Assembly: GCA_050084515.1 (NCBI GenBank)
Contig: CM114271.1
Coordinates: 47,988,001-48,052,000 of the forward strand
DNA length: 64,000 nucleotides
Source of the DNA: Blasia pusilla
Lineage: Eukaryota
Direction: 5' to 3'
Shown here: piece after piece, positions 1 to 64,000 of the stretch
Layout: each line of letters opens with the position of its first letter
Position numbering within the stretch: the stretch's first letter is position 1
Notes under the pieces: model-generated
What the model was told of the DNA's origin: nothing
The model's input: the letters and a program-made list of their open reading frames with translations, nothing else
Database searches by the model: none
Made by a program: the position numbers and the translations under genes

Positions 1-383
1 GTTGACTTGATCAAATTAGATCCAAAGAGAGACAAGATCTGGGCTGCTATTGCAGTGGAACTGGCCTAGATGTGCAAAAGCATATGGCGGTAGATGTCAT
101 GACCCTCGTATACAACCCTAGGAACAAAATTAACCATTGGTGAATTTTATCAACTGCATCTATCACCAGTACATGAGTACTTTGTTGTACTAAATTCCTT
201 CTTGTCCACGTCTCGATTAAGGAATGCGAATATCCAGGAGGTTTCCATAATTTCAGAGTTGAAATACCGGAGAAAATTACTATACTCCTCTTTACATTGA
301 GTACATTGAGGTACTCTAATATGTTGAACTCAATGCACTCCTCTCTACATCTGTGAGTCTATTTAACATGGATCTCAACATAC

Positions 384-3300
384 CTTGTTGTACTCCAGGT
401 CCCAGCATTTGACCTGCTTATCGTCTCCTGCTGAAAATAGGTACGGATGCCGTGGACTCACAGCCAGACCTGTTTCCACACCATTCATTCCAAGAAATAA
501 TAAGAGGACTGGCTCGGCGACATTTCACTCCAGTGCTAACACAAAATGATGAAAAGAGGAGTGCAACAAAGGTACGACCTCGAATCTGCTCAATATGTCC
601 AGTTAAAGTGAGCTTGAGCTTGCCAGTAGCCGTTTCCCAAATCTGCAAAACAATTTCAGGGTCGCTGAGGACTTTCCATGCACAGCTGTGCGGCTCAGAT
701 ATATGGACAGTCCACTGAATGCGAGGATGAGAGCCTCTGATTTGTATTACAGAGACGATGACAAACAGAAGATTTGAAACACATTGAAAATATATGTAGG
801 CATGTGGCCTGAGCCACAATGTTGCCACAATATATTCATTTTGAAGTCGTATAAAGTAAAAGGAAAATAAAATTGGATTCCAATCCTTAATTCCATCCAT
901 TTCCAATCTATCATCAGTAACATAGAAACAATGACGGTAAAATTAGAACATGCGCTTTATTTGCCTGATAGCCCAAATGGGGATGCTTACTTTGATTGTT
1001 CGATCAGCAGACCCAGTGCAGAACCACTCATTCCCTGGATCAAAAGCCAGAGATCTCACCCATCCAAGATGTCCACTGATAACCTGAAATGAGAGTCTCC
1101 AGTTACTATGACTGGCAACTAGCCAAAGATGATCCTCCAGACTACAAGTGAAAAGTTACACCCACTAAGTAAATAAGAGGAGTGATTTTTTTAATAGTAC
1201 TTAAGCTAGACTGCGAGACCTTTTCAATATACAAGAAAACAAAATTTGCAGAATCAATTAGTCTGTCCTAAAGAAGAAAGAGGTGTTGAAATAATACCCT
1301 GTAGTTGATCCAAGGTGGATGCCATGCTGGTTTTGGCCATTTGCTGGGCAATCTCTTCATCACCGCAGCACTAGGCTGGTACCTACATTAAGGAGTTTCA
1401 AACTCAATACTTCTAGAACCTTGTAATCGCAAATGAATGCTAGACAAACATGAAATCACAGTACCCACATATTTGATTTCTGGAGAGCTAGTTGCCATTT
1501 TCCCTTCACATGGCATTATCCACTTGAGGACAAAACATAATATCTTTTGTAGAAGAGAAAAGAATGCTATAGGACAAGGGGAAGGATATAGTAGATCAGA
1601 CAATTTCTAATTTTAACAGTGCACAGGTCTTAGATAACAATATGTGTAACCAAAGCAAACCCTCAAGATCAACCTGCTGCTCTGTCAGACCATGATTTCA
1701 ATAGACTTACACAAGAACTGACTCCAGTCACACAATCCAAAACAAAAACAAAACCCACTAACCGTTCAGTGATTGCACCAGAAGCCATCTTGTAGTCTCC
1801 CGCAGCCCCTGTTCCAGGCCCTACGGAAACTGGAGAAGGCTGCCCATGGGGAGATACGGAGACAAGTTGCAAGTCTGCTCCAGCTTCTTTACCATCCCTT
1901 TGACTTCCTGCTCCTTCACCAAGATACAACCAATTCCTTACAGATAAGCTTCCTGGATACAAAACAGTAGCTTCAACCATCCTTACTTGACATGACTCTT
2001 CGCAAATCAGTTGTGTATTAAACTTACAAAATAAGACCAGCAACTGCAAGAGTAAAACTATCCTGATGGCTTAAGCACAGCTCTAACAGTTGTGCAGAGC
2101 TGGTAGTTAAGTCTTAGGAACCAAAACATGAGGTAGAAGACAACCAAAGTCCATTCAAGGTCCCTTCACCTGTAGGTGCTGACTGGCTAGGTGCCAGAAG
2201 AGTTAAATTCTCTCCTCCATTGGAAGAGGGTGCAACAGAACTGGAATCTCTTGGTGGCAAAGGGGGAAGGTCCTTCACTGCACTAAACTCTCCGCGTATC
2301 TGCACATGTACAGTAAACCTTTGGCAGATAAGCATATATGAAGAGAGAAATAAGTGATAAATCCATAAAAAGTAAAACATACACTAACATGGTCAAAATA
2401 AATCAATGGACCAGAACATTAATATGAATGCATCCCCGCCGCTGATACTAGAAAGGTAGGGTATCAGGTCTTTAGTAGTGGGTATCAAGCGCAGCACAAC
2501 AAGCATTGACGCACCAAACTGACTAGGTCGTCTGATTACTAGATACGCCAAATTCTAGACACTCTAATAACTAGGCCTGATACTTCTGGTCCTGCTGCAG
2601 CCAGAGAGATTCCAGTAACACAGTCTCAGGAGCACATAGAACTCCACTCCGGCAGTAAGTAAAGCAGGCACAAGATGCTATTAAGTTTTCAGCCAACCGC
2701 TGATAACGTCAACCCTACGTTTTCACAACGGTATCAGAATCTTCCTGGCCTTCATGCACTGCCCTCTGAAGTCAAGCAAATGTATAGCTCTCTGGAGCTC
2801 TCACCAGTTTGGTTGTCACTCAAGATTGTGGAAAAATGGCTCATCGTGGATGTGTATACAAGCAGAAAATGGGGAATAGTTCACGTATTGCGCTCAAAAA
2901 AAAGAAGTGCTTTGTAATCCAAACGAGTGTGGGATGGGTAATCTTACAATTCAAGTTTTGCTAACCAAGTTGTCTCCAGACAGCAAATGATGGGGGTGAA
3001 AGAAAGTATATCCATTGTGCTGTGCTTAATTTTTATGGGTGTCAGGAAGTGGCTTCTCTTCATCCTATTATGAAAACATTTCTTACATGGACATCTTAAT
3101 TTCCTTCAACGACCCAAGTTTCCGGCCCGTACTGGCTGTAACTTTGTATATGAACATGCATGTGAATGTTCGAGTCCAAACCTTACAAGCGACCCTTATG
3201 TTGCGACTGCTCATCCCATTCGCAAATCATAAACACATAACACAAAACAAACATGTCAAGAAGTTAGTCAAAATCCTCCCCTAAACCCTGGCCTTATACA

Positions 3301-3728
3301 GAGGGGACGAACTCCTGAAGCGGGACTACAATTTTCCATTTGAGAAAATCCTCAGGGTTTAAGCGGCGAGTCTCGAGTTCAACAATGCCCGAGATAACGC
3401 GACCTACAAAACAATCAAAAGACCACCTGACATGGTCCCACAAACTATCTTTGTGAAAACCACCACAGAATTCGTTATAGTATTGGCCAATTATCTCCGA
3501 CCCTTCTGAAAAACAATGAGCCAACGTTCACAGCTGAATCAATCCCCAGCACGACAGCGCTCCGGCTCAAAAAGACCTGGTACAACCGACCGACCTGCTC
3601 AAATTTCCCGCAACACGATCCGCATGCGACGCAGCAAAAATGTCGTAAGATCGCTTCAACGACTTCAGCGTCAATTTCTTCAGAGACTGAGGCTCTATGA
3701 AATTCAAGCCTCCCACAGTCGACGGCAT
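384..3728 (-). CDS. PRL1: PRL1/PLRG1 WD40 spliceosomal (NTC/MAC) protein, 5' part; gene continues off the left edge
   Basis: Exons read with GT-AG borders: 3595-3728 ([31 protein letters not shown]), 3182-3206, 2170-2299, 1763-~1952 (acceptor uncertain, 1907 is an alternative), 1298-1382 ([18 protein letters not shown]), 991-1083 ([31 protein letters not shown]), 579-642 ([21 protein letters not shown]), 384-469 ([29 protein letters not shown]). These are characteristic PRL1 motifs. Confidence 0.93.
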
Positions 3729-4270
3729 GGCTGCAATCCTCAAAACCCGCTCCTATCCGATACAAACATGAACACCACCTCCGTCCTCCCTCCTCAACGA
3801 CCCATCAGGCCCTACGATTGAAACCTTATGCTCGATTGCATCGCGCCACAACGCGCCTGCGAAGCACATCTGTAGCACGTGTACGCCATGAAAGCTCGCT
3901 TGCGGAGCGTAACCGGTGCGCGGGCAGAACTCTCTCGTATTGCGTTGTCCTTTCCCTCTCTTCTCGCTCTCTTCCCCGTCATTAGGGTTCGCTTGTCGTG
4001 ATGACACCGGACAGGCTTGTGGTGTTGCCGTCATGTAGGGCCAATTCTTCTATCCCGGTGGTGTTGTCTATCTCTGCGAGTGCACGGGTGGGGGTGAAAA
4101 TCACCCGTGAGGAAACGGCAGGCAAGCTATGTCAATTTTTGTGTTACACTTGCCATCTCCATAGTTTACCAAACCCGTCTTCTTCTAATATTATATTTTT
4201 ATATACAAACTATTATCTAACCCCTACTTGATTTAGACTTCCTCCCCGTTCGAATTCAATTCAATTCGAG

Positions 4271-4344
4271 TTATTTTTTCTTCACCCTCGAATATATCCA
4301 TAAGGGTCTATTTTTTCTTCACCCTCGAATATATCCATAAGGGT
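4271..4344. repeat. Tandem duplication of ~37 bp (TATTTTTTCTTCACCCTCGAATATATCCATAAGGGT x2)
   Basis: Two adjacent near-identical copies. Confidence 0.8.
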
Positions 4345-4394
4345 TTGTGATAGTTTATGATTGAGGAGAGCTAATGATAGACATTTTAAAATTT

Positions 4395-4615
4395 ACATGT
4401 GCGGAGCATGGGCACCTCACTAGTAGATTATTATGGGAGAGTGTTTTTTTGATTTGCAAACATTTTTTTGCTTGACACATGACAACCGAAAAAAAAAAAA
4501 AAAATTATTTTTCTATAGATGGTAATAAAATATTTTCCCCTATAAGAACAGCACGAAAAAAAATTTGCATGATTAGTCCCTTCACTCTCGTGCATGGCAT
4601 GGGCTGCCTACTAGT
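4395..4615 (+). mobile_element. Two Helitron-like 3' termini
   Basis: GTGCGGAGCATGGGCACCTCA-CTAG-T (CTAG at 4420-4423) and CGTGCATGGCATGGGCTGCCTA-CTAG-T (4611-4614): a decayed GC hairpin followed by CTAG and T, typical of Helitron 3' ends. Confidence 0.5.
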
Positions 4616-5157
4616 ATAATTAAATAAAAGAGGACTAGTTACTCAAGCCCACATTCTCGCTTCCGCTTCATCCACAACGGCTCTCCCTAAGAAGAAAGAT
4701 GAACCTAGCGAAACGTTCTCCTACTGATGTATTTTGACATCCCACAACTTCGGCAGACCCCTTAGTCCCATTCATCTTCGACGTAAGAGTGCACATAAAT
4801 CTTAGTAATACGATCTCGGATTTTTTAACTTCTTGTGCTTCCATGATACATTCTCCAGCTTGTCCATCATAATACATGGGGGAAAGGTGAAAAGAACGCC
4901 CATTGGGGAGCGAAATACAACATGAAATCATAAGCTCCCAAACAGTGATTCAGTCTATGGTCCAAATACTCTACAACATGAAGTAGATAAAGAGGTGAAA
5001 GGGTCTTTTTATCATAAAAATAGGTAAAGGAGGTTGAGACCATTTCACCATGATCTGCAAAAATAATAATAATAAATATTGAATTAATAGAAAATTTATC
5101 TACAATTTTAAATTTTAATGTTCAAACGAGGTTCTAAAACATAATTTTGAAAAAAAA

Positions 5158-5315
5158 GTGCTAAGCTATTTGTTGGGGTAGAAACAGCAGCAGTTAGAAA
5201 ATTACAACCTTTTAAATAAGAACTAGCTAATCCATGAGTAAACCATGAAGTTACGAAGGTTGTAAATACAAACCAACCGCCTAAGATAAAATATGCACAA
5301 GGAAAAAGTTGAATA
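5158..5315 (-). pseudogene. psbD: psbD fragment (NUPT)
   Basis: [49 protein letters not shown] matches PSII D2. Confidence 0.9.
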
Positions 5316-5344
5316 CTAGGTAGGACTCCCCAATAACAAGGGGC

Positions 5345-5429
5345 AAAAATTTCTAAAAGATGATCTTCCATTCCTAAAGTAAAATAATTATACACTAAAT
5401 CTGCTATTTGATTAGTATCTTCATAGCCT
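5345..5429 (-). pseudogene. chlB: chlB fragment (NUPT)
   Basis: [28 protein letters not shown] is the DPOR ChlB motif. Confidence 0.85.
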
Positions 5430-7610
5430 AAATTTACTTGGCCTAGGTACAGGGGATATAGCTCAGCGTCGGATCACTAAGGCCAACTTACGTCCATACT
5501 CAACGGGTATGTCTTGCATTTCAAGGTAAGAAAGGGGTAGCGAAAATGCCTCTAGCCAACGTCTAAGTACCAAGCACTTCAGTGCTGAAGTAACTCATGG
5601 CACACTCCCAACTAGATCAAAAGGATCAAGTTGGGACACGATGTCGAATGTTCTATTTTTATATTTTATTTATTCATTCATTCATTTATTCATTCATTCA
5701 TTCAAAGAGTTATGTTCCATTTTTTAATTTTAGTCTTCTATTTTTAGTTTTATTTCAAACCAGTGCTTCACTCTACTAGATAGATTAAAAAAATGAGATG
5801 TAGTGAAAGCGAGCAACACATATTTTAGATCAATTCAAAACAATAGGACGGGTTTGCGCCCCAAGCAACCTAGATAAAAACAGTTCATTAACTTTCGCTT
5901 CTTAATGGGTTTTATGTTACGCCAATTTGAACTTGGCCGATCCTCTTTTCCAAATTTTGACAGCTCATCTTTGTCTTAGTATAAATTTTCAATGGCATGT
6001 TCGAGTCCTCTTTCCCATGAGATTCTGCATTTTTTGAACCATGAAACTTTTGTTTCTAATTGTAACGCAATATATTCTGCAATAATGCTAGGTTCTCCAT
6101 GGGGTTTGATAATTTCTATTAAAGTTGTCGACCCAACCCTTGGAACGTTCTATTGCCCCAGGTGGCAAAGAGTCGACATCGAGTCAAGTAGTTAATACTT
6201 TTTTAAAACGTGGTGCATTAGAATATGCAACGGAAAAGATGTTTTGGATTGTGAACCCGTATTGAGTTATTACATAGATGAATGGAATAACCGTCAGGAG
6301 GGGGTTGCCAAAGGCAAGGCCCGATGCTTATTCCTCATATACCGTCATTGCATCTTCTTTGAGAAAAGGTTCACTTGTTGTACCCCAAACATCAGATTGT
6401 ATTTTCCAACTAAAATGGAAGATAACTACATAAATAGAATTATACATCCGAAATAAGAGTAAAAGCTTCAACAGCTCGTTGACCAAAATGCTAATATTTA
6501 TATTATTGATATAATTAACTTAAATTATAATTATAATTAACCTATTATTAAATAATTAAATTTTATATTCGAATATTTTAGTTTATTTTAATATAAAAAT
6601 ACATATTATGGATTTCTTATTAAAAAATATGATTGAAAAAATTGAAAAAATACATAGAGAAAGCCATATGTGATTTAAATCGCAAGTGTGGTTTATGAAC
6701 AACTTTATTCTATTCTAATTAAAAAAATTTAATAATAATTCTATTTACAACCAATTAAAAAAATTGGCAACTTTTAACTTCTTCTTTTTTACATAAAATC
6801 TTCGTACTCCATGGTTAGAACCATTATGAGGTCCTTATGGTTTAGATCTAAGTAAATTGAAAAAACATCTTATAATTGGGATGTTTTAAGGAACTACTAT
6901 TTATTCATCTCTATTAATGCCAACTTCATGCAGACGAGTTGCAAAATCTAATCCGAATTGAGGTCGGGTTTTTGAGGTTAAATTTCTCTCGTGAGGTCGT
7001 GACCCTTTATCCGAAAGAAGCTTTATGACCAATAACCACATAAACACATATTACATTTTGCAGATCCCAAATTGGATGAGCAATCGGTCTTACATGTAAA
7101 GGATCTTATACCCAAACTTCAAAATTACCTTGCACTTTAGTAATAAGTTTGTTGATAATCTTATTCCAATAAAAATAGAATCTATTTTTAGTTTCTTAGG
7201 TTCATTTCAAATAGCAACAGAGTTTCACCACCAAGTTCGAGATGGATTGGTGTGTACAACATCTATTTTAGCTATATTATGATTTCAGTTTTTAGCTGGT
7301 TTATTAATTGAAATTAATCAAAAAAAATTCTAGATGATTTAGTTCTTCCATTTGTTTAATCAAATGATGACATAATTTATGTAGAAATAAAATAATTATT
7401 ACAAAATTATGTATTAAAACTGTTTAAAATAAAAATAATCTCATAAGTATTATGACGTTAATAGATGTTTTATATTTAAAATATTTTTTAATAGGTCCTG
7501 TAAATCTATAATTTCAAATAGAATTATGGATGAAAGTAAAGAGATAAGGGTAACAATTAATTTAGAATGTATTCATTGTGCTCAAAATGGTGAAAAAACA
7601 TTTCCAGGTT

Positions 7611-8000
7611 CTCCTGCGCATACACATCGCTACACAACATATATCGTTGTTATTGAACATACACACAAACAAGCACAATCCCATCCTAACTCATGACGTC
7701 CAAACATCAAGACAATAGGTACCAAAGTATATCAATAAATCAAGTGGATCTCTCACAACACAATTTCTCACAAATATGTGCTCTCTCTCTCGTCAAACCA
7801 AACCCACTATGGCCCTGTGGGATCCCCGTGGACAATAAATCTATTCATTCATTCATTCATTCATTCTCTCTCTCTTGTCAAACCAAACCCATTCTCCTAA
7901 TGAGAGGCTTGGGTTACACACACAAGGCAAGGAGGACCATAACTATGCCGCCACATACTTATAGCTTCAATAAAAAGAGAATGAGCCCTCAAACTCTCTC
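7611..8000 (-). mobile_element. Truncated terminal-repeat (B plus part of A) fragment of the same family as 8648-9349
   Basis: GCGCATACACATCGCTACACAAC...GGCTTGGGTTACACACACAAGGC is shared with 8648-8950. Confidence 0.7.
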
Positions 8001-8647
8001 AAACATAATTGAGTTGTGACCAAAAGCTCAAAAGGTGCTAAGTCATTTTTGACCCATATCATTAAATCTTCAATGAAAAAAATACTTTTCAGTTTCCATC
8101 TTGTCGAAGTATCTTATCTAGATTTGAAATTTTATACACATGATCCCCAAGGTGTATGTAGATCTATTCCAAAGTTTCAAGCATAGCGGAGTTGTGACCA
8201 AAGCTCAAAAGGTGTTGAGGCATTTTTTACACGTGTTATTAAACCTTCAATGAAAAAAAAAATTTCTTTTCGTTTTCCATCTTGTCCAAGTATCTCATCT
8301 AGAGCTTAACTTTTGTACACATGATCCCTAACATGTATATAGATCTCTCAAAAGATTTCAAGCAAAATGGAGTGATGAAAAAAACCTCAAAAATTATGAA
8401 CTTATGTTTTTTTATTTAAGGGCACCGGTTCAAAAAATCAGTTAACAATTTTTGAACTCGTGCCCTTAAATCTTCCAAAAAGAAAATTTCTTTTCATTTT
8501 CCACCTTGTCCAACTATCTCATCTTGAGCTCCAATTTCATACACATGATCCCTAAAGTGTACGTAGTTCACTTGCAAAGTTTCAAGCAAAATGGAGTTGT
8601 TTCCAAGACCTCCAAATTTTATAAGTCTGTTTTTTACATGGGCGACC

Positions 8648-8950
8648 TGTCGTGCGCATACACATCGCTACACAACGTACATCGTTGTCACTGAACATAC
8701 ATACAAACACACATGATCTCATGCTAACTCATGGCATCCACACAACGAGACGCGAAGTACCAAAATATCTCCAATAAATCAATGAAATCTCTCTCACATC
8801 TCACACCAAGCTCTCCATGGTGTGCACGCTATCTCATGTCAAACCAAACCCACTCTCCTTATAAAAGGCTTGGGTTACACACACAAGGCATGGAAGACCA
8901 TAGTTCAAACGCCTCATGCCAAGAGGTTCAACAAAAAGATAATACGCTCT

Positions 8951-9036
<86 letters not shown>

Positions 9037-9349
9037 GGTATACACCCTTCCCTCTCCCAAGCTCTCTCCTAGGTAACCTAGGCTCGCAAGTCACCTCCTT
9101 GGCTCTTGACCCGCCGTAGCGGGTCAACGTCCACTCCCCAAAGTGGGATGTCAACTATTAAAAGAACCGGAAACTTGCTCGAAATAATAAGTTTCTCAAT
9201 ATAGCTCCAATGAGCCGAAACGATGGGGAAACCCGCTCTCTCAGGTTACTCGTGGCCTCAATAGGTCATCCTCGACCTTTCGAGGTTGCCTTCAGTATCT
9301 TCGAAAGCATGCTACTAGATCTCACCGATCTATCCTTAAAGACGTGAGA
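8648..9349 (-). mobile_element. Solo LTR-like (A+B) repeat with 4-bp TSD GACC; contains a (CT)n tract
   Basis: Ends TGTCGTGCG...GACGTGAGA are flanked by GACC on both sides (8644-8647, 9350-9353). It is the reverse complement of 11156-11660. Confidence 0.78.
8954..9031. repeat. (CT)n microsatellite
   Basis: Perfect dinucleotide run of ~78 bp. Confidence 0.97.
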
Positions 9350-11996
9350 GACCAAACCTTAAATGGAAAAAAAAACTTTTCATTTTCTACATTGTCGAAC
9401 TATCTCATCTTGACCTATAATTTGGTACACATCATCCCCAAAGTGCATGTAGCTTTCTTTCAAAGTTTCAAGAAAAAATGAGTTCTGACCAAAAGCTCGA
9501 AATGTTTTAAGTCATTTCTTAACCCGTGCCATCAAACCTTCAATGAAAAGAAAGTATTTTCATTTCCCATATTGTCCAACTATCTCACGTTGATCTGAAA
9601 TTTGGTGCACATGGTCCCCAAAGTGTATGCATCTCTCTTGCAAAGTTTCAAGAAAAATGGATTTTTGACCAAAACCTCAACAATCGCGAAGATATTTTTT
9701 AACCCGCGTCATTACACCTTTGATGAAAAGGAGGTCTTTTCAATTTTTTATCTCGTCCAAGTATCTAATCTTGAGCTGAACTTTGGTACATATGATTTCC
9801 AAGGTGCATGTCATTCTCTTGAAAACTTTCAAGCAAAATGAAGTTGTAACAAAAACCTCAAAATTTGTTAACTCATTTTTTGAACCCGTGCCTTGAAACC
9901 TTGAATCAAAAGAATGTCTTTTTATTTTCCATCTTGTCCAAATATCTTATCTTCCTGATCCCCAAGGTCTCTTGCAGAGTTCCAAGCAAAACAAAGATTT
10001 GACCAAAAGTTCATAAATTGTTAACTCATTTTTTGAATCCTACTCGACCTTAAACCTTCAATCAAAAGGAAATATTCTCATTTTCTATCTTTTCCAATCA
10101 TCTCATTTAGAGTTGATAGTTGGTAAACTTGATCCCCAAGGTATATGTTCCTCTCTTGCAAATTTTCAAGCTAAATTGAGCGGTGACCAAAAGCTCAAAA
10201 ATAACTAAGTCATTTTTTGACCCACGCCATTAAACCTTCAATGAGAATGAGGTATTTTCGTTTTTCATCTTGTCCAAATATCTCATATTGAGCTTAACTT
10301 TGGTATCCATGATCCCCAAGGTGCATGTAGCTCTCCTCACAAGTTTAAAGCAAAATGGAGTTATGACCAAAAGCTAAAAAAATTTTGACTCGTGTTTTGA
10401 ATCGACGTTAATAAATCTTCAATGAAAATGGGATGTTTTCATTTTTCATCTTGTCCATTTTTTATCATGTTGCATAGAATATGTATTTTGAAATTTGAAA
10501 TTTGCAAGAGAGGAATGTATCCACAAATTCATACTTTCTAATTTGACCCTCAATGAAAAAATCATTGTTTTATTAGGATGAATGTCACAAAAAGGGACTT
10601 CTTCCAAATAACATTCTTACAATAATCTTTACAAAATAAGTTTGCTACAACCATTTACTAATCCATTTCACTAAGGTCACTACTCACTTTACTAGTCTAG
10701 GTCTATGGTTGGGTTTAGTGGATTAAGATGTAGGCGGTAATTTGAAGGCTCAAGAATTCAAATTCGGCAATGATTTCTTGTTGCAATTGTTTCATTATGG
10801 GATAAAATGTATGAAATATCCATCAAATTGATGGGTTGATAGTTTGAGAGATCCGATATGAGAACATCATTATTGTTAGGCTCATCAACTGAGTCCACTT
10901 TTTCATTGTTCAAAGATTGTGGAGGAGAATCCTGCATAGGTTCACTTGACTCAATGGAATAATTATGAATTCCTATCGGTGCAACAATCTGAGGGTCGTA
11001 GGTTGTGTTAACAGAAGTGTCCGATAGATGCGGTTCTCTAGAAGTCCTCCTTTGTTGCTCTTCCTCGTGCTCTCGAATCCAATATTCCATAACATCTTTG
11101 TCTCGTCGAGACACCTCAGAGTCAAAATTTTCTATATTGTCGATAAAAGAATCCTTGTCACGTCTGTTATAATAGATCGACGAGATATAGTAGAGTGCCT
11201 TCTCGAGTAGTGGAGGACATGCTCAAGAGGTCGAGGATGACTAGCTGAGGCCCCGGAAAACCTGAGAGAGCGGGTTTTCCCTTCGTTTCGGTTCATTTCG
11301 AGCCATATAGATAAACTTACTATTTTAGGCAAGTGCCCTTTTAAGTATCTAGTCGACATTTTATTTTTGGTACATGGCTCTTGACCTCCTACATCGGGTC
11401 AAGAGCCAAGGAGGTGACTTGGGAGCATAAGTTACCATGGAGAGAGCTTGGGAGAGGGGAGGGGTATACCTCAAGGAGAGAGAGCTTGAGAACTCATTCT
11501 CTCTTTGTTGAACCTGTTGGCACGAGGCGGCCAAGCTATGGTGCCTTGCCTTTTGAGTGTAATCCAAGCCTCTAATCAGGGTAGTAGGTTTGGTTTGACA
11601 TTGAGAGAGACATGTGAGAGTGCACACATGTGAGAACTATGGTGTTGTGAGAGAGATTTCACCGTATTTTACAAAGAGAGAATGAATGAGTGAGAGAGCT
11701 TCATGGGGGAGCTCGTTGGTTGCTCGATGTTTGGTGCAGGTTGGGGGACCGTGTTCCCCGCTTCATGGCTCATGGGAGTGCTTATCGAAGCAAGAGTCAT
11801 GCGAGTTTTCTGTTTTGCCTTTTTTTTTTACGAGAGAGTGGCACGTGGAAGCGCTGACCAATTTTTTTTATAGGAATTGAATATGGGGGTGGATTGCTCC
11901 ATGCCGGTGCTCTCGGGAGCACCATATACATTCTCACAGGTTTTACATTTTTTTGAGAGAAATAAGCGCGGAAGCGGTGCAAAATCTTGTGGAGGA

Positions 11997-12404
11997 TGTC
12001 ATGACCATACGGATTATGTCGTAGAGTATAGTGTGGTAGTAGAGGCCATACCTTATGTAGGGCCGCTGTGTCTAGGTAGAGATGCGATTTCATACATAGG
12101 GTTGGGAGTTACTCAGTAAAGGGTGACTTTTCCAGTAGGGCCCGCTCTTAGGTTGGTGGATATAAGGTGGAGTGCACTCAAAGAACAGTTAGTTCTTTGA
12201 GTTGAGCGTGTTGCGTTGGGAGTTAGCCTTGGTAGTGAGTAGAGCTCTTGGCTATGGTGTTTCCCGCAAGCTTCGACCTAAATTCTCCCATCGTGGAGTG
12301 GGTTTGGCTCGATTGTATGTGATTCTATATGTGTTTTATGATAGTAGGTCTTTCACGAATTTCACTCAAAGAACTAACGTAGATCGATAGTAGCTTCAAT
12401 TGTG
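11997..12404 (+). repeat. Terminal repeat A1 (5' incomplete LTR)
   Basis: Matches 21144-21518 (about 13 substitutions by eye, plus a ~34-bp indel near the end). It lacks segment B. Confidence 0.9.
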
Positions 12405-12967
12405 GATCAGTAGCATCTAGTTAGGGCTGATTGTGTACTCAGCCGTGGATGTTCGTGGCTTGTGGCCTATGTTGGAGTTGTGAATCTGGTGCGTGGTTGG
12501 TTGGGAAAGAAGCGCCTTGCTGAGAGCTTTCCAACGCGCTTTAGATCTCCGGATTTCGTCAAGGGAGTTGGAAGTTATCAAGGATTGAAGATTCTGGTTC
12601 GTGTTCGACGGTTTTATGATGTGGAGAGCTTGGAGTGCGGAAGCTCTGTTGAAGTTCATCCAGATCGGGTGAGAGGTTCTTGTTGTTACTTGTATTTTGA
12701 TCTCATGTGAAGCTATCTGCTTGAGTGTGTGGAGCGTTGCGGATTCCTACGTGCATGAAACTGGGCGGAAGCGCTGTCGGATTTGCGATTCTGGAGGTGT
12801 ATGGACAGCAACTTTGTCTGAATTTTAGCTCCGAGTACAGAGCTTGATTGTAGCTGATTTCATGTGGAGAGATATCTATGGTGGTCAATTGAATTCTGGT
12901 CGAAACAGATTCAATTTTGGTCAAGGATTTGTGAAGTAATTGCTATTCGAAATTTCGCTGACTAGCT

Positions 12968-13021
12968 CTTCGAGGCAACTCGAAGAGGCTTCGAGGCAAC
13001 TCGAAGAGGCTTCGAGGCAAC
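12968..13021. repeat. 21-bp tandem repeat (CTTCGAGGCAACTCGAAGAGG), ~2.5 copies, in the element 5' region
   Basis: Directly visible; each unit can form a CTTCGAG/CTCGAAG hairpin. Confidence 0.8.
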
Positions 13022-13940
13022 TGATGGTAGCTCGGGGCGTGGGCGTGAGAGGCGGAGTAGGGAGCAAGGAGCAAGCAAGCAAGCTTTCTTGCTTGGGCGT
13101 GAGGCATTTTTAGCAGGATTTGTGATTTGAGTGTTGCATAACAGGTCACCCATCTTTGGGCTATTCTGCGTGGAAGACGCTTAATTGCTGAGTTCTTAAC
13201 TATGCCACTATACACACTGTTGTAGCTCATTTGGTGCTGTTCGGAGAGGTGTTAGGCACTTTATGCATTTCAAGTTTTTGGTTGATGGACCTCTAGCCCA
13301 TCGTGTGGTGTAGCCTCTCCATGCAGGTGATATTTTCAGGTGCTGCGAGTTCGATTAGCATGTCATCGACCCGCGGAGGAGTAGCTATTACGTTAGAATT
13401 GTGTGGTGGGTTTTCTGGATTCAGGGGATTCAGGGGAGCGCCACGTTTGGTGGATTGTGTTACCTTTATTTCTATTTGCGATAGGAGGATTGTGGTTGGA
13501 CTTCCTGTGTTTGGATCCCCTCCATCGTTGCTTCTTGCTTGCGCGCCCATTATTAGGGTTGACGCTAATTTCCAGAGTAGTGTTACTCCTGTGTGCTACT
13601 GGTAGTGAGGCTCGAGTGATGGCCAGTAGACCGTGGGAAGCTTCTTGTGGTGATGACAGGTTAGGTTGCCTACACCCATAGCTAGTAGAGCTAGAATAGT
13701 ACAGCGACATCGACGTCACTTTATTACTTAGTGGTGGTAATTTGGTGGTGGGGCGGCATCGGCGTTGGTCATCACGGAGCTGTCTGGTGGTCTGGTTGGG
13801 GACAGTGGTGGTTTCACACGGAGTGGATTTAGGTATCGGCACCTTTTCCACTTCCGACGGTTGATGAAGAGGAGGACGAGGGTGTTCCAAACACCTAGTC
13901 TTCTACGTTGTTATCGAGTGTTGCAGCTTCATTGATTTGG

Positions 13941-15411
13941 GACATGGACGGGATATATGGGGCCATGAAGGGCCCACGACGATACTCGGGTGCAGTGGGC
14001 ACCATTGGGTTGGAGGACTTCATGCAGGAGTTTGATACGTGGTGTGATATGCAGATGTTGCGGAACGCCACGTTGTTTACACCCTTCTTGGCTTGGAAGG
14101 GGTTGTTTCAGAACTTGGAGGGACCACTCATGGATGATTACCATGAGTTTAGGAAGGACCATGTTGCTGAGATTGAGGCGTGGAGACAATATTGGTCTCC
14201 AGGCTATGTGTTTATCACCCATGGTGGTATAGGTAGTAGTGCTCCTACTATGCCAGCCAGCCCGACGTTGAGTGGTACGAGTATGAGCCGGAGTGGGGGT
14301 ACCAGTGGAGGTACCCATGGAGGTACCAGTGGGGGTACCAGTGGAGGTACCAGTGGGGGTACTAGTGGAGGTACTGGTGCCCCACCATCGTTTAGCCCGG
14401 TTGCAGAGTTCTTCAAGAGGTTGAAGAAGAACTATCAAGGAGTGAAGACAGAGAAGTTGAGGAGTCTTCAAGAATTTGAGCGAAAGACTGGTGAGAGTCT
14501 TTGTGAGGCATACACTCGTATATGACCCTTGATTTCAATTACCCAGGGTGTGACTGAGGCTCAGGCAGTCTTGTTTTGGTATGGGATCTTGGACAGAGAG
14601 TTGCGCCGCAGCGTACGTGATGCTACTCTTATGAGTGATGATTCACCCACATTGACCCATGTGTTTGCTCTATCTGAGAAGATTGAGCTTACCATGGTGA
14701 AGGAGAGAGTGGTGACATCGGCATTCAGTAGGGATACAACTACTACTTCTCGTGTTCATCAGCCCACCTCACAGTCTCGTAGTTGTGGTGGTGGTAGTAG
14801 TAGTGGGAGTCGTGGGGGGTACACACGACCTCAGTCAGGTCCTATAGGGACACTTGCGCAGAGACCATTGCCTTCATTTTTGCCCTGCCCCAAAGAAGGG
14901 ACGATCATGTTGGACATGTGGAGGTGATCATGTTAGGAAGTTTTGTCCCCAAGAGGATGGGAGACGGACTTTGGAGGATGGGCCTCAGTCGGCCCCAACT
15001 CAATGTGATCATTGCGGGAGACTAGGTCATCCTCGAGAGCGTTGCTTTGATCTTCATCCAGAGTTGAGATTAGGCCGCGGCCGTGGTGGAGTAGCTCCGA
15101 GAGGCCGAGGTGGTAGAGGTGGTAGGGGTGGTAGAGGTGGTAGAGGTGGACCAGTGGTTGGAAAGCCTACGGTGGCTACCCCTACCACTACGACAGAGGC
15201 AGGTATGGCTGCCATGATTGAGCACTTGGAGCAAAAGTTGGCTACTATGGCTGGTATCCAGCATAGATCAGGCTCGGGAGCAGGGGCTTCCACCTCATAT
15301 GGAGGGGATGATCTCTCTTATACGGCGAGTGCAGCACAAGTTGAGGCATCGGCTGCAGTTACGAGAGGAGCCACGTGGTGCTACTGTGGAGTTGGACCCA
15401 TAGAGGGGTGA
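13941..15411 (+). pseudogene. gag: gag with two zinc knuckles and RGG tract
   Basis: CWTCGGDHVRKFC and CDHCGRLGHPRERC knuckles, (GGR)n, GGTS repeats; a stop at 14523-14525 and a frameshift near 14880. Confidence 0.8.
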
Positions 15412-15777
15412 GGTTGGGAGGCAGGCTAGGCTTCCCCAGTCATTCTTGTTGTTTGAGGTGCATAGGTCTCCATCCATGGTTCCTACGCAACCTATTGAGC
15501 CGACAGTGGGGACTGAGGCATCTACATCGCGTGTAGTAGACACGAATGCAACATCCAGTGCAGTATTGCGGATGGCAACTTCAGTGTTGGGATCCCCATT
15601 GTTTTCAGTGTTGCGGTGGAGCGACCCTCTATGTCAGGTGTAGCATTGAGTACTAGTGCTACTTGGCAGGCAGCAGCGGCGAAGATGGATGCATTACCAG
15701 CCCGGCCAGCCATTGATCGTGAGAGGCTTACACATGGTGTATGTATGTTGGACAACCGGAGTGGGATATTCCGATAG

Positions 15778-16110
15778 GTGAGTCCTACAAGACAGGTGTA
15801 TAGACCAGATAGATTCTTGTTAGACTCTGGTGCCCAACCTTTGATGTTGGGAAAGGCGGCATGTATTAGTTTGGGTATTCGGAGGTCAGAGCTTGAGCCT
15901 TGCCCATTTCAGATTCAAACATCACTTGGAGGAGCCAATGATAGGTTTCAAAAAATGACACGGGAGAAGTTTTCTGTACAATTGAGACCAGATCATGCGA
16001 CTAATAGCTCCCGGTTGGGAGTATCTGCGGTAGTCACATTAGCCGAGTCGTATGATGTACTAGTTGGAGGAGCAGTATTGTACCCGATGGGTTTTCAGAT
16101 GGATTACTAG
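15778..16110 (+). pseudogene. Retroviral-type aspartic protease
   Basis: FLLDSGAQ catalytic motif and a downstream YDVLVG. Confidence 0.8.
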
Positions 16111-16549
16111 ACTGAGACAACATCTTATAGACCTGGTTGGCAGTCTGGGGATGGATGTATGAGCCAAGTTCCTGTGAGATTTATTTATGGGGCTCGACCA
16201 GGAGGGTCTTCCCCAACAGTGTTGGCATCTGTGGCAGGTTTTAGTGGAGTAGTCACTTGGCCAGGAGACTTTTTGGAGGATAATGTTTCTGCTATGGATT
16301 CTCCTGTGCATGAGGAGGTAGAGGAGGTCCCTATTTTTGCAGCAGTGGCATCCTCATCGTTGGATGTGCCACTTTGGAGTTCAGGCGGTGCACTACGGCA
16401 GGAGGCTAATCGCCTAGTGCAGGAGGCTTGGTGTGAGGCTGTTATACCTCACGAGGAAGAGGAGGCCCCACGGCGGACTCCTACTTCTGGTCCAGTTGGG
16501 TTATCCCCTCTGGATACTACACCCATTGTATGGGAGTATCTGCCGGAGG

Positions 16550-17500
16550 GAATTTGTGTGTTAGATCTCTTTGGTGGGATTAGCACTGGTTTGGCCGAAG
16601 TGTTGCAGGCCGATATTCCTGTGCGGAGATACGTGTATGTGGAGCGAGATGAGACGGCCCAGAGAGTCTCATCCCGACATATTGGTCAGTTGATACGGAG
16701 ATATCATGAGTTATTTCCGCCATCAGCTATTCGTGGGTACCAGCCTGCTTTGCTGTCACACATTGCATTGTTGGGGGCACTGGACCTTGAGAGGGTTGGT
16801 CCTGTGGATTTGATGATTGCTGGATGGCCATATCAGGGTCATACAAGTGCTGGTCGTGATGAGGGATTACACGACCCTAGGTCTCGATTGTTTTGGGAGA
16901 TGTTACGGGTGTTACGACATCTTCAGGTTCATCAGGCACGTGCTCTAGCTTACATTCTAGAGAATGTTCCATTGTTGGGTGACACTCGGACCCGGATGAT
17001 GGCGAGTGTTCATAAGGTGGGGTCTTGGATTGGACTTGCGGTGTTGTTGGATGGAGCGCGAGTTGGCTCGCGTGCACATCGTCCATGCTTGTGGTGGACA
17101 AACTTGTTGCCTAGGGAGGTTCTACGTCGAGCATATGATGTAGTGCAGCGGGATCCTTGCCTTACAGTGGATAGTATCTTGGATATTGGGCGACTTTCTC
17201 ATGTGGTGAGGGTTATTGATTGGTCACCCATGGCAGTGGTGAACCGTGTGGGCCAGCCTAGGATGGCACTACCCACATTTGTGAGTTTTCCCTCGTCACA
17301 TGCATACAGGGAAGGTGGTCCCGGGCTTGTATGGGATTCTCATGTGCGATAGTTGGTGGAGCCTAAGGCTGATGAGAGAGAGCGTGCGATGGGATTTGCT
17401 ACTGGTGTGACAGCGGTTGCTTCCATTTCTGAGGCTTCACGACATCATGTGTTGGGTCAGGCCATGGACCTGAATTGTTTGACTTGGATTTTGATTCTTG
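16550..17500 (+). pseudogene. C5 cytosine DNA methyltransferase domain, DNMT3-like, inside pol
   Basis: Motif I VLDLFGGISTG, II YVERDE, IV DLMIAGWPYQG (PCQ->PYQ), VI YILENV, VIII AHRPCLWWTNL, IX-X ERERAMGF...SRHHVLGQAM. In-frame stop at 17350-17352. Confidence 0.88.
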
Positions 17501-17859
17501 GTATGGCCAAGCAGCGTCGACTTCGGACTATGTCTGTGGGTCTTCCACCCCTTGTAATGAGCTCGATGGCTACCAGGACGGTAGAGGCATCGGCTGGGGG
17601 CAAGGAGAGTAGTATTTTGCATCCTTGGAGTAAATGGGATGTAATGGTTGGGCATGTGGAGTTGGTTGCTCATGCTGGTGGAAGAGTTATTTTCTCAGAT
17701 GATGGTGTAGCTAAGGGTGTACCATCTTGTGAGGGGGTTGCGTAGCAGCCAATGGTATCGTCCTCTACCTCTAGTGTGCCAGTGGAGGAGACTTGGGAGC
17801 CATTACTTAGGCCCAAGCTTACGGGAGGTGTGAAACAACGCTTGACATAGTTCCTACGT

Positions 17860-19190
17860 GCTTATAGGAGTTGTTTTGCCTTTAGCATGAAGGAGTTGGG
17901 TGCTCTGGTTGGACCCGGTATACGGATTGATTCGGCTAGTGATACGCCAATTTCCGTCATCCCTATCGATATAGTGATATGGAGAGGGACCTGATTCAGA
18001 GTAGGACGTTGGACCTTTTGGAGGCTGGATTAGAGAAGTTGTCGCATGGAGAGTATGCACCAGCCACTCTCATGCCTCATAAAAAGGATATGCATGGCAA
18101 CTACACGGATAGGCGGATGTGTGGAGATTACCGTCCTATCAATCGACAAACCAAGGCCGATAGGTATGCCATGCCTACACCTGAGGAGATCTTTGATGTG
18201 GAGGGACAGGCAAAGATTTTCAGTATTTTTGGATCTTGGCAGATACCATCAATTGCCGATTCGGGAGAGTGACAAGGCCAAGACAGCATTTTGGGGTGTC
18301 AACTCTCATGGCAAGGATTGTTTATACCAGTGGAAATTCTTACTCTTTGGGTTGAAGAATGCACTTGCCGAGTTTCAGAGAGTGATGGACAGGATCCTAG
18401 CAAGGTTGGATTTTTTCGGTGTTACATTAATGATATCTTGGTGTTCAGTAACACGGTGGAGAAGCTTCAGATATATTTGCAGATGGTGTTTGAGCGGTTG
18501 AAAGCTCATGGTCTACGTTTGCATCCAGGAAAGTGTAAGTTCTTCCATGAGGATGTTGAGTACTTGGGTCATGTGATCTATCTAGGTGGTTTGGGAGTTC
18601 AGCAAGCAAAGGTGGAGGCTATTGCACTTATTCCGTGTCCGGTAGATGTGAGTAGAGTTCGAGCATTCATGGGATTGGCGAACTTCTGTCGGAGGTATGC
18701 GAAGGGATTTAGTGCTATGGCAAAGCCTTTGAACCAATTGCCGAAATCAGATCAAGAGTGGCATTGGGGAGATGATCAGGACAGAGCTTTTGTGGAGCTT
18801 AAGGCCCAGTTGGTGGCGGTGCCTATCTTGAGGAGACCTATCATAGGGCGCCCATTTCAGTTACACATTGATTGGAGTAGGTTGGGACTTGGAGCGGTGT
18901 TGACACAACATGATGATGAGCACATGGAGTTTCTGGTGGCCTATGCAAGTCGTTCGAATAATGCAGCGAAGTTGCGCTATAGTTCATATGAGGGAGAGTG
19001 CTTGGCAGTAGTGTGGGCTGTGGCACACTTTAGGTGTTACTTGTTTGGCACACAGTTTACCCTTGTTATCGATCACCAACCGCTCAAGTGGTTGATGGAG
19101 TCGACAAGCTTACAGGAAGCTTGCACGGTGGGCTCTTATCTTACAGAGTATGACTTCCGGTGGTACATAGACTGGAGTTGCCAACCTTGA
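17860..19190 (+). pseudogene. Reverse transcriptase + RNase H (frameshifted)
   Basis: RMCGDYRPINRQT...YAMP, FGLKNA, YINDILVFS (YIDD variant), KCKFF..VEYLGH; RNase H LHIDWS.LGLGAVL, AYASR, YSSYEGECLAVVW, IDHQPL. Confidence 0.93.
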
Positions 19191-19569
19191 TCTTTGATGG
19201 GTTGAGTAGGAACCCATGTACTAGCCAAAAGGATACAATGGGGCTAGATGGCATGGCGAGGTTGATGAGGAGATGGTGCCAGGTTGGCATGCATCCGCCT
19301 TTTTATGTTGGTTAGGGGTGGACTCTAGTATGGAGGACCACATGATATCTTACTCTAGTCAGAGGGTAGATGGCCAGCCTTCAGATCCTAAGGTTGGAGA
19401 TGGTGGTACGGATCAGCGTGATATTCATGATGATGCGTTGGTGTTGGAGTTCCTACGGACCAATAAGGTGCCAAGCATAGTGAGTGCCAAGGAGCGAGAC
19501 CGTGTTCTTCAACGTGCTAAGAGGTATCAAATGGAGGGAACACATATTCTCCGTGTGTGGGAGGATGGT

Positions 19570-20862
19570 AGAGTACGAGTAGTGCCGTATTTGGCTCAGA
19601 GAGAGCGCATTGTGCGAAATGCCCATGAGGAGTTGGGATATTTTGGTGTTAAGCATACGTATAGCTTACTCCTTGGTCAGTATTGGTGGCGTGGCATGCA
19701 TACTCAGGTGCAGCAGTTGGTGTCATGTTGTATGGTTTGTCACCGGGTGAGGGCATCATTCATTGTCCCTACACCAAAGTTACACCCCTTGCCTATTATG
19801 GGGTTGGGTTACTGTTGGAGTGTGGACTTTGCGGGACTGTTACCGTTGACTGTTCGACATCATCGATATGTGTTGGTGATGGTGGAGCACTTCTCCAAGT
19901 GGATTGAGTTGGTGGCATTACTTGACAAGGCAAGTGAGGGAACGGTGTATGCGTTTCTTGATAGAGTGCTTAGTCATTTTGGTGCACCAACTGAAGTGGT
20001 GATCGACCAGGATACAGAGTTTTAGGGTGAGTTTCAAGTTTTGTGTGAGAAGGCGTTGATTGATCATCGGACCACGTCTCGAGATCATCCAGAGGCGGAT
20101 GGTTTGGCTGAGCGTGTGGTTCAGATGGTGAAGAGGGCATTGCGCAAGTATGGCCTACAGAAGGGGCATCTTGGAGACTGGGATATTCAGTTGCCATGGT
20201 TAGCCATGGGGTATAGGTTCAGTCGCCAAGCATCCTTGGCTTCCTTCTCACCTTATTTTCTGTTATACGGCCGAGATCTAGACTTGTCTGCAGCAATTCG
20301 TCGGGAGTCTAATGAGGTGGTGAACCTTGATGATCCAGAGATGTGGATAAGAGTGTGTTCACAGCGGGTAGAGCTCTTCCGGAGAGTTATGCCAAAAGCC
20401 TTTGAGAATCTTGCCATTGCTCAACACAGGGATACGTTGCGGTATGCAACCATTCGGGGTGGAGGTTATCGACCATCGATTCGTAGGTTCCATGTGGGAG
20501 ACTTTTTCTATTTGCAGTTGATTGCACTGACAACGTTGGATGTGACGGCAGGCCGCACTATTTTACGAGTGCGCGAGATGTTAGCTTCTGGAGTTCTCAT
20601 GTTGGAGGGTCGTGATGGAGTTGTTTGGAAGGACCATGTGCGCAATTGTGCGCCATGTCATCTTCCAAATGTGGATGGTACTGTTGACCGAAGCTTAGCC
20701 ATGATACGTGCTAGCTTGAGGTGCATGTTGTGTGGGTCTGCTGGTAACGCAGCCCGTATGTTGGTGTGTGATCGGTGTTATAGGGGTTGGCACATGATGT
20801 GTTTGACTCCACGTATGGATGTTGTTCCTACTAGAAGGTGGGGTTGTCCTTGATGTACTTAG
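19570..20862 (+). pseudogene. DDE integrase with C-terminal PHD finger
   Basis: Zn region HEELGYFG...CMVC; core VDFAG...EHFSKW...IDQDTEF...HPEADGLAER. PHD is CMLC...VCDRC.RGWH..CL......WGCP*C, with a TGA at 20851 in place of one codon and then TGT. Confidence 0.9.
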
Positions 20863-21036
20863 GAGAGGTAAATGACTTGATCTTTGCATGATATGGATTA
20901 CAGATGTGCGACTAACGATGGGGCAACCTAGCACCCGGCCTTCTGATTCGTGCACCCAAGAAGGTGTATAGCATGTAGTAGATGTATAGGGCTACCTGGG
21001 AGTTAGAGGGACCTAACCGCCAATTATGGGGGCGAG

Positions 21037-21141
21037 TTGTGGTACACTTGTGTTTGTGGATGCTCTCGTCTATGTTATGTATGTATGTGAGTTTGGTATG
21101 TCAGCGATGTATGTTGTATGACGATGTGGATTTGCACGACA
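21037..21141 (+). repeat. Repeat B1 (105 bp, ends GCACGACA)
   Basis: Near-identical to 21513-21617. Confidence 0.9.
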
Positions 21142-21143
21142 GC

Positions 21144-21617
21144 TGTCATGACCATACAGATTATGTCGTAGAGTATAGTGTGCTAGTAGAGACCATACCT
21201 TATGTAGGGCCGATGTGTCTAGGTAGAGATGCGATTTCATACATAGGGTTGGGAGTTACTCAATAAAGGGTGACTTTTCCAATAGGGCCCGCTCTTAGGT
21301 TGGAGGATATAAGGTGGAGTGCACTCAAAGAACCGTTAGTTCTTTGAGTTGAGCGTGTTGCGTTGGGAGTTAGCCTTGGTAGTGAGTAGAGCTCTTGGCT
21401 ATGGTGTTTCTCGCAAGCTTCGACCTAGATTCTCCCATCGTGGAGTGGGTTTGGCTCGATTGTATGTGATTCTATACGTGTTTTATGACAGTAGGTCTTT
21501 CACGGATTTCAATTGTGGTATTCTTGTGTTTGTGGATGCTCTCGTCTATGTTATGTATGTATATGAGTATGGTATGTCAGCGATGTATGTTGTATGACGA
21601 TGTGGATTCGTACGACA
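21144..21617 (+). repeat. 3' terminal repeat A2+B2 (complete LTR-like unit TG...CA)
   Basis: A2 at 21144-21518 matches A1; B2 at 21513-21617 matches B1. Confidence 0.9.
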
Positions 21618-24342
21618 AGGAGAAAGAGACGTTAGGCTTTATGATAGTCCCTGTCAATTTTTATCGGAATGTTCAATTCAAAATATTTTTTAACTTTGTT
21701 GTAGATGGTAAAGTTGTGCACGTTGTGCAATAGACGATGCGTAATTTGGAGTTGGGATCAAAAAGAAATGGACAATCTTGCAAAATTTCCAATGGTGGGG
21801 ATTTTTAGGGTTAAATTATTCATACCCTAAACCACCCGCTGCGTTGGTGGCAGCCTTTGCCGTCCATGGCCCATGTTGATGATCAACAGTCATTGTTAAT
21901 GGTCAAGTATCATCGTCACCGTCAACGGTACACCATCCATCGTGGGCTGCCGCCACCGCCTAGCACTGTTGAGATCCGCGTTCGGCCATTGCCCACCCTT
22001 GGTTGCTATTGCCGCCATTTCGGAGTGGAGATTCTTCCACGACGAGCGTTGATTCTCTGACTTGCGCCAAGTGTTTATCTTGATTTCCGAGAAACACCCT
22101 TGTCTCCAAACCTTGAGTTTGTGTAGATGTACACCTAATCCCTGGCACCCTTGTTGGTCAATTTATTCCTATGCTTTGTTATGGATAAAACCATAACTAC
22201 TCCAATTTCTCTTGGTTGAAGAGGAAGAAACCACTTGTGCTAATATGGACTTAGCCACAAAGCGCAATGTTTGCGCATTTTCTTCGTGCATGCTCCATCA
22301 ATCAAAGGGGCTAAGTGAATCGATAACTTCCCTACCAAACTCGTCCAGAAATAGTTCCACATGGTTCACAATATTGCCCAACTTTCGCAAATAATTACCT
22401 ACATAAGAATTAGCTTTGGTGACATTGAGGCCATGCACCCCCTTTGCATGAAAATTTAGATATTGTTTGAAATCTCTCATGCACTCAACATTTGAAGTGA
22501 TATCTTGAACACTATTAAGAAGATTCTAAGGGGCGAGGATGTAGCCTATTGAATGCAACTTGTTGTGGATAAGTGCCCATGACCTAGAAATAACATCAAC
22601 CATTTCCGTAGCATTGGACATTTTCACAAAGAAACCGCAACGCCTTCCCTTCATACTGGGCCACAGAGTTATAGAAAAAGAATAGACCGCTTCCATTATC
22701 TCAAATATGTGGCAATAAATACGCATTGTCATTGCTTTATGCCCATCACACTCTCTTAACAGAATAATAGTTGGTAAATCAGCATCAAACTACTCTTCAT
22801 CTTCTATCCAAAAATCGTGATTGGCCATAAAAGTCTCAATCTCTCGTGCCTTTTCCCTTGCCTCGTATTGCTCCCATTAAATACTCCCTAAAATAATTTG
22901 TGGAAATTATGGCTTCCATGAATTTGGCCATCACCCAAGTTCTAGTCCTCACAAATATTACCATCTCACGAGCTTGTGCAAAAATCCTGTTCACCCGAGA
23001 TTATTTACCTCATTCTTCACATGTTAGATCAAGAGAATGTGATACGCATCCACCCCAAAGAATATAAGAAAACTTTGCTTCGATTAGTCTCTTTGTTGCT
23101 CGCTCATTACTAACATTGTCTATTATAAGTTGCAACATACTTTTCTTGATTGATATGCATGATAGTCCTCTCTATGTGACCTGCCAACCATTCTGCCATT
23201 TGGGACTCCCCCTTGGTGTCTACCGACTCAATCATGATCTCACCTTGTGGACATGAGACCATGATGTTCACTAAAGACTCACTCCTCACATTGGTCCAAG
23301 AATCCTTGATGATCTCGGCCCCCAAACGCAAATTATCCAATATGCCATCCACCTTTTCCTTCATCTTTCCCATATGTTTCTCAAGTAGGGTGGTGCGCAA
23401 CGAATTATAACTAGGATGTGAGTAATCCTTCACTCTTGTTGTTGCCAACATTGCTTGTTTGATAGAATCTTTCCGTACTACATTGAATGTTATTTCACAC
23501 TCATATAAACACTCCTCCCACATGTCATTTGCAACTTTTATTCCTTGGATGTTGAAAGAATCCCTCTAATCAGCTTGCTTTGTCCCATAACTATGAGTCC
23601 CTCGAATCGGCCCAGCAACACCATTGCATTCCTTTAGACTATCACACGGTGGCATGTGTGCAACCCCATTAACATTTGGTACAACATTAACACTATTTCC
23701 TATCTTTCGCAAACCTATGTATAATATAATGGCGTTGTATCCACTTCACTAGAGGATCTCATTTCCCTTCTGTATCCATTTCCCACAAGTACCTTGTTTC
23801 AAAGGTCCCATTGCATACCAAGAGGGACCTTCACATATAATTTGGCATGATGGGTATCTTGATTCCCATCTTTTGTCTTTTGTGTCTCTCTTGCAAAATA
23901 CTCCACCATCTGCGCGATATGATAAGTTTTCATAAAACATGAGCAATACTTACACCGCCATATGCTTGATGTTCTACCTTCTATTTGTACTTCTTTTTAA
24001 TGTTCCTTCACGATATGTTTGAGTTCTTTGGCTTTGGTCATGACTATAGGCACACACTAACCTCACCCAACAATATTTGGATAATTTGCAATAAATTTAC
24101 AAATCCGATAAAATGCAAGAAAAATAAAATGCAAGATATATCGAGCGATAAAATGTATGCAAATTACACCAAATATTAATTTTTAATGCTCCAATAATAA
24201 ACTTTTAACACTCACTATGAACAAGAAAAAAATATGCTAACCTAGATAACCGAGATAACTTAAATTATGAGGGTTATCCCGTAGCAAAACATATTCTCAC
24301 TTATCAAGTTCAACTATCTATGAAGAGAAAAACTTCAGAGAA

Positions 24343-24525
24343 AGAGAGATGTAGGGAGGAATAAGATTGTGAGGGTATACAAAAAATGAGAGAGATGTAG
24401 GGATGAATAAGATTGTGAGGGTATACAAAAAATGAGAGGGATGTAGGGAGGAATAAGATTGTGAGGGTATAAAAAAATGAGAGGGATGTAGGGAGGAATA
24501 ATATTGTGAGGGATACAAAAAATGA
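24343..24525. repeat. ~43-bp tandem repeat x4 upstream of hAT copy 1
   Basis: GAGGGATGTAGGGAGGAATAAGATTGTGAGGGTATACAAAAAAT units. Confidence 0.85.
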
Positions 24526-24949
24526 ACAAGTTTATATAGGGGAGGATGGAAGGAAAAGAATGAACCCTTATAACTCCCCAAATCATCTATCCCCACTTAC
24601 ACTTTATTACTAAACCATCTCCACTAATCACTATTTAGCAAATATGATTTTGCTCTCCTATCCGATTTATTTTTCACATATCCTAACCTCTTTATCTACA
24701 TTTATTTCCAACTAACCTATTTTCCAATACAACCACCCTATTCAATCATATTTTTACATTCTCCTTTCTTTCTCCACCAATACTATTCCCATTTTTTCAG
24801 TTACTTTTATTTCTAACTAACCTATTATCTACTACAACAACCCTATTATAATCCCTCAAGCCTTCAATCACCCTTCCCCTACAAAAATTGCATTTAAGTC
24901 CACTCGAACTTTGCTTCATCTCGGTTGCATGCCATCAACCTGCTAGTAG

Positions 24950-25555
24950 CGTGCCAAGGTCGCCTTAGCCCGCCATTTTCTCATGCGCTCCAAGGCTTTT
25001 GTCGAGCCCGCCCGTGAACTCCAAGGCACACGCTTGGCCCACCCTCCGCTCGCTTGGCCTGCCCCGAGCCCGCAAGCCCACACCTGGCCAGCCCGCGCCT
25101 AACCCATCCCCAAACCCTTCCTTGGCTTGCACTGCCCGCCCTCAGGCCCGCCCGCCCCCCAACTTGCCATGCCCGTCCTCGGCCCACACCAGGCCTGCCC
25201 CTTGCACGCTTGGTCTGCCCCCAACCCGCCAAGGCCGCCCTAGGCCCGCCCTTGCCTAGCCCGCCCCCTAGCTTGCTAGGCCCGCCCTCGCTCCACATGT
25301 ACACCATGCTTGCCCCTTGCCCACTTGGCATGCCCTCGCCCCAGACTAGGCCTGCCCCCAGCCTCCAAGGCCCGCACAAGAGCCCGTGCCTGGCCTACCT
25401 ACAAATTGCAAGCCCGGCCCTTGGCACGTTAACCTGCGATAGGTGCGCAACCCTGCGTGGGAGCTAGCGCATAGCCTGCCTCCATGCCCGCTAAGCCTGC
25501 CCTCGGCCCGCACCACGCCCGCCCCTACCCCTCAAGCATGCAATGGGCCTGCCTC
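24950..25555. repeat. GC-rich GCCCGC-motif region upstream of hAT copy 1
   Basis: Dense GCCCGC/GCCTGC motifs; positional equivalent of 54890-55830. Confidence 0.6.
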
Positions 25556-28500
25556 ACTACATGATAATGATAACAACGATTTTCATGACAATGACAACAA
25601 CGCTTTTGTAGCACAAAATGACACTACAAGTATGTGCTCTACTCAGGTAAATATTCCCTATTATGCATCTGCCCTTGCAACTTTTTCTTTTCTCTTCTTT
25701 GGTACTTAAGGCGTATCAATAGATTCCATCAACATACATGGACTTTGCTAACATGATCTTGAGTGATATCAACAACATACTCCACGCACAACCACCCCTT
25801 CATATTCAGCCGACCGAGAACCAAATGTGGTTTAGTGACAAGCTTGGAATGGGATGAGCCTTTGGGAGTATGGAGTGACTAGTAGATAGATACAAGCAAT
25901 AATATCTCAAAGGCAAAAATGGAATGAGAAATTTAGATTACACACCAAGGATACACCTTCCACAAATATAAAATTTCTCTCTTTCTTTTTTTACGTGTCT
26001 TTAATGTTGGTACAATGCCATGTTTTTTAACAAAGCTCTCTTAGAATACGGATATTAGTCTTATAATTCTCAGATCTTTAGAAAGAAGCACTCATGTTCA
26101 AAGCTATAAACTTCAAGGAGACCTCACTCATAAGGACCCATGCTAACAAATTATATGCCTACATGCATGTGGTAGGATTATCCTAGACCAATTGCGTACT
26201 TTGTGATATCAGTTCCATTTGCCTATCAAGATGCAAATAGACTCAAAAGCATTGAAGGCTTCCCACTTGATAAACCGTTTAAAATTAGAAAAGACCAATG
26301 GTGAACTCCCATACTTTGTACCCCTTGAGTCAGATCCATCTACACTGCTGATTACGCGTATCTTACCACCATTTCCACCACTTGCACAACAACCTTCATG
26401 CTCTGTGATTGACTTTGATTTATTTATCTACAACAACATAGACCTTGTTTTGTCACCAAGAAAATGCAAGTATGCATGAATAGGTATATTTTGTTTCATT
26501 TTTCAACTTTTTCATTACTTGAATCATAAGTTTTTTAACTACATATTCTATTAGATTCACTACTACATATTCACTAATACCATTTTCTCTTTCTTTTCCA
26601 CATTTTTCATTATATTCTCAATTTCTTTGATAAGTTATATCACAAGTTTTCGTAATCGATATTATCTCGGCTCCACTATTACACATTCACTAATAATATT
26701 TTGTCTTTCTTATGCAAATTTTGGATTAAATTTATAGCTTCCTCACTTCTACATGCAAATTCCTGAAACTTAGTTTTAATGACTATTTTTGCATATCACT
26801 AAATTTTTGCCACATTACATCAGTGTTCACACTTTTCCAAATCCATTATCTCAAAGCGTGAGATTTTTTGCTCATCTTTGCCTACCGGCATTCCATAATC
26901 TACAATAAGAAATTTGTATATCTTTGTACAGTTACATTTTTGAATGTTCCAAATGGATTTCAAATCTAACATTAGAAATTTTATACTTATGTGACCACCA
27001 CTTCAAAGCTTCATTTGGAAACTTTGTTACATCATTTCTCTCTTTCTTAAATACCAACTTCTTATAGTTTTTCTTTGAATTTTTGCCATAAATAAAGCTA
27101 AACTATCTTGCTAAATTGCTTCTTAATTGATTCACGTTTATTGCGTTGTGCATGCTCAGGTCAGAACAGGAAGATATTGAAGACGTCGACCATACTCAAC
27201 TAGTGCTGTCAATGCGTCAAATCATCATAACTAAGTGGAATCCCATTCAAATTTGACCCCACTTGATACACATTCCCCCCTTTCACTTCACGTGTATCGT
27301 GCAATAATGGCACAACTAGATAGCTCTAATAATCAGATTAACAAGCTAGAAAGGACAATCACAAACATTAGTCATGAACTCTCTGCCCTCTATGAATAAA
27401 ATGCTATCCCTATGGATATTGTTTCAATTCTAAAGGAAAAATTGAAGGATGCAAAGACTCACTTCAAGGATTTTTTGAAAGAGGTTGAACCGTTGATAGA
27501 CTATAGTCCCAAGATGTAATTACAAGCTGGGATCATTCAATCCTTACTCCGACGTTATACAACAAGTATTTTTCCATCATCACCTTTGTTTTTCATATCG
27601 GAATTCATTTCATTACACTTCAATATGATTCTTTGACACTACATCTTTGTATTTATATACATCATGCCTAATAACTTTACTTTATTCATTTCACACTCCT
27701 AATGCTGACATTGTATCAATTACTACACAATGCATAATAGTAAAATGTACCATGCACAGATATGTTAACTTTCACCCGTTCCATATAACTATTGCACTCT
27801 GCAACCTATATTGCATTTTGAGTTCTTTGTTAATGTACCTTGCAAGTGTTATCTCCAAGCATCCACTCAAAGTGATTTTGTACCTACTTCAAGCACAACT
27901 ACAGAAAAATCCTTGGCTTTGAATAATATTTCTTTCTTTCTTTTCCGCACTCAATGTCAATACATCTACCCGCACTTGAACTTTGAATCAACCGTTCTGT
28001 CACTCTAGACTACAATTGTCATGCTCTTAGTGAAGTAATATTACTCTATAAACACTATTTCTCTATGAGCTACACTATTTTTGGACAAAACATTACTATA
28101 CTTTCATATTTGTGCATTGAAGTTTTTCTCAATACTTGTGTTATTTTGGAATACAATTTTCATGATCTCAATAGCAATAATCTTATTCTTCAAAAGACTT
28201 TACTTATTGAACTTCTTATTGGCAAAGTCCCTCATATACATATATCCATTAATTGATTCTTATTAGAAAACTACAAGGTTTACTTGAGTTCCACTCTTCC
28301 CTCCCATTCAATCTATCTCACAAAAAAGGAGCGTGTAATTCCATGTACACACTGCTTTTTCAATCACATACTTAAAAAAGATGCATGCTTATATTTAAGA
28401 TTTCCTCACTCAGACTCTTATCATTATAGTTTTCTTTCTCTACACCTATGCTTTCCATATATCAAACAATTTGCCAACGATCCAATTTTGGGATGAAGTT

Positions 28501-30610
28501 TAGGTTTCATTCTCTTTATCTGGTACAAATAATGCTCACCCTATCATGAATCATTCAATCTATCTCACAAACCGAGTTCTATCCCAACAAAAACTCACAA
28601 AAATATTACTCACCCTACCATATATACTCGATAAGCCCACACACACTCGGTGGTATGGGAATAAGTCATTCCCGAGTATCTTTATCACAATAACGTTTTA
28701 TTTATTTCCATCACTTAATTCCCTTACCAAGAGTTTCTCACAAAATTACACCACAACCAGAACTTATCATCTTCTTACACCTATATGCGCGAGCTGCTAT
28801 CCTATCCAATTCCTGGCCGCATAGTAGTTCATGAAAAGGAGAGAAAAGAGAGAGATCCACCAGGACGAGGTATTCGATATCAAAGCCTACATGTCAGGGC
28901 CGTAAATTAACGAGGACGCGAATGGATTCACAAATCGGACGGCGATCGACGAAGGCCGGAGCGCGAGGAGACCGGTAAACCAAAATCTGGACGATGAACA
29001 CGTCGCGGAATCTGTCCAATGAAATGAAACGATCGCTCCTTCCACATCGCATTGTTCGCCACTCACCTGCATGGCGAGTTCGGATCACCAATCTCAGCAG
29101 CGAACGGCCAGGAATGCTCCCAGTTTTCCCGGCTGAACTCCCGGCGCTCTTGAAGAGCTCGACTTCGTACGAAAATGCACGGGAAGCTTCAGAAGTCACG
29201 ATCAAAGGTGGCAGAGCCCAAAAAGGTGTAAGAATTTGCTCGACGAACCCGCCTTAGACAAATCTAGCTCACTTGTCTTCTGTAGTCTTGCTCGGACCTC
29301 GCGGAGCCGGTTGGATGGACGGTGCGCACGCAGAGAATCATTCGGTGGAGGGATGACGCGGTAGCAGTCACGATCGAAGGTGGCAGTGGGCGGAACGAGC
29401 GGGAAAGTTTCGTTCAACGAAAAATGTTTATGGAAATGCAAGAAGTACCAAGAGAGAGTTGGGAACGAAGAAAGCGGTAACCCTCTGAAATCTAACCTCA
29501 CTGAGGATCAGTTTACAGAACCTTCCTGCTGGTTACACCTGTCCTTGGAGAGTCCTCACGACACGTGACACTCCTGTTTACACGGCAATTCACTAGTATC
29601 AGCTAAATGATGAAGAGGTGAAGATATTCGTGTGGAGTTCCCTCGGTGATCTGGCCTTGAACGTACCTACGTCTACGTACATGATGTGCACTTGGTACTT
29701 CCATGGTTTCGGGTACCGCGCTTGACTGGAAAGTCTTGTGACAAGTTAACGAAATTGCTAGTTGCCAAAGTTGCCAGCCGTCGGACCAGATGTTCACGTA
29801 AGTTTGCGGCCGTTGGAATTCATGTGGGCGAAGGGTGGAGGTCAGACGTTTTTGGATCAGAAGCTCGCAGAGGTTTTCGGCTGTTGAGATATACGGGGCC
29901 TGTCCATCTTCTTGTGTTTCCCCTGTTTCTCCCCGGTTGGACGAGTTGTTTGCTCTTCCTTGCTACGGACTGTGAGTTTAGACTTAGTCGGCTGATGGGA
30001 TCCGCCTCGCTTGTTTGTACAAGTTCTCCCGTAACTTTTCTTCTTGGATTCCCCTACCTAAACCCTAAACCCTTTCTTCGCAAGGTTCCCAGGAGGATGT
30101 ATTGGATTAACCGTCTTCCACACGGCACGATGCATGTTGACTTCTCATTCAGTCCGCAGGATTGTGGTCCTAAGAGTCAGGACTAGCTGTAGGCACAGAC
30201 ATCCGTGGCCATCAAATCAACGAATTGCGGATCAGCTGGGTTTCCGTGAGTGAATTTGCTGCGTCAGCGCCTTACTACTACAGAGGCTGTATATAAACTC
30301 GCTCACATGTGTCGTGAACTGATCGATTTGCTGCCGAAGCAAAACAGCACTTGGAATTGTGTGGAACCGGCACTCAAAGCGTGTGGTGAAGAAGGGGCCC
30401 ATCCCATCAGCGCTGCCCCGCGCAGACAGCGACCTCACGATAGAGTGAAATGAAGAAAGCACTGCAATGAGAAAGTGACCGGGGGAATTGGAGTTGGATT
30501 CTGTGAGCGTCAGAGATACCCCACTGAATGCACTGGTCTGATTAGGAAAATTCCTCGCCTAAAGGATGATGTGGTGAACGACACCGTTGGGTAATCTGAG
30601 CGCGGGAGGA

Positions 30611-33600
30611 ATGGCTGGAAGTAATTTGAATGCTAGGACTGATGGTGGTGGCTGCCCTCTCCATAATCTGGATTGGGCGACTATAGCTCCAAGGCCGGAG
30701 ATTATTGCAGCTCTAATCTCCATCGTCTGGGTGGCTCTGTATGTAATTCTGTACGGGTGGGCGAGAAGAAATCGTCCTGGACCCAAATGCTGGCCACTGA
30801 TAGGATGCGTGCCTACCCTTCTTTCCAATTGGCACCGTCTTCATGATTTTTTGTTGGATTGTTTTCAGAAGGACAAGGTGTTCTGGTTAACTTTCGGCTT
30901 TGGGCAGGATAATTTATGCACTGCAGACCCCGTCCACGTCGAACACATCCTGAAGACAAACTTCGCCAACTATCCCAAGGTAAACTTGAACTTTGTGGGC
31001 TCTGCTATCTAGGTCCGCAGACAGTGTGCCCAGACTTAAATTCAAAATTAAAGTCTTCCTCCATTGTTCGTACAGATAATCTTTCGCTGATGGCCTTCAA
31101 TTTTTTGTTGTGGCAAATAGCAAAAAGAAACGATTTATCAGCAGTTGAAGTTGCAGGGGAGTGATCAAAGTGTCATCCGGATCCTTCAGCTTTTCGAGTA
31201 GGTTAACATCACAGTCGCGCAGTCAGCTCTTTGGTCACCACGATTTATATACTTTGATATGATTGGCGCCGAACTTTACATCAATACTAGTGACGGTCCG
31301 CGTCCTCCCCGCCAGTGGAGATCATAATACCACACTTCAGAAAATTCAGTTTAATACCCCACCCGTAGTTCTACAGTTTGTGCCGTGCTGTCAGTCAACA
31401 AGAGTTGTAACACAATCGACCTTACCGGAAATATGATGCCGAAACTTCACTGACCAATCTTGCAGCTTTTGGTCTTTAAAACTAGGTTACTGAGCTTGGA
31501 AACCAGCTCTATTGACACCATCTTACCAATTTTGGAGTTGGATCTTCCCAAGGAAAAAGTACCTTGAAGGGAGTTCTAGAAGAGTGCTTGTTCAGGGTTT
31601 ACCCAGCGTATAGAGGATGATCCACTGCTTTGGTTACGGCTTTCACCAAATACATCTGCTCTTGTTCCCACCGTTCGGATCCTGTGGGAGCTGGATTAAC
31701 AATGGCTTGAAGTAACCCGAGATAGAGACGGAACTCATTAGGTAGTACTTGCGGTAGCCTTGCAACCGTAGACTGCCCAACTGGCTAGGATGGGTGCGGG
31801 AGAAGGAAATAGTGAAATAAAGTACCAAAGGAGAGAAGGGAGAGTTCTCTCATGTGGTATGAGTGCTCGCCGTCTGTAATATCACTGTTCAGCTTCCATG
31901 TGTCAGCCAATAAATTCTTCACAATACAGTCTTACTGGAGTTTTACCCCATCCTTAATCCCAGGACATTGACACAGTGACTGGAGAAAAATCAACTGAAG
32001 CACTTATTGTCTCAGGAGAGCCTCCTGCAAACTTAAGGTACCTAGAGAGATATGGAGTGTATCCAAATTTTGTAGAGGACTTCTGATGGGTTTCCTGAGG
32101 ACTTCTGAGGAGTTTTGATCAGCTGTTGAGGGTGATTGCATCCATGTGACAATATAACTAGAATGCTGTAAAATATGCAATGCGTTACAAAATCAGCATG
32201 TGTCTTTTGTTGGTAGTTTGACTGTATGATTTTGAAATCATAGAAAACTTACTGTCAGCTGGTGTTTGGTCAATTAATGATTTGACGTCAATCTCTTCGG
32301 CACGTACACCCATGCTGGTAAAAGCCAAGATGTTCCAATTAAAATTTTGTCATAAGAGAGTTTTCTAACTGATTTAGTTTCTGGGCTATTTGAAGGGAAG
32401 GGTGGTTGCTGAACCCATGAAGGACCTTCTGGGTAAGGGGATATTTACTTCTGATCACGAAACGTGGAGGCAACAGCGGAAGGTGGCCAGCTTAGAGTTC
32501 TCATCAGGTCACTTGCGGGACTTTGGTACTGTTGTCTACAGAGAACTTGCCCTGACAATGGTTCAAATTGTTTCCACTTTTGCAGATGCACAAAAATCGA
32601 TGGATATGCAGGTGAACGCCCAGTTTCTTCCTCCCTGGTAGCATTTTGTTGTCAAACTGTTGCCTTCTTGTGTGGGATTATAGTTGTCCAGCTCAGTTGA
32701 CATTGTTGGCTCACATATACAAGATTTGTGTGGATTCAGAGTTCTTAATTTCAGAGCCCAGTGCGCAAGCCTTACTGGTTTGGTCTTGCCTCCAGATGTT
32801 GATGTAGAAATGTTGTGACTTGAATACTGTTTTAGTGAGTTGGCAAGAGTAGATTCTGATGCGCTAGCTCCGTGAACCTGGGTGGAGGCAGAAGAGAATT
32901 GCATGGGCAGGGCATATGGTGGAAGGGACAGCACAAGGTCCAACTAAACTAGATCTAACCAGAAGAGTAAACTAGTGACTATCCTTTCAATTAAGTTAAC
33001 AGACGTCTGACTGTGGTCTACTTCTAAATGCAGTTTAAAAACTTAATCATAGTTTGATTTCAATTTGAAACCAAAGATTAAAAGGCATTGCTCATCAAGT
33101 AGTGCCTGTTGTAGCCTTGCGACCATAGACCCATGCCCGATTTGGACAGTGGTAGAGAAGGACGGGTCGAGAGAGACATAGAAATTAAGAAGGTTCCATA
33201 CGGTAAATGATACACAAGAAATAAATCAAGCCTGTGAGACCCAAAGAGCCAAAAGGTTAAAAACCTATCACAAAATAATAAAGCAAATGAAGAAAAAATC
33301 ATATAAGCCTAATCTCAGTGAATGCATGAAACATTGGTGTGATGAATAATTATGTCTCTGACGCAACAACCTTAATCATAAAGCACTAACTGCAGTTAAA
33401 ATTAAAAATTTGAAACATCCATTTGATGAGCTTCTCTAATCTCTACATATCTAGGACATTTAAAAAACAAAAGTAGTGTAATGATATGAGACGAAGGAGA
33501 CTCATAAAGTTTGGAGTCCTGACCACACAGAAATTTGGCAAGTTCTAGGTATCAATCAAGAAGCTCTTTACAACAAAGTCTACCTCACTTGGTTGGGATC

Positions 33601-36600
33601 CCCTATACTTGATGCTAACTAATGCTGCAGCTTTTGGTAGTCAAATCTAGGCTATTGAATGTGTTTAACAATTCTGTTGTTACCAATCTCAGCAATTTAG
33701 TAGTGAAAAGAGTTGGATCAGTGTACAAGTGGATGACATTGGATTAGAAGGAAGGGATGACATCTCAAATGTTGTAAAACATACTAATTTGGAGTTTACT
33801 ATAGTGAAAAGTAACTGATAGAATTACTATAATAACTTAGTGTTATACCACAGTAAATAGTAATTTCTTGTTACCATAGATTTACCTCAGTAATTCTGAG
33901 AATTACTGTGGGCGGCAGGCCCTAACCCTGAAACCCTAAAACCTAGAAACTCATTCTCTTGGCCGTATATAACCCTCTGAGGGTGCCCTGCGAAATTACA
34001 TTCTCTTACACCTTTCTGAACACAACTCTCTGAGCTGAAGAGCTGATTGAGAAGCACTGAGTATGCTTTGCTTACCTGAGTGGATTGTGCTTCTGACCTT
34101 AGTAGTTCAGTGTGCTGCTGCTTACAGACTGAGAGGTCTGCTGACCTGAGGGGTTCAGTGAGTCTTGTGATACAAGGTGTCTAGTAGTTCTAACCTGAGT
34201 GGTTGCTATTGCACTAAGTGTGCTTGTAATAGCTAGGTTGTAGAGAAACTCTGATATTCTAAAATCAAAGTATCCAGTAGAATGGATAGCACATTAGGAG
34301 CACCCTAGATCTAACAGAAATAGTTCACAAAAACCGTTAATTAACTGAGAGAAGTTTGACCATGGTAAATTTGTAACTAAAGTTGCAAGACTGATCATCA
34401 TTTAATTTCAATTTTAAAGATCATATTGTACTCCTCAAGTTGTGCCTTTCGGAGCCTTGCAGCCATGGACCCCATCCTAGATATTGGGATGGGTGTAGAG
34501 AGAGGAAGAAGTGAAGAAGGTACCATCTGAAAGGAGGTAGACACTCTCATATAGTGTGAGTGCTGACCATACAAAGTGTTGGTGTGGAACTTCCAAGTGT
34601 CAACCAGTAAGCTCCTTACAACACCATCTACTTCACCTGATTGGGATCCCCAATACAGATTACCTACCAGTGCAGCAGCTTTGGGCAGCAAATCTAGGCT
34701 GCTGAATGTGTTGAAGATTATGTTTCATTGGGAAAGTCGAGAGCAGTCAGTATAAAGTGGTTGAGGCCAAACCAAAATTTATTCACTCATGATGACTGGT
34801 GTTGATTCTTCCAAAGAAGAATAGTCAGCTGGTCATGAATGAAGCCAAATCTTTATTGCTAGCTGATGGAAGGAAACAGAATTACCAAAATCCTAATACT
34901 CGTGGGGTAAAGAATGGTCGGGTTTCCTATGTTCATAAATTTTACTCAGTTTCAAAAGCAGACGGCTGGGAAATACCAAAGTTGACAAACCTACAACATA
35001 ACCATCCTTGGCTAGACAGTGACTTGCTAAAGACCTTCTGAGGCTATTCAGTATCTTCTGCAAGTGAGATAAGTAATCCATGTGACCAGGCTTAGAGCTT
35101 ACTGGTGGTAGGCGTAAAATAGAATCTTACGACAAGACAGACCATGGGTTGATGTTGTATCAACTCCTTTCTCTGGTCCTTAGGTTAGTTTAACTTTTAC
35201 CATATTTTTAAGAACTTGTATACATTGTTCTACTGCAGGATCTGTTTATGCGCATGACTCTTGACTCAACATGTAAAAAGGGTTTCGGTGTAGAGCTTGG
35301 GTGTCTTGTTCTGTCATTGCCAGAGATTACCTTCGCCAAGGCATTTGATCGGGCAAACGAAATTTCCTTCAATCGCTGGGTTGATCCCCTGTGGCGACTA
35401 AAGCGAGCTCTGAACATTGGAAGTGAAAAAGAGTTAAGGCAGTGTGTAAACGACATAGACAAATTTTCTTATGACGTGATTAAGAAAAGAAGGGCAGAGA
35501 TGGAGGAGGTATCAGGAAGAAACGGCAAGCAAGAGAAGGCAAGTCCCTGAAGTGTTGCTTGTAGTTATGGCCCTCTTATATTTGCTTGTGGCCATTTATT
35601 TTGCAAGAAGTGTTCATTGGGCTTAACTTTCATTCACTTTGATTCTTGCAGACAAGACCAGATTTGCTATCACGGTTCATGAAATTGACAGATGAGCTTG
35701 ACCAGTACTATTCAGATCAGGCGTTAAGAGATCATGTTGTGAACTTCATCATTGCTGGGAGAGATACCAGTGCTATTGCTCTCAGTTGGTTGATATACAT
35801 GTTATGTGTTCACCCCAAGGCTGCTGATCGGATTTTTGATGAAATCAAGATCCTTGAGAAAGAAAACGAGAATATCATTGCAGAAGGGAAGACAACTGAT
35901 CAATATGCAAACTTTGCGAAAGTTTTGAGCTTCCAGAATATAGCCAAGTTGCAGTATTTACATGCTGCTCTCAGTGAAACTCTTCGACTATTTCCTTCTG
36001 TTCCTTTGGTCAGATTTTGATACACACGCACCCTTTCTTTTTTATCTGACTTCTCCTTGCATGACTTTTGCAGTGCAAGAGAAATAGAACAAATCATGTG
36101 AAAAGAAATAGATTCTGGACTGTGCTCATTTGCATAAATGAAGTGACTGGAAAGTAGTGCTTCAGGTAGACACGTTCAAAGGGCGAGTTAAAACTAATCT
36201 TTTTGATCAATTGTGAAGCTTTGTTTGATCCGTGTGAGGTAACCATCACTACCTCTTGAAACAGGATTCAAAGACCTGCAGTGCAGATGATGTGCTACCA
36301 GATGGAACTCTAGTGAGAAAGAATGATGTTGTTACCTACTGTGCCTACCCAATGGGACGCTTGGAGCGGGTCTGGGGACCTGATGCAAGTGAGTTCAAGC
36401 CTGAAAGATGGCTTCAAGATGGCACTTTTCAACCAGAATCTCCTTTCAAGTTTGTGTCCTTTCATGTAAGTAAAATTCCTTCTCCTACCAAGCTCAGGAG
36501 ATGTTCAATAGAATTGAACCAGCAGATTTTACATGGAGGGAAAATGCGCAATCATTCTACCAACAAATCAAAACATTAATGAATTTAGTTTCAGTTGAAG

Positions 36601-37188
36601 ATATAGCAAAAGTTGGTCAAAATGAATAAAACCAAGCATAAAACCAAGAATAAAACCAAGCATTCTCTTATATGAACCCGTCCTTGAGACCCCGAACATG
36701 GTGCATTTCCGCAACCTTTTATGATTGGAGGCCCGTAGCGTATTTTTTTCCCCAGAATAAAACGGGGATGTGAAGCTCAACGCTTACGGCTCAACTGCAA
36801 GGGCCAATGGATTCTCAATTGTCGTTGTGTCCCTGATTCAAGAAACTTTCCAGGCTCCTTGATAGTCTTAAACCTTCCTTATATGGGAGTGCTGGACTTT
36901 CTCTATTGTCACAACTATTTATAGCTGTGAATCATCTATTAGCATTCTTCTCCTCAAGGCCAGAAGGCAATGGTGCAAGTGACGCTGTGGTGTCTCTTCT
37001 CATGTCTGCAGGCAGGGTATCGTGGATGCTTGGGTAAAGATACGGCCTACCTTCAAATGAAAATCACGGCAGCACTTCTGATTCGATTCTTCAGATTTCA
37101 ACTGGTGCCTGGCCATGAAGTTTCTCCACGCATCATGTTTGTTCTCTCTATGACAAACGGTCTGAAAGTCACTGCCAGCCGTCGCTGA
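30611..37188 (+). CDS. Cytochrome P450, CYP86 clan (CYP704-like fatty-acid hydroxylase)
   Basis: Exons 30611-30979, 32396-32611, 35239-35538 (GC donor), 35652-36008, 36265-36465, 37012-37188. Motifs GPKCWPLIG, HILKTNFANYPKG, WRQQRK, AGRDTS, ETLRLFP, PERW and heme FHAGYRGCLG. Confidence 0.92.
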
Positions 37189-38459
37189 TCGCACTGTATG
37201 CTTCCCCTCGCTACCCCGGTCCCCCCACACTCCAAATGCACAAAATCGGTTGGAAGTCACAGTTTGCCACCATTCTCTTCTGATCCTCTGGTCGGTTCTT
37301 GACTTGAACCCAGTCATACTAGATTGCAGAATCGGCGGAGTCACATACAGATTGTGGAGTTGAATCCTATGATGTGGTGTCCACAACAGTGATGTCCATC
37401 CCAACTGCTATCCATCATCTATATTTTCTGTCAGTTTGCCTTCCATGTGGCACAGCGCTTACTTGCATGTGGCACAGTTTGCCTTCCATGCAGGATTGTG
37501 ATTCTTAGCCACTAATGAAATTCTGTAACTCAAGATAATACAGCTTTTTGTCCCTGTATTTATGTAAAAAAAGGCAAGTAGAATGCGGCCAGAGTGATGT
37601 ATGGGAGGTCATAACGAAATAATATTTGAAAGTTTGTTTGTATGAATTTGGAGTAAAAGTGCTGGCTACGTTATGTTACTTGTAGGATTGATAAGAGGAA
37701 TGTCTAGGAAATGTTTGTACGAAAACGACGTCATTTGGTAATAAACTTTCGTGTAAGAATTGTGGTTCTGCACTGTGCTAAATGTGGCGCATGGTACAAT
37801 CCCCGCTGGGTGATAAAATCTGTGCAGTAAAACGCAAAGGAGATTGAATTACATGAATAAGCAACCTATTGCATAAAGCAAAGAGATCTCAGTATACCAA
37901 GTGGATAACATAGTAGATCATGAATATAATAGGTGAGTAAAGAATGTATACAATGTAATGAAGTGTGGGATCGAGCATAGGAATTGGTGACAAAATGTAG
38001 TGAGTATCCGGATAATGATGATGAGGATGAGGACGCATGCATTCTACAAGATGAAGTTTTGAAATTGAAAATAATTCAACATTAGGTCACATACTTGGTT
38101 TTGTCACCTTAAAACTGGGAAAACTATTTTTTGAAAACATAGAACTTCATATAACATTGCACTAATGTACTAGGAAAGAAATATAGACAATTAGAAATAA
38201 GCAAGTGAAAATTGTTACTAGTGAGCAACAAAGTATTGAAAAGAAGTCTCAATTAAGTATTGTATATGCACGGGATTGAAGAATGAAATAAGAGCGGTTG
38301 AACCAATTCTCAATGACATGCACACATGATGGTAGAAGGAATTCTCCATAGAGTGCATATGATGGCAGCAGAGTACAAGTGAGGGTCAATTCAAGAGATA
38401 TCAGATGAAGGGAATGGATTCAAAGTAGGATGATACACATGAACACATTAGATGAGAAG

Positions 38460-39165
38460 ATTGGAATAATGTATTGTTTAATATTGAAAAGTAAGGTGTT
38501 GAAGAATGTGGAGGAACTAGGAATAAATATGGGACAATTCTCATTTGGTAATGAGAAAAAAAAAGGTTTTGCATATAATGAGTAGACCAATCATCCTTGA
38601 TTTAATGTTCATACTACTTGCCATTTGTCTTACAGCATTCCAAAGTGTATGATAATCACAAATGATGTCTTGCACTAAAGTGAGCATGACGTATATGTTG
38701 TGGACTAATATCGTAGGCGTAGAATTGATACATAGAATCCAGTATCAATCACTAGAATGTACGAAGCAATGATTGGATAATTCCCGCTTGCAATAAGATA
38801 CCCATAAACACATCAAAGTATACGAGAAGATTGCAATAGTGTATTGCTTAGTGTTGAAAAGAAAGGTTTTGAAAAATGTAAGGGAATTAAGAACAAATAT
38901 GAGACAATATTGCATTGGGTAATGAAAAATAAATAGATTATGCATATAATGAGTTGACCAATCAACCCTATGTTAATGTCCATGCTACTTGCCATGTGTG
39001 GTAAAGCATTCCAAAATATATCACAATTACAAATGATATTTTGCATAGAAGTGAGCATGAATCATATGTTGTGCACTAATCTTATAGGTACGGAATTGAT
39101 ATATACTATCCAATAATGATGATTAGAATGTACGAAGCAATGATTGGATAATTCCCACTTGCAAT
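38460..39165. repeat. Diverged ~370-bp tandem duplication
   Basis: TAGAATGTACGAAGCAATGATTGGATAATTCCC occurs at ~38753 and ~39124 with collinear flanks. Confidence 0.7.
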
Positions 39166-40337
39166 TGAAGCTTTGGGTTAGATGCAATTAGATGTTCAAT
39201 TTCCTTCAAGAAATCCTTGAATTGGGCTTGCACATTGTGCATGTTGTTTTCAAGTAAGAGACTCTCTCCATTATAAGAATGAGTGCACTATCATTAACAA
39301 TTTTAAATTTATATTAATATTGGAGAGTGCCCTTTCATTTTGCATACTCTCTCCCTCTTGAAACTTGATAAGTTCAGCCAATAGATCACTCATCTTTTCT
39401 TTTGAACCAGTAAGATTGTTCAAAATTAATTTAAGTAACACTTGAAAATCAATTATACATATTAATGCAAACCTAGACTTACACTAGTACCTTATGAATG
39501 ACATATGTGGAAGTGTCCCATAGGCCAATAAGGGCCATATCCATGCACACGAAGAATTGATGACCATAGAGGGTCATCAATTTTTCTACGCCCAAAACTT
39601 TTGAGCATTGAAGTGGCCCAAGGACCTTGACGTCTATATGATCGGTAGTAATTACTATGGGCCGGTGCATTTTGTTGCATACCCATGCGATCGGTAGTAA
39701 TTACTAGGGACCGGTGCATTTTGTTGCAGACCCATGGGTAGATTACTTTAGACTTAGAATAGAGATCACACTCCATGACTCCCCTACATAAATTCTCAAT
39801 TTTTTTAGTCATCTAACCTATCCACATGCTTCGATAACTAATCTGTATTTCATGTTGTTTTCAAGTAAGAGACTCTCTCCATTATAGGAGTGAGTCGCGC
39901 TGTACGCTAGCTCTTAAACACGTTTTCATTTCCTGCATGGCACCTTACTAGTTCCCCCATGGTTGGCGGAGTAGTAGCAGCGAGTGTGACGAGACCAGGT
40001 GGCGGCGGCGAAAATGAGACGACTTCGTCATTGCTTGTTCGTCCACCCTTCCTCGAATCCTCTTCTGCTTCATCGCCCCTTCTTGTCGTATGTGGCCCGT
40101 CTCCATCCCTCTTCTGCTCCCAATACCCATTTGCCGTCTTTCTCTTATGTCTCTCTCTCCTCTCCTCCGAGTGAGAGTATATCCATCGCTCGCTCGGAAG
40201 GGCTAGGACGGGCATTTGGAATAGCATCGCACATTTCCTGCCCCTCCGATCGCAGGGAGAGTTGTGGACGGGTAGTGAGCGCGCCGCGAGGTTGAGCTTC
40301 TCTTCGTTTCTTTCCGTGCACAGAGAGGGGTAGAGAG

Positions 40338-42850
40338 ATGGCGGTGGCACACGCGATAGTGGCACTAACAGCGTCGCCGTTCTCAGCTTCTTTATCACAT
40401 GCGACGGTCAGACTGCAGCACAATTTTGCGGCACCGCCTGCACTGAGTAAGGGGCGCCATCCTCTCGTTTCCGTCGTGGTTGGTGTGCCATGGTTTGATG
40501 GTTTTCAAGGTTTTCAAATGCTGTCGTGTAGAGGGTTCAAATGTTGTCAGGGAATCTCAGTCGGTAGTGGTGTGCCATGGTTTTGAAAGCTTCCAAATGC
40601 TGTCGTGGAGAGGATTCAAATGTCGTCGTGGAGGAGGAGAACAGTTCTCCCTCTCTCTGATTTGATTTAATATCGGGGTTGCGGCCCTGTAAATCTGCGA
40701 CCGGGCCTTGTAAAATGCAGCATTGTTTTTCTTCTCTCTTCTCCTTTCCGTGTGTGAGCTGAGATAAGGAACTTGCTGTTTTGTCCATCCAATGCTACCC
40801 CGTCCTTTCCCCCGTATTTCCATTTGAGGACTAGTTCGGAGTCTTGCCTTGGATGAGATTCCGGACGAAAGGTTTTAATGTTTGGCTGCTTTATATTTGT
40901 GAGAGTCGATCCCGTGTTCGAAGTCGACTCCAGGATAGTTTTGCAAGCAGATAGTGTTTCATGATGAGGTTTTGTCAGACCCACACTGAATCCAGATGGT
41001 GTTTTCACTGGAAAAAAAAGGGATAATTCTCCTCCTAAATGAATATTGAGACTCAATTTGTGTCGTGGGTTGTCTCAGAATTGAGGAAGTCTCTAGCAGT
41101 GCGACCATCTGGGGACCAGTCAGCTAGTTTCGGAGCTCCATCACAAAACTCTGGAATTCCGAAGATTGCAACAAATGCAGTTGCTGTAAGAACACAAACT
41201 TGAGATTCTTCTGTGACCTGCAAATCGTATATGGCTTTTTGTTACTTTCAGATGCTCAATCGTGAAACTGTAGATCAGAGGCCTCCTGGGGCGCGGGGGG
41301 TATTCTTGGTTGTGGTCTTAATGAGTTGTGGAGACGTGCAATTGGCATATAGAGTCAGCCTCTTCAGATTGTATGCTCTATGTTTTGCTTCACTTGCTGA
41401 ACAACGGGTGCAAAGCTGGTAATTTTCCATTTTGGTATACTTCACTACGTAGCAGAAGCTCATACCAAGCCCATTCCTCAACAAGATATCGCATGCAAAA
41501 CTAGTTATCAGCATTTTAGCGTATTTTGTCTAGCATTTTAGGATTAAGTCAGTTGTCAATGTTCACCATACTCTTACATGCAAATACTGCACTCTTACAT
41601 GTGAAAACCAGGCAAAGCAAGAGGCGCCTATGAGCACTGAAGCAAAGGGTCCAGGGTATATCATAATCTCTGTTCACCTGCGATCAACTCCTTTTGGCTT
41701 CTGGATGGTGTTTCTGTCACCCCTTCGCCTTGCTAGCTTGAAATGTCCAACAGTACAACAAACACCAGGAGCAAGAATAGAATTGAACACATGATGTTTC
41801 TTAGGTGTTCGTGCATTGGACGTTATGGCTCTTGTTTGTAACTAACATGTTGCTTTACAAACTGTCTTGACAAGCAGGCATGAACTTCTTCTGTATGAAG
41901 CTCTACGTGAGGGTCTTGAGGAGGAGATGGAGAGAGATCCCAGAGTTTGTGTGATGGGAGAGGACGTTGGTCATTATGGTGGCTCTTACAAAGTTACAAA
42001 AGGCTTTGCAGAGAAGTTTGGTGACTGGAGGCTACTAGACACTCCCATTGCTGAAAATTCCTTCACAGGGATGGCAATTGGTGCAGCTATGACTGGATTG
42101 CGGCCAGTCATAGAAGGTATGAACATGGGTTTCCTGTTGCTGGCCTACAACCAGATTTCCAACAACTGTGGAATGCTGCACTACACCTCGGGAGGCCAGT
42201 TCACTATCCCATGTGTTATCAGAGGTCCAGGTGGTGTGGGTAGACAACTCGGGGCAGAACACTCTCAGCGGTTGGAATCCTACTTTCAGTCTGTGCCTGG
42301 ATTGCAGTTAGTTGCTTGCTCTACTCCCTACAATGCCAAAGGTCTCATGAAGGCTGCCATTCGAAGTAACAACCCTGTGATTTTGTTCGAGCATGTGCTG
42401 TTATACAACTTGAAGGAGACAATTCCAGATGAGGACTACGTATGCTGCCTTGAGGAAGCAGAAATGGTTAGGCCTGGAAAAGACATCACCATCCTCACCT
42501 ATTCGCGAATGAGACACTACTGTCTCCAGGCTGCTAAAACTCTTGTCAACAAAGGGTATGACCCGGAGATAATCGACATCCGCTCCTTGAAGCCCTTTGA
42601 CATGTTCACAATCGGAAACTCTGTGAAGAAGACTCATAAAGTCCTCATAGTGGAGGAGTGCATGCGAACTGGTGGCATAGGTGCCAGTCTGAGGGCTGCC
42701 ATCATGGAGAACTTCTTTGACTACCTAGATGCCCCTATTGGATGCCTTTCTTCACAGGATGTACCCACTCCTTATTCAGGTCCGTTGGAGGAGCTCACGG
42801 TTGTTCAACCTCACCAGATTATCTCGGCTGTAGAACAGTTATTGGCCTAG
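40338..42850 (+). CDS. PDH-E1beta: Plastid pyruvate dehydrogenase E1 beta subunit with transit peptide
   Basis: Exons 40338-40446, 41079-41185, 41612-41655, 41878-42850. [18 protein letters not shown]...[14 protein letters not shown]...DTPIAE...[18 protein letters not shown]; Ser/Ala-rich N-terminus. Confidence 0.95.
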
Positions 42851-43429
42851 TTGCTACAGATTTATTATGGGTCTTTGTGCTCTGTGCCTGTGTGTCCTAG
42901 ATAGGATTGGTGTAGGAAGGTAAGCATGTCAGTCACCCTTATTTTGGGTGGAGGTACTCATGGCCATTTTTACTAAGAGCTATTGCATTGGTTTTTGCTA
43001 GAGCCTATTTCTCTCCTGAATTCATATCTAGGAACACATTCAATAACCATTTAGCAGATGTGGGCCTGATGCTCAAATCTGAACATGTTCTGCTTTCCTT
43101 GAGCTGCTGCCAATGACCATCCACTTTAGGGTGGTCAAATTTGACTAGAAACTGAGCAAGATTTAGGGCCCAATCTACCACTCTTGTATCTTACGAAATG
43201 AGAATTGGCATGAAATGTTGCCCCGTCCATTGGGCAATTTAGTCCCGGATCATTGTGCCAACACAAACTTTAAGTATTATCTTTGTTGATTCTGGGCTTC
43301 TACACAGATATAATACCATCTAAGGGAGAATGAAGTTGTCTAACACAAAAGAAATCTCAGTTCAGATTTAACCTTATGCCTGAGACCTGGAAATGTGATC
43401 TGATTTGGAATGGAGTGTGAGGAACATGG

Positions 43430-46400
43430 ACTTTGTGATGAACCTCCCTACTTACTCGGGGACTGATTATAGCTTATCCAGGTCCTATAGAAAGGCGATG
43501 TTATGTAGGCGCAAGATATCCCACAACATTAATGGGGAGGGGAAAGGGTGATGGTGGGATCCCTAATCCAATATAAATGCAAAGAGGTGATGAGAATCAA
43601 CCAGTGGGAAGGGGGAAAGGATTGTGCTATGAGAGTATGGTCTTATGTATAGCATTGTCTAACCAAGAAGGTAGGAGGAAGGATTTGTGGGTAGGGGGAA
43701 GGATTATGTAATGAGTTGAATGGTATGCTATGGAAAGTAATCCTTGATGACTTGCAAGAGAGCCATAGTAACCAGTAGGATTTATCGATTTTGCCAATCC
43801 TTTGATAGTCTTGGGCCATTATAGTAAAGGTGGGTATTGGGAAGCCCTTCAATGTGTTTCTTGTATTACCCTCCCGTCTGTTTTATCTTGCCCGATGATC
43901 GTCAATCCTAGGGGATGTAGACGTCATGTGAGTTGAGAGCCTTGGGAAGATGGTAGTAAGGATGATCACTTGATGTCTCATACCAAACCATCCATATAAT
44001 TGTGGTGTGTACATCTCTTGAAATCACGCACTAAACATAAGAGAAATGGACATTGTTTACGAATGGGATGGAGAACTATTATCCATCGCACAATTTTGCA
44101 TGTGGAAACTTGGTAGAATGGAAGAAGGGATCACGAGAAGATAATTCGTGTGTACAAGTAATCAGAAAGAGATCAAGGGGAGAGGGAAGGAGTATGCACA
44201 CCCTCTTTCTCCACTCTTGACAATTTTTTCTTTTTCTTTTTTGGCCACCTTCATTTAGTAGCGTCAGTCCGTTCGATGACTCACAACCGAATCAGATGAG
44301 GTGTTGTGGTGTGTCACTACCATACTCTAGATATGCGATCGGATCTTCCCTATCCACTTTGCCCATGAAATGTCGACGAATTGGCGGTTCCTATGAGAGC
44401 TCTTGACATGCATTTCTCTCCCGCTATCGCCTTACCACTAATCGTTGCACACTTGTCTCCGTTTGGGAGTACAACAATGTGTCAAGGGTCACTTTCCAAA
44501 AATGAAAAGTCAACTCTATTTAAAATAGAGAGCTTATTCGGAATGATTAGTTTTTCAATATCATTCCAAATGAACTTAAAAGAGAAGATCACCTAAACAC
44601 TTAGTTACCCTAGTCCTTAGTAGGTTATTATTGATCTCTTAGGATTTGACTTGGGACATCCTTGAATATACCTTACAAGTACTCGTAGAAATTTACGAAG
44701 ACAGAATTAGAGTTCTACACTAAGAGACCACTGGAGCAAGAGGTTGGTGTTGTCATTGGTTTTTCAAATTGAGGACCATGCTCCCTGTTCGTCGTAGAGT
44801 ATGACCTTGACTCCTTCTACCTTCGCTCCAAAGCACTCCCAACCTTGAGCTTTGCAAACGGAAGACTTAGGTTGAGTCTTAAACACTCAACCGGTTTCAT
44901 GGTCCATAGCTAGCCGAGAAGTTGCCAAGCGCTAATCAAGTCGAGTCTCCTCAAATGCGTATAGTCTCCCTAGGGAGTCTCTTCACCAAGCCTCAACCAA
45001 TTTCCCTAAGTTGCTCGCCTATACCAAAGTATATCAGTTAATTCCTAGCTCAAACTTGAAACTTGGCTAAACACGCAACACGATTAGTTCCTAGTTGAAG
45101 GACTTGAGCGATTAGGAAGGGAGAGTGTCCCCCCTTATAGATACTTCTTGTAGAAAAACTATTAAAGATGCATAACCGATGGGATATAAGATCATACGAC
45201 TCTCACACTCACATACTATCATGGAGAACAAAATTTTGCTATGAGAGAATGAGTGGAGGTTGGTCCCATTCTCAATTATATAGGGTATGTACAAGCAACC
45301 CTTACCCTAATCATAACCATAGTTTAGAGTTAAACTTACTATGATTAACTAACCCTAGTTAAGATAATCATGCTTAACTAACTAACCAAGATTAAGCTTT
45401 CCTACTTCATGTGAGTACTAAATGTAGTAGTTCGGGCGTTCGATTAGCTGGACCATAACTCAGTCTTCAATACTTTTGGGGTTTTCTGGAGACCCCACCT
45501 ACTCCATTTTCCTCCTTATGCCCTTGATTTTGGGCCTCAATCCAAACATGATTTACGACTCACGGACCCACATTTTGACAAGTCATCCATCAAGATGGCT
45601 TGGTAGAGGCTTCTGAAGGATTATGGAACTGTTGACTCTCCAAACACATCTTGGATCTTAGACTTTTGTTTCATGTCTCTTATGATTATATGGTTGCACA
45701 AAAATGGACACGTCCATCCCTAGGGCGGACATGGACGGACAAGTGTGGACATGTCTACGGACATATATTGCAAGAGGTGGGGCCTATATTTATAGCTCGT
45801 GGTGGAAGGCAAGGCAATGGCGGGCGGGGTAATAAAGGGGGAAGGGGTGGAGGTGGGAAAAGGAAGAAATGGGAAAGTGCGGAACATGGAGGCAGATGGA
45901 GGGGATGATAAAGGCGGGGGAGATGGGGCCCATATGGATAAGTCCTTCCATAGGACGGGCATAAGTCCACGGATACGGATTTTGTCCACATGCAATCTTG
46001 TATGGCTAGCACCCATCTTAACTCCTTCTTAAGTGTCTCATGGTCATCTCGCCGCCCTTTGTGTTTCGTAACTACTCTCGTGATGTATCACCCATCTTGA
46101 CTACGTACATTTTCCCTGGTTCTTGCCCTTGAATCAATGCTTGGATTGAAGGTCTCAAAGCTTGCTTGCCTTGCTTTTATCCCCGCGAGTAGCTATGCCC
46201 CTTTCTCTACTCTCAATTTTCGGATAGCATCAACTTACGTTAATTTCTTGATTTATGGATTCGTGGTATATGCAGTCTAAGGGTAGTCTCTTTACATGTG
46301 TGTGTCATACATTCCATCCTCTAATTAATCTAGATTCATCCCAAAGCACTTACGACCTTGAGCTTTGCAAATGGAAGACTACGATTGAGTCCCAAAGACT

Positions 46401-47090
46401 CAATCGGTTGCATATTTTGTAAGTAGCTGAGAAATTGCCAAGAAATAATCAGATCAAGTCTCCTCAAGTACATACAATCTCCCTATGAATCATTTTCCCC
46501 AATTATTGACCAACCTTCCAAGTCTCTCGCCAAAATTCAAGCGCGTTGACTAATCCTTTAAGGTACGTCCCTTAGCTCAAACCCTTGACACATGGCCGCA
46601 TCCACATCAAAGTTAATTTGGAGTTCAAGGGCTTGAGCGGATAGAGAGTGAGAGTATCCCCCTGTAGGTACTTCGAGGATTCTTTAGGAAATCTCAACTT
46701 CCCAATTTTGTTCTTTATGTCCTTGATTTTGGCCCCCAATCCAAACACAGTTCACGATCTACAAATCAACATTTGCCTTGTTATCAATCAAGATGGCTTG
46801 GAAGAGGCTCCTCACAGCTTACAAAAATCTCAGCTCCCCAAGTGCATCTTGGAGCTTGCACCGACGTTTCATGTGTCTCATGGCCTGCACCCATCTTCAC
46901 TCCCCATTTGGCATCTCATGATTCTCTTACCGCCCTTTGGATTTCGTGACTAGTCTCGTGGGCTTTAGTAGGAGGAACAATAAGAGGAGAGGAAGAGAGG
47001 AGAGAGGAAGATATTTGCAACCCCTAGGGATCTATCCAAGAAAAATCTATCACTATGGCAAAGTCTCATCCCAAATTAAGTTTAAAATGA
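43430..47090. mobile_element. Highly degraded retroelement-like remnant with diverged direct repeats
   Basis: 44840-45130 resembles 46355-46670 (CCTTGAGCTTTGCAAA.GGAAGACT...), and 45500-45690 resembles 46700-46880. No intact ORF. Confidence 0.4.
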
Positions 47091-47099
47091 CCTTTGGGA

Positions 47100-50000
47100 C
47101 CCGTAGCAGAAACCTTGAATGAAAAAAAAGGGTCTTTAACCGGGCATCTTGTCCAACGTTTCCATCTTGAGCTTAAATTTAGCCTACTTTATCTCCAAGG
47201 TACATCGAGCACTCTTGCCAAGTTTAAAGCACAATGGAGTTGGGACCACAACCTCAAAATTTGTCAAGTCCTTTTTGGACCCGAACCATCAAACCTTCTA
47301 TCAAAACAACGTTTTTCCATTTTTCATCTTGTTCTACTTTGTCATCTTGAGCTGCAATTTGGCCAACATAGTCCCCAGGAAAAATAAATTTGTGAGAAAA
47401 AACTTGAAAATTTCTAAGTCCTTTTTGGACCCCAACCATCAAACCTTCTACCCAAATAAGGTTTTTTCATTTGTCATCTTGTCCAACTTTTTCATCTTCA
47501 GTTGAAATTTGGCCAACAAGGTCTTCAAGATGCATGTAGAACTCTTGCAAAGTATCACGAAAAATGAAGTTATGAGAAAATGCTCAAAAATTACTTACTC
47601 CTTTTTGGACCCGAACCGTCAGACCTTCCATCAAAATAAGGTTTTTTCATTTTTCATCTTGTCCAACTTTGTCATCTTGAGCTGAAATTTCTCCAACATG
47701 GTCCCCAAGGTGCATCTAGGACTCTTGCCAAGTTTCAAGCAAAATGAAGTTGTGAGCAAAAAGTAAAAAATGTCTAACTCTTTTTTGGACCCGAACCATC
47801 ACACCTTGTGCCAAAATAAGGTTTTTCCATTTTTTGTCTTGCCCAAATTTGTCATCTTGATCTGAAATTGGGCAAAAATTCTTCCCTAAGATGACCCTAG
47901 ACTTCTTGCCAAGTTTAAGGCAAAATTAATTTGTGAGCAAAAACTCAACAATGTCTAACTTCTTTTTGGACCCCAACCATCATACCTTCTACCAAAATAA
48001 GGTTCTTTCATTTTTCATCATGTCCAAATTTGTCATCTTGAGCTGAACTTTTGCCAAAATTGTCCCCTAGATGACCCTAGCACTCTTGCCAAGTTTTAGG
48101 CAAAATGAAGTTGTGAGCAAAAGCTCAAAATTTTCTAACTCCTTTTTGGACTCGAGCCATCAAACTTTCTATAAAAATAAGGTTTTGTCATTTTTCATCT
48201 TGTCCAAATTTGTCATCTTGAGCTTCAATTTGGCCAACATGGCCCCCAAGGTGCATCTAGGACTCTTGCCAAGTTTCAAGCAAAATGAAGTTGTGAGCAA
48301 AAACTCAAAAATGTCTAACTCTTTTTTTGACCCGAACCATCAAACCTTCAACCAAAATGAGGTTTTTTCATTTTTCATCTTGTCCAACTTTGTCATCTTG
48401 AGCTGAAATTTGGCCAAAATTCTCCCCAAGATGACCCCAGCACTCTTGCCAAGTTGTAGGAAAATTGAAGTTTTGAGAAAAACCTCAAAATTTTCTAACT
48501 CCTTTTTGGACCCAAACCATTTGACCTTCTACCAAAATAAGTTTTTTTCCATTTTTCATCTTGTCCAACTTTGTCATCTTGAGCTGCAATTTGGCAAAAA
48601 TATTCCCCAAGGTGGCCCTAGCACTCTTAGCAAGTTTTAGGTAGAATGAAGTTGTGAGAAAAACCCTAAAAATTTCTAACCATTTTTTGGACCCAAACCA
48701 TGAGACCTTCTACCAAAATAAGGTTTTTCCATTTTTCATCTTGTCTAACTTTGTCATCTTGAGCTGAAATTTGTCCAAAATAGTTGCCAAGGTAGCCCTA
48801 GCATTGTTACAAAGTTATAGGAAAAATGAAGTTTTGAGAAAAAACTCAAAAATTTCTTACTCCTTATTGGACCCAAACCATGAGACCTTCTACCAAAATA
48901 AGCATTTTCCATTTTTCATCTAGTCCAACTTTGTCGTCTTGAGCTGCAATTTGGCCAACATGGTCCCCAAGGTGTATCTAGGACTATTTCCAAGCTTCAG
49001 GAAAAATGAAGTTATGAGCAAAAACTCAAAACTATCTAACTCCTTTTTGGACCCGAACCATCAGACCTTGTACCAAAATAAGCCTTTTCCATTTTTCATC
49101 TTGTTCAACTTTGTGCCTTGAGCTGAAATTTGGCCAACAAGGTTGCCAAGGTGGCCCTAGCACTCGTACCAAGTCTTAGGAAAATTTAAGTTGTGAGCAA
49201 GACCCTTAAAATTTCTACCTCTTTTTTGGACCCGAACCATTAGACCTTCTACCAAAATAAGGTTTTTTCATTTTTCTTCGATAGAAGATCTCATCGTTCG
49301 GGTCCAAAACTCCATTTTTCTTGAAAAACGTCAAGACTGCTAGATGCACCTTAGAGACCATGTGGGCCAAATTTCACCTCAAGATGAGAAAGGTGGAGAA
49401 GGTGAAAAATCATAAGACCTTCTTTTCATTCAAGGTTTAATGGTTTGGGTCCAAAAAGCAATTTTGGAGCTTTTGCTCACATCTCTATTTCTCATGAAAA
49501 ATTATAAGACTGCTAGATGCAGCTTGGAGACCATATGGGTGAAATTTCATCACAAGATGAGAAATTTGGAGAAGGTGAAAAATCATAAAGACCTTCTTTT
49601 CATTCAAGGTTTAATGGTTCGGGTCCAAAAAGGATTTAGTAATTTTTGAGCTTTTTCCCATAACTTCATTCTGCCTGAAACTTGGCAAGAGTTTAAGAAG
49701 TACCTTAGAGACCATTTTGTTAAAATTTCAGCTCAAGATGACAAATTTTGGACAAGATGGAAAATGAAAATTCGTTATTTTGATATAAGGTCTGATCGTT
49801 CGGGTCCAAAAAGAATTGCCAAATTTTGAGCTTGTTGTCCCAACTCCATTTTATTTGAAAATTGGCAAGACTGCTAGATGTACCTTGGAAACCATGTTGG
49901 CCAAATTTCACCTTTCTCAACTTGTTAGCAAGTTGAGAAAGGTGGAGAAGGTGAAAAATCAGAAGACCTTCATTTCATTCAAGGTTTAATGGTTTGGGTC

Positions 50001-51120
50001 CAAAAAGGAGTTAGTAAATTTTGAGCTTTTGCTCACAACTTCATTTTTCTTAAAACTTGCTAACAATGCAAGGGCCATCTTGGGGACCATTTTGGCCAAA
50101 TTTTAGCTCAAGATAACAAAGTTGGACAAGGTGAAAAATGAAAAAACCTTATTTTGGTAGAAGGTCTAATGGTTCACATCAAAAAAAAAGTTAGAAATTT
50201 TTAGGGTTTTTCTCGTAACTTCATTTTGCGTTAAACTTAGAGAGAGTCGTAGATGCACCTTTGGGACTATGTTGGCCAAATTGCAGCTCAACATGACAAA
50301 GTGGGACAAGATGAAAAATGAAAAAACCTTATTTTGGTAGAAGGTCTAATGGTTTGCAACCAAAAAGGAGTTAGAAATTTTTGAGCTTTTTCTCACAACT
50401 TCATAGTTCCTCAACCTTGGCAGGAGTCCTAGATGCACCTTGGGGACCATGTTGGCCAAATTGCAGTTCAAGTTGACAAAGTGGAACAAGATCAAAAATG
50501 AAAAAACCTTCTTTTAATAGAAGGTCTGATGGTTCGAGTCCAAAAAAGAGTGAGAAATTTTTAAGATTTTGCTCACAACTTTATTTTGCCTAAAACTTGG
50601 CAAGAGTCCTAGATGCACCTTCGGGACCATGTTGGCCACATTGCAGCTCAAGATGATTTTTTATTTTTCATCTTGTCCAACTTTGTCATCTTGAGCAGAA
50701 ATTTGGCCACATTGGTCCCCAAGATGCATCTAGCACTCTTGCCAAGTTTGAGGCAAAATGAAGTTGTGAGAAAAAGGTCAAAAATTTGTAACTCCTTTTT
50801 GGATGCGAACTATTAGACCTTTTACCAAAATAAGCTTTTTCCATTTGTCATCTTGTCCAAATTTGTCATCTTGAACTAAAATTTGCCCAACATGTTTCCC
50901 AAGGTGGCACTAGCACTCTTACCAAGTTTGAGGAAAAATGAAGTTGTGAGAAAAACCGAACCATCAAACCTTCGATGGAAATAGCACTTTTGGCCCCCAA
51001 CCACTAAACCTTCAATGGAAATAAGGGTTTCCATTTTTCATAATTTCAAACTTTCCCAACTTGCGTTTGTAGGGCTCTTGCAAAGTTTTGAGTAAAATGG
51101 AGTTGTGACCACGAGCTCAA
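47100..51120. repeat. 180-bp tandem array 3' of hAT copy 2, with an internal inverted block (~49285-50655)
   Basis: The GGACCCGAACCAT anchor recurs at ~47607, 47787, 47968, 48148, 48328, 48508, 48689, 48869, 49049 and 49228. Reverse-complement units follow, then forward units from ~50656. Confidence 0.92.
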
Positions 51121-51286
51121 AAATCACACTTATCAATTTGACCTTCAATATAAAAGTAAATGCTTTATCAGCAAGAAGTATATAAAAAGGATTGTCATAA
51201 AAATGACCTTCTTACAACAGTCAACACAAAACAAGTTTGCTACAACTATCTACTAATCCGTCTCACTAAATTTTGTAATTTCTCTT

Positions 51287-54113
51287 CTAGTCTAGGTCTA
51301 TGATTGGGTCCGGTGGATTAAGATGTAAGCGGTAATTTGGAGGCTCAATAGTTTGAATTCGGGTGGATCGGCGACAAGTTCCTATTGCAATTATTTCATC
51401 ATCGGAGGAAATGTATGAACTATCCATGCCATGATAGATGGATTGAGAGTTTGGAACCATATGTATGAGAACATCATTATCATTAAGCTCATCAATTAAT
51501 TCCAGCGTTTCAACGCTCAAAGATTGTTGAGGAGTATCCCGCATAGGTTCACTAGACTGGGTGGAATAATTCTGAACTCCTACTAGTGCAACAATGGGAG
51601 GGTCGTAGGTAGTGTTAAGAGAAGTGATGGGCAGATTGGCTACGCTTGAAGTCCTCCGTTGTTGCTCTTCTTCGTGCTCTGGAATCCAATGTTCCATTTC
51701 AATTGAATCTTCATCTCTTCCAAGCCCCTCGGAATCAAAATTTTCCATTGTTGCCAATATGGGTATCCTCTCTCCCTTCCATGCCATGAATTCCACATAT
51801 CACATCCACCTCCTCTAGATCCTCATCTTGCAAGTCAAGGTTATCTTCATGATTACCATCATAGTTTCTTGCATGCAAGCTAGATTCATTGCCATCTTCT
51901 ACTACCCTTCTAGCTTGTTATTGTCCATCCCTTTCTGAAAAGTATTGCTTGTACAAGAGCGCTTGTCTTGATTTCTGAGAAACACCCTTCTCTCCAAACC
52001 TTGATTTTGTGTAGATGTAAACCAAATCCATGTTACGCTCGTTGATCAATTTATTCCTGTGCTTGTTTTGGATGAAACCATAACTACTCCAATTTCTCTC
52101 CGTTGAAGAAGATGAAACCACTTGTGCTAATATGGACTTAGCCACAAAGTGCAATGTTGGTGCACTTTGACCGTGCATGCTTCACCCATGAGAGGGATAT
52201 AGTGAATCAACAACTTCCCTACCAAATTCATCCACAAATATTTCCTGATGGTTCATAATGTTGCCCAACTCTTGCAAGCAAGTTGCCACATAAGAATTAG
52301 CCACGGTGACATTGAGGCCATGCACCCCCATTGCATACAATTTCAGATATTGTTTGAAATCTCTTATGCACTCAACATTTGAGGTGATGTCTTGAACACT
52401 ATCAAGAAGATTGTAAGGGGCGAGAATGTAGTCGATTGCATGTAACTTGTTGTGGATAAGTGGCCACCACCTAGAAATAAAATCACCATCTCTATAGCTC
52501 TAGATATTGTGACAAAATAACCGCGATGCGTTCCGCTCCACCGAGCCATGGAGTCACAGGAAAAGAATGAGTCTCTTCCATTATCTCAAAAATAAGGCGA
52601 TAAATACGCCCATTCATTGCTTTATGACCATCACACACTCTTAGAAAAATAAGAGTTGGTTGAGCCGGAACAAACAACTCCTCACCCTCCATCCAAAAAT
52701 TGTGATCCACTCTAGTCTCAATCTCTTGTGCCTTCTCCCTTTGCCTCGCATCCCTGCTATTGAAATACTTCCTAAAAGCATTGGTGGCAACCATGGCATG
52801 GAACACCTCCCTCAATTCTAAGACGCGTTCCAACATGATAGAATTTGTCACAAAGCGTGTATTTACAGGAAGCAACAATCGTCTCTTCATTGGATTGGTT
52901 TCCATAAATTTCGCCACCACCCAAGTTCTAGTCTTCACAAATACTACCATCTCACGAGCTTATGCAAAACTCATGTCCATCCAAGGCCATTTAACCCACT
53001 CTTTGCAGACTAGATCAAGAGAATGTCATACGCATCCACCCCAAAGAATATGAGGGAACTTTGCTTCAATAAGTTTCCATGCTGATCGCTCATTGCTAGC
53101 ATTGTCTGTCATAAGTTGCAACACATGCTCTGGATTGATGCGCATGATAGTCCTCTCTATGTGACCTGCCAACCATTCCGCCATTTGGGATTCCACTTTG
53201 GTGTCTATCGACTCAATCATGACCTCATCTTGTGGACAGGAGACTTGCTTCTCACATTCACTAAAGACTCGCTTCTCACATTGGTCAAAGATTATCATCG
53301 TGGCCCCCAAACGCAAATTTTCCAATATGCCATCCACCTTTTTGTTCACCTTCCCCATATGTTTCTCAAGTAGGGTGATGCGCAACAAATTGTAACTAGG
53401 ACCTGAGTAACCCTTCACCTTTGTTTTTTCCAACCTTTCTTCTTTTAAAGCATCTTGCCGTACTACGTTGAATGGTATTCCACATTTGTAGAAACACTTT
53501 TCCCACATGTCATTTGCAACTTCTATTCCTTGGATGTTGAGAGAATCCCTCAGATCAGCTTGCTTCTTTCCATAATTACTACTCCCCCGAATGGGCCCAA
53601 CAACTCCTATGTATTCCTCGAAACTGTCACTTCGTGGCAGGTCTGCAATCCCATCAACATTTTGTACAACATAAACACTATTTCTTGTTTGTTGCGAACC
53701 TATTTGTAATGGAGTTGTCTCTTCCACTTCACTTGAAGGTCTCGCTTTCCTTCTTTACATAAGAGAGTCGAAAGACAAAAGATGGGAATCAGGATACCCA
53801 TCATGCCAAATTATGTGTGAAGGTCCCTCCCAGCGTGCAACAGGATCTTCGAAACAGAGTACTAGTGCAAAATGGACAAAGAAGAGAAGCGAGACCTTCG
53901 AGTGAAATGGAAGAGACAACTCCATTACAAATAGGTTCGCAACAAACAAGAAATAGTAATCTCCACCATCCGCGTGCTATGATTGGTTTTCATAGAATAG
54001 CAACAATACTTGCACAACCATCTGCTTGATGTTCCACCTTCCATCTGTATTTCTTCCCAATATTCCTTCATAATATGTTGGAGTTCTTTGGCTTTGGTCA
54101 TGACTACAGGCAC
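51287..54113 (-). mobile_element. Decayed hAT transposase copy 2 (BED finger, DUF659, dimerization domain)
   Basis: WLCKYC BED-like; LQLMTDNASN...KFPHILWGGC; LPVNTRF; VAKSILAQVVSSSSTERNWSSYGFIQNKHRNKL...DLVYI. Confidence 0.85.
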
Positions 54114-54359
54114 TCACTAATCCCACCCAAAACTATTTGGAAAATTTGCAAAAATTTACCATGTCAATATTAGTATATATCGATCAGTAAAATGTATGCA
54201 AATTACACCAAATATTTTCTGTGAATGTTCCAATAACAAAACTTGGAACACTCACTACGAACAAGAAAGATCAATATGCTAACCTAGATAACCGAAATAC
54301 CTTTAGTTTCACCGTTATCTAGTGGCAAAACATATTCTCACTTATCAAGTTCAGCTATC

Positions 54360-54360
<1 letters not shown>

Positions 54361-54438
<78 letters not shown>
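54361..54438. repeat. (AG)n microsatellite
   Basis: Perfect dinucleotide run. Confidence 0.97.
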
Positions 54439-54441
<3 letters not shown>

Positions 54442-54889
54442 CATAGTGAACCGAGATGAAGGGAGGAATGAGATTGTGAAGGTATACAAATTGAGCAAGT
54501 TTATATAGGGGAGGATGGAAGGAAGAGAATGAACCCTTCTAACTCTCCAAATCATCTATCCCCCATTTACAATTGATTACTAAACTATATCCATTAATTT
54601 TTCTTTTATAAACATACTTTTATTCTCCTATTAGATTCCTTCTTGACCTATCCTAACTTCTTGACCTACTTTCAATTTCCAACAGACCTATTTTGAATAC
54701 AAAAATCCTTTCCAAATCTATTTTAATATTGTCATTCCTTTCTCCACCATAAGGATCCAAAATCCATCAATTACTCTCATTTCTGACTAACGTATATTTT
54801 CCTACAACAACCTTATTCCAATCTCTCAAACCGTCAATCACCCAAACCATAATAGTGAGAGAATTTATTTAATACCTCACTTGAATCAC

Positions 54890-55830
54890 AGGGCCCGCCC
54901 ACAACCCCTCGCCCGCACGACCCTCAAGGAGCCCGTGAGCAACCTCGCGACCTAGCCTGCATGTGGGCTCTAAGGCCCGCAAGCAGCCCACATGCGGGAT
55001 CTGCCTGAGATGCGAGCCCGCAGTGCGGGCCATCCGTGGGCTCAACGGCCTACCTGCAAGCCCGCGCCCTAGCTCGCACTACAGGCCTTGGAGTCCGCGC
55101 GCAGGCTCTGCATGGGCTGCAGGGCCCATAACTAGCCCGCGCTTGCGGGCTCGGCGGCCCGCATGCAGGCCCGCACGCGGTCTTGACGGCCTGTGATCTT
55201 GCTTGGAGGCGGGCTCCAAGGCTCGCAACAAGCCTATGCGCGGGCATGGCGACCCGCATGCAAGCCCGCATGCGGGTTCCCAGGCCTGAAAGCAGGCCGG
55301 GCTTCAGGGCCTGCATCCTAGCCCATATGCGGGCTGGCGGGCTTGCAATGAGCCCGCGCCGAGGTTTGGAGGCTCGCGACCTAGCTCTCACGCAGACTCC
55401 AAGGCCCATGAGCGAGCCCGCATGCGGGCTTGGGGGCCCGCGACCTAGCCCGCCACGGGCTTGGCTGCCCGTAAGCAGCCCGGCGGTGGGCTCCAATGGT
55501 TGCACCCTAGCCCGTATGCGGGCTTGCAGGTGGGCTCGAATGCCCGCAATGAGCCAGAGAGCCAGGTCCAAGGCCTGTGACCTTGCCCGCGCCTAGCCCG
55601 AAAGCATCCCGCGCCTAGCGTGCATGCGCGCTCCAAGTCTGGCAAAAAGCCCGCGTGCGGGCTTGGCGGCTCGCAAGAAGCCCAAACGTGGGCTCCAAGG
55701 CCCGCAATAAGCCCGCGCGTGGGCTTGACAGCCCGCAAGTAGCTCGAACGCGGGCTTTAGGGCCTGCACTCAAGCCCGCACGTCGCGCTCACCTGCAGCC
55801 CCTGTCGCGACTCAGGCCCGCACCCTTCAT
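54890..55830. repeat. GC-rich GCCCGC/GCGGGC palindromic-motif region upstream of hAT copy 2
   Basis: Repeated AGCCCGCATGCGGGCT-like motifs. Confidence 0.65.
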
Positions 55831-56026
55831 TGGAGCTTGCACCGATGGCCCTTAAGTGGAGCCTACTTGGTGGACCTGGGCGCCACAAAAACCCGAGCTC
55901 GCACCCAGTGTTCCATGTCCGTGGTCATGTTTGGACATTTTTTCCCATTGATGGACTTGTCCGTTTTCGTGCAACCTTGCCCCTGAACCTCACTACTCTT
56001 ATCGAGAGGCCTCATGGAAATAACAG

Positions 56027-56384
56027 TGCAACCCGTCAGACTCCGACGGGTTGCATCATGGCCAAGCAACTGGTACCACTCTTGTGACAAAGCAACCCAT
56101 GAGACTCTGACGGGTTCCCGCTTTACCTCGCCCAGATCCCTACCTTGGGGTTGGGACTACTTTAAGAATAAATGTGCAACCCTTCGGACTCTGACGATTT
56201 GCAGATTTCCCCAAAGTTCATCTACCAAACGTGCTATCGCAAGGAGCAAGGTGCAACTTTTCAGAGTTTGATGGGTTGCAGGCTGAGGATACTTCTTTAA
56301 AATCTGATTTCTGTAAGGTTAAGTTGGAGTTGACAGGTTCCTTCTAGAGTCTTTTTGCAACCTGTCGGAAACCGACGGGTTGCA
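56027..56384. repeat. Five 29-bp palindromes (TGCAACCCGTC-N7-GACGGGTTGCA) separated by unique spacers
   Basis: Copies at 56027, 56091, 56175, 56252 and 56356. Confidence 0.75.
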
Positions 56385-57564
56385 TGAGATGTGAATTCTA
56401 ATAGAGGATTGAACATTGCAAGATCGTAACGAAAGGAAATGTGACCCACTAATGGATCCAAGAATGTGACACGGTGAAGAAGGTGCTTATAACCCACCCT
56501 GGATAATACAAGGGATTTTTGGGAGATGAATTGATGGACGAGATGCTCGTAAGATGACCATAGATAAAGAAGAAGACTTGGGCAAACACGTACATTTCCC
56601 AAGATGCTGGAATGATAATTCTTTGCTAGTCTAAATTCCAGGCAGCTAAGAGAAGTGCGCAACTTGAGCTAGAGCGTAGGGAGAAGGTTATAGCGGCGGA
56701 GCAATCAAAATTCACCCCGGTTGCAATGGTGGCGACGAAGAAATACACAACCACCAAGATGCATAGGTTCATTACTGTGCTGAAGCCCGAGCTTGGCCCA
56801 GACTTTTACAAGGAGTTGAAGCCGATAATCAAAGGCCAATGAAAGAGGGATGAAGATCCCCATGGATGCATAGGAGAGAAGATGTCCCTCGATCGCATGC
56901 ACAAGGTTTGCTCTTTTGGGGCTTTCAGAATTCAAGAGAATCATACTCATGAAAATGAGTCTTGAGGGGATGGAGACAGAAAAGAAAGAGGTACACCATC
57001 CGCGGGGGGTTTTAAAACTTGTAATCTCTCAGTGGTTGAGAGAATGGTCATTGTGGGATGCATTGCAGATGCTCGACAACTCGATTGCAGTATGTCAAAA
57101 TTAGTTCAAATCCTTAGTTAAAATCAATAATTTTACAATAGGGCATCATCAAGGGCTTTGAGACTACATTTTGCAGTTTGATGTGCATAGATATGAGCAT
57201 AAATTGCATTAATAGCATTTGCCTAATAGATTTCCTCCCAAGTGCATACTCTTCCCAGACACTGATAAGATAAAAAAAACCAATATTTTGAGATCCCACA
57301 GAGCGAGATTAGTATTTTCAAGACACTTCCTACAAATTGCATAGTGCAGTGCACTTTGCATGAATTGTCTTGACTCATCTCGTATTCCACTTTCCGTTGA
57401 GAGAGGATCCTTTGGGGCGATAGCGTGGACCTTAGTTGGTTGTGTAATCTTCACATCTCTGACCCAACTGTAGACATTCAATGAGGTGTGTAAATCATTT
57501 CGTACCCATACGGCCAAGAGAGGTAGTGTTTCAAAACTTTTTGGATTCGTAGAAATGTTGGCCA

Positions 57565-58446
57565 TGAGTGGGGTGGGTCAATGCAAGGTGAGCACGGTGG
57601 AACAAAAATTGGGCCTGATGGAACCGTTGTGCCTAGAACCCGAGTGCGTGGTAGGACTTCACCCGTTGTACTAGAGAAGAACAATGGAGAGGATGTCAAG
57701 ATCACACATCAATGAAGTTAAGCAACTTGTGAATGAGTTCCCGAGCACTCAAAAGATAGAGATTCAAGGAGTCATATTGTCCGTGGCATAGGTATTTGCA
57801 GTATCTTGCAGGGCCGGGTAGATGAGAGCTCTCATTAGAAGCTCGAAAACATGATGAAGGGAAGGAAACTTAAGGCGTCACATGGGATTCGTTGCCACAT
57901 CTCATCGCTCACCAAATTAATGTCCGTGTGAAATTATAGAAGAAGTTGATCAGATTTCTAAATGCGGTAGTTATTCATGTTGGGGAGGGTAAGACACTCC
58001 CTACTCCCACGACCCGTAGGACCATGGTGGTGAGAACGAACACATTACTTCGGGACTACTCCAATATTCAATGGGAAATTCTCAAGGAATTGCTTAATTT
58101 GATCAACTGTCACATCACTCCCGAGATTTCACTTTGAGGAACCATTAGTGTGTCTAGAGATCTCATCACGGTGTCTTACATTATGGATTGGATCTTGGAT
58201 GGAGGTAAGTACATAAAGGCGGCTGCAAAATTGCACAAGACGGATCCCTTGAGAAAGCTCAAACTATATCGATATGTATTAAGGACGTCTCCACAATGGT
58301 TGGGCCCACAAATGGAGGTGATCAATGCGGTGACTCACGTAATTGAGAGGGAGATCAACTATGTGGAAGACAACCCTTTGATCGATGGCTCCACGAATCT
58401 GAATGGAGGACCCAATCCTAGTCTAGACTACCAATTTCGGCCATAG
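57565..58446 (+). pseudogene. PAL: Phenylalanine ammonia-lyase pseudogene with internal deletions
   Basis: [40 protein letters not shown] (MIO ASG degraded), [36 protein letters not shown]; stops and large gaps. Confidence 0.85.
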
Positions 58447-61400
58447 CAATTTCTGATGAGATGAGAAGGCTTTGTGAGACAACACAGCTTGAACTTGTTG
58501 ACACAGGTTGAATTTTTTGATTAATATGAACAAAAAAATCAATGAACGGACGAAAAACTAAGCAAAGATGATACGCAAGAGCGGAAGAAAAAAATTACCT
58601 CTGCAAATTTTGCCTATGAATATTTCTTTCCAACCCGCTATCGTGTCGAGAGTCTTTCTTTGAGTAAAGGAGGACCTTCTAGTTGAAGCAAACATGGTTG
58701 ATGCAAGTCGAACTCTATAAGAATTTCTCCTTTTTCAATACAGAATTATTATGTAAGCCCTACATTCTTTCACGACAGGAATCACGAAAGGTAGTGTCGA
58801 GGTGATCACTTCTTCACAACATGGAACCCCAAAATTCCTAACTATGAAGTCCTTGTAAACTACTTTACGTGTGTACACAAGGAAAATAGCACAACTAGTG
58901 TTGAACCCTACTCGAGCAGGCCTATTGACGTCCATGGATAGCTATATAAGGATATACAAAGTGCAATCTTGTGTCCTTCCGTACGTGACTATAGGAAGAG
59001 TCACCGGAGTTAGAGATTGCATGACTTGGTTCATGAATGCGTCCCCCAAGTGATAAACTAGATAGCAAGTGAACAAGTGCTTATCTAAAATCTTGACGTG
59101 GTACGGATTGAGGAAAGAAAAATCCACCACAACTCGTGCTCCACCCCTATCCATACTTGAAAAACATCCTCTACTCTCCTGTAGAATGGGATTTGGCGGA
59201 GTTGCTCTCCCAAGCGAGGTAATCCACTCTAATTGGGAAAATAACAAACCAAACCATCCTTTATTTCTAGTGTGACTAAACTCATCTAAGGTGGCAAGTC
59301 TCTCATCTCCACATAGATCACACTCTAAAAACCTCTCGTAGAACAGACCAAGGTCAAGTTACTCTCCCAAGAGGGGTAATCCACTCTCATTGGAAGAGCA
59401 AGCAATCCCAAAGCCATACACTCAAGAGTGACACGAGAGACTCAAGATGTGAAGTAGAAGGTGATGAACCCTTGAAGGTCCCTCCTCTTTATATACTCAC
59501 GAGGGATCCACAAGAGTACGAAATAGAACTAATTTTATCTTGTGCCTCATGGCTTCCTTTCAAGGCTTAGCCAATCACATTTTGACACAAGTATATTTCC
59601 TCTTATCTCTTCCATAATATCCTCTTTTACCCACTTGATATTTTCCAAATTACCCCAACTACCCTAACCAGCAACCAAGACTACTTTTGCTTTTCATTAA
59701 AGCACCAACCTCATTACTTTACTTTTATAAAGTCATCTTTTATTTATTACCTCTTTTCCTAAAATTGGGGCTGCATAAAAAAAAGTACCATTAAGAGGTT
59801 TAAACATGAGAATTTCCTTTTCCTAAGCTAATTTACTTAATACTAATAAAATTATATCTAACACTCAATGAGGAAGGAGTTTACACACTGGTTGATTTTA
59901 CAATACGACATCGCTTCCGCTAGTAGCTGCTACGTCTCGCCACACCCACCTCTGCTAGTAGGTGCTACACTTTTTCCAAGGCTTCCAGTCGCTCCACTGT
60001 TAGATAGTTAATTCACGCCTCCACACCATTCAAAGTAGGGCACTACAGTTATCGGCGCTAAAGAAAGTTCAAACTACCAGGTGTCAGCCACCAACAAGGC
60101 ATGATTAATTACATACACATGTCATGCACGAGCAAGATTTCCCCAGGCAAAAAATCAAATAACTTAAGACACCCAATCAAAACACGGCATGGCAAAAGTA
60201 AAAGAATAGTCTCGTTAGGAACGGGAAACAGGATAGCTTACGCAATAGTAATATAGAAGGATATTTGTAATAGAGGCTTCGCTTCTTATAGATAACAAGC
60301 AAAAATAAATAAATCCTTACCAAAAATAGTAACCCCATGATAGCATAGATCTTAGTATAGTTTATAATTTTAAATTGCAAAAGAAAAACCTTTAGTTTGG
60401 ACAACAGATTTGCCGTGGCACATTAGAATTAAAAAAAACCCTAAACTGGATGCCGAACTAAGAAAGAATGCCAGCTGTCAAATTCGGCTGCCATTTTTTA
60501 AGGCCGTCCAAAATATTATATTCCAATGCTATGCAAACCTAGAAAACAATGCTGAAGGCGGCGCATCCACTCCCACTTCGTGTGAGGGTGAAGTGAATGT
60601 CGTTTGAGGGGTGCCGGTCCCACCAGCCACCTCACGTTCTGCAGTGTGGTCATTGGGGTGGCCTTGTTTGTTTGTGCTTGAAGGTCTTGAGGATAAGACT
60701 TTTAAAAGGCTATCCTGCCGGGACTCATCTAGTCATTGGGGTTAGGATATTCAAAGGTCACTGCGGTCAGTGCGGTGCGGTGGACGGACAGTCATCGTCG
60801 TCGTGGTGCGTAAGTGCGCCATGCCGCCACAGGAGGGTAAGTCCAATTGCGGGCTCCGTTAGATCCGTGGATGCAAGCTTAAAAGCACATCCAGACTGCT
60901 AGGAGCTCATTGGGCCGAATGCCACGGACCAGTTGTCGTGTTGCCGGTTGTTCACTGTTTGAGAACAGTTGCGTCTGGTTGTGTGAAGCTTCTCTACGGA
61001 ACTTCTGTGACATTTCGAGATTTATTGTTGGTGAGTGAGGTTGAGTGATTCAGCTTGAGGGATACAAGAAGCTAGGTTACTTTCGGGAGCCGGCCAGCCA
61101 GCCAGTCGCAGGCATCTCATGCGTAGTTGCACTTTTTCCGTCTTATCTGTTGCGAGATTGTTTGTGGGTGCTGGGCTCTGCTGGCGGAGGTGGTATACGT
61201 TTGTTTGGTGCGGTTTTCGAGGTGAAGGCAAACAGGATTTCAAATCAATGCCCGCAAGGTTGTCACCCTCGTGGAAACACAGTTGGACTGTGGAAGATAT
61301 TCTATCAAATCGTGTTCATGAGACGTCTTGCGCCTTTGATTCCCTCCCTTCGTTTGTTTATAAAGTTTTCCATCCCAGTTTCTATTAAAGTTTACTTTCA

Positions 61401-62299
61401 ATTTGTTTATAAAAACAAAGAGTTGTGGTACTCTCAGGAGTCGTGTGACATCACATGAGACAGTCAACAGTATTGCGCGGGTTTTGGACAAGGAGAAGGC
61501 TTCCCATCTTGGAGAATCTGATTCGGACGTGATAGAAATCCGCTAGTGCGTGACATGCATCTACAACAAAGGAGTGTCCCATGAGTGCGTCCTGAAGATT
61601 GCTTCACCGGCCGTGGGAAAATTTGTCTTGGTTTCTTATCGCTACTGCATCCGTACCGCCGGAGGCACACATTATATCATCTCAAATGCGCTCCCACGCC
61701 CTTCGGCACTTTTCTGCCGTTCGTTTCATTTCTCCCAATCGAATCAAGTAAATGCAAAGATAAACTCGTTCGCCCCGCTTCTTCATGACCTGACAGTATG
61801 TCATGAAGCGAGTGGGGACGGGACTCGGGAGTGGCATTTTTAGGTGCACCGCAGCCTACCCTAATTAAACAGGGTGACCTTACACCCGAAGAATTATGTA
61901 CGTGGTATCACACCATGGCCCCATCACGGTTGATCATATATGTATCGGGTATGCACATTTTAGGAGACTCGCATTGCATTGAAGCTCGGCGATGAGGGAT
62001 ATGGACAAAAGACAGAGCTTCCGTGTAAGCAAATTCTCTAGTGCCCCGCTGCCCGTGTAACTTAAACAGGAGATGTCCTCCGCTGTTGGCCTTCAATGTA
62101 TGTGTGCATGGTAAGAGTGCACGGATGGTTGCAAGTGGATCAAGGTTTGGATTAATGCCTTCTTTCGGAACAACGCAAGTTTCATTATGTGCAAAGCATG
62201 CTTGTTTCCGATCGGAGGAAGTGTATCAATCGATCGGACCCTGCTAAATAACTATATCCACCAACCCCACTCATATATCTCGTGCGAGTCAGACAGTCA

Positions 62300-63170
62300 A
62301 ACTGTTTCAAGGTGCTGCTTCCCTACCTCCTCCCCTAAACCCTTCATCCCGGCTTTCTATATCGCACCACATACCTACACTACAACAATCTGGTTTCGAT
62401 TGGGTCTCCCCCAACCATCAATGGTTGGTTCGACACATTATGAGTGTCGTCGGAGTCTAGATCCACTTGGTGTGCATTTGGCACGTTGTCTAGTTGGGGA
62501 TGAGAGGATAACCACTCACGATGCACTGCTGGATATCCTTTTGTGTATTGCTCGCGATAGTGGCTTCCATGTGCAAAGAGAGAGGCACTACTCCATGCGA
62601 AATTCCCTTATCCGTGCTGATCTACACATGACGCGGGAGTCCGAGGTGGTGGTGGCAGATGTTGTAATGACGGATCCTACACAAGAGGCGGTACGATCCC
62701 AAGTGGTGGCACAAGGGAGATTGCTACAAGGAGCGGCGGCGGTAAAGAAGACCCATATTTATAGTCGACTTCATGATGGACATCGATTTGTCCCCTCATC
62801 CATTGATATGTATGGGGCTATGGGGGAGAGGTTTGATTCGTTCTTTACGGATTGCGCCCATCATCTCCAGTCGAGAAATGGGTTGTCCTTAGCTACTCCG
62901 ATTCTTTATTGTAGGCAAAGGGTCTCTATAGCTTTGGAGTGTGCCCATGAAAATGGGCTTTTTTGGCGGGCTTAGGCGATTGGAAACACCAATGTTAGAG
63001 GCCCACTTGGTATTAGTCATAGTTCTCTAGATGTTGTTGATATTGTCTCTATTGTTGGTGAGTTTGGTCGATAGGGAGGGAAGACCCCCTTCTTTCTTTT
63101 CAGCGCACTAAAAAGACTATCATTGCACCTTCTGAGTATATAATAATATCCATTTTATTATTAAAAAAAA
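62300..63170 (+). mobile_element. 5'-truncated non-LTR retrotransposon, CCHC + restriction-like endonuclease (RLE) C-terminus, A-tail
   Basis: RLGLP..C...LDPLGVHLARC..G.ERITTHD...RADL...DVVMTDP...K..RFVP..IDMYG; ends in TTATTATTAAAAAAAA at ~63170. Confidence 0.72.
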
Positions 63171-63174
63171 CCTC

Positions 63175-64000
63175 AAAAGAGGACAAACAAAGGTAATAAT
63201 ATCTCAAAAGAGGAGACAAAAAATGCATCATGAAAAGCAAAAAGAAAATGACAACTAGCCAACACCAACTCAACGAGCTACACGATTGTTAGCCTGAAAT
63301 GAATCTGACAACAATATTAGTGGTTGGTGAGATGTGAATAGACGACCAAGTGAGTGACCCCCCACCACCTTCACACAACGTATCAATGCCAAGGCTTATG
63401 CACGTTGTAAGGCCATTGAGATGCATTTCCAAAAATAAGAAGTAACTACATAGAGAGGAGGACTACGGTAAGGGCCAGGTGATGATTCTCGAGGGAGTGG
63501 TGAGCACATGTTTTTAGGAAAGTATCAAAAGAAACATGTAAATGACCGAATACTTCCACTACAAAATGAAAAAAGTCCATCAGTCGCATGCCTCACAGCA
63601 TAACTTAACGATGTAGCTACTTTGGCCGCCGAAGCTTTGGTATGTGCAGCTTGATACACCAAGTCATAATGTGTTGGATCAGCAACCATCATATCATCTA
63701 GTGTCCGGAATCCACCTCGAGACATAACAAGATCAACTCTCCGACGACAGGTTGCTTGTGTGGTTGAAGGTAGGGCATGGAGCTGATCTTGCGCAACGGT
63801 GTACCCTTCAGTACGAGCCACCGATGCTACTGCCACTCTAATGGCATCATGTTTGGCCATTTATTCTCCACCATATACACATCGGAGAATATGGATACCC
63901 TTTGCATCAATGGGATCTCTACATACACAATTCGGCATACCTAACAAGGAAGGATGGGGAAGTACGAGGCGTGACCGCTAAGCTATCGTGAATATACTTC
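63175..64000 (-). mobile_element. Second RLE-type non-LTR fragment, convergent with the first
   Basis: KHDAIR..VASVAR..GY.V...RRVDLV...D.MVADPT...AAKVA; frameshifted. Confidence 0.68.

Follow-up and report, generated by a model that had tools for sequence, protein, structure and literature searches.

As judged from its sequence, the element at 11997-21617 of the window, i.e. of the whole stretch of 64,000 nucleotides analysed here, is a decayed Ty3/gypsy retrotransposon of bryophyte type (a dead copy) with a captured DNA methyltransferase. As inserted, it is a normal two-LTR element in circularly permuted form, and this suggests an integrase site inside the LTR and not at the cDNA ends: the integration sites are abutted inside the LTR (...GCACGACA-NN-TGTCATGACC...), and do not lie at the reverse-transcribed LTR ends. 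We consider it probable, at roughly 60%, that the integrase cuts an internal site in end-joined cDNA, e.g. in a 2-LTR circle.

The repeats and ends of the element are arranged as follows:

11993..11996, + strand: target-site duplication AGGA, left copy
11997..12363, + strand: A1, starting with the integrase end TGTCATGACC (alignment of 22 copies)
21035..21141, + strand: B1, ending with the integrase end GCACGACA
21142..21143, + strand: 2-nt spacer GC between the abutted ...ACA and TGT...
21144..21510, + strand: A2 (repeat search, self-blastn)
21511..21617, + strand: B2, with TTTC of A2 joined to AATTGTGG (U5 end to U3 start) and the terminus ...ACGACA
21618..21621, + strand: target-site duplication AGGA, right copy

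By repeat search and self-blastn of the 64-kb window, A1 (11997-12364) and A2 (21144-21511) were identical at 355 of 368 bp (96.5%), and B1 (21037-21141) and B2 (21513-21617) showed 94.3% identity over 105 bp; with the two preceding bases the B repeat has 107 bp (21035-21141 and 21511-21617, 100/107 identical). Repeats of 368 bp and 107 bp at 94-97% identity, in the observed order, are far beyond chance, and self-blastn of the element detected A, B and the internal part nowhere else in the 64-kb window. These searches bear out the original prediction that the B segment occurs twice around A2 at the 3' end. Its description of the 5' end as A only holds in that B is absent there, but not in the extent of 11997-12404, as the homology of A1 and A2 stops at 12363/12364. 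The leader at 12364-12404 consists of the primer site ACTCAAAGAACTAAC followed by unique sequence, and has only the 11-nt string TTCAATTGTGG in common with the A2/B2 joint. The element starts with TGT and ends with ACA, its terminal inverted repeat being TGTCATG/CACGACA, and the whole unit is bounded, as had also been proposed, by AGGA at 11993-11996 and 21618-21621. The chance of one such 4-bp match is 1/256, but independent copies have this arrangement too, with 4-bp duplications of other sequence. Altogether, the split repeats of the window element are confirmed. At its B1-NN-A2 junction, ACAGCTGT forms a palindrome. In terms of an LTR, A1 would contain the downstream part of U3, then R, then U5, and B1 would be the first 107 nt of U3.

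Four coding regions could be delimited:

13944..15604, + strand: gag-like region, broken, aligning to residues 1-530 of Marchantia protein P0088
15649..17721, + strand: protease-like region, then DNMT3-like C5 cytosine methyltransferase (PF00145 match, alignment)
17794..19190, + strand: reverse transcriptase (RT) and RNase H, with frameshift and stops (Pfam RVT_1, RT_RNaseH)
19225..20850, + strand: integrase (H2C2 zinc finger, rve core D-E-E) and C-terminal PHD finger (Pfam)

The predicted gene order is thus gag, protease, DNMT3-like methylase, RT, RNase H, integrase and PHD. Pfam matches in the window follow the order RVT_1, RT_RNaseH, Integrase_H2C2 and rve, and the best solved-structure matches of a relative (L069) were Ty3 Gag-Pol (7q5b) and Ty3 RT (4ol8). 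The gag-like part of this relative holds a zf-CCHC knuckle; no Pfam match was obtained in the gag-like region of the window copy. The protease was assigned by alignment, with a DSG motif in relatives. Of 31 solved-structure matches of the methylase profile, 29 are to DNMT3A/B/C, and the catalytic PCQ reads PYQ in the window copy. The methylase precedes the RT in the window family, and lies between RNase H and integrase in distant relatives (P0108; 4 of 16 picked representatives). In the integrase, which has an in-frame stop at 20023-20025 in the window copy, the rve core has its first Asp and last Glu at the expected positions. At the second catalytic position, a Glu (VMVEHFSKW) stands opposite the Asp of Ty3 VVVDRFSK, as in 135 of 146 alignable representatives. 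At the C-terminus of the integrase a PHD finger is found and a chromodomain is absent. No tyrosine recombinase was detected in 60 stop-to-stop ORFs (at least 60 aa, both strands, E <= 0.01). Together with the rve type of the integrase, this agrees with the earlier assignment to DDE-integrase elements, as far as homology can tell. Regarding Ty3/gypsy traits, the 4-5 bp duplication and the TG...CA termini are present; two complete identical terminal LTRs are absent (A only at the 5' end, B-NN-A-B at the 3' end).

The relatives used for comparison are short-read metagenome contigs, and all copy counts rest on these and the window copy. Named relatives are all from Marchantia, Calypogeia, Riccia or Sphagnum, and the host is bryophyte-like. 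When the other copies were checked for two ordinary LTRs, the layout was not refuted: B was upstream of A at none of 23 independent 5' ends, and B, then NN, then A was present in five independent copies (window, L031, L039, L040, L072=L073). Copies of the form A-B-A-internal-B, which random site choice in a 2-LTR circle predicts, thus number 0 among 23 5' ends, against five A..B-A-B copies. A second gypsy family (L008) has the same repeat order at an integrase identity of only 44%. Perfect 4-bp duplications, as expected from the original prediction, flank all three testable A..B-A-B copies (AGGA, CATA, TCTC). They flank eight of the ten complete copies (AGGA, CATA, TCTC, TGTG, TGTT, TTCA, TACA, CACA), the imperfect ones matching at 3/4 (L014) and 2/4 positions (L047). 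The spacer NN reads GC in the window, L031 and L039 and AT in L040. It reads GT in the second family, and two contigs of run X1 have AC; it is therefore not palindromic in every copy (GT, AC). A one-off rearrangement, an assembly artefact or a solo A-B LTR nested beside an ordinary element would be compatible with the single copy in the window. Any of these is extremely improbable, because four independent metagenome copies and the second family share the layout, and both B-NN-A and A/B joints also occur in DNA contigs of public runs. Moreover, the duplications flank the whole unit, and the B1/A2 spacer measures 2 nt and is not a 4-bp duplication.

At 15 of 21 independent 3' ends of relatives, B is directly followed by flank (A-internal-B only), so the split A..B-A-B form is a minority. 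This count could mean that A-internal-B is the basic product, with both internal sites cut on linear cDNA and the left B and right A discarded as flaps. The A..B-A-B copies would then be rare by-products of joined or tandem LTRs, yet the only replication-competent form. Consistent with this, four of six complete A-internal-B copies have perfect 4-bp duplications. They also carry 10-36 stop codons each and are therefore old, and assembly collapse of repeats diverged by 5-10% is an unlikely source of them. However, a B1xB2 deletion of A..B-A-B yields an identical product with its duplication, and the window copy and L031, which stop density marks as the youngest, are both A..B-A-B. Stop-codon density does not separate the groups (p = 0.15). 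Overall, we regard A-internal-B as a rather unlikely basic product. This explanation differs from an internal cut in end-joined cDNA only in the usual substrate. The A-internal-B copies cannot rebuild the LTR; they may stem from linear cDNA cut in the same way, from a cut 1-LTR circle, or from B1xB2 deletion at a later time.

Reverse transcription signals were located at the following positions:

12161..12167, + strand: TATA-like box TATAAGG, mostly TATAAAG in relatives, with the anti-primer-site segment ~30 nt downstream
12177..12202, + strand: hairpin CTCAAAGAAC-AGTTA-GTTCTTTGAG(T)
12364..12378, + strand: putative self-priming-type primer-binding site ACTCAAAGAACTAAC, immediately following A1
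21026..21034, + strand: polypurine tract ATGGGGGCG (CTAGGGGGGCG in relatives), immediately upstream of B1

The polypurine tract adjoins the start of B1 in 17 of 19 copies, and of the 22 aligned copies, 18 have ACTCAAAGAAC (at most one mismatch) adjoining the A end. With the polypurine tract directly before B and the primer site directly after A, the expected LTR of the cDNA is therefore B-NN-A, whereas the inserted ends are located at the internal ACA-NN-TGT junction. The 3' arm and loop of the hairpin (12188-12202) are complementary to the primer site; this segment is the presumptive RNA 5' end, and the TATA-like box at 12161..12167 the putative promoter. Complementarity of the primer site to the segment ~30 nt after the TATA box amounts to 11-15 nt, and 84.6% of cells are paired in register compared to 30-45% when slid. 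The window copy has two lineage-specific features that fit together, a loop GTTA and a primer-site extension TAAC, which gives 15 nt of pairing, and the minimum-energy fold closes the RNA 5' end on the primer site (z = -2.6). Covariation of the primer pairing was not significant, as 55 of 500 shuffles reached the observed score.

The family is transcribed in organism A, nearly all on one strand. At a resolution of 354-nt bins, RNA depth was 56/78 in bin 21058-21411, 6.4/8.1 in bin 21412-21765 and 0.7/1.4 beyond. The depth thus drops about tenfold in the bin holding B2, and most reads stop before B2; the transcription start and poly(A) site are putative, placed only from the TATA box and these bins. 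As B2 is rarely in the RNA, it must be rebuilt from B1. The A2/B2 joint itself differs between copies: in L039 it is an exact U5 end followed by AGTTGTGG, in the window it is the same except for one G>A, in L040 it contains 17 filler nt and 2 nt of the polypurine tract, and in L067=L061 10 nt of the primer site and 5 nt. Two further variants are present in DNA contigs of run X1. From these sequences, the joint looks like a U5/U3 end-to-end cDNA joint.

These observations also bear on a DIRS/PAT-like cycle with a DDE enzyme. Here, an RNA of nearly full length, running from the start site in A1 to B2, would give a single-stranded cDNA, its ends would be completed on the B1/A2 splint, and the circle would be opened by the integrase at the restored B2/A1. 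The repeat order is indeed that described for PAT, Ngaro and SymbioDIRS in the relevant passages of PMC5890265, PMC8969392 and PMC7192593, and the internal B1-NN-A2 is the exact sequence that the circle needs at B2/A1. Nevertheless, we judge such a cycle improbable. The polypurine tract at B1 and the primer site at A1 are marks of ordinary two-jump LTR synthesis, the RNA depth falls before B2, the 60 ORFs hold no tyrosine recombinase, and 4-bp duplications are present. Furthermore, the A2/B2 joint varies between copies, with primer-site or polypurine remnants, which fits joined double-stranded cDNA ends and not faithful template copying.

The preferred reading, an internal cut in end-joined cDNA, starts from what was observed: the structure, the duplications, and where the polypurine tract and primer site lie. 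Transcription would run from ~30 nt after the TATA box in A1 to inside A2. The RNA 5' end would then fold onto the complementary site after A and prime the minus strand (self-priming, as in Tf1), and plus-strand synthesis from the polypurine tract before B would lead to double-stranded cDNA with B-NN-A LTRs. The cDNA ends, i.e. the U5 end of A and the U3 start of B, would be joined head to tail into an A/B joint, with a 2-LTR circle or a concatemer as product. In the LTR preceding the primer site, the integrase would nick after each ACA of ACA-NN-TGT; these nicks would be 2 nt apart, like in retroviral 3' processing. Insertion of the opened molecule with a 4-bp staggered cut would finally give A1-internal-B1-NN-A2-B2 flanked by a 4-bp duplication. 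A non-canonical replication cycle, as originally proposed, is thus supported by the permuted layout in independent relatives, the duplications and the rve integrase. Against the internal cut in end-joined cDNA stand the lack of A-B-A-internal-B copies, the prevalence of A-internal-B 3' ends, the non-significant covariation of the primer pairing and the spacers that are not palindromic.

LTR retrotransposons and retroviruses are generally described as integrating the two ends of a linear cDNA, and circular forms are regarded as dead ends. The window family possesses the full LTR-type machinery (primer site, polypurine tract, DDE-type integrase, 4-bp duplications), yet its inserted form suggests an end-joined, internally cut molecule. 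If this cut is confirmed, retrovirus-type integrases can take junction sites as normal substrate, and LTR elements become mechanistically linked to tyrosine-recombinase elements through the split repeats of the latter. Programs that search for LTRs would also miss or misclassify the family, most copies of which are without any terminal repeats. More tentatively, there may be a clade of Ty3/gypsy elements in eukaryotes for which end-joined (circular) cDNA is the regular substrate, with both integrase sites back to back in the LTR and a 2-LTR-type junction opened like a restriction cut. Marks of such a clade would be a PHD-tailed integrase, a D-E-E core and often DNMT3. If true, this would be a DDE-based convergence on the strategy of DIRS/Ngaro and of bacterial copy-out-paste-in insertion sequences. 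With a DNMT3-like methylase of its own, and with abundance and transcription in a bryophyte-like host, the family is also relevant to the interplay of transposons and host methylation.

The closest layout in print is KnitGypsy-Dnmt3 of Klebsormidium nitens, a gypsy-type element with the DIRS-like layout A-coding-B-A-B (de Mendoza et al. 2018, Fig. 4c legend, PMC5890265). By description, it shares with the window element this layout and a Dnmt3-like methyltransferase in a gypsy-type Pol. The passages on it (PMC5890265) give no duplications, primer site, polypurine tract or mechanism, and we found no published account of the mechanism of permuted-LTR gypsy integration in the literature searched. 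Its host is K. nitens whereas that of the window element is bryophyte-like, and none of the 87 + 23 matches was a K. nitens protein. The earlier statement that split repeats typify tyrosine-recombinase elements and not gypsy elements is right about the order, which is that of PAT/Ngaro, but its exclusion of gypsy is too strong, because the split layout is already in print for KnitGypsy-Dnmt3 (PMC5890265). As to the similar incomplete 5' LTR proposed earlier for Chlamydomonas REM1, one passage on the structure of REM1 (PMC2774666) describes a truncated, reverse-oriented integrase and not the LTRs.

PAT, Ngaro and SymbioDIRS-Dnmt3 likewise have A1-internal-B1-A2-B2, with an internal junction identical to the joined termini. 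According to the passages in PMC8969392, elements of this type use a tyrosine recombinase and make no target duplication; in contrast, the window element has an rve integrase, 4-bp duplications, a polypurine tract and a primer site, and no tyrosine recombinase was found. In Tf1/sushi and plant Tcn1 elements, the latter present in mosses and club-mosses (PMC6317226, in part), the primer site pairs with the beginning of the element's own RNA and not with a tRNA. The window element may be similar, self-priming being presumptive because its transcript start was placed indirectly. However, Tf1/sushi/Tcn1 have ordinary LTRs and a chromodomain, and the window element a PHD finger and permuted repeats.

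The active DDE substrate of IS3/IS30-type insertion sequences is a circular or tandem intermediate in which the inverted ends abut across a 2-3 bp spacer. As these are bacterial DNA elements without reverse transcription, the likeness is one of analogy only. The retroviral 2-LTR junction offers a precedent, with abutted CA...TG ends, a short spacer and an internal nick by a DDE integrase. Foamy virus integrase reportedly cleaves the palindromic junction of 2-LTR circles. For HIV-1 integrase, cleavage of a palindromic 2-LTR junction in vitro is described (PMC1905944, in part). In retroviruses this junction occurs in circles only and is a side route, whereas in the window family it is built into every LTR and is apparently the regular site.

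The original prediction of split repeats, A1...B1-A2-B2, with AGGA on both sides, was confirmed by repeat search, by a blastn comparison of element and whole window, and by the sequence itself. Here, A1 and A2 are the two copies of repeat A, and B1 and B2 those of repeat B. The copies of A are 368 bp long and identical at 355 of 368 positions. Repeat B measures 105 bp, or 107 bp with its two preceding bases, and over this length B1 and B2 agree at 100/107. The end of A1 had been placed at 12404, which is about 40 nt too far, as A1/A2 homology stops at 12363/4. The element termini read TGT...ACA, and the blastn search of the 64-kb window gave no other match. The main features are:

11993-11996, + strand: AGGA, left duplication
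11997-12364, + strand: A1
16111-17352, + strand: C5 DNA methylase ORF (Pfam)
21037-21141, + strand: B1
21144-21511, + strand: A2
21513-21617, + strand: B2
21618-21621, + strand: AGGA, right duplication

The element sits within other repeated DNA: in the DNA runs, its left flank (11500-11853) is itself repeated at high copy number, with a word depth that sums to 74,802 in the public DNA run X1. Across 12001-22000 the GC skew is +0.22 to +0.28 and the AT skew negative, so that the sense strand is G- and T-rich over the whole element; the skew falls or reverses in the flanks.

Regarding coding content, stop-to-stop ORFs on the + strand matched, in order, the Pfam families C5 DNA methylase, RVT_1, RT-type RNase H, Integrase_H2C2 with rve, and PHD finger. 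On neither strand did any ORF of at least 60 aa (60 in all) match a tyrosine recombinase in Pfam. The window copy is dead, as it carries in-frame stops (7 over 1721 aligned codons), a frameshift and a methylase whose catalytic PCQ has become PYQ. Longer relatives show a DSG protease motif before the methylase, and the relative L069 a gag zinc knuckle; Ty3 Gag-Pol and Ty3 RT are the nearest solved structures to L069. The stretch of about 1.5 kb from the primer site to the first gag-like similarity (12379-13943) is without a Pfam match and without similarity to the Marchantia proteins used.

In the case of the methylase, 29 of 31 matches of its profile to solved structures were DNMT3A/B/C. All named relatives of this ORF are bryophytes: Calypogeia, Marchantia, Riccia and Sphagnum among 87 near-length matches, and Marchantia with one Sphagnum among 23 longer ones, the rest being unnamed metagenome proteins. 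The methylase lies before the RT in the window family (window 16111-19190). In distant relatives with a PHD integrase (proteins P0108, P0118, P0148, P0161 and P0219) it follows RNase H and precedes the integrase, which suggests relocation or separate captures. In the integrase (window 19225-20850) and in the family copies examined, the second catalytic residue is Glu and not Asp (VMVEHFSKW versus VVVDRFSK of Ty3). Of the 150 best cluster representatives (P0111-P0260), 146 could be aligned, and of these 135 likewise have Glu, 10 have Asp and 1 has Gln. There is thus a large D-E-E integrase clade. A PHD finger ends 15 of 16 hand-picked long D-E-E members, and a scan of viral_contigs with an integrase alignment gave 56 pattern matches, of which 0 were confirmed.

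Independent copies were obtained by scanning metagenome contigs with the methylase alignment, which confirmed 146 of 240 candidate stretches. The best 80 of the 146, used as loci (L numbers), were searched together with the window using A and B queries, giving matches in 39 loci; the comparison copies thus stem from metagenomes and public runs and not from the window's own genome. After removal of L023 and L064, duplicates of L022 and L063, the 25 listed 5' ends left 23 independent ones, all with different flanks. B upstream of A was found at 0 of these 23, neither as a canonical 5' LTR (B-A) nor in the alternative permuted form A-B-A-internal-B. Two ordinary complete LTRs in other copies, the result that was to speak against the original prediction, were therefore not encountered among the relatives, and the split structure is a property of the family, not of one copy. 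Among the best 80 loci, A alone before the coding part and B1-NN-A2(-B2) after it were seen in L039 and L040, both complete A..B-A-B copies, in L031, whose contig ends within A2, and in L072=L073, with a small microhomology deletion at the junction. Perfect 4-bp duplications surround 8 of 10 complete copies.

Target-site duplications around complete copies (copy; form; duplication)
Window; A..B-A-B; AGGA
L039; A..B-A-B; CATA
L040; A..B-A-B; TCTC
L015; A-internal-B; TGTG
L022; A-internal-B; TGTT
L056; A-internal-B; TTCA
L066; A-internal-B; TACA
L067; internally deleted; CACA
L014; A-internal-B; imperfect, 3/4 match
L047; A-internal-B; imperfect, 2/4 match

In 17 of 19 copies B1 is directly preceded by a G-rich polypurine tract, and ACTCAAAGAAC directly follows A, with at most one mismatch, in 18 of 22 aligned copies. 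From these two positions we infer that the LTR of the cDNA is B-NN-A, in which U3 would start with B and U5 would end with A. The site is not of the tRNA type. ACTCAAAGAAC is the reverse complement of GTTCTTTGAGT, a segment of A some 30 nt after a conserved TATAAAG box. Elements that prime themselves, for example Tf1 and the Tcn1 clade of mosses and club-mosses, have such an arrangement (PMC6317226). The two segments pair in register, with 84.6% of cells paired versus 30-45% when slid by 1-3 columns; covariation of the primer pairing was not significant (55/500 shuffles). In the window copy, a loop and an extension of the primer site, both lineage-specific, lengthen the pairing to 15 nt, and when 12189-12385 is folded at minimum energy, its 5' end closes on the primer site (z = -2.6). 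Deletions have removed all or part of the hairpin at the putative start of transcription in 5 of 22 copies (L002, L011, L018, L040 and L066; columns 203-243 of the alignment).

The B1/A2 junction reads ...GCACGACA-NN-TGTCATGACC..., thus both insertion ends abutted and inverted, with the terminal inverted repeat TGTCATG/CACGACA. The two spacer nucleotides are GC in the window, in L031 and in L039, AT in L040 and AC in two contigs of run X1. They are GT in another gypsy family, which is distinct from the first and lies beside it in three loci (L008 14582-16627, L021 1324-2019, L039 15509-15766; integrase identity of 44-54%). In L008, with an integrase identity of only 44%, this second family shows polypurine tract-B1-ACA-GT-TGTCATG-A2-B2, its 5' part missing there; a search of the loci gave no other copy of its repeats. 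The A2/B2 junction, a U5 end joined to a U3 start, is exact in L039, exact but for one G>A in the window, and contains 17 filler nt together with the final 2 nt of the polypurine tract in L040, and 10 nt of primer site plus 5 nt in L067=L061; DNA contigs of run X1 add two more variants. Variable U5/U3 joints with remnants of primer site and polypurine tract resemble joined ends of linear reverse-transcription products, as in retroviral circle junctions.

To describe transcription, two raw-read RNA runs (X22 and X23, both labelled with the species of the best-matching DNA run) were compared with 11500-22100 at a likeness of at least 90%. The first mate lay on the - strand in almost all read pairs, which, given usual stranded libraries, corresponds to + sense RNA.

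RNA depth, X22 / X23 (bins of 354 nt, locating transcript ends to the bin only)
12916-21057, internal part: 8-142 / 5-177
21058-21411, end of B1 and most of A2: 56 / 78
21412-21765, last 100 nt of A2, B2 and flank: 6.4 / 8.1
Beyond 21765: 0.7 / 1.4

The drop from bin 21058-21411 to bin 21412-21765 indicates that family transcripts mostly end inside A2. Because few RNA reads cross A/B, it must be B1 that supplies the B2 of a new copy. In the DNA runs the family is highly abundant, with 219,420 contig pieces of X1 matched. The commonest RNA-read differences from the window copy are C>T and G>A. Several RNA joints skip sequence: 1008 nt of the integrase (19381-20390; 16 and 27 reads, in which 9 other letters fill the joint), 6441 nt (14029-20471; 5 and 6 reads) and 97 nt over the polypurine tract and B1 start (20986-21084; 7 and 6 reads). 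Such joints probably stem from deletion derivatives that are transcribed.

The structure, the duplications and where polypurine tract and primer site lie were observed directly, and the order A1-internal-B1-NN-A2-B2 is exactly that of a two-LTR molecule joined at its ends and opened at an internal site. In such a cycle, RNA would start at the GTTCTTTGAG segment, with a poly(A) site inside A2. The ends of the two-LTR product, with B-NN-A as LTR, would then be joined as a circle or concatemer intermediate, creating the A2/B2 joint, and the joined molecule would be opened at the ACA-NN-TGT of the LTR beside the primer site. Nicks after each ACA would lie 2 nt apart, like retroviral processed ends, and ordinary staggered strand transfer would give the 4-bp duplication. 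In vitro, HIV-1 integrase can cut internally in this way at the palindromic 2-LTR junction (PMC1905944). A cut at the other LTR's site would yield A-B-A-internal-B, the form seen at 0/23 5' ends. Altogether, the split structure is real and family-wide, and the non-canonical replication cycle originally proposed is supported.

Among 21 independent 3' ends (best 80 of 146 loci and the window), B-NN-A was present at 5 and the internally deleted form at one (L067), and at 15 B was followed directly by flank (A-internal-B). These last copies are old: each has 10-36 stops, an ORF of at least 700 aa occurs in L069 only, and copies of similar stop density have repeats 5-9% diverged. Collapse of the repeats by the assembler is therefore an unlikely source, the youngest copies excepted. 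The A-internal-B copies may have arisen from linear cDNA cut at both of its internal sites, from a 1-LTR circle that was cut, or by later B1xB2 deletion. By stop density, A..B-A-B and A-internal-B copies did not differ significantly in age (p = 0.15).

Compared with known systems, DIRS, PAT and Ngaro elements are defined by a tyrosine recombinase and no duplication, and the window element differs in both; it also departs from ordinary gypsy elements, which have two complete LTRs. The legend of Fig. 4c in de Mendoza et al. 2018 (PMC5890265) describes KnitGypsy-Dnmt3 of Klebsormidium with a DIRS-like repeat arrangement and gypsy domains, a layout given in main-text parts of that paper without duplications, priming sites or mechanism. 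A search of the literature outside subscription journals found no paper explaining how split repeats arise on an element with a DDE integrase, and nothing on DNMT-bearing gypsy elements in bryophytes. As the kind of layout has already been noted once in print, we count the element among a known kind, beside KnitGypsy-Dnmt3, and not as a new one.

Follow-up and report, generated by a model that had tools for sequence, protein, structure and literature searches.

Two retrotransposons described by de Mendoza et al. (2018; PMC5890265) are the closest known systems to the locus analyzed here. KnitGypsy-Dnmt3 of the alga Klebsormidium nitens harbors a Dnmt3-type domain within a Gypsy pol, and SymbioDIRS-Dnmt3 of Symbiodinium belongs, according to the same paper, to an unrelated class of retroelements. 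For KnitGypsy-Dnmt3, the parts of PMC5890265 consulted here give a Ka/Ks below 0.2 and, in the legend of Fig. 4c, repeats “as in DIRS” with the layout A-coding-B-A-B. The methyltransferase of SymbioDIRS-Dnmt3 performs de novo CG methylation in yeast; with the isolated KnitGypsy-Dnmt3 domain, methylation in yeast was not detected, and the authors draw no conclusion from this (PMC5890265). Two later works, PMC12344493 and the preprint 10.64898/2026.05.21.726589, refer to the 2018 work on Gypsy-DNMT3 elements with the word “streptophytes” in the sections consulted. In the consulted parts of PMC5890265 there is no mention of Marchantia. The original prediction on the present DNA knew of no described land-plant case, and no account of these elements from bryophytes or any other land plant is found in the literature searched either; supplements may list bryophyte copies. 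What a retrotransposon gains from encoding an enzyme of the class that silences it in the host is a question standing since 2018, and the sole streptophyte example until now comes from an alga in which manipulation is difficult.

The window, i.e. the whole stretch of 64 kb of Blasia pusilla DNA that was analyzed, contains one copy of an element of this kind. Positions 11997-21617 are one single Ty3/Gypsy-like retroelement, which very probably is a decayed, non-autonomous copy of the KnitGypsy-Dnmt3 lineage, whose live copies would work by the mechanism proposed below. Its parts follow in the order gag, protease, C5-methyltransferase, RT/RNase H and integrase with a C-terminal PHD finger (Table 1), and it is the DNMT3-type cytosine-5 methyltransferase between the protease and the reverse transcriptase of the polyprotein that defines the lineage. 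Retroelement-like content is apparent in the stop-to-stop ORFs of the plus strand between 13.9 and 20.9 kb. The pol order of protease, RT, RNase H and, in last place, integrase, obtained from Pfam matches on the ORFs and from tblastn, is that of Ty3/Gypsy elements, and so are the DDE integrase, the TG...CA termini (TGTCATG...CGACA) and the short target duplications. Two identical full LTRs around the body, which also belong to that class, are not found, and A1 occupies the position of the 5′ LTR without the B part. Among the host sequences, an exon for the plastid PDH E1-beta shows 85-87% identity to angiosperm proteins and is plant-like.

Table 1. Features of the element and of its methyltransferase domain (positions in the window).
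Feature	Position	Strand	Basis or remark
Left target-site duplication AGGA	11993-11996	+	Same 4 bases at 21618-21621, right after B2
Repeat A1, 368 nt, starts TGTCATG	11997-12364	+	96.5% identity to A2 across 368 nt
Primer-binding-site-like 16-mer	12364-12379	+	Exact reverse complement at 21334-21349 (position 191 of A2)
gag, CCHC knuckle region, broken	13944-15604	+	tblastn with Marchantia P0001
Aspartic protease (LLDSGAQ)	15649-16107	+	Collinear with P0029 protease; then TAG 16108-16110
Protease-methyltransferase linker	16111-16539	+	Unbroken alignment to P0001, P0004 and Klebsormidium P0128
Predicted DNMT3-type C5 cytosine methyltransferase, motifs I-X unpermuted	16540-17470 (approx.)	+	PF00145, 28.5 bits; family profile
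Motif I, FGGIS	16570-16584	+	
Motif IV, GWPYQ	16822-16836	+	TAT at 16831-16833
Motif VI, ENV	16960-16968	+	
Motif VIII, AHRPCLWW	17074-17097	+	
In-frame stop within methyltransferase	17350-17352	+	
Motif IX, ERERAMGF	17374-17397	+	
Motif X, VLGQAMD	17449-17469	+	
Reverse transcriptase and RNase H	17794-19190	+	PF00078, PF17917, PF17919; tblastn frames
Integrase (H2C2 zinc domain and DDE core)	19225-20721	+	PF17921, PF00665; 44% identity to P0128 integrase
PHD finger, integrase C-terminus	20722-20853	+	PF00628, E 4.4e-8; end of ORF 20026-20853
Polypurine tract GGGGGCGAG	21028-21036	+	Directly 5′ of B1
Repeat B1, 105 nt, ends CGACA	21037-21141	+	94.3% identity to B2; then 2-nt spacer (gc)
Repeat A2	21144-21511	+	Matched to A1
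Repeat B2, ends CGACA, element 3′ end	21513-21617	+	Matched to B1

With the Marchantia protein P0001 as query, gag is recovered by tblastn in three segments (13944-14774, 14893-15372 and 15368-15604), which lie in three different frames and contain stops as well. Neither the gag nor the protease ORFs of the window have a Pfam match at E <= 0.01, and both parts were therefore assigned by collinearity with relatives; in the relative P0029, the protease is recognized as Pfam Asp_protease_2 at residues 784-876. The region of RT and RNase H has a frameshift at about 17952, and the ORF at 18273-19190 carries the Pfam domains RVT_1, RT_RNaseH and RT_RNaseH_2. Integrase_H2C2 and rve are found in the ORF 19225-20025, which ends with a stop at 20023-20025. 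Over its coding part the window is collinear in tblastn with P0001, P0004 and P0029. Identity to P0029, a distant relative, amounts to 40% in the methyltransferase, 40% in the RT/RNase H and 43% in the integrase region, and is thus alike in all three.

A DNMT3-like methyltransferase inside the pol of a Gypsy-type element was what the original prediction had proposed from the bare sequence, and Pfam, the collinear relatives and DNMT3A as the best match all agree with it. The C5-methyltransferase motifs were found at the places given there and in the order given there, between protease and RT. The start at 16159 has to be corrected, since this position falls in the linker, and the domain proper begins near 16540. 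That protease and methyltransferase lie in the same frame is right insofar as the ORFs 15778-16110 and 16111-17352 have a common frame with only the TAG codon between them, but between 15649 and 17721 three stops interrupt it. In the translation of 16111-17745, with stops read as X, the proposed search with PF00145 gives a match with an E-value of 1.3e-6, and its score of 28.5 bits is above the curated cut-off of 22 bits. Together with the match of the family profile to DNMT3A, this indicates that the motifs are beyond chance.

The kind of methyltransferase was derived from solved structures. P0001 finds DNMT3A as the top match in phmmer (1.7e-8), and a family profile made of the window and 19 relatives has 52 matches, led by DNMT3A (3.5e-21) and DNMT3B and DNMT3C (about 1e-19) and including plant DRM chains (8e-12 to 2e-10), HhaI (3e-6) and the tRNA enzyme DNMT2 (5.7e-5 to 1.7e-4). 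DNMT1 and the chromomethylase CMT are absent from these 52 matches to solved structures, in line with the expected likeness to DNMT3 rather than to MET1/CMT. The alignment to DNMT3A is composed of three collinear segments, which comprise motif I, motifs IV-VIII and motifs IX-X, respectively; therefore the motif order is not permuted, again as predicted. The DRM chains align with the profile over the motif I-VI part only. A DRM enzyme was considered and rejected, as it would have motifs VI-X before motifs I-V, whereas the order in the window is I, IV, VI, VIII, IX, X. By comparison with solved chains of animal DNMT3 and of plant DRM, and not by a tree, the domain is thus predicted to be of the DNMT3 type.

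The copy in the window is dead and makes no enzyme. The Cys of motif IV, on which catalysis in DNMT3 enzymes depends, is replaced by Tyr, giving PYQ in place of PCQ by a point change; the codon is TGC or TGT in 77 of 80 other loci. Motif VIII reads AHRPC, compared with AHRPR in relatives. Alignment to intact relatives reveals at least six changes of reading frame, along with about 10 in-frame stops; it is the sum of these with the lost Cys from which the absence of an enzyme follows. The repeats A1 and A2 differ at 13 of 368 positions. The many transitions in the copy fit a long residence as methylated and silenced DNA.

The repeats of the element are arranged as A-coding-B-A-B, with A1, body, B1, A2 and B2 in this order, and this layout is the only feature of the element that is DIRS-like. 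It is complete in three further loci (L030, L050 and L074), and the B-A-B part is present in L010, L043, L077, L062 and L061. At the B1/A2 junction, the end of B (CGACA) and the start of A (TGTCATG) abut with a 2-nt spacer in four of four complete copies, and the G-run before B1 is also present in L030, L050 and L074. The 4-bp target duplication is perfect in three of the four complete copies, namely AGGA in the window, AAGG in L030 and GGTC in L050, and L074 has three of four bases. Such a duplication fits a DDE integrase and not a tyrosine recombinase. A DIRS- or PAT-like retroelement, which would have a tyrosine recombinase and no target duplication, was accordingly rejected for the window with its DDE integrase and 4-bp duplications. 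The arrangement A-body-B-A-B equals a two-LTR circle of an element with a (B-A) LTR that is opened at the B/A junction, and it may have arisen from such an opened circle. After the 5′ repeat no tRNA-type TGG primer site is found. The 16 nt that follow A1 are the exact complement of positions 191-206 of A2, and analogous complements of 11 and 14 nt stand after the 5′ repeat of L030 and L050, respectively. Self-priming elements of the Tf1 type are built with such a complement.

The lineage is by no means restricted to the window. Protein searches gave 42 longer relatives and 82 of similar length (124 in all). Marchantia polymorpha has at least 25 annotated protein clusters of the lineage, and further relatives are named from Calypogeia fissa (three), Riccia sorocarpa and the peat mosses Sphagnum fallax, S. 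troendelagicum, S. tenellum and S. jensenii. Metagenome contigs scanned with the single protein of the window as query gave no relatives; with a family alignment (alignment A1) 442 of 500 candidate stretches encode relatives, and 80 loci were kept. The loci used for the family statistics hence come from metagenome contigs and not from the window's own genome. Identity of the element to every relative tried is 54-77%. P0029 is one single protein of 2318 aa in which CCHC is followed by protease, DNA_methylase, RVT_1, RNase H and integrase, and intact relatives have the domain order of the window.

Moreover, the catalytic residues are kept in the family. The position that is Tyr in the window is Cys in 77 of the 80 metagenome loci, Tyr in two and uncovered in one, and among the longer proteins 36 of 42 have the Cys of motif IV, so that the family does possess the catalytic Cys. 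Besides this Cys, which stands in P-C-Q or E-C-Q, the family retains FGG, ENV and the motif VIII R-x-R. A stop-free methyltransferase domain of 265 residues is encoded by only seven of the 80 loci, so that most of the family is dead too, as is usual for such families. Purifying selection, for which dN/dS had been suggested as a check, was found when the window was compared with nine loci at a dS of 0.5-0.9. The methyltransferase has a ratio of 0.19-0.25, RT/RNase H one of 0.18-0.27 and integrase with PHD finger one of 0.18-0.26, i.e. purifying selection on the methyltransferase is as strong as on RT and integrase. Nearly intact pairs have even lower values (0.10 for L036/L037 and 0.09 for L047/L050), whereas very close dead copies are near 1 (0.98 for L004/L005), and the median across 105 pairs is 0.54. 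Such a spread is to be expected when active lineages are under selection and copies decay neutrally once they have inserted. Because of its breadth, its catalytic residues and the selection on it, the methyltransferase is a trait of the family, and the family itself is alive. The three outcomes that had been named beforehand as speaking against the proposal, namely an isolated capture, a family without the Cys and a lack of purifying selection, did not occur.

Furthermore, the family is transcribed in sense in the species of the window. Three raw RNA runs labeled as the same species, of each of which 6-12% was read, were mapped on 11900-21700 at a likeness of at least 90%, resulting in 4235, 4060 and 4558 reads. 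The first mate of almost all of these maps to the minus strand, a pattern that most stranded libraries give for sense RNA. The sense-strand reads of the family span the whole element, with a depth of 44-82 across the methyltransferase and lower values beyond about 21383. Reads at least 99% like the window number only 37-68 per run, out of about 4000-4500, and the RNA therefore comes mostly from sister copies. In X1, the DNA set that matches the stretch best and was mapped in the same way, the summed contig depth is very large, which indicates that the family is highly repeated there.

The relation to KnitGypsy-Dnmt3 can be followed by the K. nitens protein P0128, which matches the family profile with 2.2e-70 and contains DNMT, RT, RNase H and integrase in this order. 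Its identity to the window, with which it is collinear, is 31% in protease and methyltransferase, 35% in RT/RNase H and 44% in the integrase. Presumably P0128 is one of the KnitGypsy-Dnmt3 copies of PMC5890265. Two trees were calculated as quick searches on subsets, with SH-aLRT values only and no bootstrap. The RT/RNase H tree, made from 27 proteins, nine of 28 loci and the window and rooted on a Gypsy element of Haematococcus, unites all elements with the order protease-DNMT-RT, including the window and P0128, in one clade of 21 rows (SH-aLRT 100), in which the window sits with the Marchantia rows. In the methyltransferase tree, for which 52 of 165 proteins with a match to the domain were used, the window falls into a clade of 13 rows together with Marchantia and Calypogeia (SH-aLRT 99), and the main groups are the same in both trees. 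With the streptophyte Gypsy-DNMT3 elements the window thus has in common the unpermuted domain in pol, the A-coding-B-A-B layout and an RT clade shared with a K. nitens element. The conserved catalytic residues and the purifying selection are found in the family and not in the copy of the window.

From these parts a mechanism can be proposed for live copies, of which the copy in the window is capable of none of the steps. The protease of the element would cut the polyprotein, and the methyltransferase would travel with RT and integrase in the particle. Either there or at the integration site it would methylate the element's own new DNA, and the new copy would arrive pre-marked, like resident host DNA. 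Reverse transcription would be self-primed from the start of the transcript, and the PHD finger of the integrase would direct insertion towards chromatin whose histone H3 tail is unmodified. The closest solved relatives of this finger are those of KMT2C/D, DPF2/3, ATXR5, CHD4, KDM5B, BAZ2A, UHRF1 and PHF21A, and PHD fingers of that set are mostly readers of unmethylated H3K4 or of the unmodified free H3 tail.

The combination of domains might also have another origin. A fragment of a host DNMT3 could have been captured by this copy alone, or a host gene could simply adjoin the element, and that the 64-kb window holds a single copy would be compatible with both. However, this is extremely improbable and was rejected, since hundreds of relatives in the metagenome contigs and more than a hundred related proteins have been found (442 and 124), since the same order is present inside single long ORFs such as the one of P0029, and since the trees of RT and methyltransferase give the same main groups. 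It is very unlikely, too, that bryophyte elements and the Klebsormidium element gained the methyltransferase separately. In the methyltransferase tree the clade closest to that of the bryophytes is another than the Klebsormidium clade, whose branch is long (1.07), and two domain orders exist, both of which could be taken as signs of separate gains. Nevertheless, the domain has the same position and the linker between protease and methyltransferase is conserved, the A-coding-B-A-B layout is common to both (as far as the Klebsormidium element is presented in the parts of PMC5890265 consulted), and all elements of the protease-DNMT-RT order form the one fully supported RT clade.

What the domain does in the lineage can be read in different ways. 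The conserved domain may not be a DNA methyltransferase at all and instead methylate RNA, for example the transcript or a tRNA, or it may do no more than bind DNA or chromatin or play a structural part in the polyprotein. The yeast result with the KnitGypsy-Dnmt3 domain would agree with this, RNA methylation has been raised for a LINE-borne DNMT in the same work (PMC5890265), and purifying selection tells us that the domain has a use but not which one. We consider such a role unlikely, as a purely structural function does not explain why the full catalytic set of FGG, Cys, ENV and R-x-R is kept, and as the closest solved relatives are the DNA enzymes DNMT3A/B/C, with DNMT2 scoring far below them. 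Alternatively, the enzyme could be active on DNA, with self-restraint instead of mimicry or evasion as its benefit: new copies would be silenced instantly, the copy number would be tolerable for the host and the family would live longer. This possibility is raised by the authors of PMC5890265 in the parts consulted, and most copies seen here are dead with many transitions, a state to be expected for methylated DNA; the same decay, however, would occur in any old element of a methylating genome, and sense transcripts of the family reach an appreciable depth. Self-restraint is a fairly unlikely explanation. The reading we prefer is that of a decayed member of the KnitGypsy-Dnmt3 lineage, the live copies of which would pre-mark their own new DNA.

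Beyond the lineage itself, a second architecture was found in Haematococcus lacustris and many other proteins, in which a homologous methyltransferase stands between RNase H and integrase, with a PHD finger at the end and a G-patch in some of them. Taken together, it is conceivable, although we give it somewhat less than an even chance, that an old Gypsy-like DNMT3 superfamily with two domain orders extends over the Viridiplantae and that live de novo methylation by it is possible in land plants. One order would be protease-DNMT-RT, in Klebsormidium and bryophytes, and the other RT-RNase H-DNMT-integrase-PHD, in Haematococcus and other contigs. Self-priming, internal repeats with joined ends and a histone-reading integrase would then be combined in one superfamily, and its domains would be a possible source or sink of the DNMT3 and DRM domains of hosts. 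It would be abundant, under selection and transcribed in land plants including Marchantia polymorpha, and thus testable in a tractable model. The copies in bryophytes move the question of the element's gain to organisms with transformation, knock-outs and good methylomes. For gene annotation it is of relevance that the element-derived gene models P0002, P0056 and P0097 have the database name “DNA (cytosine-5-)-methyltransferase”, and models named in this way could make the number of host DNMT genes in inventories of bryophytes too high.

Compared with known systems, the methyltransferase domain has its best sequence matches in host DNMT3A/B/C, with motifs I, IV-VIII and IX-X collinear, but it has neither PWWP nor ADD, is located between protease and RT and in the family has P-C-Q or E-C-Q as motif IV. 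As in the self-priming Gypsy elements Tf1 and Sushi, the sequence after the repeat is complementary to the interior of the repeat, here on the level of sequence only. Chromoviruses, which are also Gypsy elements, carry a chromodomain at the C-terminus of the integrase, where the element of the window has a PHD finger (PF00628). In SymbioDIRS-Dnmt3, too, pol includes a Dnmt3-type domain and the repeats are arranged as A-coding-B-A-B, but this element uses a tyrosine recombinase according to the parts of PMC5890265 consulted, in contrast to the DDE integrase with H2C2 zinc domain and the 4-bp target duplications found here. By the same source, KnitGypsy-Dnmt3 has in common with the element of the window the unpermuted Dnmt3-type domain in a Gypsy polyprotein without introns, and with its family the conserved catalytic residues and a similar constraint (Ka/Ks <0.2 there, dN/dS 0.1-0.25 here). 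It differs in that its host is an alga, whereas the hosts of the window's lineage are bryophytes (Marchantia, Calypogeia, Riccia and Sphagnum); moreover, the integrase of the bryophyte clade carries a PHD finger, and the Klebsormidium sequence P0128 ends before that point. The kind of element is therefore already known from Klebsormidium, whereas the wider host range is new and so is some of the anatomy, namely the 4-bp target duplications, the primer site of the self-priming type and the second domain order in Haematococcus.

The change at the catalytic codon of the methyltransferase is not restricted to the window copy, since the identical Cys-to-Tyr replacement is found in other dead copies, namely the related protein P0034 and the metagenome loci L034 and L035. 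This is a recurrent G-to-A transition and not a shared derived state. Over the entire element (window 12001-22000) the GC skew lies between +0.22 and +0.28 and T exceeds A, whereas the following 6 kb (window 22001-28000) have a GC skew of -0.22 to -0.27, which constitutes a strong strand asymmetry. The asymmetry of the element may be a composition trait of the family or may have arisen by transition decay of one strand.

RNA reads of Blasia pusilla join position 19381 to position 20390 in 16 to 40 reads per run, with nine other letters between the two ends; in two of the runs, 27 and 38 reads document this insertion. A small number of reads join 14029 to 20471. The ends of neither joined stretch carry GT..AG, and both joins probably represent transcribed deletion derivatives of the element rather than splicing.

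Further features of the element and its surroundings are compiled in the table. DUF659 is a domain typically found in hAT-type transposase genes, and both reading frames containing it are probably further transposon remnants. The only clear host gene seen in the window is represented by an exon of pyruvate dehydrogenase E1-beta, which shares 85-87% identity with the chloroplast enzyme of angiosperms and indicates that the window is plant-like.

Features of the element and its surroundings (window coordinates)
Feature	Position	Strand	Details
Tandem array	9335-10470		unit of ~180 bp, 5-7 copies, 61-81% identity; just 5' of the element
Direct duplication in gag	14292-14374		47 nt; encodes GGTS repeats
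ORF with Pfam DUF659	23110-23565	-	E ~1e-14
Open exon, E1-beta	41846-42850	+	334 residues; Transket_pyr and Transketolase_C domains
ORF with Pfam DUF659	53026-53754	-	E ~1e-14

Among the relatives found by the protein searches, P0070 is named “DNA cytosine methyltransferase” and assigned to a metagenome-assembled genome of Candidatus Obscuribacterales, but it is most likely that a contig of a eukaryotic element was binned into a bacterial genome. The element-derived gene models P0002, P0056, and P0097 of Marchantia and Sphagnum bear the UniRef name “DNA (cytosine-5-)-methyltransferase”, and could be miscounted as host DNMT genes. In four related proteins, P0152 and P0151 of Haematococcus lacustris as well as P0037 and P0129, the domains follow a second arrangement, RT-RNase H-DNMT-(G-patch)-integrase-PHD, and the methyltransferase of these proteins is homologous to that of the window family.

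What the first reader, a model, noticed from the sequence alone, without database searches (positions are those of the whole stretch)
21130..21152. Internal right-end/left-end junction GACA-GC-TGTC, and no PBS/PPT
Seen: B1 ends ...CACGACA, then 2 nt (GC), then A2 starts TGTCATG, giving the perfect palindrome GACAGCTGTC. This is a head-to-tail copy of the two integrase attachment ends. No TGG-starting tRNA primer site is evident after A1, and B1 occupies the place where a PPT would precede A2. Inference: it may template both termini, or mirror a circular intermediate that integrase opens at a 2-nt spacer.
Basis: partly seen in the sequence, partly recalled or inferred. Interest (0 to 1): 0.75.

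Follow-up and report, generated by a model that had tools for sequence, protein, structure and literature searches.

The report
Retrotransposon that integrates from a split LTR
A widespread plant retrotransposon seems to make an ordinary DNA copy, join the copy's two ends and let its integrase cut inside the repeat instead, a route long thought to be a dead end for retrovirus-like elements.

Summary
The junction is real and conserved; the 'no PBS/PPT' claim is wrong. It lies in a 9.6-kb Gypsy element (DNMT3-like methylase, RT, RNase H, DDE integrase, PHD; about 800 copies) laid out A1-internal-B1-GC-A2-B2 with a 4-bp target duplication. The spacer is 2 nt in 82 of 88 copies and in two further families. 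A G-rich PPT precedes B1. An 11-nt Tf1-type self-priming PBS follows A1 and covaries with its primer across three families. So the reverse-transcription LTR is B+GC+A. B2 tracks its own B1. The A2|B2 seam sometimes keeps the exact primer copy, which marks joined cDNA ends. Best reading: the native ends are joined and integrase opens the internal CA-GC-TG site. The cut itself, and whether a circle forms first, are inferred. Only the upstream junction is ever opened (0 of 830 left ends show the other form), which a freely cut circle does not explain. The layout was noted once, in a figure legend on Klebsormidium KnitGypsy-Dnmt3; ten paper searches found no mechanism. Three look-ups of this scan's notes found nothing relevant.

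The parts
11993..11996 (+). 5' copy of the 4-bp target-site duplication
   Evidence: same 4-bp length in 10 of 10 copies with both ends in range and 28 of 37 proximity-paired copies
11997..12364 (+). A1 repeat (368 bp): left end of the element; downstream part of the reverse-transcription LTR
   Evidence: 96.5% identical to A2
12160..12166 (+). TATA-like box, 30 nt upstream of the inferred RNA start
   Evidence: same spacing in families 2 and 3; function inferred
12191..12201 (+). Inferred first 11 nt of the RNA, the self-primer
   Evidence: exact reverse complement of 12365-12375; 5 of 20000 shuffles of A hold it; pairs in the folded RNA; start site not mapped
12365..12375 (+). Self-priming primer-binding site abutting A1
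   Evidence: kept as an exact 11-nt remnant at two A|B seams
13899..16110 (+). gag-like region with Cys/His knuckles and a protease-like motif; broken by stops and frameshifts
   Evidence: three-frame translation read by eye; no Pfam hit; a Marchantia homologue is named CCHC-type
16111..17352 (+). C5 cytosine methyltransferase domain, DNMT3-like
   Evidence: PF00145, E 9e-7; the best 29 PDB hits are DNMT3A/B/C
18034..19190 (+). Reverse transcriptase and RNase H, in frameshifted pieces
   Evidence: PF00078, PF17919, PF17917
19339..20853 (+). DDE-type integrase (zinc-binding domain and rve core, one in-frame stop) followed by a PHD finger
   Evidence: PF17921, PF00665, PF00628; no tyrosine recombinase hit
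21026..21035 (+). Polypurine tract directly before B1
   Evidence: 37 of 37 paired copies; 758 exact PPT-B matches (pattern includes the tract); same place in families 2 and 3
21036..21141 (+). B1 repeat: upstream part of the reverse-transcription LTR, ending in the right attachment motif
   Evidence: 94% identical to B2
21142..21143 (+). 2-nt spacer of the internal attachment junction (the finding)
   Evidence: 2 nt in 82 of 88 junctions, 76 of them GC or its deamination products; 116-158 RNA reads per run cross it in a relative
21144..21511 (+). A2 repeat, starting with the left attachment motif
21505..21520 (+). A2|B2 seam: inferred join of the cDNA right end to the cDNA left end
   Evidence: 778 precise seams against 41 with extra bases, among them primer-copy remnants
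21512..21617 (+). B2 repeat: right end of the element
   Evidence: shares subfamily variants with its own B1
21618..21621 (+). 3' copy of the 4-bp target-site duplication

Best explanation
A Gypsy retrotransposon whose integrase sites have moved from the cDNA ends to a point inside the LTR. (1) RNA starts in A1 about 30 nt after TATA and ends in A2 (inferred; RNA depth fits). (2) Its first 11-14 nt pair with the PBS after A1 and prime the minus strand, as in Tf1 (pairing and covariation shown; priming inferred). (3) The PPT before B1 primes the plus strand, giving an ordinary cDNA with two LTRs, each B+GC+A (inferred from anatomy). (4) The two native ends are joined, making the A2|B2 seam (footprints shown). 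(5) Integrase nicks after CA on each strand of the upstream B-GC-A junction; a 2-nt spacer yields two recessed CA-3' ends with 2-nt overhangs in one step, inserted with a 4-bp stagger (products shown; cut inferred). The result is A-internal-B-A-B. Whether the join comes before integration (a nicked or closed two-LTR circle) or after it is open.
For: Termini equal the junction halves, with 4-bp duplications. Spacer 2 nt in 82 of 88 copies, 17 of 17 family-2 junctions by eye and family 3. PPT before B in all three families. Primer/PBS pairs differ in sequence among three families yet stay complementary about 30 nt after TATA. B1 and B2 share variants within elements: distance 0.031 within against 0.049 between, permutation p 5e-5. 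Of 41 seams with extra bases, 2 hold exactly the 11-nt PBS copy, 3 start like it and 31 carry one extra A; one more runs 160 nt past the PBS before B. Repeat-less A-internal-B copies with exact duplications, as a one-LTR circle would give: 2 of 30. RNA crosses B-GC-A and falls off across A. HIV-1 integrase cuts its LTR-LTR junction at CA on both strands in vitro (PMC1905944).
Against: No circle, cDNA end or integrase cut was observed. A closed circle holds two equal junctions, yet none of 830 A+PBS ends is a left end preceded by B, so an unexplained asymmetry must be added. Both exact-PBS seams are in solo A-PBS-B elements, not full ones. A-internal-B copies can also arise by B1 x B2 recombination. 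One of 36 elements has a B2 of another subtype than its B1. The RNA runs show no pile-up of starts at 12191 and come from a relative. The whole 250-nt fold is not better than shuffles (z -1.25). 9 of 37 paired copies lack an exact duplication (5 differ by one base).
Confidence: 0.7

Rival explanations
1. Reverse transcriptase builds the final linear A-internal-B-A-B molecule itself by a third, end-to-end strand jump (A end onto B start) and stops at or just past the junction; integrase then does ordinary end processing. No ligated circle and no true internal double cut.
For: Explains why only the upstream junction is used. Seams are mostly precise (778 against 41), and a 1-nt overlap is possible in families 1 and 2. 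Run-on and fold-back seams look like template switches.
Against: Family 3 seams look blunt. The left end must still lose B+GC precisely, which needs a cut at the junction. No stop signal is evident. It differs from the best reading mainly in who makes the seam.
Confidence: 0.2
2. PAT/Ngaro-like route: the RNA carries B2 at its 3' end, the B1-A2 junction templates both ends, and a single-junction circle is made without LTR-type priming.
For: Identical repeat order to PAT, Ngaro and VIPER (PMC6681497).
Against: PPT and self-priming PBS sit at canonical LTR places and are conserved. B2 follows B1 rather than its own lineage. RNA depth decays inside A, and no A-to-B loose ends are among those listed (30 weaker rows not shown). 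Primer remnants at the seam are not predicted.
Confidence: 0.06
3. An ordinary LTR element (LTR = A) with a B duplication kept alike by gene conversion, or an assembly or nesting artefact.
For: A1 and A2 both run TG...CA in family 1.
Against: The duplication flanks B2, not A2; about 800 copies and three families share the layout; the PPT is before B, not A.
Confidence: 0.02

Closest known systems
KnitGypsy-Dnmt3 of Klebsormidium nitens (PMC5890265; passages and Fig. 4 legend read, figure and supplements not seen)
   Same: Gypsy domains with a DNMT3-related methylase in pol; the legend says the repeats are arranged as in a DIRS element (A-coding-B-A-B) while the domains are Gypsy.
   Different: The passages give no junction, spacer, PPT, primer, target duplication or mechanism. 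Host here is bryophyte-like (best named homologues Marchantia 70%, Sphagnum 50%). No Klebsormidium protein surfaced in three searches, so common descent is untested.
Tf1/Sushi and plant Tcn1 self-priming Gypsy elements (PMC7175516, PMC6317226; passages)
   Same: First 11 bases of the RNA complementary to a PBS next to the 5' repeat; PPT; DDE integrase.
   Different: Those have two whole terminal LTRs; here the LTR is split between the two ends, and a PHD and a methylase are present with no chromodomain hit.
PAT, Ngaro, VIPER tyrosine-recombinase retrotransposons (PMC6681497; passages)
   Same: Repeat order A1 ... B1 A2 B2.
   Different: They use a tyrosine recombinase; this element has an rve integrase, TG...CA ends and 4-bp target duplications.
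Retroviral two-LTR circles and junction cleavage by HIV-1 and foamy-virus integrase (PMC1905944 passages; PMC1180852 and PMC4372172 search listing only)
   Same: Integrase can nick a palindromic CA...TG junction on both strands.
   Different: There it is a side reaction on a mostly dead-end circle and leaves 4-base overhangs at the seam itself; here the cut site is a heritable junction inside the LTR with a 2-nt spacer, apart from the seam, and appears to be the only route.
IS3/IS30-type copy-out-paste-in insertion sequences (recalled, no call)
   Same: An rve-type DDE enzyme opens abutted ends separated by a 2-3 bp spacer.
   Different: Bacterial DNA elements whose junction is made afresh by the transposase; here it is inherited through RNA.

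Membership tests
Ty3/Gypsy LTR retrotransposons | pol order RT-RNase H-integrase | tested here: met
Ty3/Gypsy LTR retrotransposons | TG...CA ends and a 4-5 bp target duplication | tested here: met
Ty3/Gypsy LTR retrotransposons | PBS after the 5' repeat and PPT before the 3' repeat | tested here: met
   self-priming PBS; PPT before B1
Ty3/Gypsy LTR retrotransposons | two complete LTRs at the ends of the integrated copy | tested here: not met
   0 of 830 left ends start with B; the LTR is split
Ty3/Gypsy LTR retrotransposons | RT phylogeny within Metaviridae, and which clade | not tested
   no tree was built
KnitGypsy-Dnmt3 (streptophyte Gypsy-DNMT3) | DNMT3-related domain inside pol | tested here: met
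KnitGypsy-Dnmt3 (streptophyte Gypsy-DNMT3) | DIRS-like A-B-A-B repeats with Gypsy domains | tested here: met
   against the legend
KnitGypsy-Dnmt3 (streptophyte Gypsy-DNMT3) | common descent with the Klebsormidium element | tested here: inconclusive
   no Klebsormidium-named hit; two of these scored only 8000 candidates and all were length-limited
PAT/Ngaro/VIPER (tyrosine-recombinase retrotransposons) | split direct repeats A1, B1, A2, B2 | tested here: met
PAT/Ngaro/VIPER (tyrosine-recombinase retrotransposons) | tyrosine recombinase instead of DDE integrase | tested here: not met
   8 frames scanned: rve and H2C2 found, no recombinase
Tf1/Sushi/Tcn1 self-priming group | PBS complementary to the first ~11 nt of the RNA | tested here: inconclusive
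   complement, TATA spacing and covariation met; RNA start not mapped
Tf1/Sushi/Tcn1 self-priming group | chromodomain after integrase (Tcn1 chromoviruses) | tested here: not met
   PHD finger, no chromodomain hit

The most novel reading that the evidence does not exclude
A broad, old Gypsy lineage of streptophytes (and perhaps algae) for which an end-joined, two-LTR circle-like DNA is the obligatory integration substrate, with integrase acting as a junction-opening enzyme like an IS3/IS30 transposase. Split direct repeats would then be a permuted LTR, which offers a testable origin for the same layout in PAT and Ngaro elements.
Probability: 0.45. Interest if true: 0.87.

Novelty: new variant of a known kind. 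Interest (0 to 1): 0.72.

Why it matters
Retroviruses and LTR retrotransposons are held to integrate linear cDNA by its ends, with LTR circles as dead ends. This lineage appears to have moved its integrase sites inside the LTR and to depend on joining the native ends, so it would be a natural, high-copy case of integration through an LTR junction. It gives a concrete model for how split direct repeats can arise from a normal LTR and names exact molecules to look for. It also means LTR finders will mis-bound these elements: they would stop at A2, miss B2 and the target duplication, and report no PBS or PPT. The family has about 800 near-exact copies in a 390-Mb genome and carries a DNMT3-like methylase.

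Tried and rejected
tRNA priming: no TGG site abuts A1; a TGG-containing stretch about 40 nt downstream resembles the start of a Met-initiator PBS (recalled) but is detached and varies; the window has no tRNA gene and host tRNAs were not searched. Palindrome as a signal in itself: 61 such 10-mers in the window. Second circle opening (A-B-A-internal-B) or a canonical B-A left LTR: the 3 hits are all 3' ends with run-ons. Co-segregation of B2 with A1 as one unit: no informative case; of 3 elements with a discordant A1, 2 lack a target duplication and are probably mis-paired, and 1 has uninformative B sites. Divergent families by integrase protein search of the own genome: the top 150 were all this family. 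Run search: no RNA holder listed. No RNA start pile-up at the predicted site (fragment libraries). Troyka, Gypsy-7a_cRei, Phygy and Selgy: the passages read show no split repeats. Metagenome loci: most of the 80 lack both ends; L277, L290 and L339 gave no usable layout, and L325 and L328 are one locus. Earlier notes of this scan: nothing relevant in 3 look-ups.

Full report
Observation. The letters are as described: B1 ends CACGACA at 21141, GC follows, A2 starts TGTCATG at 21144. Self-comparison gives A1 11997-12364, A2 21144-21511 (96.5%), and B1 21037-21141, B2 21513-21617 (94%). AGGA flanks both ends of the 9.6-kb element. A 10-bp palindrome is common (61 in the window), so the weight lies in position and conservation.

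The element. Eight frames scanned against Pfam gave a C5 methylase, RT, RNase H, integrase zinc and core domains and a PHD finger, and no tyrosine recombinase; three upstream frames had no hit. The methylase is closest to DNMT3A/B among solved structures. Named homologues come from Marchantia (up to 71%) and Sphagnum (50%), so the host is probably a bryophyte (inference). This copy is broken by stops and frameshifts.

The layout is the rule. The genome holds 677 exact B-end/A-start matches, 830 A+PBS ends, 758 PPT+B starts and 604 A+B joins, each with 0 for the reversed control. Of 20 copies fetched upstream, 10 had both ends in range and all 10 had a 4-bp duplication. Of 37 copies paired by proximity, 28 matched exactly, 5 differed by one base and 4 did not match (one copy is shared). 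The spacer is 2 nt in 82 of 88 distinct junctions, 3 nt in 3, 4 nt in 2 and absent in 1; 76 of the 82 read GC, GT, AC or AT, the products expected from CHG methylation decay of CAGCTG (established knowledge). In a sample chosen only for PPT+B, 28 of 30 continue into A and 2 end at B; both of those are whole A-internal-B copies with exact duplications. Solo A-B copies with duplications were 2 of 30.

The priming signals are there. A G-rich tract directly precedes B1 in 37 of 37 copies. The 11 nt after A1 are the exact complement of 12191-12201, 30 nt after a TATA-like box; 5 of 20000 shuffles of A give such a match. The pair is exact in 25 of 36 elements, counted by eye, the others carrying substitutions; the first 10 PBS bases were fixed by the search pattern. 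The RNA folds these two stretches together, though the whole fold is not exceptional (z -1.25). This is the Tf1 arrangement (PMC7175516, passages), also predicted for plant Tcn1 (PMC6317226, passages). A second family in the same genome has a different pair, complementary over 11 nt or more in 22 of 30 loci, mostly 28-33 nt after TATA, a PPT before B', and a 2-nt spacer in all 17 of 30 loci that hold B1' (by eye). A third family in metagenome contigs (methylase about 40%, integrase about 55% identical) has a third pair (15, 15 and 11 nt; 0, 0 and 1 of 500 shuffles), a G-tract PPT, a 2-nt spacer and an exact 4-bp duplication in L316; the closer relative L294 has one too. Only a few of the 80 loci held both ends. 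The sequence changes while the pairing and spacing stay. Hence the LTR in the reverse-transcription sense is B+GC+A.

B2 is remade from B1. Across 36 elements, B1-B2 distance is 0.031 within and 0.049 between elements (permutation p 5e-5), and subfamily variants appear in both copies (11 shared against 1 single, 14 against 3, 5 against 1, 5 against 0). One element has a B2 of another subtype. In three RNA runs of a relative (reads mostly 90-95% alike), one strand dominates, read as sense under the usual library convention; 127, 158 and 116 reads cross from B through GC into A; depth falls from 150-220 to 17-35 across A; no A-to-B loose ends are among those listed and no start pile-up is seen at 12191.

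The A2|B2 seam looks like joined cDNA ends. With both flanks intact, 778 seams are precise and 41 have extra bases: 31 one A, 1 one G, 2 the exact 11-nt PBS copy, 3 a PBS-like start, 4 local duplications or other letters (seams with deletions escape both patterns, and 2 of 37 were seen). Two of the partial remnants were checked and sit in B1-A2-B2 ends. The two exact ones are solo A-PBS-B elements with perfect duplications at different sites: either recombinants of full copies, or plus-strand strong-stop DNA joined end to end and opened at the junction. One full copy runs 160 nt past the PBS before B2.

Mechanism. Ordinary self-primed reverse transcription gives B-GC-A-PBS-internal-PPT-B-GC-A. 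Joining its ends and nicking after CA on both strands of the upstream junction gives A-internal-B-A-B with recessed CA ends and 2-nt overhangs. HIV-1 integrase makes such symmetric cuts at its LTR-LTR junction in vitro, though with 4-base overhangs (PMC1905944, passages). Against a free circle: cutting the downstream junction should be as likely, yet only 3 of 830 A+PBS ends follow a B end and all 3 are 3' ends with run-ons. So the cut is coupled to the ends: a strand jump by RT, integrase loaded near the left end, or repair of the seam after integration. These cannot be told apart here. No circle and no cut was observed.

What is known. The Fig. 4 legend of PMC5890265 says KnitGypsy-Dnmt3 has DIRS-like repeats with Gypsy domains; 'circular' has 0 occurrences and 'primer' 1, in the methods (figure and supplements not seen, and they may bear on novelty). 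A 2026 preprint mentions streptophyte Gypsy-DNMT3 only in passing (passages). Ten library searches found no account of this junction or route; Repbase and subscription journals are not covered. The repeat order matches PAT, Ngaro and VIPER (PMC6681497, passages), but the enzyme does not. The likeness to IS3/IS30 junctions and to the old circle-precursor model for retroviruses is recalled, not tested.

Verdict. A real, conserved feature. The element type is a known kind; the route is a well-supported but unproven new variant (0.7). Interest 0.72.

Noticed in passing
window 9349-8648 (- strand) and 11156-11684 (+ strand): A second family with the same layout: a solo A'-B' with a 4-bp duplication, and an A1' with its own PBS; the studied element sits about 310 nt inside that element's 5' internal region. 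About 11-13 of 30 family-2 loci are solos.
   Followed up: partly
window 7600-8000: A further, older fragment of the family-2 repeat lies next to the solo.
   Followed up: no
window 8000-10500 and 47000-51200: 180-bp satellite arrays, with an inverted block near 49300-50650.
   Followed up: no
window 22075-24873 and 51963-54843: A 2.8-kb repeat present twice at about 80% identity; not identified.
   Followed up: no
L069-L071 (G000:C1:7357853-7360302): A 1036-bp unit holding flank, A1, PBS and 315 nt of internal sequence is tandemly triplicated.
   Followed up: no
L053 1509-2261: A copy whose 3' end is A2, PBS, 94 nt of internal sequence and then an inverted A, so the left attachment motif seems to serve as the right end.
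   Followed up: partly
L150, L153, L109, L120: A few internal junctions have AT-rich 3-4 nt spacers; they may be repair footprints after a cut at the second junction.
   Followed up: no
P0021, P0022 and other metagenome proteins: Related Gypsy polyproteins carry the methylase between RNase H and integrase instead of before RT, with a PHD; their ends were not examined.
   Followed up: no
window 12174-12204: A holds a direct copy of the PBS just upstream of the primer, forming a DNA-level hairpin across the inferred start site; kept in close relatives (L294, L301, L308).
   Followed up: no
runs X10-X12: The family is transcribed in a related organism, with most depth at the 3' repeat.
   Followed up: partly
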